Source: Botryllus schlosseri | Taxonomy: Eukaryota | Direction: 5' to 3' | NCBI GenBank assembly: GCA_051294905.1 | Contig: CM119372.1 | Location: 5,334,001-5,398,000 of the forward strand | DNA length: 64,000 nucleotides | In this document: one piece after another, positions 1 through 64,000 of the stretch | Layout of the letters: every line of letters starts with the position of its first letter | How positions within the stretch are numbered: the stretch's first letter is position 1 | Translations under genes and position numbers: made by a program | The notes under the pieces: generated by a model | Told to the model about the DNA's origin: nothing | What the model saw: only the letters and a program-made list of their open reading frames with translations | The model's database searches: none

Positions 1-164
1 AAGTACATAATTGGTAAATCACTGTGACGCAAACGTTGTCAGAGCATACACTGTAAAACATAACCATCCAAAACTTTCTACTTAACATTCTGTCAATCTG
101 GTAAGTATGGTATTGAGAGTAATGTATCCTGTATGTAGGAATGAGTATGGAACTGAGCTATAAC

Positions 165-1418
165 TAGGGTTGGATTATCCGGATAACGGTTAACCGGTTA
201 ACCGCAGGTATTTTCACTATCTGATATCCGGATAGTTTTCTGCCGGTTAACCGGATAAAAAAGAATCGTTGCTAATGCATTTTACACGTTTTAGTAAGCT
301 TCAATAAGTCGTATTCAGTGTTGACGCGGCCGATTAACGAGAAGCGTGTTGCCAATTAGCGAGATGCGTCTGTACACATTGCACAATGTAATGAGACGCG
401 ATCTCCTGCTGAGAAGATCGTTAAATTAGGTCATTGATTGCCGCGCGCTCGGCTATCGTCTCTGGCCTGATTTATCGCGTCTTCAACAAGCCGATAGTTC
501 CACTGGATTGAAGAATCGCATCTGCAATAGGCCATTTGCAGTGTACACACTATTCCATCGCTGGCCTGCACAATCGCATCTTCATTGGCTTGGTGCTCAC
601 GATATTATCGTTGACCTACACAATCGCATCTGCAATAGGCCTACGAACGATATAATCGCTGGCCTAACCATCTCGGACCCAGCATGCATTGGCTCCTATC
701 TCTCGATGGCTTGTTGACGATATGCCGTTTAGTGTATTCTAATTAGTGATTCTGAGAGTGACACCGCGAAACTGAATGACATCGAATGTTCGCAAAAATG
801 TGCGTGCGTACAAGCGTGATTGATTTCCGCTGATGATTAATTCGAAAAAAAAATCGAAACCCCCTGATTTTATTTCAATCCCCCTACATTTTCGGCTGGC
901 TGCGTGCCTGATCACGTGAATTAGAGCGAGGTATCATGTCGGCATCAATTCCAGTATCAGCTAGTCGTCCTTTTAGTACTCCAAACCTAAACATAAGGAT
1001 GGTCAAAAGGATGTAAAGCCGTTGAAGTTTCCGGCGTACGACCTGCCAACCTTTTGTCTCTCTACGAAGCGCTGCTTTCTATTCAGCCCACTTCTGTGGA
1101 CTCTTTGTTACAAAATTCCGGTCCCGGCTACAGGATCCCACAATTGATGCATCTGTGCTTTATAAAGACGGCATTGCAGAAGCAGTGAACATTAAATTTG
1201 CGTGGTTTTTCTCGTATTCGCTCATACTGCGCGCGTAGGTAGGTACTCTACAATAACACTGTGTAATGATTTTGCGATCCGTTTTACATGCAGACCTAAT
1301 GAAATCGATTGTCTCACTTAGCAGTTATTATCCGGTTAACCGGTTAGATAAATTCCAAAATATCCGGATATATCCGTTATCCGGATAGTGAAAATTATTG
1401 ATATCCGAACTAACCCTA
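165..1418. mobile_element. Non-autonomous hAT-type DNA transposon
   Basis: Termini TAGGGTT...AACCCTA. Perfect 8-bp TSD GCTATAAC at 157-164 and 1419-1426. Subterminal ATCCGGATA/CCGGTTAACCGG motifs at both ends and internal repeats (AATCGCATCTGCAATAGGCC). Confidence 0.85.
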
Positions 1419-1592
1419 GCTATAACGGATCGTACGATTCTTACGTCGCGTAAGATTCTCAAAGATATAGCGGTTATCTGGAAGGTTCCACATTCTTTCA
1501 TTTGGGTGCACATAACGACCCGTTGATATGCGTAATTTCGTGTGGGAATAGTCTTTCCATTACCATAACTCTCATCAGAAATCAATTAGCTT

Positions 1593-4500
1593 TCAGAGGC
1601 GCGCTTCCAGGGCCACAGTGATGTGTCTTCGGCTGCTGTAATATTGGCGTAACCAATATATAAAAACGAAGTATGTACTGCCGACGCCGGAGAGGATGGT
1701 GTACAATATAAGGAAAATCCTGTCCAACAGAAGCGCCGTGTAGCACCGTTCCGCTTCTTGCTGAAAAGAGTGATCGAAATTCGCTAACGTTAGAAATTGC
1801 AATATCTTTCTTGTTTGTAATTCACCTTCTCCCGATCAATTTCGCTGCGGTGGAAGTCCGCGATGGCCATCACACAATTTGTCATTGTTCGAATTTTTTT
1901 CCGAATATCAGTTGGCATAGAGCGTAGTCCGGCAATTTCTTTTTTCATCCTTCGGATACTACATATACGTACATTGGTTTTCGGCTCTTTAAGCATAGAC
2001 GAATTCGACAAGAACATATACACGGATGCGTACCGTAGTAATTCGGTGTGCGTTTTTGATTTCGGATAGCTTTGTGTTAACTCCTCTGTAATGAGCCCTG
2101 GAGGTTTATGTAAGCAAAGAAATGATGGCAGTTTCAGCAGAAGGAACCTTCTAGCTGACGATGGCAATCTAAAATTAGTGCGATCAAGAGATAAATTATT
2201 ATCTGCAGGTAATTGCGAAGGGCATATCAAAGAAATTGACTTACCTGAGTCCTAAGTAATGGATACTTAGATTCAAAGTGGCGAAGACTATTGAGAAAGA
2301 AATGAAGATCATGTTGAACAGCATGTAAGCAGAGATAATTGGCAATTGTTGACTGAACGATGGCAGTACTTTCATCACTAATAGCATGTAGAAGATATGC
2401 ATCAGCAAGATGGAAATGGCAAATATGATTTTGGATTTCGAATCGGCGGGCAAAATGAAGACAAAACCTAAATACAATACGAATTTGGTAGTAAAAGTTG
2501 ATCAAAATCAATTTATAGAGATTGCGCTGTTATGTCCGCAACATATCGCTAGAGGTGTACAGTTTATATTATACAATGCACTGTACAAATCAAGTAAATG
2601 CCATATTAAGTTTATAGGAAAGTGAACCACCCCAAGTTACATTTTCAATAGTAGATGATAAGTATATCCTCTCCACTGCGATTACAGAGAGTAACATAAT
2701 GGCGTTCGATACATTTATGAACACTGAAGAGTGTTGAATTATAATTGCAATAATTAATGTACAGGGATATATAGAGTTCTATATATCCCTGTTAATGTAC
2801 ACTATACACACGTAGCGCCGTACCCGTGCAAGTGGGCATATACAGCAGAAGTCAGAAATGACTAAGTAACACATTGCATGAACGCGCTCGCCAAAAAGAA
2901 ATGACCAGAAAACGATATTTCGTTTCTTATACTGACGAGTTCCACCTATATGTCAGTTAGACTTTACTTAGAACTTTACCGTTACTTATGGGACACCTAT
3001 AGGAGAGGAGTACACCATAATAAAGACAAAGTATGAAGAATGATCGCTATTATAGAGGATATACCTACAGTACTTTGTTCACACATTTCAACGCCCTTTG
3101 ATATATAGCTATAGCATATATCACCTGTTAGGAATGACACGCCCATATATGGGGCAGTGATGAATGCACAGTAGAAGAGTGGCTTTCGATGGAGCTCGAA
3201 CACGTAGGATAAGCTCGGGTTTGATATTGCCTCGTATGAGTCACGATTCACTCGATTATGTTCTCTGAACAATAAAAACTCCCGCAGTCACATCAGGTGA
3301 GACTAATAAACTTTGCACCCTGCCTTTTAGAATTGTACTTGGTTCGATATATTTGGAAGAATTCCCATTCCAAATTCGATTCGTAATGATCCAACTCTAC
3401 CTGCGCAGATATATTCGCAGTATCAGGATAGATCTGTATCACGCTCCGCACAGTGTGACGAGATAGCGTAGTGGTATGATCCACAGCTGCAGCACTAATG
3501 GGTTGAGATTTCGAGTCCGACTCCAGAACTCCTATCTAAGTACTGGAGGTTTATCTAAGCCCCTCGCCACGTGATCCACGTCAGCGGTTGTCTATAGAAG
3601 TGAACCGTGCTACAAGTCGGTAAATACGGAATCAAAATGAATAATATCGGCCTGCTGTAAAATGACCAATGCATAGTCGGAACACCACGAATATCAAACA
3701 AACAAAACGTTCCGCACAGTATCATAGATCTGATGCATTCTCAATTACCGTCATTGTAACGATTACGTGTAGCAGTAAATCCCTCGCACGCAGTAATCTT
3801 AATTAGGAATTTCCAACATAATTGTGTATTGTATATATTGTATAACAAGGATATGTTGATGCGACCTGTGATTCCATAGCAATTAACGGTCTAAAATAGA
3901 TTTTATGAATCTTGATATATCCATATCGAAAAGTTTCATGCTGGAGAAGGGGATCCTAAACGTTTTGATCGCATACCCCAGAAGTTTCGTTGGGTGGTGT
4001 GGTGCGCGCGTAACTCAAAGTTTAAGAATATGATGACTAAATGGAGAACGAATGATTTAGGTGTTACCAGTATTTATTAATTGATTTTGCTGTATCTAAG
4101 AAATATTTCATGTCACAAAATTACCGAAGAGGTGTCCACGGCAGACTGAGATGCGTATTGCGTATTCTAACAATTGCGTTATATCAGCATCATCTATTCA
4201 AACAAACTGCGGTATTTGCCTTCCTGTGGCTCTAAGCATGAGGAATCACAAAGTACGTATATGCCTACAATGTAGACTCTACATATACCTCATTGGTGTT
4301 AAAATTCAATTCGATGTGGCGACGATCGTAAGAAATGGATGCTGTTATCAAAAAGAAAAATTATGACGCTGACTTCGCACTAGAAGGGTGAGGCGGAACT
4401 TACAAAATGTCAAAGTGCAGTTCTGCTTGTCGAACGGGAAGAACGATACATCAATGTAACAAAAACTGTGGATAAGCGCTTGCGAGGACAAGGTAATGTT

Positions 4501-6331
4501 TCCGTCGTAATCAATCTTCGCAGACCCTTCTTCTGGCAGGAGCACATTCATCCCAACACTTTGGAGTATAACGCCTCGTGAACGGAATATCTCGGCAAAG
4601 GAACCTCAAAAAATGTAAATAAATCATATACTTATCTACAACGGCGATTTCCGGACCCCACAAATGCGTGATCGGGACTTTCGTGTACGTGAGGTTGCCA
4701 AATGCCTCCGGTGTCCAACGTAAAGCGGAATCTTTCCATTTCTGTGAAAGCGGACGTATCCTAAAATGGTAGAGTATCTCCACGGCGTCAGAATTACGTG
4801 GTGTTGTCTACCGCCGAGCGTGATCATCATATTTTTCTCGTCCACGTCCACTACTCGCGTCAGTACAAAATTGAGCCCGATTTGAGTGACATTCCCTATT
4901 TGATCAGGGCGCGTCCAGCGGTTGTAATGCAGGAAAATATGTTCGTGAAGACGTGTCTCATCTTGCCAACGAAGAGTGACCGTTACGTCTGATAATAATG
5001 ATTAATGATACTGTATTATAATCCCAATAATGAACTTGGCACAAATACTTGCTCCGGAATTTATAATAGTAATTGTATTCCTATTCGCGAACAGGACAGG
5101 TCATGCCTCACGTCACCACACCCCTTATACTGTGTAGGAAAGTTGTTATGCTGTTTTGGTGTTTCGACTATATGTTTTTCTTGTTACCACTGTTACCAGT
5201 CCGATATTATTTAATATGATTTCTGATAGACCGACTTGTATCACGGCTCACTCATGTTTCAGGCTTTCGTAAGACATCGCTTACGAAGATCAAGGGTGGA
5301 GATGAGCCGAGTTAAACCTACAACAATAATTATTATCAATTATGGAAACGACCTCATTGGGACTCGACCTCGAAAGCCGTTGTAGCATAGGATAGGCGAA
5401 CAATAATCGAAAGACACCCGGTTATTAATTGCTGGGCTTTCTGTTTCTGATAGGGAACCGAATGAGTTGATCAAACCGATCAAACCAAAACACGGTCTGG
5501 TCTGAAATAGATTCGCTTATAGAGTGTGGTGTTTATTCCGTTCAATACAACTGTTCAATGTTCATTCATATGTATCGATGTTGAAAGACAGCGAACAGTT
5601 CGCGATAAAAGGAGAAACTAAATTGCAAGGCCGGAACGCAGTAACACGACGTCCCAGTTCCTCGATGATCCCGCTATCCCGCATGCCCAGTAGGGGTCTT
5701 CAAAAATGACTTTTTCCCTCAAATCGTACTGGCTACTTGATAAAATTGTTAGGTTACATAATTTAAGCCTATACACACCAAATTTGGTTCAATTCCAACC
5801 AGCAGCCGCATTGCTACAGAAGAAAGTTTCTATTTAATATACGAAAACAAAAAAATCTGAAAATTTTCTGTTCGCCCCATGAAAGCCTTAGGTTTTCAAT
5901 GGAAACGATGTTCACCAAATTTGGTTCAATTCCAACCAGTGGAAGCGGAGTTATTGCCGTCGAAAAATTTGGATTATCAATAAAATAGTATTTACGGTGA
6001 CCAATTCTTTAATTTTTTATTATAGTGGTGCCCACGGTAAATACTATTTTATTCAAGTCCAAATTTTTCGACGGCAATTACTTTCTTCTCCTGTAGCAAT
6101 GCGGCTGCTGGTTGGAATTGAACCAAATTTGGTGTGCAGGCTTCAATTAGGTAACCGAACAATTTTATCAAGTAGCCAGTACGATTTGAGAAAAGAAGTC
6201 ATTTTTGAAGACCCCTAATACGCAGGGACGACTAAATATTGCATATCGCAGGTAATCTTGACGTAAAACCACTCACCAACCGATAGCAAACAGCAACAGC
6301 TAAACAGAATGACCCGATGGGCAAAGCTCAT
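1593..6331 (-). CDS. Divergent Cys-loop ligand-gated ion channel subunit (nicotinic acetylcholine receptor-like, non-alpha type)
   Basis: Phase-compatible GT-AG exons: 6331-6277 (signal peptide MSFAHRVILFSCCCLLSV), 4988-4798 (YNRWTRP...VVDVDEKN), 4741-4632 (WKDSALRWTPE...LWGPEI), 4558-4404 (Cys-loop CYIDVSFFPFDKQNC), 3486-3339 (ESNLEWEF), 3264-3125 (LHRKPLFY, M1), 2467-2245 (M2-M3), 2168-1826 (intracellular loop, probably split by one small intron near 2033-1960) and 1760-1593 (LLDRIFL, M4, stop). Confidence 0.88.
5691..6217. mobile_element. Fold-back (palindromic) MITE, family A, in intron 1 of the Cys-loop gene
   Basis: Long inverted termini TAGGGGTCTTCAAAAATGAC...GTCATTTTTGAAGACCCCTA. Repeated ACCAAATTTGGTTCAATTCCAACCAG motifs. 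Degenerate 8-bp flanks ATGCCCAG/ATACGCAG. Confidence 0.85.
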
Positions 6332-7291
6332 CGTTCCCCCCAGCAGTTGAAATTCCAGATCAGAAAAGCAGTGATCCTCAGTATATAAAGGCTTTGGTGA
6401 ACTGGACCCGATATCATAGAAGATAACATTGACAATTATTGCGGCGCACTCCGTGATAACGACAGAATCTGATGAACTCTCAATCCCCACAGACTGAAGC
6501 TATCACCACACCACAAGTGAATTGTCGTTACCATTGACATCTTGCATCATATAGGAAGCCAAGCAATTCGCATTTCGCAATGCTGCAGATCACAGGCTGC
6601 CAGCATGCATAACCCTTCATAAGCCCTTTCTCAAGTAGAAATCACACTTTATATTGAAGAAGCTGAAAATAATAGTAATCTAATCTTAGCTAATCATGAG
6701 CCGGCTAATTCTCCCCCATAAAGCTATTTTTGCGTTCTGCGTCAAGTGTTGAGTCATTGCATGTACTAGCTGTATCCCTTCTGTATCAAAATTCATTTAA
6801 ATTAAAAATCAAATTCTAATTTTAATTCTCCATTTATGTCTTGACTGAAGCGCAATATACATACTACGCATTTCCGAGCACAGAGCAAGTGAGCACTGAG
6901 CACTGAGCATTGCACCGCACAACACAAGAGGCAGAGAAAGCTGTAATTAGTATGATATATCTTGGGAAAAGCGGCGCAGTCGCATCCAAACGATGTCTGT
7001 CACTCAGGTGGGCGACCAGGAAGTCAGATTAAATTAATTATAGTCACGTAACAATCTCGGTTTGCGTCGCATTCATCAGATATTGGAACGAATTGATCTT
7101 CGAGAACAACAGTTAACGACGCCGTACGTGAACCGATATGATCCCAGTACAGTGGCCAACAGCATTTTACGTCCATGTGAAGTCGGCGCGAAGACACTGT
7201 AATTCATACTACCTTCGATAACTCGATAAAAAGTTAATGTAACGGAAGGACAATCATTTGTTTGATCAATAGTAACGCAAGGGAAAAGGGA

Positions 7292-8015
7292 TTATTCAGT
7301 GGGATCAGCCGGCTCATCCTTAATAAAGTTTTCGTATAATATCTTTCCATCGCCATTCGTGTCCATGTACGAAATCATTTCGTCTACTTCATCCTCGGTC
7401 AATGCCTCCCCCTTCGACGTCATGATGTTTCGAAGATCTGCTGCGTCAATGAATCCATTTTCGTCCTTGTCCAGCGTCCTAGAAGTGCGATAGGTTAATC
7501 ACAGTGTATCTGTATCACTCTGGCTACAGCCAGGAGCTGGCAAATACGAACGTGACGTAATCGTAATCGGAACGGACTTAATGCATTGTCGCACAATAGT
7601 GAGCACTGAGCCGTTACGTGATTCATAAGTGAAGTTTATCAGATGGGCTATGCTATATTCACACAACCACACTGACCTGAATGCTTTGGCTATCTCATCT
7701 TCAAGTACAGTCTGACTTTTGACGTTGGTTGCATATAATTCGAGCATTGTCTCGTAACTGATGTCGCCCATATATTGGGGATCAACTTCCTGTCGAATGG
7801 AATCGGTTTAGCGTTTTATCCTTTTGTCTACGAAATCCAATTGTATTTACTAATTTGTATTCTTCGATTTCACCTAAGGTGGGCGTTAATCCCATTTTTC
7901 GAAGCACATTGCCGACCTCCTCCACTTGGATTGGACCGCCTTCTTCCTTGACGAAACTGTTGAAAGCTTCCTTGAACAGTGATTTGTCTTCGTCGGGCAA
8001 TTTGTCAGCAGCCAT
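7292..8015 (-). CDS. Calmodulin-like EF-hand calcium-binding protein (154 aa)
   Basis: Exons 8015-7851, 7789-7677 and 7478-7292 join in frame: [18 protein letters not shown]...[54 protein letters not shown]. Calmodulin-like layout with two canonical-looking C-lobe EF loops. Confidence 0.9.
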
Positions 8016-10554
8016 TCTATTCGAAAATGCTATACTGGTAATGATATATATAACAGAAAAGATTTGATTACTTCAGATCGCGATGCATTATTTCGCACTC
8101 CACTGGGATAATAATTCTACTTATTGCGTCTTCATAGGTGGTAGGTCAATATTAACGGCGGGAGTCCCGGCGTGCTCTACAGCCAGGGTTTCAATTCACG
8201 TTCAGTCGCCCATCAGACTCGCAGTTGCAGACGTAGCTTTCATGTCATTATTCCAAAAAGGCTTTTTAATCATTGATTTGTATTACGACGGTGAAAATAT
8301 TTCTCAGCCACTGATTCAATATTGTAAGCTGCTGGTGGTAAGGATTTTTCCCAGCATCATCACGTTTCAAATTTAAATTACGAGGGAAATTGGTGCGCTA
8401 TTTTCCAAGTACCACTCATCTAACTTACAAAAGTGTGTATGAGCATGTGAAGGCTAGTTGAGCGGCTGGTTCATAAGATGTTCTCCCGATATATTTGAAA
8501 CGTGAGTAGCTTGAAAGTTTACTATAAACTCAATGAAATGTCGTTGATATTACTAATATCAATATCTATAGATGGATAATTTTGCGTTGATCACTCGCAT
8601 AGAAGCAATACCAACCATCTCATCAAAGTGCTTTTCGTTATTAATAGAACCATGTGAGACACATTTGCTTTTATCCTTTTTTAAGTTTAGGGGACGTGAT
8701 GCAGTGATGAGGAACCCGGATAAGCCTGCGACAAATTGAGCATTCGAAGGAAAGCGCATTTTATAAGCAGTAATGTCTCGCGATGTCTCAGTATGTTTCA
8801 CCACGTAGTGCAGGTGGGCGAGGATTATACAAATTGGTTTGGTTTAACACGCGTATATTACTGTCCAACTTGGGTCGATCAAATATTAGGAGTCGTTGAA
8901 CCAAATAATCGTATTATGAGGCTAATAATATGATATATAGATCAATCGTGCGAATTGCATAATATTGCCACCTGTCGGGCGCATCGAATCTCCTTAGCAT
9001 CAATATTTATCGAACGAAAATTCAACTTCGCAAGAAACTGAAAAAAAGCCCGACGAGTTTTTGCTCCCCCATCGCCCTCTTCGACTTTGTTATCCCTTTT
9101 CTCGCTAAATCTCCTCCAATGAGTGAAATCGTTCACTTTGGCAACTACTGTTACATATTTATGTATTGAAGTTCTTTCTTGAAGGGACATGCAAACTGGA
9201 GGCAAAATAATTATATACTACATTAAAATGGGCGATATGGTCAAAAACTTTGTTTATGAAGGATGACTTGACCATGACTGTGATATCACATTGTCACCGC
9301 ACCTGTCCTGGCATCATTAGATTATTATGTTTTAATCTAATCCGGCTGCTGCTCGTATGCATGGTGCACGCTTCACATACTTATACATACAGATAGCATC
9401 CGCACCATTTAGAACTTCCCAGCATACATAATAATAGCTATACTTATAAGAGTTTGCAATCGGACCTTGCACGCGCTCCATTTCAAGCACTCATAAAATC
9501 CATATTTGCCATTGCCAGAAACGATACATGCCCTTTGCCCAGGTGTCTCCCAAGGAGGATGCATTATACATATATACGCATGACAATATATCTCACTATT
9601 AGCTCAGGGTCTCAAGCTCTCAACACATCTAGCCTACTAATCGTATCTCAACGCTCATTGCCCAATGCCCATTCATGACACATAGGCTACACCGATCGCG
9701 AAAGCCTGTTAACTTTTGTTTCCATCAGTTGTCATTGAATACAACGCGACAGTCACTCAACACTCAACAGGCTACGGAACTTCTGTATTGTTATGAAAGT
9801 CTCGAGTGTTTGCTGGAGGCTCTTGTCTCTTTGTTTTTAATATTATTGTTATTTGAGCGATTGCTATTTCAACAAATATTTCATATAAGCTGTAGGTCTT
9901 GAGACAAAGCTACCCCATGTGTAGCCTATATATTTCATCTAATGAAAATGTGGTAGATCCCATCGTAGATATAATAATTATACTAATGCACTATTACACT
10001 GGTAGCAGTGGTGTAATTCGTAGTGTTGGTGCTCTTAACTCTTAACGTCGACTACTCACGAACGGGAATCCTATTGCTTTTTGCCGGAATTTGCCATTGC
10101 AACAGGGGTTCGCAATTTTATTTTTCAGGCTGCGTACCCTTTCGCATGTCTGCATGTATGGCACCGTACCCCCTAAAGATAATGCTTTATAAAGTGTACG
10201 CAATTCGAAGACAAAACACCACAAACGATGTATTTACAGTTTCAAACATCATTTCACTGCGCTCACCACTTGACGAGTAGATCTATTTTAAACGTGTTTT
10301 GGAAAGGCACTCTCGTGAATTAGGCTCACGGAAAGTCTGGCACGAAATCCGTTCTTCACCTAAATGTACATTGTACATTGCACGCATGCTTGAAAAACCT
10401 TGTTCACGACTGTATGCGAAGGGGAAGAGAAAAATACTCTCACATTTTCACACTGCGGATAACTCTTCGTCATAATAGACCGGTCCCATAAACTATTATA
10501 GTATACTTATCATTGAACGTTTAAGAGCAAAACACTGAAGTAGCCCTCATAATA

Positions 10555-10997
10555 TAGGCTTACCATATTTTGGAAATCAAAAAAGAGGACACTTTTTCAG
10601 AAATTTGCAACTTGCAAAACCGGAGTGAAATTCTCAAAAACCGGTTGATTCTTTCCACTTTCAGATCGGTTGACTAAAAAAAAAAAAGGTCATCTTTTCC
10701 GCTCAGAGCTCAAAATAGCGTTTTTTACGCCACATTGCCAGGTGGATGACTAAAAAAAAAAAAAAAAAAAAAGGTCGTCTTTTCGCTCAGAGCTAAAATC
10801 AGCGTTTTTCACTCCGAAATACCCGTCGGAGCTTCACTTCTGTGCTAATATGCGGCATATCACTCGCAATTTGCTCTAAATCTGCTCTAAATCTCAAAAA
10901 AGAGGACAAAATCTCAAAAGGGCGTCCTCCGAGGACACTTTCAACAAAGTCAAAAAAGACGACAAATCCTCTTAAAAGAGGACGTATGGTAAGCCTA
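10555..10997. mobile_element. hAT-type MITE
   Basis: TIR TAGGCTTACCATA...TATGGTAAGCCTA. Perfect 8-bp TSD TCATAATA at 10547-10554 and 10998-11005. Subterminal AAAAAAGAGGAC motifs. Confidence 0.88.
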
Positions 10998-11139
10998 TCA
11001 TAATAAGCAGATGATACTTATTCCTGGTAGAGATCCGAGACCTACATTAGGCTCAGATAACTCTCATCACCGCGTCAGTAGAGAAACAGAAATTCACAAC
11101 AGTTAACTCAAGACTATACGAGCAACGTTAGGCATACAC

Positions 11140-13000
11140 CAGTGGCGGCTCGTCCTATAGGGCAACTGGGGCATTGCCCCACCTAAAATTCTGTTCAATA
11201 ACAATTCTTTACCATTTATAGACGCACACCTATCTATATAAACCGAAATCACAGCGAAAATCGTATACTTGTCCTTTCGCTTGTAAATGCCCATATATAG
11301 CGAAGTCTATGCGAAAATCGAATTCTCTTCTGTGTTTTCGCTTTGCGAATGCCTAGCCGGGGCTTGCCCCGGTAGCGCTCATAACAAGCTTTCACTGTCT
11401 ATTCTCTCAAAACCGCGCACAATAAAGAAACGGTGATTTACTCTCTCCTATTCATAAAATTACCGAGCAACCGGGGCACGATAGCTCTGTGCCCTTAAGG
11501 TGTGATGTAACAATCGTATCTATAGCTGAACTCTGTTACCGTCATTTGCGTTTAGTCGACCTTTGCTGGTATAGGTCGATTTTAATGGGGTTTCACACCA
11601 TGAAAACTCTTGAAACTTGTTATGTCATGTCGTGATGGTGGTATTTAACACTGCCCCAAGTTTCAGGGTTTCTACTTAAAGTTTAGGGTAGTAATTCCGT
11701 TTCCGAAGTTGAGTGTGTGCTGATCCGTCATGTATCGCAAACAGATTTTACTCAAAAGCCGGTATTGGTATCCATTGGTTTTGACGGTGTTCAATACTGA
11801 GATGGGTTATGACATTTGGCACGGTAAGTCTTAATGTTAGTATCGAACGCTGTACCAAGTTTTAAGTTTGTCACTGAACTGTGTTAGGGGTAATTTCGTT
11901 TCCTAATTCGAGTGAGAGCTGAGTCGTCATTTATCGCTAACAGATTATACGCAAAGCCGGTATTGGTCTCTATTGATTTTAACGATGCTCCTTACCTAGA
12001 TCCGTCATAAGCTTTTGCACGGTATGTCTTGATTTTAGTATCGAACGCTGTGCCAAGTCTCAAGGTTGACACTCAATGATTAGGGCAGTAATTTCGTTAT
12101 CAAGGTCGAGTATGGTAAAGATGTGCTCCGATCTGACACTTTAGCCTACAACACATTGCGGATTTCACGCAAAAGCCGATGTATCTGCGGTAACGTTAAG
12201 TGAGATGATGATATCATTCTCAGTTTGCATTCAAATATTTACTTTGATCGTATATTCTCCAATGTCAATTTCACCGTGAAATTGTGGCCTTCAAGCCATT
12301 TGCGTACAACCCCCCCGTCACTTGATCAGCCTATTCCTCAGTAAATTTTACGCAAAATTCGGTGTTGGTCTGTTCGCATTAATTTTGACAGTGTACCATA
12401 CCGAAAAGGGCCATGAGGCCACTTCTCGATAATGTCATGTAACAGTGTACCAAGTTTAGGGCTTTCATCCACGTATTTATTCGGTAATATATTTTTCAAA
12501 GGCGATTTCGCAGCAGACCTATAAGACAGTGATAAAAACGTATGTGTCGTGTTACAGTCTCCAGTTTCAAGGCCAAAATCTCTTATGCTGTACCGAGACC
12601 AAATTTCCGAGGCTGCTATTCTTAGTCCTTTACAATGATGTTTTGGATTCAATAGGACAGGCCCAATCTATGAGATAACAATTGCGTATCTGTCCGAATT
12701 CGTTGACCTTTCCAATTAGGCTTACGCTATCTCTCGAGTTATAGTCATTTCCATTTCTGCAGATAATTAGTCAGGTCTAATGCGAACATGAACCGTGTTG
12801 AATCTTTGTTCCGTACGCCGTTTACGCAGTTACAACACTTCAAGTCACAGCTCACCAGCGTGGCACATACGTTAAAATCACTGTTGCCGGGAAATTCATG
12901 TTACCGTACCATCATTAAGTTACTTGTTTACGTTGGAAAACGCCATTGTGACGTCATCTTGATAAAAAGTCGCTTGCAGCCCTTGCCCCACCACCCGATA
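11140..13000. repeat. Probable non-autonomous DNA element with internal ~200-bp tandem subrepeats
   Basis: Starts CAGTGGCGGCTCGTCC. TTGCCCCACC occurs near both ends. Degenerate ~200-bp units (GTATCGAACGCTGTaCCAAG, GCCGGTATTGGT) recur over ~11640-12200. Right boundary is uncertain. Confidence 0.45.
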
Positions 13001-13594
13001 TTGTCACGATACACGATAATGTATAATCATGGTGGTTAAAGCATGAAGCAGTGGTTTCCAACCTTTCACGACTCATCGCCCCTTATCAAGCTCGACACAA
13101 ATTTTCGCCTCCTATATTCACGGATCCAAAAAGAGGACATACAAACGGGAAATTCATTCACCAACTTATCTCGCTGGTGAATTGACAAAAATCGGTCAGT
13201 TTTCTGAGACGGTACTAGGAAAACCGGTAAGAACCTGGTTAAAGTTCCATGTTTTCTCGAATTAACTAACTCTAATCTAATTCGGAAAACTGAAAATTCA
13301 AGTTGTCCAAGTCTGCCTGATGATCTTGAACCGAGATGACACCTTAGTCATAGTACGGTCATTGGTCACTGGTCAGCGGTTACATACTCATGCCGATAAC
13401 ACCCTTCTGCACCATCCCCACACGTTCCGCAATAGCAACCACTCAACAATACATGGCTTCATCACATTCTCTATTGGAACAACGAAAGATAACTAATACA
13501 GCACATGATCGACAGGACACTCCCGACTCCAACAGCGGCCCGCCAACACCGGTAATTGCCACCAACACAACAGCTCGCGCGCTGCCCGACACTC

Positions 13595-23171
<9,577 letters not shown>

Positions 23172-23351
23172 CAACAATAAAGTATCACTCGAGTATCCAA
23201 TCTATTTTCAGAGTTTTTTCGAGTGCGGAATGATGAAATATGTGCATTGATGCATTACGGAATCAGTGTTGCATAACAACACAACACATGTCACTGCACG
23301 CTTCGGCGATTTTGTTGTAACGATTTCCTTCATGCTTATCAGCATTTCTAC

Positions 23352-23565
23352 CATGGAGAACTGAATGGGATAGAACGGTAACTGCGTGGCCTGTCAATCA
23401 TTTACGGTTGAATAACAATCAGTAGAGCCAGAATGTTTCGGTTGTTTGCTGATATTTTCCGGCTTACGTAACAGCGTACATCGGGCCAAGTAAGTGTTAT
23501 TATCTTTATCGTAAGTAACTTGTCTTGTCTAAATTACTTTGAATGTAATTATTGACAGTATGTGA
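23352..23565 (+). repeat. ~210-bp segment with an inverted copy at 27835-28051
   Basis: CATGGAGAACTGAATGGGATAGAACGGTAACTGCGTGGCCTGTCAATCATT...CCGGCTTACGTAACAGC...TGACAGTATGT matches the reverse complement of 27835-28051. Confidence 0.85.
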
Positions 23566-25809
23566 CATATACCTTGATAACGTTACGTAGTAAATGACTT
23601 GGCACAGTAATGTCCCAAAACTACAAACTCACGCCTTCCCTTCACTCCAAATCGAACGCTGAAAACTGTGCCCCCACAGCACTGCTACTATTTTCGATCA
23701 ATTTGGGTCGTACTTTTGAGACGGAAAGTAATAGGTAAAACTAATTAAATTGGGTAGTAAACGGTATGTGTAGTAAAAATGCGACTAGCTCATGGTTATG
23801 CCAACTATGACCACTTTTGTCCTGTCAATACTGGATGTTTGGTGATGATGCTGGCGTGAAGACGATATCTCTTTTAATGGACAGCATCTGTTGCAACTAG
23901 TCTTAATGTTGACCATCATTACTAAACGTTGAAGGCTACTTTGGGTAAGTTTGATCTTTGTAGATAACGAAAATATACTGTATAAGATAATTTGTGGCTT
24001 CAGAGAATCTGCAAGGCCTGAGTATATGTGATGGTATTAAAATCCAGGTTTGGTTCAGTCTGTGCTGAACTGCCGATTTGTGATGGGGCTTTCTTGTGAT
24101 CTGTATACAGGGCAAACGGCGGTCTTGGACAACTAAGAAATTCTAGTTATTTGCCTAGGCTTATTAGACCGAAAAGCAGCTAATCTAATTGTGTCTAATC
24201 TATTCTGATTTTGAAATGCTGTGTAGCTATATTTCTGATGTAACTTGAGAAAAACTGTGTAGTTGTAATTAAAATTCTAGTCTGATTTGAAAAAAGTGTG
24301 TCTCTCTCTCTGATATAATTTGGAAAAGCTGAAAATTTTCTTAGTTGTCCAAATCTGATACAGTGGTGATGCTAACATTTGGGTGTTACTCATGCCAAGA
24401 AACCATGGAGGTTCACCTACCGACTGATACCGTTCCAACCAGGCCGACATTATCTCATCACCTACTCTTATCCTAACCTTGTTTGTGATCATAAAGCACA
24501 CCATCGGCTGCCATAGGATTTTATTTCCAGATGCAGATGAAAATGTGCGATATATCGACCAGTCATACCAGAACACCACAGGCCGTGCACTGATGGACGA
24601 GGATATTACTATGTCTGATATGTTGACACTGACACCCAACCCATAGCGTCATAGCTATATCTTTCATGTTAACCGTGTTTACTGTTTATACTTTGGTCTC
24701 CACGTCTTCATCTATCCAGCTCCTCCCTTCCAGTTGTGATCCGGAAAGCTCTGCAGAACCAGCAGGCATCTAGCAAGTTGTTTGTTAATTGGCAAGATTC
24801 CTTTCAATTTATCAATTTACAATCCTGCACAATGGAAATGAAAATTGAAAGTAGTTCATTTATTGAATAGACGAGAAACGAGAGGCCTGCGAACCTATAA
24901 ATATTAGTCAACAATTGCTCGGACTATAATGTTATATAACCACTATAAGCAAAGCATTCTATCCTCCTTTTGTGCGGCAGTGTTTGATGATATAAGCATC
25001 ATCATTGATCCATCATAGCCTACTCTACTATATATTAACGTTCCTTAATGAACGTGCAACAACTGATAACTAGGATAAGTTTTTGCAACTTTTTTGTACA
25101 GCTTCCGGCAAAACCTAACTGCTTAGAAGGTGTGTAGTATGGTGTTTCAAGCTGTTTGAAGGAATCTGATGTTGCAACTTTTCACAGCTTTTTCGATCTT
25201 TCATGAAATGTTTTGCAAGTTTTTCCGATTTTTCATGAAGCTAACTTTTACTGAAAATATTTCGCACTATATGCAAATAGATACTTGATTATTTCACTAT
25301 CGTTCAAATTCGAGGTCCTTTCTGTTTTGACGTACATTCAGGCTAGACCGCCGAAAACAATATTTTCACTGGGTCAATTTTTTCAGGCTACCGAGTTGAG
25401 TGTTTTGCTACATTGTATTGGATACAGATAGATTCGAGTACCTCATGCCCTAATATTTTCAAGGAACTTGTCCGAAAATGCAAATGTTTAGAGCAACTTT
25501 TGTGAAAAATAAATGCAAGTTTTTAATGCAAATTTTGTGAAAAATAAATGCAACAAAAACTTGCTCTACTACTGATAACATTTGTGATGAGATGACAATC
25601 ATTAGATGCGCAGGGAGACAGTCAAGTCAGTAGGGGAGATTTAACATCTTAATCTGAAAAAAGATTAGAGAATATTCGAAACTACAAAGTGTCGAGAGCA
25701 AAACAAAAAATCAATAAGACGTTTCAGGAAAACTAAGTGCCGGTAGTGCTATGCGGATGCGCTAACAGTACACACATACAGGCTCGGCGCAGTCGAATAA
25801 TAACTTATA

Positions 25810-27403
25810 GATATATATATATAGGTCTAGCTCTGTCTGCATTCAGACTAAGAGCACCATCACCGAGGTGATGGAAATATCCATCGAAAAAGGACACAGC
25901 AATAAAGATTTCAAATATAAATTAAATTTCGCGTGAAAGTGCTGCTTTCGAAAATGTCCTGATGTCGGTATCGTTCCGATTAAGGACATTGTTCATCAGC
26001 GTTGCAGACGGTCTTCCTTTCTTGGTTCTCCTTTCATCTTCAAAGGTTATCGACTTCACGACACTATCATTAGGTTTCCGAATTATGTGGGCAAGAAATT
26101 TAGCTTGTTGGTGATCAATAAAGGATGAGAGATCTTCAGTGCGACAGATTTTATGAAGACTTTTATTACTAATTTTGAAGGCGTGGCCGGTTCCCTTTCG
26201 AGTGTAGCCTCCATGTATCATTTTTCGCAAAAATTGTCTGTAGCAGACATCCAGGACGTTTCTTTGATTTTCTGAAAGAGACCATACGCTGCAGCCATAT
26301 GTGAGTCGACTTCTCACAAAAGCATTTAAAAATTTTATTCTTGTACCAATCCAAATTCTGAAGTTTCGAAGCAGGTATTTATTGGATTGGAAAGCTGCAT
26401 GAGCCGAGCTGATCCTGTTGTTGATTTCGGTTATTCCCACATTCGTTTCCTTATAGTGAACAATACACCCAAGGTATTTGAAAGTTTTTACGTTTTCAAT
26501 ATGATGATTATGCAGAGAGCAGATTGAAGTCGGGTAAGCCAGTTCTTCATTGTGGTTAAATATCATAGTTTTTGTTTTCGACTCATTAATTTGTAATCCG
26601 AAATCAGTAAGAACTTCTGATAGCAGTTTCAGGCCTTCCTGGAGAGAAGATTGGTCTTTGAAAAAGAATTCAAGATCGTCCGCATAGCCTGAGCCCATGT
26701 TGACAGCTGTTCCTTGGTAGTTTTTGTCCCTTTTATTTTCTCGTGCATAGTCCGGTGTGCGAAAATGATACTGGCTGAAAGCGATATCGGTTAGTTCCAC
26801 TCTGTGTAGGAAAACCCTCACGGCATAGTCCATGTAAAGATTGAAGAGGATAGGGGACTCGGGACCGCCCTGTCGAACTCCAGATTTTGTGGAAAAAGTT
26901 TGGTTAGGGTGGCTTTTCAGTTCGGTTGTTGTGGATCGATATAGAGAGGCAAGTAAGTTCACGATTTTGGTTCCCTTATCCTCACCGATTCGATTTCGTA
27001 GCGACTGAATTAGCCAGGTTCTGTTGACGTGGTCGAACGCAGAGGAGAGATCGACAAACAAGGCATATGTTTGTATATCAGTTTTTTCCGCAATGATTTG
27101 AGACTGCTTCGTGACATATATACAGTCGATGGTTCCCTTCCCTTTTCTAAAGCCACATTGGAATTCGAGAATTTGCTGGTTATACCATTCCTCTATTCTT
27201 GATATGATTATTTGTATTAACAGTTTACAGAATACACTTCCAACTTGAATAGCGCGATATGTTGATGGATCGGTTCTGCTTCCTTTGTTTTTCCATATGG
27301 CAGTTAGCTTGCTATGGCCGAATGATTGGGGTAATTTTTCAATCTCCCATATTGTTTGGAACAATTCTGTAATTTTATCCATGATCAATTTTGATGACGC
27401 CAT
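25810..27403 (-). mobile_element. 5'-truncated non-LTR retrotransposon (LINE): uninterrupted 493-aa RT ORF 27403-25922, short 3' UTR and (TA)n tail
   Basis: RT motifs YRAI, QCGFRKG, FVDLSSAFDHV, GVRQGGPESPILFNLYMD, YADDL, GLQINESKTK and FKYLG. No endonuclease domain upstream. (AT)n run at ~25810-25823. Confidence 0.92.
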
Positions 27404-27834
27404 AGTTATCTGTATTTCGATCTATTTAACAATACTTTGATTGGAAATAGATAGAAGTCGTTTAAAAAGACTTTTATACGTTCCTACATTCTTGATTGAG
27501 TTTTTTAAGCTGAGGACGGGGGTTCACGGGTTTGGGTTTATGGGCTGACCCTTTTTTTGTAACCAGAACGCCCAATCGAGAGGTGAGGTCACGATTATAA
27601 AAAGTTTAGGAACCCCTGCTCTAGATGCTATAGCTTCACCATTAAACACTATCCTGTATTGATGGATCAAAAGTGATTAGAGTTGGCATAAGCTGGTCGG
27701 ATATTAGATATACAATCCAATTACTATCCAATTTATGATGTAATTCAAACATGTAGCCTACTACACATTGTACAGCACTATAACATATCAGAAACTAGAA
27801 AGGACACTGGCGTCGATGTTCAACTTAATCACGA

Positions 27835-28051
27835 CATACTGTCATTAAATACGTAAAAATTAATTTCGACTAGTTACGGTAACGAGAATAATGACACTTC
27901 CTTAACCCGATGTATGCTGTTACGTAAGCCGGAGCATCACATTCACAACAAAGCACCAAAACAAAACATTCTGGCTTTACTGATTATTACTCAACCGTTA
28001 ATGATTGACAGGCCACGCAGTTACCGTTCTATCCCATTCAGTTTTCCATGA
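27835..28051 (-). repeat. Inverted copy of 23352-23565
   Basis: Plus strand reads ...GCTGTTACGTAAGCCGG...TGATTGACAGGCCACGCAGTTACCGTTCTATCCCATTCAGTTTTCCATG. Confidence 0.85.
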
Positions 28052-28839
28052 TTTCTACTATTATAAATCTGCACAATGTACGTTGTACTATAGATTACTA
28101 ATCTACGGATCTATAGTTGTACAATGCGATAGACAGGACAAAATTCGATGCCGAAACCACCACGTACGGTCTCTCAATCTGGTGTCCACCTGGCCGGGTG
28201 TCCGATGTGGCATTGGCCTGCCTTGATCTTTTTCGCGTCTATCAATCGGGTTTATTATTATTTTCATCGTTTCAAAACATCACAAGACTGCGATACAATG
28301 AAAACATAGGAAGGTGTCGAAACAACTTGGAGTAGCCTTTAAGATCAGACACCCACCTTAGCTTAGGCGAAGTAAATAAGAGGCATCCGTACGTCTATCA
28401 TTCTTTCGGCAATTCTTCCCTGCTCATTTTCGTTCGATTCATTGTTACATTCTTTCATCGGGTCTTTCTATCTGTTTGGACTCCGTGAGAACAAGCGACA
28501 GATGGGAACAGTAGCATAGATAAACCTTCGACGCTTCGGCTATCGTTAAGAATTGAACCCGAACTTCCCTGGTCCTTGATTACAGTGTTCGATCTTTATC
28601 TCTCCTTTTTGGGGCTTCCTCGCAATTCCTTTATCATGGATTTTTTGAAAATACTACAAAGCTGTGAGGTAGTGAGCACAGCGACGTAGGAAAGGAGGAG
28701 CCCAGATAAATCTCCATCGCTTCGGAACGTGCTACCATAGCAATTTACAACGTAGCTACGTTGTAAATTGCTATGGTATTACTACTACCAATAATCAAAA
28801 AGGTGCCCCACCGTCGATGGCGGTGGATTCACCTTAGCA

Positions 28840-29740
28840 TAGGGTTGCCATACGTCCGAGATTTTCCGGACATGTCCGGAATTTCACTGTTCAATCTGCG
28901 TCCGGGAGAAAATTCTAAAATATGCCTAAATTTCCGGAATTCTGATGGCTTCAAGTAGGCTCATAATTTTACCGTAAACAACAAGAAAAAACAACATTGT
29001 TCTAGTGCAGATTTATGGCACATGAAATTTTTCTTCGCGCTGCGCCCGATTTAGTATCGCATATCTTGATTTTATTACGGGACTACAACCCTATCAAAAA
29101 CTGCAAAAATAAAACAAATAAAAATAGCTTTCACTTACTGAAATAAGTCTAATTGTCATCGGAATTATAGAACGGTATATTGCAAGAGTCTGTTGCGGCC
29201 GTTTAAATGCTTTTTCAGATATAGTGGTTCTAAACCTGGGGGTAGTTTGCCTTTATTCTGGGGTTCGCAAAAATGTGATGTTGAGCGTAATCAGCTTTCA
29301 AAATTACACGTAAGTAAGTCTGGGCATAGGAACATCGGTAACCGCAACACAATGGCCATAACGATGACCCTTTGCGACTCTCCGATTGTTCGAACAATGC
29401 CGATATTTCAGACTTGGAGGACGGATTCTAGGTGGATCAGTGCCTGATCATATTTTAATTTATATTTTTTGGAACCGGTGCAACAGTAGCTTTCGATCAA
29501 GACAGATTCAACAATTTCTGCACTCCAGAAGATAGCTTTCGGATTGCCAGAAATCCTACAGTCGCTTACGCAAAACAATTCTCTACTCCAGCCTCAGCGA
29601 AGCGGAACGAAGCTGCAAAATCGGTCGTTGCCGTTCCATGTTTACTTTCTATAATGTATTCGTTCATGCCTCATTATAAGACTAGATAGTAGGCGCTAAA
29701 GAATATCCGCAATTTGAGCCACAAAATATGGTAGCCCTCA
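28840..29740. mobile_element. Probable hAT-type non-autonomous element
   Basis: Begins TAGGGTTGCCATA with TCCGG subterminal motifs and ends ~TATGGTAGCCCT. No clean TSD. Confidence 0.5.
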
Positions 29741-30438
29741 CTATACAGCGGTTCTTAATATTCTGTCACAACATTGACGATCGCGATTTTTTTGATCACA
29801 CAATGGAGACCCAGGTTCGGGGGAGGTGGAGCGCTGACGAAGTACTATTTTAGCCAACTGGCCATGCCTATCTCTGTCACTGCGTGATACCAATCTTTGT
29901 TAGTTTTTTATTTTAAAGCTGATTTTCAGGAGCCTGTGGTCCAATAATGCTGACATGAATTTGCGTCCTCGCTTTGTCGTTAATTGTCCATTTTTCTCGT
30001 CTGATATTATACATTTTTCGACTGAAAATATGGTTACCCTAGTCTATAGTCGCCAACGATGTGCCACGACACACACACAGGCGTCTCAGTCGGATTACTT
30101 ATTCCAGTTACTGCTGGAATGTATTCAAATTCCCAAACTATTATACAACGCAAAAAACATAATATTCTTGATATAATTTGAACTTTCTGCCAGGTTTTCA
30201 GGGCGCTTTGGAATTGATCATCAGTTATGCACGTCATTTCCACCCCCATAAATCGGATAGTTGTGTAGACGCTCTGTGAAATAGAAGTAATATGATTAGT
30301 TTTATACGTGGCGGTGTTTTGTAAGAGCTTCTATCCATGTCTGAGCAAGATGCTCCATTCTGAATACGATATAAGAGAGGTCATTTGCGCTTCTCTTATT
30401 TGTATAGGTATCAAGCGAGATACTCACCAATACACGGC

Positions 30439-33400
30439 CTATGCGATGCAGTCATCTTTACAATTCATGCATGGTGAAATGCTAGAAACGCAGATATTTC
30501 GACATGCACCAGCAATGGCACCAATCGTACAATCAACATCACTTGCCGACGCACCTATACAGCATAAATTTCATTTTGAAGTATCAGTTAAATACCAAGT
30601 TTTACGCAGTGTACTGACTGCAAATATTCTTCACGCAGTCGCCACATGCAGGTGATGCGCCATCGTTTTCGGTGCAGGCACTTGAATTCTCGCACGCCGC
30701 TACGCATGACTTTGTTTGTGATGTCAAAATTTCTTCAAAATACATTCGATATCAATCGAGTGGATTCGCTTGAAATAGGAACTAAGCATACATCAGTCTT
30801 CTACATTTGCGTACTTACTCTGTTCGCACATTTTTTCACATTTGACACATCCTGCAATTTGCCTTCTGAATGCGACGGGACATTCGTCGTCTGGAACGGT
30901 GCTGTTTCCCATACATTCTTCCACGCTGGTGTAACTGATGCCTATGACAATATATTATAGTATAGTTCAAAGTCTCTAGTTGTAACATTATTTTGTATAC
31001 TATTTATTAGGTCATATTGTCAGGAGTCAGTTATTGTTGAGATAAAATAATATAAGAATATATATTTAGTACTAATGCCCACACGTTGTAATTTTAAACC
31101 GAATGGAAGCTGTAATCCATCGGTCAGGAACCTATGGCTCGCGAGCCATATATGGCTCTGTTGGGTATAAGACAGTGGTTCCCTATACTGGTGGGGAATT
31201 CAATGGTTTTTGGTAGGGATTAGACGCATCTGTTAAACATGGTGTGGTGGCATGGTGTCCCCGTAAATGTGTAGTCTACCCAGTGTTAGGGGCTCAGACC
31301 CCCTTTTCAAAATCCTCAAATTTAAATTATTGTCGCGCCGGCGACTAATATCACTCGCGAATTCGATATTACCGACTCGAAATCTCATATTGCATGATAC
31401 GTTGATGGACCAAAGGGAATAGCAGATATGACGACGCCCACGTGACAACGAAGCCTTCAGATGCACATTGTCTTCCTGATCTGCGGCGTGAAATGAACTG
31501 CCGCGGAAGTGACATTCACCATTACAAAGTCGAATTACAAACAACACCATAGCTATTCACGTTCTTGATTGGTAAGTAGCTTTGCAGTACTGGCGATAAA
31601 ATGTAGGTGTGCAGTGCAACGTTAAATGTAACACCAAATACTTTGAGAATTGAGAAGTCGATCAGAATGAAGATTTTCGGAATTCGTGCGACAGTTACAT
31701 TCGATTAATATCAGTTATAATAAGTTCTAATCTATTGCTGTGCCCTAACTCTCTTTCCGCGCTTTAGTTTCGAAAAATAAATATGCAAATGGTGTGATTC
31801 TGGGAGAAAAAATTTCAAAATCTAGTCATTCGTGAACGTCGATCGAAAATACCAATAGTAATTGTAGGATTCACAATTTTCGTTCTCTCATCGTGACGAC
31901 AGGTGAGGCACTGCGTCACTTGCCTCCCCTGACACCACGTCACTGGTGTATCACACCTTAGAGTGGGTATATACTGCTGTAGTGACCATGTTTGGCTCCA
32001 CCTATACGCATGTGATCATGCACTGTAAAAAATCTGGTAGATTTACTGGGAAATCTCTGTAAATTTTACCACGAATTACCGGTCGCAGCCAATTACTGTA
32101 CGTAGCTTGTCATTTTACATTTTGATATGTAATATTACCTTAATATAGCTGTAAGGTAAGTTACCAGAATTTCTTCGCAAAATTACTGACAGTTACTCGT
32201 TACTGCAGTTTACCGGGCTATTGGCAAAATTGATTAGCATCAAAATCGCTGCAGCCAATGTATACGTAGAACTGAATGTTACTGATATATCATTCTAGAG
32301 GTGATTTCACCTGACTGAACCTCGTTTGCGAGACTGGGGTCTGTCATACCGAAATTGTTGGCCCTAGTATCAATTTAAGCTTAGTATAGGGTACAAGAAA
32401 TAACTGACAATCGTAGCTAATGTGGTATACCGTAGCCATATTATATTATAAGGCAACGGCTGTACGGCCAGTCTCGCTGGTTACATTCGTTGTCACGGAT
32501 AAGGCTGATAAGTTAGAAAATTAGTTCAGGATGTATAATATTGCTCGGGGAAACTAGAAATATCAGCACCGCATGCCCAGCTGACCATTTGTTAATGGCG
32601 GACAAGGCGACCAAGGCGACCAAGGTTACATAAGGTGACTGCTTTTTCTGAGATTCGTAGTAAACAACCAACGCACAACTGTGACATCACAAGCAGCGTC
32701 TGGTTAGGTAAGTACAGTAAGTAGTGAACAACACATGGAATATATATCAATTTATACGAAATTTGATGAAAAAAGGGACTATATGCAATGCTAAATGTTT
32801 CTGTATGGAAAAAACGACCCAGATCAAACATTATAACGTGGCCAGTAAATATTATGGTGTCATGTGTCAGCGGATGAATACCATTTATTTCGAAATCGCG
32901 TTCGAGTGTCGTCTGGCCAGTGGCCATTAGTGAGATTTGAGCAAAGGGTGGAGCGAAGCTTGTTGTGCTTGAAGAAAGTGGACACGGTCGTTGAAGATTC
33001 CTAGGAATGCTGAATGGAATACGCATCTTAAAAGGTAATACAGTACTACATAGTATTTGTTACCGTGAATATCTGACTCTGCACACCAGACTCGATGACT
33101 TAGATTTCATGATTGATATATTTCATTCGCCGTATTCTCTGTTCTATTTTGGGATATTTGTCGACTTATATAGTGACCACATACTCCGCTGCGGAGGTTG
33201 AAACTGTTGGCTTGGTAATGTCATTTTCGGGCCATAGCATAGATATGTTTTCATCCACTGCTGGATTTGTTTGCCACACAAGCCACCTTAAATTAGGAAC
33301 CTTTTGCTTCAATACAGAGATTAAGTCATGAATCTCTGCTATGTCATGTAAAAGGCGGAGCCGTCATCACACAATGTGCCAGTACCGGTACTTCAAAACA

Positions 33401-36400
33401 TGTTATATTTTTGTTAGCCCATTTGTCTTAGTCTTTATAATGTCATGTCCACTGTCCAGGTTAGGAACTTTGCTTTATATAGCGACTTACGCATGAATTC
33501 TTTTTAGTGGAACTGCAAGATACTACTTACACAGAAGGAATGAGAACGAGAAAAAGAAACAATTGGAAGTTTGGCCGGTGGTGGAATTAATTCACGTTTT
33601 CTTGAGACCACCTGTGTTACTGCATGTCTCCTAAAGAAGAATTAGACCTCCAGCAGCAATATTTTTCCATCGATAACCACTTCATCGTGATATCATGAAT
33701 ACAGTTTGTTCCAATGTCGTTTTGGGGATGTGAAGAAAATGTTGCGATATTTTTGCATCGGGTTGCTTTGCGATAGGTATGGATGTGCGTGAATTTACAA
33801 GCTGGTATGTAATCCTGATTTACAGAGACAGCATGTAGGTAGGTAGGCGGTAAAATGACAGTCGCGATCGCAAATGTACAGGAGAACATGTAGGTTAGAT
33901 ATACCGGAGGTGACTGTAACATTACAGTCTGGCGTGTAAAGTGAGATTACCGGACGAGTGTAAGTTAAATTTACATTGACTAACGGTAATGTTAGATTAC
34001 CACGAAATGTCTGGCTACCGTGCTTCCAAACATTTCGCGGTAAATCGAGGTTTTTATTTTTTACAGTGTGGGTTCTCGCATTTAAAACGAGCATCACGAC
34101 ATACGTTTTCGTAACTCAAGTTTCGAATGCTCAGATAAGGCAGCCATAGCATGATTAATACGAGGTTTTACAGTGAAAATGTGGCGCACACAACGAATCC
34201 CATGTAGTGAGTTCGAATAAGTGCTACCGTGGCGTCACGAACTTTCAATTGCGACGTAACAGTTGGTTGAGATGTATGGCTCTTTGGGAGGTAACACGGA
34301 AAAAATAGGGCCGATATGCATATCAGTGAAGACGCTATCATTAAATCGCAGGGCTCTTCCAACCGGGCAAATATAAAGAAATATATACCGCAAATCTTTT
34401 CAATAAGGTTGTCACAATTCCTCAGTGTCAATTCTGGCTCCGTATTTACTGCCATGCAAGGTTCTGTCTGTGAGCAGTATCGCTGGCATGTACTCATCGT
34501 AGCATCTGTTAAGGAATGTTTGATTTTGATACTGCACGGCGCATGCTGTTTGCAACTATAGGAACGTGTGCACGGCGATCGATGAAGTGGTACTGGTCCA
34601 CCCATAGCCATGATGCACACAGTGAATGTGGAATTCAATATCGAAACAGTCTTATTTTAAAGGTCTATCCGAGGCTCGGACGAAAGGCATCAGGCCATGA
34701 ATCCAAATGTTTTCATTACCCGTACGGCGTACGCCTTACCTCTTTCGCACTTATGATGGCATTTAGAGCAGGCAATGGTTACAAACCGGAACGATTGAGT
34801 GCATATCTCGTCATCGACATTTTTTATACGCTCCAGACATCCTACGAAGTCTTTTGCTGTGCCTGCAAAATACGTATAAATCGTGAAATCTTGTGCTCCT
34901 CTATTACTTTCTCTCAGTTGTAAACAGTATGTTCACCTCCATTAGCGAAGGATACATTGCATTGTGTATCCGCCAACGCTTCGCACATCATCGGCACATT
35001 TGTTGACGTCATTTTCTGGACTGTCTGGCAGATTTCGGAGGCGTCACAGTCGCTATCACACCGGCTCGGGGCATCATTGCGGTCTGCATCTCGGGAATAA
35101 TCTGTAATGGCGCATGCCTGTGTGTTATCACGCAACAATCCCCACATTGGCAGCAATGCCTACCGCCACGCTGGCAACTTTCTTGGCACCGCAAACAAAC
35201 GAGAGCTTGGTCTCTGGTTGCTGATGGGCATTGTGTATTTAAAATGTTCTTTGTCTTTGCGAAACACTCGGAACTAAAGTTGTCGCCTGTGAAGTTGCAT
35301 GTTCATTATGTTTCGAGAAGGCGGATCTACCGCTATGTCTGATGCATTATATTATACTGTGCAAAACGATTCGAGTAGACGATTCTAAATCGAGTAATAA
35401 TTTTAATGATTCAAGTCGAGTAATAGCGAGAGATGAAATTTTCGATACTATTTTCCGCTGCGGAAAGCTGTAAACCTCTATTGGTCGAAACTATGTTGTA
35501 CAAAGATACGTACGTTAGTGGAAATGACATAGCTGTGAAGTCGTGAGCAACCCACGTATACTGTCACAAACTGCAATATGAAATGTATCGTCGAAAAAAT
35601 GCCAAATAATAGCACTGGTACTATATTCTTTGTGGTCGTGTACGAGGTACAATGGTACATCATTCAACTTTCCACAAGATTCATACTTTTGTGACATCAC
35701 AATTCGAATGATACTCATATACCAGACTCGATTCGAAGCCAAGTACCCGCTTCTAGAATCGAATCACTCGGGTACTCGATTTTGCACAGCCCAAGATAAA
35801 CCGTGATGAGGGCCCTGACAGCGAGTCACGCAGCTCCAAAACTTGGATTCCATATTCCCAGTCACTAGGAACTTTCGTTGGCAAAACTGCGGGCTTACTC
35901 GAGTTTTCGGCATCGGAGATTGGATGTAGCCTACGCGTATCAGCAGGTATAACTGTTGTGTTCAGGGTTCACAGATATCATAATTTAAAAAAGGACAACA
36001 CTGTACGCGTTAGCCTACATTATGCAAACTATACTTTTGAAATTACCACAATGCACGTTCGTGAAGTTATTGCAATCCTGTTGTATCTTAGAAGTCAGTC
36101 CGCTAATATGCATGCATTCCCTCGTTTCTCCACATTGATCCACGCACGCCTGCTTGTCGTCGTCATTATCGCCACCTTCCATAACTTGTCCTTCCTCATA
36201 AGTAGTAGAGACGACTAAAATCAAGATGAAAAATTAAGACGGATTGATTAACTAACTTGCCAAGGAAAATTTTTCAGAAAGGTCTTCTATATATTGGATG
36301 TTAGCTCCATCTTTTATTGGCTCAGCGATTACGCCGGATAGGACAGGGAGAAATTGTACATCTATGTATCTCGTGACTGAGAATAGGAATCGGCATTATA

Positions 36401-39400
36401 TAGCCTTAATTCTGCGACTTGAAATTGATAGTATTGGGATTACCGTCGCTGGCCGTTACGTAGCGGATTTGTCGACTCACCCGCCTCACATCTTTGGTCA
36501 CATTTCAAACATTCGATTGCCGCTTGTCGAAATGACTGACTGCATTTCTCGTCGGCGACAGTCGTTATCTTTTCGAAACAGTTTATGACTTCACTTTCGC
36601 TGGCTCCTGTTAAAAAGAATCAATCTTCTGTTTCATCTGCCCCCATATACATATCTCTGTGGACACTGCACAGTGTATTACTCGCGCACAGTTAAGGAGA
36701 TAGCGGGAAACGTTCTAGTAATCTAGTTGCAGCAATATAATATTAAGTTGAGGCTTACCGATGAGCCTATGCTCATTGCTTACTGCCCATAACACGTAAC
36801 TGAAAGTATGTCTACTGACTAGGGATGGTGTGAACCTCTGAAAGTTTCAGGTTCGTGTGAACGCGAACCTTTTTGAAAGGTTCTGCGTGAACGCGAACGT
36901 GAACCTCATGACGTCACGTGACGTCATATTGATAATTCCAACCCTACATTTCAGTGAAGTGTTAGCGTATATTAATATACATGATACCTAGCGACGACTC
37001 GGGCCACACAATGCCACTATGCTGAAGTACATATTGACGGTTCAAACGTCGCCAAATGTATCAACTGCATGGGGCGATCAAATGATATAATAATCCCATA
37101 AAATCAATATATTCCGTCGCTTTGCCAACAATTTCAACGAGGACTTTTAGCAGTTTCTGGTCGCATTTTCAAGCACCGGTACCAACAAACGAAATCCCAA
37201 TAGTGTGTTGGCTTCGAAATTACAATGAAATGTCGGTCTTGGCCGTCTGAATCTCGAGTCAATGACTTGCTTCGAGTCATGCGCAATGACTCGAGTCCAA
37301 GTCGAGTCAATACACAAATTGACTCGAGTCGAGTCGAGTCATTTCCGTATTTTGAGAAAATGACTCGAGTCGAGTCGAGTCATCCGAAAATCGTGACTCG
37401 AGTCTGACTCGAGTCGAGTCATGACTCGAGTCATTACAACCCTGCTTGCTACACGATGTTACCCCATTAACAAGTTATACAGCAGTAGCCAACACCCCAA
37501 TGTCACGGATTTGGTTTTTATGGTACAATAAACATATGAAATCAAGATTGCCCCGTGCGCCTGCTTTATTTTTTACATCATACAAACGAAAGCGATATCC
37601 ATTTCATCGGTTGGCTGAATAAGCATCATTCGCTGAATACCTATATGTAGCGGATTTCGCCCTCGATGTTGTGTGATTGCGGGTCAAGATCACAGCAGAG
37701 AGTCACTAAATATTCGAGCAAACTTTTCTAACAAAGCAAGTAATATTTTTGAAATTGTCAAGGCACATGATCGTTTAGTGTTGATTTTTTATGCTGGCAG
37801 CGCCGTGCACTGCATTGCATATAGTGGCCCACAGTTGAAATGCAATGAATTTCAACCTAAGACGTTATAACGAAGTGAAAATTGTAATATATGGAAAAGG
37901 TTCACAGTGCAGAACCGACCAAGGTTCGTTTGTGAACGTGAACCTCTAAATTTGCTAGGTTCACACACAGAACGGGAACGTGAACCTCGCGTTCACACAC
38001 CATCCCTACTACTGACTATAGAGCTGGGGACAATGATACTAGTATTGAATCTGAATAGAGCATTAATTCTAATGATTCGAGGCGAATTGTGAGAGATTAA
38101 TGTTTCGAGTACAGAAATTATACGCTCTTTCACACTTCATGCTAATTTATTAGTGAGGATTATATTTTCGATGCTAGTTTCGACCGTGGAAGGATTTTTT
38201 AACAACAGAACTACAGGTAAAAAGTGGGCAATTCAGGGGAGTCAAGCCAGAGTGTTGACCATTTTTGTAGTCAACACAACAAGATGTTCAGTAAATATTT
38301 CAAAATCGCTGTTTTGAATTTCGGTGAACTAACTTTTATGATTTGATAGACGTGTCCTGCTTTACCGATTCAAAAATATGGGAACCCTCGTTAATATGGG
38401 TGCCATCTTCGAAGCAAACCTTTCGGAATGATATAAATTACATCAACTGCGGTTGTGGAATTCGAGATATCTAATAATCTTGATATAAGCTAACAAGCTC
38501 ATATGAAAAAACTTGTACGCGCAATTGTAGTTCACGGTACACAATCAAAACAATGACGATGTGGATAAGTATTATCATGGAAGCAATATTTAATAATCGT
38601 AAGAAGCATATTTTAAAATTATATTCTCATAACGGCCCAACAACTTTATCATTGTCCAATGTCCATTTATGATTAGAGTAAATAAGAACTTGCGTTACTA
38701 CCTTCGCCGATGTCGTAGTTGCAGTTTGTCATGGCTAATGCTCTGCAGCGTGGTACGTTAGCCTCCTTGGACGCATCAAAATTCTTACAACTTGTAGAAG
38801 CTGTGCAATCTGCACGGCATGAATTTTCTACTTCGTCATCATCACCGTCATCTGAAGTCGGGAAGGGCGCTGGGTGTACTGAACACTTGTCCAAAATTCA
38901 AGCCTACCGTCACTGTCGCATCGCTCCTCGCAGCGCCAACATGCTATCGCCTTGTTTCTGATCCCGAAAGGACACCTTTTATCGGCCTGCTTCTTCATTG
39001 CCATGAAGCACGAGAGAGATGCCTCGTCATCTACTTGAAAATCATCTCATGATGAGTGGGAATGGCTTTTCCGTGGATGGGGTAACGCATTACATAGGTG
39101 CTACATGTCGCATTTGTAATTAGATTTAGCTTTAAGCATATCACATAATACTCTTCCTATAGTTGACCTGGGTGATTAACTTTAACATGGAACATATATA
39201 TCTTAAAAGAAGCGTCAAATGTAGAATAGGGGGCTTTTCGGGGTCGAAATAGCTTGATGTTTTGGAGACGATGAGAAATCCACCCCCAGCAGGGAACTAT
39301 AGGGAGCCTAACGCATCAATATAACAGATTAAGGGTCACACACGTTATTGCCTACTGGTTCATGGCAGTTACAGATTCGCTCTAAAGAATACATATCATC

Positions 39401-42400
39401 AAGAAGGGTATATTCACAGTCATCCTTCGTTAATTTGTCATTTCGTGAATAGGGAAACTGACACCAATATATTTGCTAGGGGTACCAAGCAAAAGTTTAT
39501 GCTCAGTTTTTCATACGCGTGCCAATATTCTTACCGCAATACTGGTCTGCGAATTCACTGCAGCCTTGTTTCTTTTTATCAGGTAGATTCGCAACGGATT
39601 TACACGCTCTTGTCTCTTCGCATTCGGCGAGGCATTCCTCTTCATCGTCGTCATTGCTTTCAGAATCGCTCTCGTACCTGTCGCTATCTTTTCCGTCTCC
39701 GTCGTCATCTAAAGTCACCGAAACGAATTATTCATAAGTTGGGTATTGAGACTGATTGGTGGTTAACGCGCCGGAGTAATAAGTTCATGATAAGTTGTAT
39801 AGAGACAGACGACTAAAAACGACACGATGAGAAATTAAGGTGGATTGATTAACTAATCTGCCAAGGAAAGTTCTTCAGAAAGGGCTACTCAAGTAGTAGT
39901 AGAAGTAGCGACGCAAAAATCTGCTCAAGTACGAGTAGAAGTAGTCTTTTTAAAAGCAACCTAAAGCTACTTGAAGTAGACGTAGAATTTCCTAGCTTAA
40001 AATCTACTGTCAAAATCTACTGGACTGTCAAAAGCTGCAAATTGAGTTATACGGAAGGTGCAGAGAGCTTGATTCATGTTGATACATCATTTCAAGAGCA
40101 TAAGCATCATTTGATGCAAATGATAGTATCGCTATGGACACTAATCTTTGTTTACCCGAAGACCCCGTTTTAGAAAACGTCATGGTGCGGCGCCCTCACC
40201 CATATTAGTAGGCTCGTAGTTTAGTCGAAGAACAATACCAACAAGCTGTATCGGATACGCCGATACGGTGTTAACACTTTGCGAGATTAGTATACGTTAA
40301 TAAAAAATATGACGGATCGTGAACCATAGTGTAATTTTATTTTCGGAAAATAGAGGCATTACTACACTTGCTTTTAAACTTGTAAGATGTAAGTTCTCCA
40401 GATCCAGACAAAAGAACTGAAAATAATTAGAACTCAAAACTAATGATACTGTGAATTAAAAGAGAAATACCAGCATTACTTCTTAAAAGAGAAATGTGTT
40501 ACGTCTCTTGCCCAGATAGCTTGAAAGGTGGTCAGCTAAAACCGGTCTCGCGCTCAAAAAGTCAGAGACCACTTTACTAGATTAGGACACGCCATGCTGG
40601 GCTGCTAGATTACGATATGATAGGTAAAGACTAGATTGTGAAACTACTAGTTTCAAACGTTATGATGGGCCATATTTACGGTGATGAACTATTTCATTTG
40701 GGTGACAATACGGTTTGAGTAAAGGGAGCCATGCTACCGCTACCTAAATTTTAAAGCCTTATCACCGATACTTTCGTGAAAACATACTTGTCACTCCATA
40801 TCTACTTTGCGGGATGAAAATTCTGGGCTTTACTTAACTTGCATGAAAATTAAATGTTGGTACTCCATGAACACATCGCCGAAATTTATGAGTCTCTCTT
40901 TCGAATTGGAGAATTATACTACCTCTACTTGACAAACTAAAAATAACGAAAAGTAAGTAAGTAGAACACTAAATAGGACGAATTAGAAGTAGAAGTAGCG
41001 AAAATGAGATGTACTTGAGCAAGTACCACAAGTAGTGAAAAAATACTAGAATACTTCGAAAAAGTAGAAGTACTTCGTTACTGACCACCTCTGCTTACAT
41101 ATTGCATGATAGTAGCGCCTTCTTCTGTTGGGTCAGCTAATTATTGTACCGGATAGAAAATGGATGTGGACTGGACAGCTCTACGTATCTCGTGACTGAG
41201 TCGGATCGGCATCATAGCCTCAATTCCGAGACTTGAAATTGGTAGCAATGGGATTTCCATCGCTGGCTTCCAGAATTCCTACCTAAGTGTTGGAGGTTTA
41301 TCTAGACTCCTCCTCGCCATCTCATTCGTGTGAGCGGTGTCTTGAAATGCCGAGAAGTGGGGCGTGCTATACAAGTCGGCAGTTACAGAATCAAAAATAA
41401 CGAATATCGGCCTGGTGTAAATGACTGCTGTTACCCAACGGAATTGTCGACTCACCTGGCTCACATTTTTGGTCACATTTCAAGCATTCGATAGCGGCTT
41501 GTCGAAATGACTGACTGCATTTCTCGTCGGCGACAGTCGTCATCTTTTCGAAACAGTTTATGACTTCACTTTCGCTGGCTCCTGTTAGAAAGAATCAATC
41601 TAGTATTTCTTTCATCTGTCTCTAATCTCCATACATATCCTGTGATCACTGCATAGTGCACACTGTGCACACTGTGCTGGCACGCAATTGGGGAGATAGC
41701 AGGAAATGTTCTTGTAGCAGCAATATAATATTAAGGTAAGGCTTACCGATGAGCAGCCTATATGCTCATTGCCCGTAACAAATAATCTTTAATGTCATGT
41801 AGAAGTAGAAGTGGCATTACATTGTTTTAGTCGCAAAAAAGGTACGTATTTGCACTGTCCAGGTGTCCACGTCATTCATTCTATTGTGACGTCATCACGG
41901 GCGATATTCGAGTACTCTGCAATAAGCCTAATACTCGACTCAGAATATAATTACTCAAGTATTCGGATTTGCCCAGCCTTAAGTTTGACGTAATGGAAAA
42001 AGTTAACTGATTAATGTCAGTTAATATTAGTGCCATCTCCGGAATAATCCTTTCGTAATTATAAATTATATCAACCGCGGTTGCGGAATTTGTGATATCT
42101 ATTAATAACTAACAGGCTGATATCACGAAGCTTGAACCCAATTGCAGTTCGCGGCACAAAATCCGAACAATAGCGATGCCGATAAGCATTATCAAAACCT
42201 ACGGTAATAATAACTATGACAAACATATTTTAAAATAATATTGTCGTAGCGACCCAACAACTTTCTTATTTGTCCATTTGTGGACCTCGCTTGTAGTACC
42301 TTCGCCGATGTCGTAGTTGCAGTTTGTCATTGCTAATGCTCTGCAGCGTGGTACGTTAGCTTCCTTGGACGCATCAAAATTCCTACAACTCGTAGAAGCT

Positions 42401-44973
42401 GTGCAATCTGCGTGACATGCGCTATCTACTTCGTCGTCATCATCATCATCGTCATCATCATCATCGTCATCATCTTCATCGGAAGTTGGGACGGGCGCTG
42501 GGTGTACTGTATTTGTACAATGTACGTTAGGGTTGTTCAGTTTTACCGGATTCCGGCGATTCACTGAATAAATTATTCGGTTGGAAAAACCTAACAATTT
42601 ATTCAGCGAATCACCGGAATACGAAAAAAGGTAATTTTTGGACAAACCTACAGTAGAATTGTACGAAATTCAACACGCATATCAAGCCTACCGTCATTGT
42701 CGCATCGCTCCTCGCAGCGCCAACATGCGATCGCCTTGTTTCTGATCCCGAAAGGACACCTTTCATCGGCTTGCTTCTTCATTGCCATGAAGCACGAGAG
42801 AGATACCTCGTCATCTACTTGGAAATAACCTCATGAAGAGATGGAATGGCTCCTGCGTACTGTGGCAACGCACTATACAGGTGCAGGGTACTATATTTGC
42901 CGCAACAGTAATTACGTTTAGTTATTCGCATTTATAACACAGCGCCATTATTAGTTGACCTGACGCTTGGACCCTGAACAATGGACATTGAACATATATT
43001 TTATAAGAAGCGTCAAATACAACGCTGCAGCCTGCAGGCTATTCGCGGTTGAAATAAATGGGTTTGTGCTGACGATGATAATTCCACACCTCATCAGGAA
43101 ACTAGGAGGGCTAACGCATCAATCATCATCATCAGTTTAATCAATTTTTTATCAAATCGATGCACCGCAATATTTGCAATATAATGAAAAGACAGGAGGG
43201 TGCCCAGACGAATAAGTAGTAATGGGACGCACACATTATAGCCTACTAGTAGGCCTATGGCAGGTTCTGATTTGTTCTAAGTAAGACATATCATCATTAT
43301 TCATTATTATGTAAGAAACTGGATATGTTGACAGTAATACTCTGCTAATTTGCCGTTTCTCGAATATTTAAAGTTTCACAAATATCTTACTAGCGTCACC
43401 AAGCAGCAAGTTTGGTCAGTTTTTCTCATGTGTGCCAATATTCTTACCACAATACTGGTCTGCGAATTCACTGCAGCCTTGTTTATTTTTTGCAGATAGA
43501 TTCGCAACGAAATTGCACGCTCGTGTCTCTTCGCATTGGGCGATACATTCCTCTTCATCGTCGTCATCGCTTTCAGAATCGCTCCCGTACCCGTCGCTGT
43601 CTTCTCTGTCTTCGTCGCCATCATCTAAGTCACCGAAATGAGTTGTGTATTGAGATTGTATTGAGGCTGGGCAAAATGTTTCGAGTATTCGAATCGGAAT
43701 CGATTATTAATTTTAATGATTTGAGTCGAGTAGTAAAAGACGATTTTGTCGAGTACTGAAATTATACGCTCTTCGCTCTCCACACTCTCCACGCTCGCTC
43801 TCTACACTCTTCGCTCTCCGTCGCCAAAAGCATCTCGATGGTGCAGGCAAAACCGAATACCCCCCTTCTCTCTCTCTCGCCACTGAAAGTTAATTTATCA
43901 ACGGGAATTTAATTTACAGTACTATTTTCCAATGTGGTAGCCTTGAAACCTTGATTGTCCGTATCGCGGCATACAAAACATAGTAGAAAGCTAAAAGCGT
44001 TACTAGAAATTACACATTTACGAAGTCTTGATCATCCCACAACATTTTCACAAAGTGCAATGAAATCAGCATGGTCGAAAAATATACCAAAGTATTTTTA
44101 ATGCGATGGATAACAGGCATTGTATTCTTTGTGATGGCATAAAAGGTGCATATTTGAACATACTCGAAGCATAATGCGTGATTCAGAATCGGATCACTCA
44201 GGTACTCGATTTTGCCCAGCCCTAACTGGTCGGTTTCCGGGGCGGATTACTCCCAATATCACACTGTGGTTAACCAGAAAAAAAGATCTTAGCCGGTCAT
44301 ATCGCCACATCCAGTTACATTGAGTTTTGTGACCATACTGTTCCTCATAAAGCAGTAGTAGATATATACTTACTACCATGTAGTTCATAGCATCGGTATT
44401 CGCATGTCAGACAAGGAACGGCAACGCGACTTATTCGCTTGCTGCAGCCCCCTTTCATGCTCGCAGCGAGTGAGGCAAGGCACTTGGTCACGTCATCTGC
44501 ATCTTCTATGGTAAAATATGTATATTTAAAACATTTTCCATCCGTCTATTCGGTATTATGGTGCCTAGATCGATATTTGCAGGTATAGTAACCTACCGCA
44601 GGTGTCCTGAATATAATCTATGCATTTCTTCACTTTCTTTTTTGGCTTCACTTTTTCCAGTTTCATACACGCCTTGCCCTTGTGACATTCATCCTCACAT
44701 GAATATTCCAAGTCAAGTTGCCTTCTCCGTGCTGTCAGCAGTAAAACATTGTGTTTAGCATCAGATTTGTAATAACCGGATGACTCAATGAAATATCGGC
44801 GAAAGTTCTACCTAGAACAGCCACGAAAAGGTATAGATGTTTTGTTCACGTATCCATGGATTTTAAATGTGTATCTCTAGTAGTAATACTAGTCGATGAA
44901 TTGAAGATATTTTACCGTTGCAAAATCCCGCCGCCCACACAGCTACGAGTAAAATCAAATAAAAAGCTTTCAT
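30439..44973 (-). CDS. Secreted ~870-aa cysteine-rich tandem-repeat protein (9 two-exon modules of 10-12 Cys, acidic linkers; vanabin-like spacing), 19 exons
   Basis: Exons 44973-44916 (signal MKAFYLILLVAVWAAGFCN), 44731-44597, 44505-44374, 43624-43448, 42817-42692, 42506-42300, 41581-41456, 39708-39535, 39033-38908, 38878-38702, 36606-36481, 36214-36047, 35286-35164, 35101-34937, 34862-34740, 34505-34389, 30941-30819, 30732-30619 and 30554-30439 (TAG). All introns are GT-AG phase 1, all internal exons are multiples of 3, and there are no internal stops. Confidence 0.82.
35357..35793. mobile_element. MITE with TCGAGT-rich subtermini (related copy at ~43664-44224)
   Basis: CTGTGCAAAA...TTTTGCACAGCCCA. 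The related copy GGCTGGGCAAAA...TTTTGCCCAGCCCTA shares internal sequence. Confidence 0.6.
36820..38008. mobile_element. hAT-type element (TAGGGATG termini) carrying a nested GACTCGAGTC-repeat element fragment at ~37240-37445
   Basis: TIR TAGGGATGGTGTG...CACACCATCCCTA. Perfect 8-bp TSD CTACTGAC at 36812-36819 and 38009-38016. GTGAAC subterminal repeats. Confidence 0.9.
39885..41093. mobile_element. hAT-like element with AGTA-rich subtermini and GACCACCTCTG end
   Basis: The right terminus reads CAGAGGTGGTC on the minus strand, and the same terminus occurs at ~22654-22664. The paralogous intron at ~36280-36300 lacks the insertion. Confidence 0.6.
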
Positions 44974-46504
44974 CCTGCGAAGTCTAGCGACTGTTACGAG
45001 GCGAATGATGTTAGTCGCCTTCTGCAGCGAACTATACGCTGTAAGATTTTTCTGCAAATTACCATCCTTGTCAAAGCGCCTCGAGTGCGATGACAACATA
45101 ATGGCAGTTCGGGAAATGATCCTTATTTTTCTCGCACTTAATTCGAACGCGACAAAGATTCAGATTTTGTCAAGGATCCCCACGTTTGTCACGGCGAAAT
45201 ACTTGTTTCGGTTTACAAGTGCTTCTTGATATTGTAACGAACCATAGCCACACGGTTGTGTAATGTGTATGTCCAATTGTCCATCGTTCGGAAGATATCT
45301 TGAAAACGATATCATGAAATTGACAGGAAATCGTGAATAATATAAGTTTATTACATATGCGTAGGCTACTGAAAAGTGTTGTGTACTAATTTTTCAAGTC
45401 GCGGTCGGTCGCAACATGGCTATTGCTATAGCTGTAATTTTCCCATCGACATCCATGACCCAATGGAGGTTATACTCTCAAAATAACCTGCGAACAAATG
45501 GATCTCTTATGTTAATGCCCGGAATATTCATATAAATATATGTAGACATCGCCCTTATTATAGAACCAATCTTTGTTTTCGTGAACTTACATGTCATAAT
45601 TGAGAAAGGCTCGTCAACTTATGTGATGATTCAAAAGGCACGAGCAGTCGATGTTGTTGGATGAGCATTCCGTCTACAAATTATGTTGTACTCATATATA
45701 GGCTAGTGATCATGATAGTATTTGACCGTTGTATCGGCGGACGCCTAATCAGATCTTATGAATGAACTCCCTGCTCTGTATTCGAGAAAGTTTTCAAAAT
45801 AGATATTATGTGGCGATGATAACAGCAACATAGCCTATTATGAAGCTGCTATATGACCTCACAGGCCTTCTCGCCAGACAGACTTTCTGTTCAGGGACGC
45901 CAACGTCGTTTTCTGTTGCGCGCGCTTGCTAGTCGTCTCTAAAGTCGGAACATGATTCCCAGAAAACTTAATACTGTTAATATCAATGACACATACATGT
46001 TTCTTTTATTTCAGTTTAAATCTTCAGCGTTACATATATGCCAAACGCGATTTAGCCAATTTTTACTTGACAAATATGTTTGAAAAGCAGCATGCGAAAT
46101 TTGGCGAAGTCGTATGAGTCCACCTCCACAGATTTCATTATTTTGCATGCTATCCCGAAAATTGATTACAGATCATGATATGGATTGAGCATCTGCCGGT
46201 CGGCATAATGATAACGGATAAGCTGTGCGATTTGTCGTGTAATATTTCACGAATGACGATACAACGATACAACACGACGGCATTACTGGACATACGAATT
46301 GTTCGCTCTCGATCCGCTTATCCATATCGATATTGCACATTAACAAATAATCGAGCCCATAAATTGCATAGCTAATCACAATCGATATTCATTCGCGGGA
46401 TTCCAGAATCAGAACAGAGGAGCTACTACTCTAGATCGCATAGTTGTGTATGCGAATTCGAGCGCATGTAAGCACTAAGCATTCAACAACTTACAGCCTG
46501 TACA

Positions 46505-48454
46505 ATGAAGAGCAGGTCGGCGATTTCAGCTTTTTTCGCCGCAGTCATCTCTGGCTTGATATGGATCTTGGTTGCGGTAGCCGGAGTGATCGAAAACAGC
46601 GGTGGTGCATGGTCGCAGGACGTACGGAACGGTGAATTTCCATTTTACATTTGTGTTTACAAATCTGCAAATTTTCCGAAATCGATTCCTTATCATAATT
46701 TAGATAAATGGTAGGCCTATATAGTCAGCGGCGTAATCACCGCACCATCAGCACGCCTTATTCGATTATATATAAAAGGTACGGCGAGATTCGGCTGGAT
46801 AGTGAATGTAGCGCGATTGAGTACGTATTTGATTGTGTTTCTCGACGTTAATGGGATGAACTAAAGATGGCTGACGTGAAATCGTGACCGTGATAAAATT
46901 AAGGCTAGTGTTCTTGTGTGTAAAATTGTAATCAACATAATAATTATTCCTTTCCTGAAATTGTCGGTGGTTGCTAGGTTGTATATGGCGACGTAAGTAG
47001 CCTGTAAAATCGAGCCGCATATTATTTGATTAAAATTTCACTTATAACCATATTATAGCTGTAAGATAAGATATGTCCTTCCTATCCTTATAATCGCATC
47101 ACGATACGTGGTAAAGAATACATGTGTTGACAGTGTTTTTCAGGAATAGAAGCTACAGTTTGATGAGAAAATGGATGATAGACGTGACCCCCACTGCATG
47201 GTCCCTATGCATATGGGAATTCATTTACACGTGGAATACCTTGTGGGTCGTGTATTGCGTTTGTATAACATGCAGACCAGGTACTCGGACGTTTTATCTA
47301 TCATTGAAACCATAATTTCGTTGGATCGATATCAGTTTCAGATAAGATAAGCACTGGAGATACCGTAATATGCAGTGTAAATGCGTTTCCTCCGCTTTTC
47401 CATTGGCTATGGGGACTGTGCGGCGCTTCTCATCTGGCATGGTTTTTCTTCTGGGATAGAGAAATTCTCGTCGGCAGTGTGTTCTTTCAAGTATTTGTGG
47501 TGGCTGCCTGTATTGGATGCTTATACGTCTCATATACATCGGTAGATAGGTATGCATTTACAAAACACCCATTAGCTTTAAATTGTTAACGTTGAATGAG
47601 GGCGTATTTATATTTATCGGCTCCAATCACAACAAAATTGAAAAAAACGCGAAACCACTTTTTGAAATCTATTAATTCAAATAATTTGACTTGAAACTTT
47701 AGGTTTTGTTAGGGGATTAATTTATATAGTGCCGAGGGTAATTTATTGATATGGCCTCTTAATATTAAAAAAATTGACAAACAAACACTAAATCATTGAA
47801 GTCCATTAATGTAATTATGTCAACTTGGAATTTTAATTTCCTATTCGTAACCAGAATTCATTTATTCAGGAATGGTGCTCTTTTGCAAAGTTGTTATCCG
47901 TGGGACCTTTGGGTTTGTCGAACTCTTGTTCAAAATGGAATAGCTATGCTATGCACATGGTCTGCAATCCTCTTTCTTATCAACGTGGTACAGTTTATAA
48001 ATTTCATGTTCTTGCAAAGAGTAGATATCATCAAGAATATTTTTTTTTATCACAGGCTTCAATCCTAACGTATCACGGGGCAATTCCATCTTCCGTCAGC
48101 TCTCTCGGTGTTATCATTGTCATCGCCGTTACGCTTGTGTCGTGGTTCATTCTCGACACCTTCGTTTTGGATAGATGGGTTCGTTACACGTTCGCAGTGT
48201 ATCCTGTGATCGGATGGGGCAGTTTGTCGATGCTCGTGCAGCACTTCCAACCATGGACAAACTCGACTATTATTACATTATGCATTTTCGGACTGTCATG
48301 TTTGATATTCATCATTCGCGTACCTTTGGTAGTTTGGAAAAGTTTTAGCCACCCATTGTATATGAGCCATACTTTACCCCACGTAGTTAGACAGGCGTTA
48401 CCAAAAATTCCAAGTCCAAACCAGCCTGACCCTACTGCTTCCACGGTTTTATAA
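46505..48454 (+). CDS. Uncharacterised multi-pass membrane protein of the conserved 'ITPAxWxFxIW...WDRE...DLW..R.LVQNG' family
   Basis: Exons ~46505-46631, 47134-47280 (DVTPTAWSLCIWEFIYTW), 47342-~47549 (WFFFWDRE), 47870-47987 (DLWVCRTLVQNGIAMLCTW) and 48056-48454 (WFILDTFVLDRWVRYTFAVYPV...stop). Several hydrophobic segments. Family assignment is from recalled motifs. Confidence 0.8.
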
Positions 48455-49478
48455 GACCACGAGCAATCGAACCTGTATATGTACTTACGCTATATGTACG
48501 CATTGCCTATTCACCCTTTCAACATCGCCTTAACCACATTTTCATTTATGAATTACATCTACATTAGGCCATATTTGAGGTTGTGTTAGTGAACATCATA
48601 TAAGATATCAAGTACATACTATAGTGACCAACGACGATGGATGCTTATTCTGCCATATCGATATATTATGTGTTATGCGAACCTCAGAGATGCCCGCATC
48701 GAGATAGGATATACCGGGTTCACATATACAGGAATTAGGAATACACTACCTAATCTGTATAGAATATAGCAGTCGTTTTCGCATGAATACCTGCATTATT
48801 TGAGTGTGTATTTCAATAATCAGATGTACATTATCATGGAGACTTTTGTTGATTGAAAAGGGACAGAGAACACCGTGAATAGAAAGTCAAAATGACTCCG
48901 CAGCCCTACAATTAGAAGTGATATTTTACATTACAAAATAGATGTTAATTTCGAAAACATTATTCGAAAAAGTAGTCAGCTGTGGTTCTCGGATATAGAG
49001 TAACACCACACATTTCTAACAATTTCCAAGACATGCCAAACCAACTTTAAACAGACGCGGCCATTTAAAGGCAAGGAAAGTATTCAAGAAAACAGTTCGC
49101 AGAGGTAGATCAGGACAGCCATATATATAACTCTACAGACTCCTTGATAGACAGTTGCCACTGACAGGTTTCAAGATGCGTATTCGGCATGAATGCATAA
49201 TGACTAATTAATGCTGGCACTCGACACATGGGTGCAATCGCGAGGAGTTATTTTCGCTTATAAAAGTGATCCGTATCGATACAAGCACTTCTACTTAACA
49301 AAATATAACATGCAAGAGGTACAAGCAGAAGATAATGTAGTGTTAAAGCATGACTATACCGGAGTTAGTATATAGTTGAAGTAGATAAAACACACGAGCT
49401 TGCTCCTAAAAAGTAGAAGTAGGTCGTTACGGACAGTAATTATGAGACCGTATATTGTCATGGAGCAGTCCTGCGTGT

Positions 49479-50438
49479 AATGGGGGAGATGTGGTACCGA
49501 TGGATCACTGGGACCGAAAATACTTTAAAAATTCTCTATGATAATTCCATGATTACACTCCGTGAACTTGTCTACAATTGCATGCTGGCAAAATCTTTCC
49601 TCACATACAAAAAATTTCGACGTGCGCGAGCTATGGGGTCTCGGACAGATCTTTTCTGTTTTGGGGGGTGTAAACTAAATTTCGATCGACGCATACATTT
49701 TTCTTTGTAACCTTCAACACGAACAAACCAGCAATCGTTTTTAATGTGAAGTGTATATCAGGCTATATATTGGCACCTATTATTTTATTCAATACCTTCC
49801 TTGAGTGGAATTTTTTTCGATTCATGTATAAAATTCGTATAGGGTGGGGACAGATGATACAATAGCCAAATCAAGCAAAATATTGAAGCATACTAATCAT
49901 GCAACAACTGAAACATGCCTACGTACAGAAACTCTTTATGTAATAATTGCATATGATGTTTGATCGCTATATCGAGGTATTTGGAAGTCACAATATCGAT
50001 TTTCGGGCAATCTGTATGTACTGTAAAATTTATAAATTCGAGCCTAAACGAAACGTGATTTTATGGCAACATTTGAGTTATTATTTATTCTATTTTTTGA
50101 CGGTTGCGACCAAACATTCTTCTTTGGCTTGCTGTAGCTTCGATTATAGTACTGAGCAAGAAAAATTGTCACGTCCGAGTTTTTGAGAGTATGTCTCATA
50201 GGTCCGCGGGTCGTGTGCCACTGGACCCACCGAGTGGGGACCAATGATACTTTAGAGCAACAAATTTTGAACGTCCATAAATATTTTTTGAAAAGACGGA
50301 TATTCCTGTACATGTGCGCGATAGGTAGAGCTTGTATCAAAGTGTTGAGCCAGCAAAAGATCCGCTGTTTTCGGCTGAAAATTTTAGGGCCAGCGATCAT
50401 TTTCCAATTTTTGATCCATCGGTACCACATCTTCCGTA
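49479..50438. mobile_element. Non-autonomous DNA transposon with ~25-bp TIRs
   Basis: GGGAGATGTGGTACCGATGGATCA at ~49484 and TGATCCATCGGTACCACATCTTCC at ~50412-50435. Confidence 0.75.
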
Positions 50439-51228
50439 TATCATTGTAGATGCAGAAGGTTGTTCATAGCTTGCAGCAGACACTCGTCAATCGCAAATGG
50501 TCTGATGCAGGGGTTGGCAACCCCGGCACGCGTACCATTCGTGGCACTCGAGATGATTTTTCATGACACGCAAAATGATCTAACGCAGCACACGACATAT
50601 TATAACCATGTCTGTAGCAAAACATTTAACAGAAGTTTTCAAAATGGAAAAAGCTCGTAGATCACCCAAAACAGGGTCTTTTTAAGACGATTTTATTTAT
50701 CTTGAAAATCTCTTTCGCCCCCCTCGCGATTTACCGGGACCTAATTTCTTCATTTTAATGTGGGCAGCCCTCTAAAAATGTATATACGACAACATAATAT
50801 TGTATGAAACCATTTGGATGCTTTAATGTTTAGTCTAAGGGTGTGCACTGTGTAACCTGTGGGAGCGCGAGTATTTTATGAACCAGCATTTCGGAGTTGA
50901 GGCATTTTCACGCTAGAAGACCCACGTTTCAGGTAATATGCGACTCGTGTGCTGCCAAAAATGATTGGAGGCGATAAAACCTTGCAATAAAATAACCGCC
51001 GCATGTTGGCCAAAACGTTCGACATTGATATGTCCATTATTCGGACGCCAAATCGATCGGCGCCGAATAGTCCGGCGCCAGCAGCTTGAGCCGCACGTAT
51101 TAAATGAGAGTCGCAGAGAAAAATAATGAGTCTGATGTCAAAATGCGAATTCGGAATCGTATTCGTCTCACGAAAGGATATGTTGTTTTAGTTTCGTCTG
51201 ATACGCACAAGGGTAAAGCGGTTGACTG

Positions 51229-51680
51229 TTAAAAACACTTTTTCTTCAAATTTCACTGGCTGCGTGATAAAATTGTTAGGTTGATTAAAAAAAGCGAAAT
51301 TACGGCAATAGAAAAATTAGGATCTTTTATGAAAAAAATCAAAAATAAAATTTCAAAATTTTTGTCCACCCCATAAGATTGTTATGCTATCAGTAGAAAT
51401 GATTTACACCAAATTTGACCCAATTCCAACCGCTAGAAGCGAAGTTATTGCAGCAGAAAAATTTCTAATTCTACGATTTTATAATAAATAATGAAAGAGT
51501 TAGCCACCGTAAATACTTTTTTATTCAAATCCAAACTTTTCTACTGCAATAACTTTCCTTCTACTGCTTGGAATTGAGTTAAATTTGGTGTGCACCATTT
51601 CTACTGACAGCCTATCAATTTTATGGGGCTGGCAGAAAATGTGATTTTCTCATTCATTTTTTATATAGTAAATCCAAATC
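51229..51680. mobile_element. Degenerate copy of fold-back MITE family A
   Basis: Contains ACCAAATTTGACCCAATTCCAACC, CACCGTAAATACT and GGAATTGAGTTAAATTTGGTG, motifs shared with 5691-6217. Confidence 0.7.
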
Positions 51681-52652
51681 TGGAGCAACGACAACCTTTA
51701 CCGCGATATTTGGAGCTTTGCAGAGAAAGCTAGTGTCAGACCAACCTAATTGTGACATCAAACAGACTTGTATAATACAATGATGGGCACATTTTTCATC
51801 GTCAGGCCAAATCGTCGTAACATCTTTGATGGGCCTGTCACTTATTGGCTACGGTAACGAACACAGTGGACTTGGAAACGACCAAAGCAACCACAGAAGA
51901 TCAACCAGTACGCGACCAAAATTAAATGACGCAAATATAACGTACTTCAGGCGATAGGTCTAGTGCGGTATAGCGACCAAAATTTATGCCCTACGCGACC
52001 AATGCTGTAAGAATCAATTGTGTAACCGATAGCGTTGCCAGCTGCAGGTTAGCGGTTGGTGGGATTCCTTGCCTGGAACGGTAAATATGACAAAATTAAA
52101 AATGTATGGCACGCCAGTTGACAATATTTTGACATTTTTTGATATTTTGGCACACTGTATGGTGTATACGAAAGGTTTCCGACCTCTGGATGTAATATAC
52201 ACCTTGATGTTGCTATTCTATTTTTATCGTGCCGACTGCGGCTACCTTTGAAGTCTACCTTTGAAGTCTACCAGACCGCGTAACTGCGCGCGATTATCGC
52301 GTCATCTATTTGTTTGGTTGCTGAACAATCGATTGTGACGTCAATCTTAAAATTGAGTTGGAAATGAATCCGCTCTGCTTCGGTAGGAAGCTTCTTACGA
52401 GATACGGCTTTTTTGTTCCTCGAAATACGTTAATAATTCAATGTTATTTTTTGCAGTTGAAACTTATAATTTGTACCGTAGAGTTTTTCCAGTAGCTTAT
52501 CACTACTTTTCTCTTGAAAGTACTAGGTATCGGTACTGGTTCCCAGTGTCTATGCATCTACCGGTGTCGTAGGCTACCGGTAACATTCGACCTCATTTTT
52601 GCTTAATCGGCACTGACCAGTATATTTCTTCGATTCCAAATAAACATAGAAG

Positions 52653-55600
52653 ATGTTTGCGACAACAAAACTTTACGGACTACCAATGCCAGCTGTTTCT
52701 GCTAGGCGCAGAGAAAGAAATGCAGGTATCTGTTTAAAAGGCCTATTCAAGATGACGAGATAGGAACAAAATTATGTGTCTTGCTATTGGTACAAGTTTT
52801 GATTTTAGTCAGGGCTGTAGAATGTAAAGCATGTGGACAAAAACTGTCACACAACGATATTTCACAAATGTTAACCACGATAGGCTGGCGACCTTGTGAC
52901 AAAGTACACTATTATACGCCGAATCACAAAACACTCAATTTACGGCTAAAGACGATTCAAACGGGCCGACTATTTTGGAAGGCTAAAGTACAGTAGTAAG
53001 TATTTGGATTATAGGTCCGGAAGCTGACCGCTGCGCAGCTGTGGCCCACGCGTAGCATTATGTATGTTGCTAACCGTCGCAGTGCGTTGATCCAGCTTCA
53101 TTGCTCAATATAATCTCTCTTACCAGGGAGCGGAAAAGAAAAGTCTTCGGAAAAGAAAATGCCTCTCAGTCTATCAGATCCCAAGACTCAGAAATTAGCG
53201 CTGATTGTTGTTAGTGGTATGCTGTTTGTCACTGCCCTGGCGGCATTGCTGCTTGGTAAGTTTGCTCAATCGCCGTTCTGTGTCTCACGCAACTAATTAC
53301 AATTGTGCCGGGAAATAATCAGAATGCGGATTGCGGAATTCTCTCTGTTGGACTCAGCACTGACCCTTACTGATTAACGTAGCCTACTCCTAAGAATTGC
53401 AGACAAAGATTCAGCTTATAGCACACGTTACTTTGTCCTATTCACGACGAAGAAATATGGAATAAAGCTTAATGATGATGATCATAATAACAACTTTCCT
53501 TTGCAAGTGCAAAATTCTCAGTTTGAATTAATGCTATACGATGGGTCTCGGGAAGAGATGGTCGGATTCCCAAATTTCGGGATCCGAATATATCCGGATC
53601 CGGCTGACAATTTGAAAATTTAGAGTCTGAAAAAAATCCTGCCAGAACAATGCTAATTGTCATATTTCAGCAGAAATATCCGGCTAAAATCCAACCGTCA
53701 ACGTCTTAGTCTGGATCCAATCCCGCTAGATAAAAAATCAATGAAATCCTTCTCCGGCTCCGGCTCCTGACTGTGGGCATGCTCTCGGGTATCGAGGGAC
53801 CGGCTTTTTTCATATCCCGGATACTGTGAACTCGCAATCCACGAAAATGATACGCTATAGATATGGAGTAGCCTAGTTAACTTGATTTTCTTGACTGAAG
53901 TCAAAATTGCGGAGCTACATTCCCGGATTTAATCTTGAGCAGGGCTGGATTGAGACTGAAACTCTCCCCTCTGGTTTATCTAATGTCGGGTCGGATTCTG
54001 CACTCCTGACGTGTTCCAGCATGTCCGACCGACAAATAGGACATATTGTGTGACGGCAGTTTGATGCAGTGTGCATGCCTCCCGTATACATCGCCTTTTA
54101 AGCCGGGTGGGTGTCTGATTTCAATGACCACTCCACGCCGTTTCGACACCTTACTATCTTTCATTGTATCGCAGTCTTGTGGACTGGGGTGTATAGAAAT
54201 GATGAAATTGTTAACAATAAATTGAATTGCATTGAACCATGGTGAAAGGTGAATTTAGTACAGTCTTTAGCTGGAAAGTAAAGGCGTTGTATTTAATTTT
54301 CTGACGTTTCTTGAATGTAACTTTGCCTTTTTGACCAATTTTCCGACATGTGGCCCGCGACCAAAACCAAACCGCTGATCTACACCTTCCAGGCAACTAA
54401 TCTTGTTTCGACAACCAGAGCACCGATTGAACGTCTCGTGTCGTAAGACATCTTATACACTCACCGGGCTGTCGTGTTTTACAGTCGCCCTGCATGAAGA
54501 TTCCGTCCTCTCGTATAATCTCCCTATGAAGCAATTCGCCGGTCATCTGATCGTGGAAAAAGACTCTGGCAGCTTCTTGGAATGGTCCGACGAATATCAA
54601 GATTTGAGTTCGGCCGCTTCGCAAACGCTCGCCACCAAGCTATCGGCGACTGTAAGTTACTGCGAACCAGTGGCGGATAGAGATCTTTGCTGCATTTCTA
54701 TTTATTCAGCTTCTCGACGGCTTTGAAAAAGAAGGGGTGCTTGTCGATGATTTGCGTATAGTGCAGCATGCCGCCACCGAGCCGCAGTCTTTCGCAGTTG
54801 TCACTAAGGTCGCGGGGGGAGGAACCGAATCTGAGGAGGTGTGTGGCAAACCGCGTACTGCGCCTGTAGCAATCGTAGCAATCGAAGCAATCTATTATAT
54901 CGCTCACGTCACTAACCTGGTATAGACGTATTCCAATTTACATTCGCCACGTTTCAGGCGTCTGACGTTTCACTAGGGATATCTATTAGTGTGAACGTGA
55001 GGTTCACTTTCGCGTTCTGAGTGTGAACTTCAGAAACTTAGAGGTTCATGTTCACAAACGAACCTTGGTAGGTTCTGCACTGTGAACCTTTATTCATATA
55101 TTGCAATTTTCACATCATTACAACATCTTTGGTTGGAATTTATTGCATTTCAACTGCGGGCCACTCGATGCATGGCGCAGGCAGCATAAAAAAATCAGCA
55201 CTAACCGAGCATGCCCCTTGACAATCTCAAAAATTTTACTCGCTTTGTTACAAAAGTTTGCTCGAAATATCTAGCTTTTCGTTTGTGTGTATTTAGCGAC
55301 TCTCTGCTGTGAGCTTGACCCGCAATCACGCAACATCAAGAGCGAAATACACTACATGTAGGTAGTCAGCGAATGATGCTTATTCAACCGATCAATGAAG
55401 TTGAGATCGGTATCTGATGGAAAAAAACCTAGCCGGCGTATGGTGTCAATCTTCACTTCATATGTTTATTTTATCATAAAAACCAAATCCGTGCGATTGA
55501 GGTGTTGACTACTGCTTTGTAACTTGCTAATGGGGTAATATCGGTAGCTAGTAGGCCTAGAAACCCGTTTACACTCAGCTCAATATCAACGTAGCAGTAC

Positions 55601-58600
55601 TCAGCCGCCGAATACATCGTCCGGTCTGGCCTAGACCGGGAAGGCGCAAGCTTATATTCCCTTGCAAGACCTCGTCGAAATCGTTGGAAAAGCGACGGCA
55701 TTATGTGTCACGAGTCTTCGCTAGTTATCGTGTACCTGTACATTAATAGAGGTTGGAATTAGCATAATGACGTCACGTGACGTCAAGAGGTTCACGTCCG
55801 CGTTCACACAGAATCTTCCAAAAAGGTTCGCGTTCACACGAACCTGAGCCTTTCAGAGGTTCACACAATCCCTAATATCTATATTGTTGTTTCTGTCGCT
55901 TCACGCTTTCATCGGGAACTCGGAATATGAGTATTGATCATCAGTCAGCTTGCAGAAAATCCTTGAGCGCGCGTCGCGAACCTTATACCTAACTGGAACT
56001 GTACTAGAAACGTATTTTTAATCGTTAACTAACTTACAGCAACAAATGACAGAAGATCTGCGATAAACACAGAAGAATCAATTCATAGCTGTCTTATAAT
56101 TATGATTATGATTACGAAAGAAGTGTTGCTTTCAATTGAACCGATGATTTTTTGGACGCCACACTCACGATAGTTTCCAATAAAACGATAACAAGAGGCA
56201 TCGTCGTCAACAAGTCTGACTACTTGCTAATCACCTAGTGGGAGCGTGGACACACGACCGCGTGACGCAATAGCATGCGCCATCTCAGCGTGCGACACTT
56301 AAACATACGGGTTAGGGTTAGTGTCCAGTTCGCTTTATAGCGTTAGGCTAGGTAAGAGTTAGGGTTAGGGTAAAGGTTGGGACCTGGGTTAGATGGAGCA
56401 TATAAAGTCGTATGCTCAAGTGCCGTTTTTCACAGTGTCGCATGCTCAAATGTCGGGCAAGTAGCCAAGTACTGTAATGACATAAATACAAATTTCATTT
56501 CGTTCACTACGATCAAATTGACGCGTGCTATGCAGTACTGTCCCAACAATATTTCGGATTTCTTCCACGCCCTATCAGTACGCAACTGGTACAAATTACA
56601 CCGATCATTTTCGATCAAACCCGTCTACAGTTCAACGACGTTCGCTTCGTGAACGTCAGCTTCGAAACGTACGGCACTCCGGCGGCAAACATTCCCGTCT
56701 TCATGGCGTCCAACAACCGGTGGGGCTTGGTGGCGGAAGTGATTCAAGCCAGGCTCGCCGCCGCGGGTCTGGGCGTGCGATTGGAAAAGCTGGCGGGTAA
56801 TGCTTTTTTCATTGTTATTTCGATTTGGTTTTTTAGAGGAAGGCAAAGAGTAATTCGCTTTTTCGTGACAGTGCAAACCGATTTCATCGGGAACGTACAA
56901 GCGGCCGCTCGCGACGACTTGTCTCGCTTGCAAGTACAGCCGACGAGCCCGCCTCTTGGTAAGAATTTACTCTACCGCCAGCAGGGGTGGCCACTGGCCA
57001 GTGACGGAATACTTCTACATTTTTTGAGTTGTTTACTCAGCTATATAGAAATTATGTGGTTACCACCTGTTGGTCTTCCGCGTCGCGGTCAAAGATTGTG
57101 TACAAATAAAAGCACCCTCGGTCAACGATGGCGGGGTACTCAAGTAGCATTTGACTATACTTGCAATATATACTCAAGTGGTTTTGTCTGCAGACTACTT
57201 CCACTTCTCATTGACAGTATTACGGTAAAGTGCAAGGTCAAAAAGGTTGGGAACCACCGCTCACAGCCATTTAAGCTAGGCTACCTGTAAAATCTCAATC
57301 AATTTTCAACTTTTCGCTGTGGTCTATGAGAATGTGTTTGCGTAGTTGACGTGTGCGACTGCGAAGCGGATGGGAGTGGAAATCTCGGCAGTTCGATGCT
57401 ATGCCGGTGCGAGTCGCCCTGCTTCCCGCCGGGAGACAAGGTGTTGTACGGGGGCGCGAAAGGGATTTTCACGTTGGACTCGCCCATCTGCTTGGCTGCG
57501 TTTTATGTTGACGCGATTGAGGTAGGTGTGATGCAATGCTGTACTAACGCGGAATCGTGTTTAGTGCAATAGCCATTAGTTCAAACTGCATTGCCTTAAT
57601 GCCTTACGCGCCCTACTTGAAATGAATGTTCCGTCACCTCTACTAATCCCACACCTGAAATTTTCATTGTCTGTTTTACGCCAAGATAAATTTTGATATT
57701 TATGCCAACCAACCACAGCAAAATTTGTAATAACTTCTGTAGGGTTGAGAGCAGGGTGTGATCGGACGAGTTCAGTCTACCTAGAGAAATATGATTCATC
57801 TTTGGTTGGACAAATCAATAATTCTCTCTCTCTCCCCCCTCTCTACAACTGTTCATAGTGTTCATGTCCAAAGTAGTACCTACTATACTCTTCGATCAGA
57901 TTCATTAGCGCACGTACGATTCGAACACGCGAATCAGAATTGCGTAATAATTGCGATGCAGTTTCACTGAACTTTTACGCCCCTTCCCATTTGCTAAGTT
58001 ATATTTATCAACGAATATTACCGTTTCAATACTTTTCCCTACGTGGATGTCTTGAAACCTCGATTGGGCGTGTCACAGCATCCTCAACGTGTAATAATGC
58101 TACTCACTTTAATGCACGGTGAATGGCAGTCTTCTGCCTGACCCGGAAGGGAGCAGCAAATGTCAAACTGATTTGCTGCGATAAATATTCGTAATGTTTT
58201 GGATGTAGTTGTTTGCGAAAATCATATTTGAACGGCTTTGTTCTTTTAACACTCCGTCGATGCACAGATCATTTTGTGCACCCGCAATCTATCGTAATGT
58301 ATTGGATGTGCAGTTAGATTTGTATTGTTTTGTGACTCAGTGAAACTTGAGCGTTCGCCTGAGGATTGCAGATTAGAATGAGGGATCCCAAGGTTTTTCA
58401 AAGTTAAGAATCACAAATAATCGAAGGCGACACCCCAGCTTTTCTGTTATATCGCAGGCCAATGGCGGCATCGTGGAAGTGATACCGATAGGCAAAGGCA
58501 ACGTGACGACGGCAGAAGCTCAAAACGGACTGGCGCCGGCCAACTTACCGTATCAGACGGATTTGTATAAGATAAAAAGTAGGTCCCGACGATGTCTGCC

Positions 58601-61600
58601 TGTAACTCATCGCGTGACTATATTGTAACCGAAACCGATGCAGCTTTGAGCGTTACATTCCTGCTCATAGGGACTATGTGACACATTCCTTGACAGCTAG
58701 ATAATTCTAGTTGCATAATTAGACTATTTGGAGTAAAATAAAGGTAGTCTAATTTGTGACATGTTTCTATGCTCTTATCCAGGGGTGGGCAATTATTTTT
58801 CTCCGCGGGCCAAATGAGAAGCAGAAAATATGTTGGCGGGATGCATGTTTTAACACTGAGCGAGATTTCTTATATACACTAATTTGCAACGTTTTATGCC
58901 CGAAGCGCGGAATTTTTCCATGTTTCATGATTCAATCGGTCAATAATATTGGTAATTGCATATAGCTATATTTTTTAAACCTCTTTCATCCCTCGTACTC
59001 AGTTTTACCGCTAGAGCAGAGTAAGGTGCTGTCATGGAAATATTCGAGAGGGCCTGTATGTATAATTACTTCGTTACTTGTTGCTATTTCGTGACCTCCC
59101 GTCTGCTATGGGAAACTATATTGAAATTGCCAAAGCGTACTAAACTAAAAGACGCACACGATTCCCAATTGATATTTTGTCACTGGAAAATATTGCCTAC
59201 GGACCATTGCACATCGTGGTTTTCGGTCAACATGAGGACAGTCTTTTTGGGCCAAGGCTTTCTCGCTGTCGAGCTTTTACTTAGTTAATTTGATCAGCGG
59301 TTGCAATTGCAGTGCCTTCTCGGAATCCCGTGTTGGCCTAAAAATCATATATCTTGGTACGTCGTGGCGCGGTAATGGCTGACGCCGAAATACCCAATTC
59401 CATAACCATTGATCCCGAAATCGCGCCCAGCGCGAGAAAAATTTGAAAGAAGTTGCATAAATTTTCGAAAACTACTCTATAATTTTTGGTCGTTCACGAA
59501 ATAATTTTGGGCGCCCATCGAGCTCACCCCCCAATTGGTGGTTTGGAGTGCGGCAGTTACGGTCCTGGGGATACTGTAAAGCTTGTTGTCTTGGTAGCTG
59601 GTTTCCAAGAAGTGTGCAGCTTGCCGAAATGGACTTGTTGTTGAGCCAAAGCTTGCAGGTATTCCGAAATTCGCCGTCCCTTGATCGAGTGTCGGCCCTA
59701 TGTCTTCGTGTTTTAGTCGTAGAACCGACTTAAATAATACTCCTTGAACACGGCGACGTGCTTGGCACTAACTACTAAAAAGACTGGTAGTAATCAAATA
59801 TTTAGTCCTCCGAACGATCTTTGAATTTCAACTTTCGGCTTTCTTTTTTGACATCCTTTATGGGTTGTCATAGAAATCACGGGCAGTGATTGACTTGTTA
59901 AGGATTCGGAAACACATCACGTAACAATTTGAAACACAGACCGTGTAATTCGTAATGTGACAATGGCAACAAAGAAGGTTTGGTGACTTGTTGTGACTTT
60001 AATTGTAACGGCATAATTTGCTAAATTGACTTACTTTGAATCAGGATCAGGCACGTGAGGTACGCATAGGCTGCGTAATCGCGGTATGTTAATGAACAGG
60101 CTTGATAGTAAACGAACTTTCGGTTCAGCTAATACATACTATGGTTTTAGTCCACGCAGCAACATTAAAAAGTAGGTTTTATATTTTCAATTTCAAGCAA
60201 CCTTTCACGGGCCGCACTTTGCCCAGGCCTGCTCTAATCTAATGTAATTCTGGTTTTCCTGAATATGCTACAAGAGAACAAAGTTGGTGTGCAGCGTTTT
60301 TTAGGGTAACCTCACAATTTAATCAGTGAATGGCTGGAATCCGGGAAAAAAAGTTATTTTTGAACAGCCCTACTGAACAATGAACATGCGGCCCGCGACT
60401 TGATTTCAGATTTTGGAAGAAAGCTAAGAAAACCATTTTGAAATGCTGAAATTGACTACAGTTTCCACATATCGTTGTTGGTGTTACAAAATAAGCTATT
60501 CTTCTATGCCCAACATCACTATTCGCCAATAGCTAAAACGGCTTTGGCGATGGCAACATCATTCCATCGAGAGAGAATCAGCTGATATCGACGGGCATAT
60601 TGCCTTGAAGTGCAATGGCCCAAACACTGCCAAGACCGAGACGCTTAGAAAATGGCGTACGGCTGTGGTTCTCCAACTTGGGGCGCCCCTCTTCTGGGGA
60701 TGTGAAAGGGTCTGATAAGGGCACGGATCTGCGGTCAACTGATATTTTTTTCGCGCCTTGCGCGATTTATCTCAAATTCGTCTACTTATTGCTCTGTGTA
60801 TAGTTCGGAAATCATATTATAGAATTCATCAAAAGTCATAACCTTCCATGCCATCAAACTACCCGTTGGGATTACTAGCCTTCTGGTTGCATTTCGCGAC
60901 ATAACGATAAGGGAGGCGCGGAATTTTCAGCATGATAAAGGGGGGTATGTCTAAAAAAGTTTGAGAACCACTGGCTTTGGGATTCAACACTAGATCAAAG
61001 CTTTACGTGAAGATGGTCTTTCAGCTAGTAACGCATCTCCCTAGCCCTAATATCGATTCCTTAGTCGCTGACAAGCGTTTCCAGGTATTGTGCACAGATC
61101 AAAGTTCAAAATAGAATATAATAAGTATCTTGATCATCACTCTTCTTTTGTACTATGAGCTGCGCACGCTACCTGACAACGCTTTGCAGCGACTAAGGAA
61201 TCGATATTGGGGTTGGCGAGACACTACTAGCAGCATGACTATCACCTCGCAATGCCTGATCTTGTGGGGAAGCGCCAAGCCGTTTTCTAAGCATCTCGGT
61301 CTTGGCAGTGTCACGGACTTGAACGTCAAGGCAGTATGCCCAATTCCCAATTGCCCATTCATATAAGCTCATATGATTATATCCCTAAGTGGAATGCTGT
61401 TGCCATCGCTGACGCCGTTTCAGCTAGTGATGAATAGTGATGCTGGACACAGGAGAATATCAAACTTTGAACAACAACAACGATATTTTGAAACTGAAAT
61501 CAATTTCAGCGTTTCAAAATGCTTTGCCATTCGGAAATCTCAAATCAGATATCGAGCCGCGTGTTGTTGACCCCCCTTCCTTCGTCGTTCTCCATTTATG

Positions 61601-62078
61601 CTTTTCTAATCTGTCAAGCATAATTTGAATTAGAATGTTGTGTTTGCTTGATGCCGTGGTATAATTCTGAGGTAGGTGTTATTCTCGCGTATCACCTTTT
61701 GGACGTGAATACACAATCTCTTCGTTAAGAGTATGGTTCCGTTGTTAGTTTCCTCGGGGGCCTGCTTGTCTCTCATGTCAAATCTACTGAATGCACATTG
61801 CACAATTGTATACCTCTATTATACACTACTACTCTAACTCTCATACTGTGAGTGATAAGGGCTGTACTAAGGCACCTAACCCTGATCCATAAGCGGCCGA
61901 CTTTTTCTATGTTCGATTCACTTCATCCCACAGGCTACGGGCCGGTTATCAAGCCGTCGATCGACCCGATATCGCCGCTGCAAGCCCTGGAATTACAGTT
62001 CGCTGCAGGCAAGAACACTGAAATGATGGTGGTGCACGTGCTCTACACCGAACTCAACGGAAAGCCTGTCAATTACGG
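52653..62078 (+). CDS. Type II membrane protein with SEA-like region and LCCL domain (3'-incomplete)
   Basis: In-phase exons 52653-52725, 53127-53255 (TM LALIVVSGMLFVTALAALLL), 54485-54651 (FAGHLIV...EWSDEYQDLSSAASQTLATKL, SEA-like), 54710-54838, 56631-56796, 56872-56958, 57346-57521 (CRCESPC...VLYGG..GIFTLDSPICLAAF), 58458-58578 (NGGIVEV...QNG, LCCL) and 61934-62078. No stop codon reached. Confidence 0.75.
54974..55874. mobile_element. Second, oppositely oriented copy of the 36820-38008 hAT family
   Basis: Reverse-complement similarity to 36820-38008 without the nested insert. Ends CACAATCCCTA followed by ATATCTAT, which also occurs at 54979-54986. Confidence 0.8.
58780..60231 (-). mobile_element. 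Decayed hAT (Charlie/SPIN-like) transposon with transposase fragments
   Basis: Termini CAGGGGTGGGCAA...TTGCCCAGGCCTG. TSD CTCTTATC/CTCTAATC (1 mismatch). Minus-strand remnant HVAVFKEYYLSRFY at ~59720-59760 resembles the N-terminal zinc-finger region of this transposase group. Frameshifted. Confidence 0.7.
60385..61565. repeat. Pair of ~270-bp diverged inverted repeats (60385-60658 and 61278-61565)
   Basis: ACACTGCCAAGACCGAGACGCTTAGAAAATGGC pairs with GCCGTTTTCTAAGCATCTCGGTCTTGGCAGTGT, and TTTTGAAATGCTGAAATTGA pairs with TCAATTTCAGCGTTTCAAAA. Confidence 0.8.
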
Positions 62079-62997
62079 GTAACTTTTCGCTCCCGCGCAG
62101 CTCGAATCTACAACTACTACGAACATACTTGTACAAACTACTGTATTCTCGAAATGCGCAACTAGAACCAGAGCTACGCATTTTTCAAAACTCGCAACTA
62201 GAACTCGAACTAGAACTAATGACCTTTAAAAGTCCAGCCACTCTAAAACACAAATAACTAGATCGGATTCCGAAGCAACTCTTCATAAGGACTGGTTTTC
62301 GAGTTTGAAATGGGAGCGGATTCGACCCCCTAAAAATCACCCCTTGGCTACGCCACTATCAATAGTGATGACTCTGGGCTAGCATTGGCTGGAAAAACAT
62401 CACGCAACAGAACACCGGTACCGCGATTCACCCCAAACGACAACACTGGTTTCTAGTTCTGCAATTCAGTTTTTGTAAATGGGGAACTAGAACTAGAACT
62501 ACTCAAATAATATAGTTGGTTGACGGCCAACTAACTTGATTGGTAGTTTGTACGAGTCTGACTACGAATCCTGTGATTGACACAGAACGCATGGTACAGT
62601 CGAATGTGTAATGTATATATTTCTGATTGCGATACAAATTTGCGAAAGTAGAGCCACATTCGCGCCGCCAGTGCAACTCATAGTTTCTTGACAGATCGAG
62701 TCTGGGCAACATCCAAAGCAGCGAGACGAAGCGGCTTTCCGGGATCATCAAACCTAAGGTAAGGCCGACGCTTTCGGATACGTGACCTCGGCGAGAAACG
62801 TGATTTCGACTTCGTTGTTCACGATTTTCCAGTTTCCGCTCTCGTGGCAAGTCACGTTCTCCTGCAATGGAAAGCGGGTGTACCGTGATCGCGAGATAGC
62901 TTAGACGGAATTTTAGGCGATGACGTGTTATAGGTAGGGCGATACATATTGCACAATGACCCGAGTACTCGAATCTGAATCGAGTATCAATTGTAAT

Positions 62998-63540
62998 TAG
63001 GGCGATTTTTTACATAAAAACGGAAAATTTTGACATTTTTTGATCTTAAAAAACTTAATTTTGACCAAATTTTGCCCTCATGTATGTAAATTAGGTGTTT
63101 TCGCATATAATGTTGGAATTGTACTACTTATCTTCAGATCTGGTTCGAACTTGCCTGTCCTTACGAAGTAGTTTGGCCTGAAAACACTTTTTTGACTTGA
63201 AAACTGACAAATTTTTACATGAAAAAACTTTATCTTAAGGAAATCTGGACCTATCAAGAATTCTGGTAGTTACATCACGCATTATGGTAGAAATAATAAA
63301 AATTTGTTGTTGTATACTACAACAACAGCAACAACAACAATGAGAGGTGTTTTGCTCTATTATCGGGTAGAAGGTGTCTGTCCTTACTAAGTGGCTTGTC
63401 AAAATATGGAGAAAGAACGTTCAACAGCAGCATTTGTTGGCTGGCAACACTGAAGTTGTGCGTACACTGCTGGTTACACAACCGCGTTGTTTCATTCTGA
63501 CAATGTTGTCTACTTCACAATTTTTCATCATGCGCTTATT
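62998..63540. mobile_element. Second copy of the 18590-19229 hAT family (right end not seen)
   Basis: Starts TAGGGCGATTTTTTAC. Colinear similarity to 18590-19100 (CTCATGTATGTAAATTAGGTG, GTCCTTACGAAGTAGTTTGG, CACTGAAGTTGTGCGTACAC). Confidence 0.8.
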
Positions 63541-63819
63541 GATATGAGAACCAATGTCAACGCAGTCTTGTTTCAGTTAGGATATTGCGGTACGTTGAGC
63601 ATAACACTATCTCAACCTATTTGTTGCATTAGACCGTTTATAATTCACAATGCGCAGACAAGGGTACAACGGTAGGCATATAAATAACTATGGTCGATTT
63701 ATTGCTGGCATATGGGTACATTTCGGAACCGGGTGGTGTCGAGATTGAATGTTTCTACCCTCACTGCGGTCATTCTCGGACAAGATGTTACTGCCGTCGA
63801 TCCATTAGTCTCAGGTCTA

Positions 63820-64000
63820 CTTGGCGACATATGCTGGGCAAAACTTGATACGTCTTGATATGCCCCGACACCACGACAAGGTTACCTTCACTACTGGCTT
63901 ATCACAAGTCACCGGTACGCAGTCTTCGCCTTCCGACGGACATTCTTTCGGCGTGCATATCTCTTGAACCTCCACCAGCACTGTCTCGTTCTTGTCGAGA
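63820..64000 (-). CDS. Possible coding exon fragment cut by the window edge
   Basis: Open minus-strand frame LDKNETVLVEVQEICTPKECPSEGEDCVPVTCDKPVVK... No family recognised. Confidence 0.25.

Follow-up and report, generated by a model that had tools for sequence, protein, structure and literature searches.

A Botryllus schlosseri gene encoding a predicted secreted chain of cysteine-rich modules and its possible relation to vanabins

Vanabins are ascidian proteins built on a single core of 18 conserved cysteines (16 in VanabinX). They bind V(IV) via Lys/Arg residues, carry hydrophobic leaders, and have been reported only from vanadium-rich ascidians; in VanabinX, an acidic tail enhances reductase activity (PMC9486056). 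The Stolidobranchia are a vanadium-poorer suborder. In a 64,000-nucleotide stretch of the Botryllus schlosseri genome (assembly GCA_051294905.1, contig CM119372.1, positions 5,334,001 to 5,398,000; henceforth termed the window), a sequence-only reading proposed a hidden 19-exon gene for a nine-module, ‘poly-vanabin-like’ secreted protein. This raises the question of what the locus encodes and whether its product is related to vanabins.

The gene is real and spliced. Nineteen coding exons run along the minus strand from 44973 to 30439, with 18/18 introns GT-AG and 18/18 in phase 1, and the chain reads through to one stop. The product has 868 aa, a pI of 4.4 and 93 cysteines, one in the leader and 92 in the remainder, close to the earlier estimate of about 92 in ~870 aa. 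RNA joints were directly seen for 10 of the 18 introns, and one more is fixed by contig arithmetic. Exon 1 (44916–44973) holds the ATG and the anticipated signal peptide, a predicted 19-aa leader with a hydrophobic core; its junction is absent among the RNA rows listed, and the RNA contig size is consistent with it. The hydropathy profile is highest at residue 4 and never rises above 1.41 further along, and the protein, which carries six N-glycosylation sequons, is predicted to be secreted. Exon 1A (44597–44731) opens with ARRR, as claimed, followed by five cysteines in a Lys-rich setting; its junctions are absent among the rows listed, and the size of contig X4/7 is consistent with them. Both the exon chain and RNA place exons 1B (44374–44505, five cysteines, joint 43624–44374), 2A (43448–43624, an acidic tract and five cysteines), 2B (42692–42814), 5B (36481–36606), 6A (36047–36214), 6B (35164–35286), 7A (34937–35101), 7B (34740–34862) and 8A (34389–34505), and joints 38878–42692 and 36605–38701 define exon 5A (38702–38878). 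The start of exon 8B (30819–30941), placed by the exon chain, falls on position 1700 of contig X4/7, precisely where it should if 8A is spliced directly to 8B. Chain and RNA also support exons 9A (30619–30732) and 9B (30439–30554), the latter containing the stop and continuing to a donor at 30428. An RNA joint in X4 (30269–30428) corrects the earlier model by adding a non-coding 3' UTR exon downstream of the stop (30100–30273, minus strand, 3' end approximate). An Rfam scan of 29000–47000 gave no matches, and the gene is the only module-bearing locus found in the genome.

Because two phase-1 exons encode each module, entire modules can come and go without disturbing the reading frame. The cysteine spacing is C-3-C-5-C-13/14-C-7-C in A exons and C-11-C-10-C-2-C-3-C in B exons, with a first gap of 10 in module 8, in agreement with the spacings first read from the sequence. 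The A motif occurs eight times in the real window vs 0 in 100 codon-shuffled windows; the B pattern, written with a first gap of 10, matched one real exon vs none in codon-shuffled windows. Regular modules hold 10 cysteines. Module 9 does hold 12, spaced 3-5-9-2-4-8-8-3-6-2-3, one extra in each of its six-cysteine exons 9A and 9B, and reads as a regular module plus two cysteines. Module 1 is Lys-rich, and the acidic tracts described before modules 2–6 appear as Asp+Glu counts of 17, 20, 16, 9 and 8 in linkers 1–2 to 5–6. Lys+Arg make up 9–21% of residues in regular modules and 4 of 70 in module 9.

The number of modules differs between this assembly and its transcripts. Exons 3A (42300–42506, a poly-Asp tract and five cysteines), 3B (41456–41581, a duplicate of 5B), 4A (39535–39708, a duplicate of 2A) and 4B (38908–39030, a duplicate of 2B) are placed by the exon chain, and transcripts seen join 2B to a 5A-type exon, skipping 3A–4B. 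Among the rows listed for the eight runs examined, none of the five introns from 2B/3A to 4B/5A was spliced, and depth was zero across 39002–39703, including exon 4A, in all four runs checked for coverage. A 3.7-kb block (38814–42485), which includes the 3' part of exon 3A, is missing from the DNA contigs of runs X17 and X18. Together with the skipping in transcripts, this indicates a seven-module form in those runs. The claim of nine modules thus stands for this assembly, and the transcripts seen give seven; likewise, RNA confirms much of the exon chain and bypasses 3A–4B.

It is conceivable, if rather doubtful, that the nine modules reflect an assembly artefact or a haplotype without expression, the seven-module protein being the only real one. 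The unseen junctions and zero depth would fit, as would the 4B–5A intron of only 29 nt; an in-frame AG at 38851 in exon 5A offers an alternative acceptor that would make it 56 nt and the protein 859 aa. Against this, divergence between the duplicate copies is 18% at synonymous sites and 17–27% in introns, vs ~2% (22 differences in 1100 nt) for another individual's allele; all four extra exons are intact; the duplication junction, near 39790–39810, joins non-allelic positions (the beginning of an acceptor like that of 6A and the intron preceding 2A); and rare variants get dropped from contigs. By these signs the nine-module form arose by an old tandem duplication, of which the block is one unit and which only this assembly shows. 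In the comparison of duplicate modules, 92 synonymous sites carry 16.5 changes (pS 0.18) and 391 non-synonymous sites 18.5 (pN 0.047), which indicates purifying selection, and the 19 exonic read differences classified among listed rows comprise 11 synonymous and eight non-synonymous changes. The 7/9-module polymorphism offers a clean case of in-frame module gain or loss through phase-1 exon pairs.

Searches of Pfam, PDB sequences and folds found no match for the module, vanabins included. Pfam scans of 14 exon peptides returned PAN_4 (E 0.015–0.02), B-box and Ole e 6, all weak, sub-threshold and rejected. PDB sequence searches gave no match for the B profile or for relative P0002; an eggshell-membrane Cys-repeat protein (E 0.0086, in four weak local pieces) and YTH1 (E 1.1), both found with the A profile, were rejected as cysteine-driven, as was ATP7B (E 0.83). 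An AlphaFold model of one regular module of P0002 is all-helical, with pLDDT of about 70–83 over residues 11–80; the P0002 models reached mean pLDDT of 47 and 59, with the terminal module under 50, from alignments that stayed shallow (5 and 11 rows) because MAFFT did not lay A and B exons onto one module. Neither model had a Foldseek match at E<=0.001. Wide VIA searches with these weak models peaked at Z 5.6 and 5.8 for unrelated helical chains, and Vanabin2 (1VFI), a bow-shaped four-helix fold, was absent among the 50 rows listed in each. An Atlas feature search gave no usable match for P0007 or its terminal module, and its structure search with the terminal module listed generic helical repeats of HEAT/PPR type (TM 0.52–0.67), all under the naming bar. 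Judged by the exon architecture and by the model of the single chain, A and B halves probably pair into one domain.

Among 1.84 billion representatives, two true relatives emerged: a 281-aa fragment and Styela clava LOC120329980 (XP_039252724.1), which is Sc.CG.S55.56 of PMC12992692. Word-based homologue searches, which miss relatives at ~30% identity, found none among 670 candidates with the B profile, only the query itself among 107 with P0002, and only P0001 among 2654 with Styela modules; P0003 and P0004, which do not have the cysteine pattern, were dropped. The Styela protein shares the leader, tandem 10-cysteine modules spaced 3-5-13-7-8-11-10-2-3 and a terminal 12-cysteine module, and aligns over 555 columns at ~26% identity (E near 1e-67); the window protein has the same family build. 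The 12-cysteine terminal module is kept in all three relatives, and first and last regular modules group across species (bootstrap 88 and 74). Module number varies, with seven vs nine between Botryllus haplotypes, i.e., six or eight regular modules, and five plus the terminal module in Styela. The Styela protein further differs in its less acidic linkers (pI 5.2–5.4 vs 4.4) and in two or three thyroglobulin type-1 (Tg1) repeats before its terminal module (profile match E 5.5e-50); its Tg1 region had no tblastn match in the window. In the passages of PMC12992692 covered, Sc.CG.S55.56 is treated solely as a Tg1 protein, its modules undescribed. It was pulled down from endostyle lysate via a Tg1 epitope and identified by mass spectrometry (score 5.9 vs 36.3 for ScTG-like); its transcripts occur in the posterior trunk of the larva and rise at larval–juvenile stages, around metamorphosis. 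The identifiers of this Styela protein do not occur in the supplement of PMC9953650. The architecture had been called undescribed, and we found no family match and no description of the module in literature on vanabins, ascidian Tg1 and LOC120329980 that took in few subscription journals. The module lies outside Pfam, PDB and Atlas families, has so far turned up in three places alone (this genome, Styela clava and one further assembly), and is small enough for expression and structure solution.

For the vanabin question, we compared cysteine spacings with shuffled spacings; p values are nominal, post hoc and uncorrected. In swapped order against Vanabin2, three terminal modules beat the shuffles (nominal p 0.02, 0.000 and 0.024), and the Styela terminal module fits VanabinP in normal order, with 12/12 cysteines matched (nominal p 0.015). 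Overall, terminal modules gave nominal, post hoc and uncorrected p values of 0.000–0.375, with 12 of 24 comparisons <=0.05, vs 4 of 24 for regular modules, which stayed above 0.05 in 11/12 normal-order and 9/12 swapped-order comparisons. The module 9 skeleton thus appears to resemble vanabins modestly, in either order, and modules 1–8 mostly do not. The swapped spacing originally reported for module 9 is partly supported by the Vanabin2 comparison and loses its distinctiveness in the normal-order fit to VanabinP. Since each half of module 9 resembles the vanabin C-terminal six-cysteine unit, the suggested circular permutation is unneeded. Nor is the ‘poly-vanabin’ label supported: regular modules mostly fare no better than shuffles, module 9 is Lys/Arg-poor, and the Vanabin-2 profile (PF11437) matched 0/14 exon peptides at E<=10, in a scan whose HMMER filters drop weak matches, and neither spliced relative (P0001, P0002) at E<=1. 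The genome holds one weak Vanabin-2 match elsewhere (E 6.84), failing the cut-off.

Shared features are the ascidian origin, leader, predicted helical and cysteine-rich character, the C-x2-C-x3/4-C end of each half, VanabinX-like acidic tracts and, nominally, a partial skeleton fit of the terminal module. In contrast to small vanabins with one 16–18-cysteine core and Lys/Arg V(IV) sites in vanadium-rich species, the protein has seven to nine modules of 10 or 12 cysteines, and its sole named relative comes from the Stolidobranchia. It is not a vanabin by definition, though the two may share ancestry. A bolder and rather doubtful reading makes the module the ancestral ascidian disulfide-hairpin domain that gave rise to vanabins, each module 9 exon encoding a six-cysteine helical hairpin like the vanabin C-terminal lobe; the vanabin fold would then be older than vanadium accumulation and would persist in vanadium-poor stolidobranchs within a secreted metal or redox scaffold of many modules and polymorphic length. 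Were this link true, it would provide a first handle on the origin of vanabins. We think it unlikely that the protein represents a multimerised relative of vanabins whose reversible disulfides and acidic tracts, the latter like those of VanabinX, serve to bind or reduce extracellular transition metals. The terminal skeleton, common phylum, all-helical prediction, leader and reductase-enhancing acidic tail of VanabinX (PMC9486056) speak for it, and the module cysteine counts, absent profile match, shuffle-like regular modules, Lys/Arg-poor module 9 and lower vanadium of Stolidobranchia speak against it.

We instead place the protein in an unclassified styelid module family and, as roughly an even call, favor a role for it as a beads-on-a-string scaffold outside the cell, in the mucus or matrix of the pharynx. 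The mRNA would yield a secreted protein of seven (here nine) modules, each regular one predicted to fold as a small domain of five helices with five disulfides, that might present protease-resistant, multivalent binding surfaces. Asp/Glu spacers would keep neighbouring modules separated and, through their charge, bind Ca2+ or other cations; since the Styela linkers are less acidic, such a polyanion role may be lineage-specific. The terminal module may serve as a capping or partner-binding end, ahead of which Tg1 domains would have been inserted in Styela. In nidogen, SMOC and testican, such domains serve as adaptors or protease inhibitors. From metamorphosis onwards, the protein could cross-link or condition a secreted matrix, any metal binding being incidental rather than vanadium storage or reduction. 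We counted for a scaffold the leader, the lack of a later hydrophobic stretch, the six sequons, acidic linkers, splicing, purifying selection, the architecture conserved in Styela, the Tg1 fusion, the helical module model, and the Styela endostyle detection and larval–juvenile transcripts (PMC12992692); counted against it was that this low-scoring detection concerns the Styela protein via a Tg1 epitope absent here. SMOC, testican and nidogen, returned through Tg1 in an Atlas structure search of the Styela protein (TM 0.12–0.19 by query), share a secreted modular build from symmetric exons and acidic stretches, whereas Kazal, SPARC-EC, EGF and G domains are absent from the window protein and its module is in no listed family.

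Besides such a scaffold, we see a slimmer prospect that the protein serves defence or protease control in blood or mucus, with inhibitor or microbe-binding modules that cleavage behind ARRR and within linkers might set free. The Tg1 fold inhibits cysteine proteases in thyropins. The Tg1 repeats of the Styela relative, haplotype differences in copy number and the basic ARRR directly after the leader would suit this role; the gene has no inhibitor domain, occupies one locus in the genome, and gives no hint of diversifying selection (a pN/pS near 0.26 in the duplicate comparison; 11 of the 19 exonic read differences classified among listed rows synonymous).

Least probable by far is a role in the endostyle as iodination substrate or thyroid-hormone precursor, a reading largely refuted for T3: the Styela orthologue is one of two proteins grouping with vertebrate thyroglobulin, came from endostyle and carries acidic-Tyr motifs near its N-terminus, but iodinated Sc.CG.S55.56 gave no T3 signal and ScTG-like (Sc.CG.S284.31) did (PMC12992692). 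ScTG-like and vertebrate thyroglobulin are linked to the window protein only via the orthologue's Tg1 repeats and endostyle origin; with no Tg1 domain and 658–868 aa, the window protein is far from the precursor signature of multiple Tg1 domains and >2000 aa, and a better ScTG-like candidate lies elsewhere in the genome (G000:C14). The module accounts for the larger, undescribed part of the Styela protein recently tested and rejected as an ascidian thyroid-hormone precursor.

Six-frame translation combined with a splice-site listing recovered 18 Cys-rich exons and a leader exon on the minus strand (44973 to 30439). The 19-exon, modular Cys-rich build proposed in the sequence-only reading proved accurate: all 18 introns of the rebuilt chain are GT-AG and phase 1, and the product, a leader followed by modules 1–9, each from an A and a B exon, has 868 aa, 93 Cys and a pI of 4.4. 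The A-exon Cys motif occurs eight times in the window and never in 100 codon-shuffled windows; the B-exon pattern, its first gap fixed at 10 in this chance control, matched one real exon and none in shuffled windows. The only long hydrophobic stretch is N-terminal and six N-glycosylation sequons are present; the protein is probably secreted, with its modules presumably held by disulfides.

The gene is real and spliced. Eight public runs were aligned to the window in two sets, and among the joints listed at least 10 of the 18 introns were seen joined, with CT..AC-type ends (1B/2A, 2A/2B, 5A/5B, 5B/6A, 6A/6B, 6B/7A, 7A/7B, 7B/8A, 8B/9A and 9A/9B). Six of these are also backed by raw reads from run X21, which is recorded as RNA (13, 5, 4, 1, 5 and 1 reads); raw reads of run X23 include none supporting the listed introns. 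A single 2231-nt contig of run X4 carries the exon chain, with 2B joined directly to a 5A-type exon. In it, 8B begins at 1700, the exact position demanded by direct 8A-8B joining, and the 390 nt 5′ of 2A fit 1B, 1A and the leader exon plus 65 nt of UTR. Beyond the stop lies one more exon, which is non-coding.

The 2B-to-5A joint recurs in an X1 contig, and an X2 contig holds the pieces in the same order. This is not mere exon skipping: an X17 contig whose intron sequence is unbroken passes from 38317-38813 straight into 42486-43586, X18 has the same two pieces split over two records, and depth over 39002-39703 is zero in all four runs of the second set. The block 38814..42485 constitutes a single unit of a tandem duplication, and alleles differ in copy number. 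Exons of 2A-3B and 4A-5B are 88-92% alike and longer, mainly intronic stretches 73-83%. The copies show 16.5 changes over 92 synonymous sites and 18.5 over 391 non-synonymous ones; for the allele of another individual the divergence is only about 2%. Purifying selection is evident and appears to have acted on an old duplication, and we regard an artefactual nine-module form as the less likely reading. The seven-module protein has 658 aa and 73 Cys, and the breakpoint of its allele probably lies inside the Asp-codon tract of 3A/5A. The 4B-5A intron of the nine-module haplotype measures 29 nt (38879-38907); an in-frame AG at 38851 in exon 5A, with no counterpart in the duplicate exon 3A, would make it 56 nt and is possibly a compensating acceptor. 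The duplication junction (39807-39889) retains a remnant duplicate of the 6A acceptor region, and none of the three frames from it into 4A is open.

A B-exon profile search of 1.84 billion representatives (E<=0.001) gave four matches, two of which lacked the Cys pattern and were discarded. Relatives are P0002, a fragment of 281 aa with 33% identity to modules 6B-9, and P0001, from Styela clava LOC120329980. Isoforms of the latter share with the Botryllus protein the leader, module spacing and terminal 12-Cys module, whereas they have five regular modules (one shortened in isoform X2) and, on the Styela side, 2-3 thyroglobulin type-1 (Tg1) repeats (E 5.5e-50). In a tree of 15 regular modules the first modules cluster together (88), as do the last ones (74), inner nodes being weak. 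When one exon, P0002 and P0007, another LOC120329980 protein, served as queries against the genome, module matches appeared nowhere but at this locus. The gene is conserved and belongs to an undescribed styelid module family, in keeping with the earlier failure to recognise its architecture.

Module 9 differs from a regular module by two added Cys, its spacings summing to those of the A exons (2+1+4=7) and B exons (3+1+6=10). Terminal and regular profiles align end to end over 68 columns (E 0.0014, probability 18%). Scored against the regular-module HMM, each of the three terminal modules surpasses all 200 full shuffles; Cys-fixed shuffles reach their scores in 4, 17 and 91 of 200, so the likeness is chiefly one of skeleton. 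A first AlphaFold model of P0002 was poor (pLDDT 47); in a second, one regular module folds into five helices (pLDDT about 70-83), with the terminal module under 50. Fold searches with these models returned no significant match.

According to PMC9486056, vanabins carry 18 conserved Cys (VanabinX has 16), use Lys/Arg to bind V(IV) and have been reported from vanadium-rich ascidians only; a preprint gives Stolidobranchia a lower vanadium content. The proposed vanabin link holds in part. PF11437 matched none of 14 exon peptides (E<=10) and neither spliced relative (E<=1), its one weak genome match, at another place, falling under the cut-off (E 6.84), and vanabin membership is not borne out. In a spacing-only comparison (1000 shuffles each, tests post hoc), p<=0.05 was reached in 12 of 24 cases for terminal modules and 4 of 24 for three regular modules. 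By the same post hoc measure swapped order fits Vanabin2 best, and in normal order all 12 Styela Cys match VanabinP. Either order works because the two halves are each similar to the C-terminal six-Cys unit of vanabins; the circular permutation suggested for module 9 is therefore unnecessary. Disulfide-stapled helical hairpins commonly show such i+3/i+4 spacing. Shared ancestry with vanabins is possible, and we doubt that the module is the domain that gave rise to them.

The Styela orthologue P0007 (XP_039252724.1) is Sc.CG.S55.56 of PMC12992692, whose passages on it place it in a set of ten Tg1 proteins recovered by immunoprecipitation from endostyle lysate and its transcripts in the larval posterior trunk, and contain no description of ten-Cys modules. 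Their text puts peak expression at the tail-regressing/tail-regressed larva stage, whereas the source values (supplement 6, Figure 2a rows) peak in the metamorphic juvenile in both repeats. These data and the T3 result below are literature on the orthologue, not on the window protein. For this modular, probably secreted, Cys-rich protein the reading we favour, at about even odds, is an extracellular scaffold: disulfide-closed helical modules would be its beads, polyanionic spacers would bind cations and the conserved terminal module would form a cap, the whole being deployed from metamorphosis in pharyngeal mucus or matrix. A metal or redox protein of vanabin type, favoured by terminal spacing and disfavoured by the Pfam result, is unlikely, and a defence or protease-control protein somewhat less likely still. 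A hormone precursor is very improbable; Tg1 repeats occur in the orthologue, and its iodination in vitro gave no T3 signal (PMC12992692).

Elsewhere in the genome, a minus-strand gene with many Tg1 exons lies at G000:C14:6313000-6338000 (L012-L014). By eye, these look very much like the Tg1-2 and Tg1-3 rows of ScTG-like in PMC12992692, which reports no clear orthologue of the ascidian thyroid-hormone precursor. The gene is a candidate for that orthologue. Its Tg1 exons alternate with exons that we take to encode TIL-type Cys domains.

Intron 8A-8B holds a 2.05-kb element (32018-34069) with CACTG...CAGTG inverted ends and TG flanks. All 40 scored genome matches, the window itself included, were 96-100% identical (from 757 candidates), and we presume a young non-autonomous CACTA/CMC-type DNA transposon. 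Within it lies a strongly read spliced leader exon on the plus strand (32939-33034 + 33506-33700; GT..AG, 473-nt intron), many of whose reads continue into dissimilar sequences; it may provide many loci with a promoter and first exon carried by the transposon. Minus-strand exons at 17520-18014, without a Pfam match, resemble glycyl-tRNA synthetase by motif. An open frame of 499 aa that encodes a reverse transcriptase domain (25922-27421, minus strand; E 2.8e-34) is likely a non-LTR retrotransposon, and the exon at 4636-5001 (minus strand; PF02931, E 7e-6) belongs to a Cys-loop ligand-gated ion channel.
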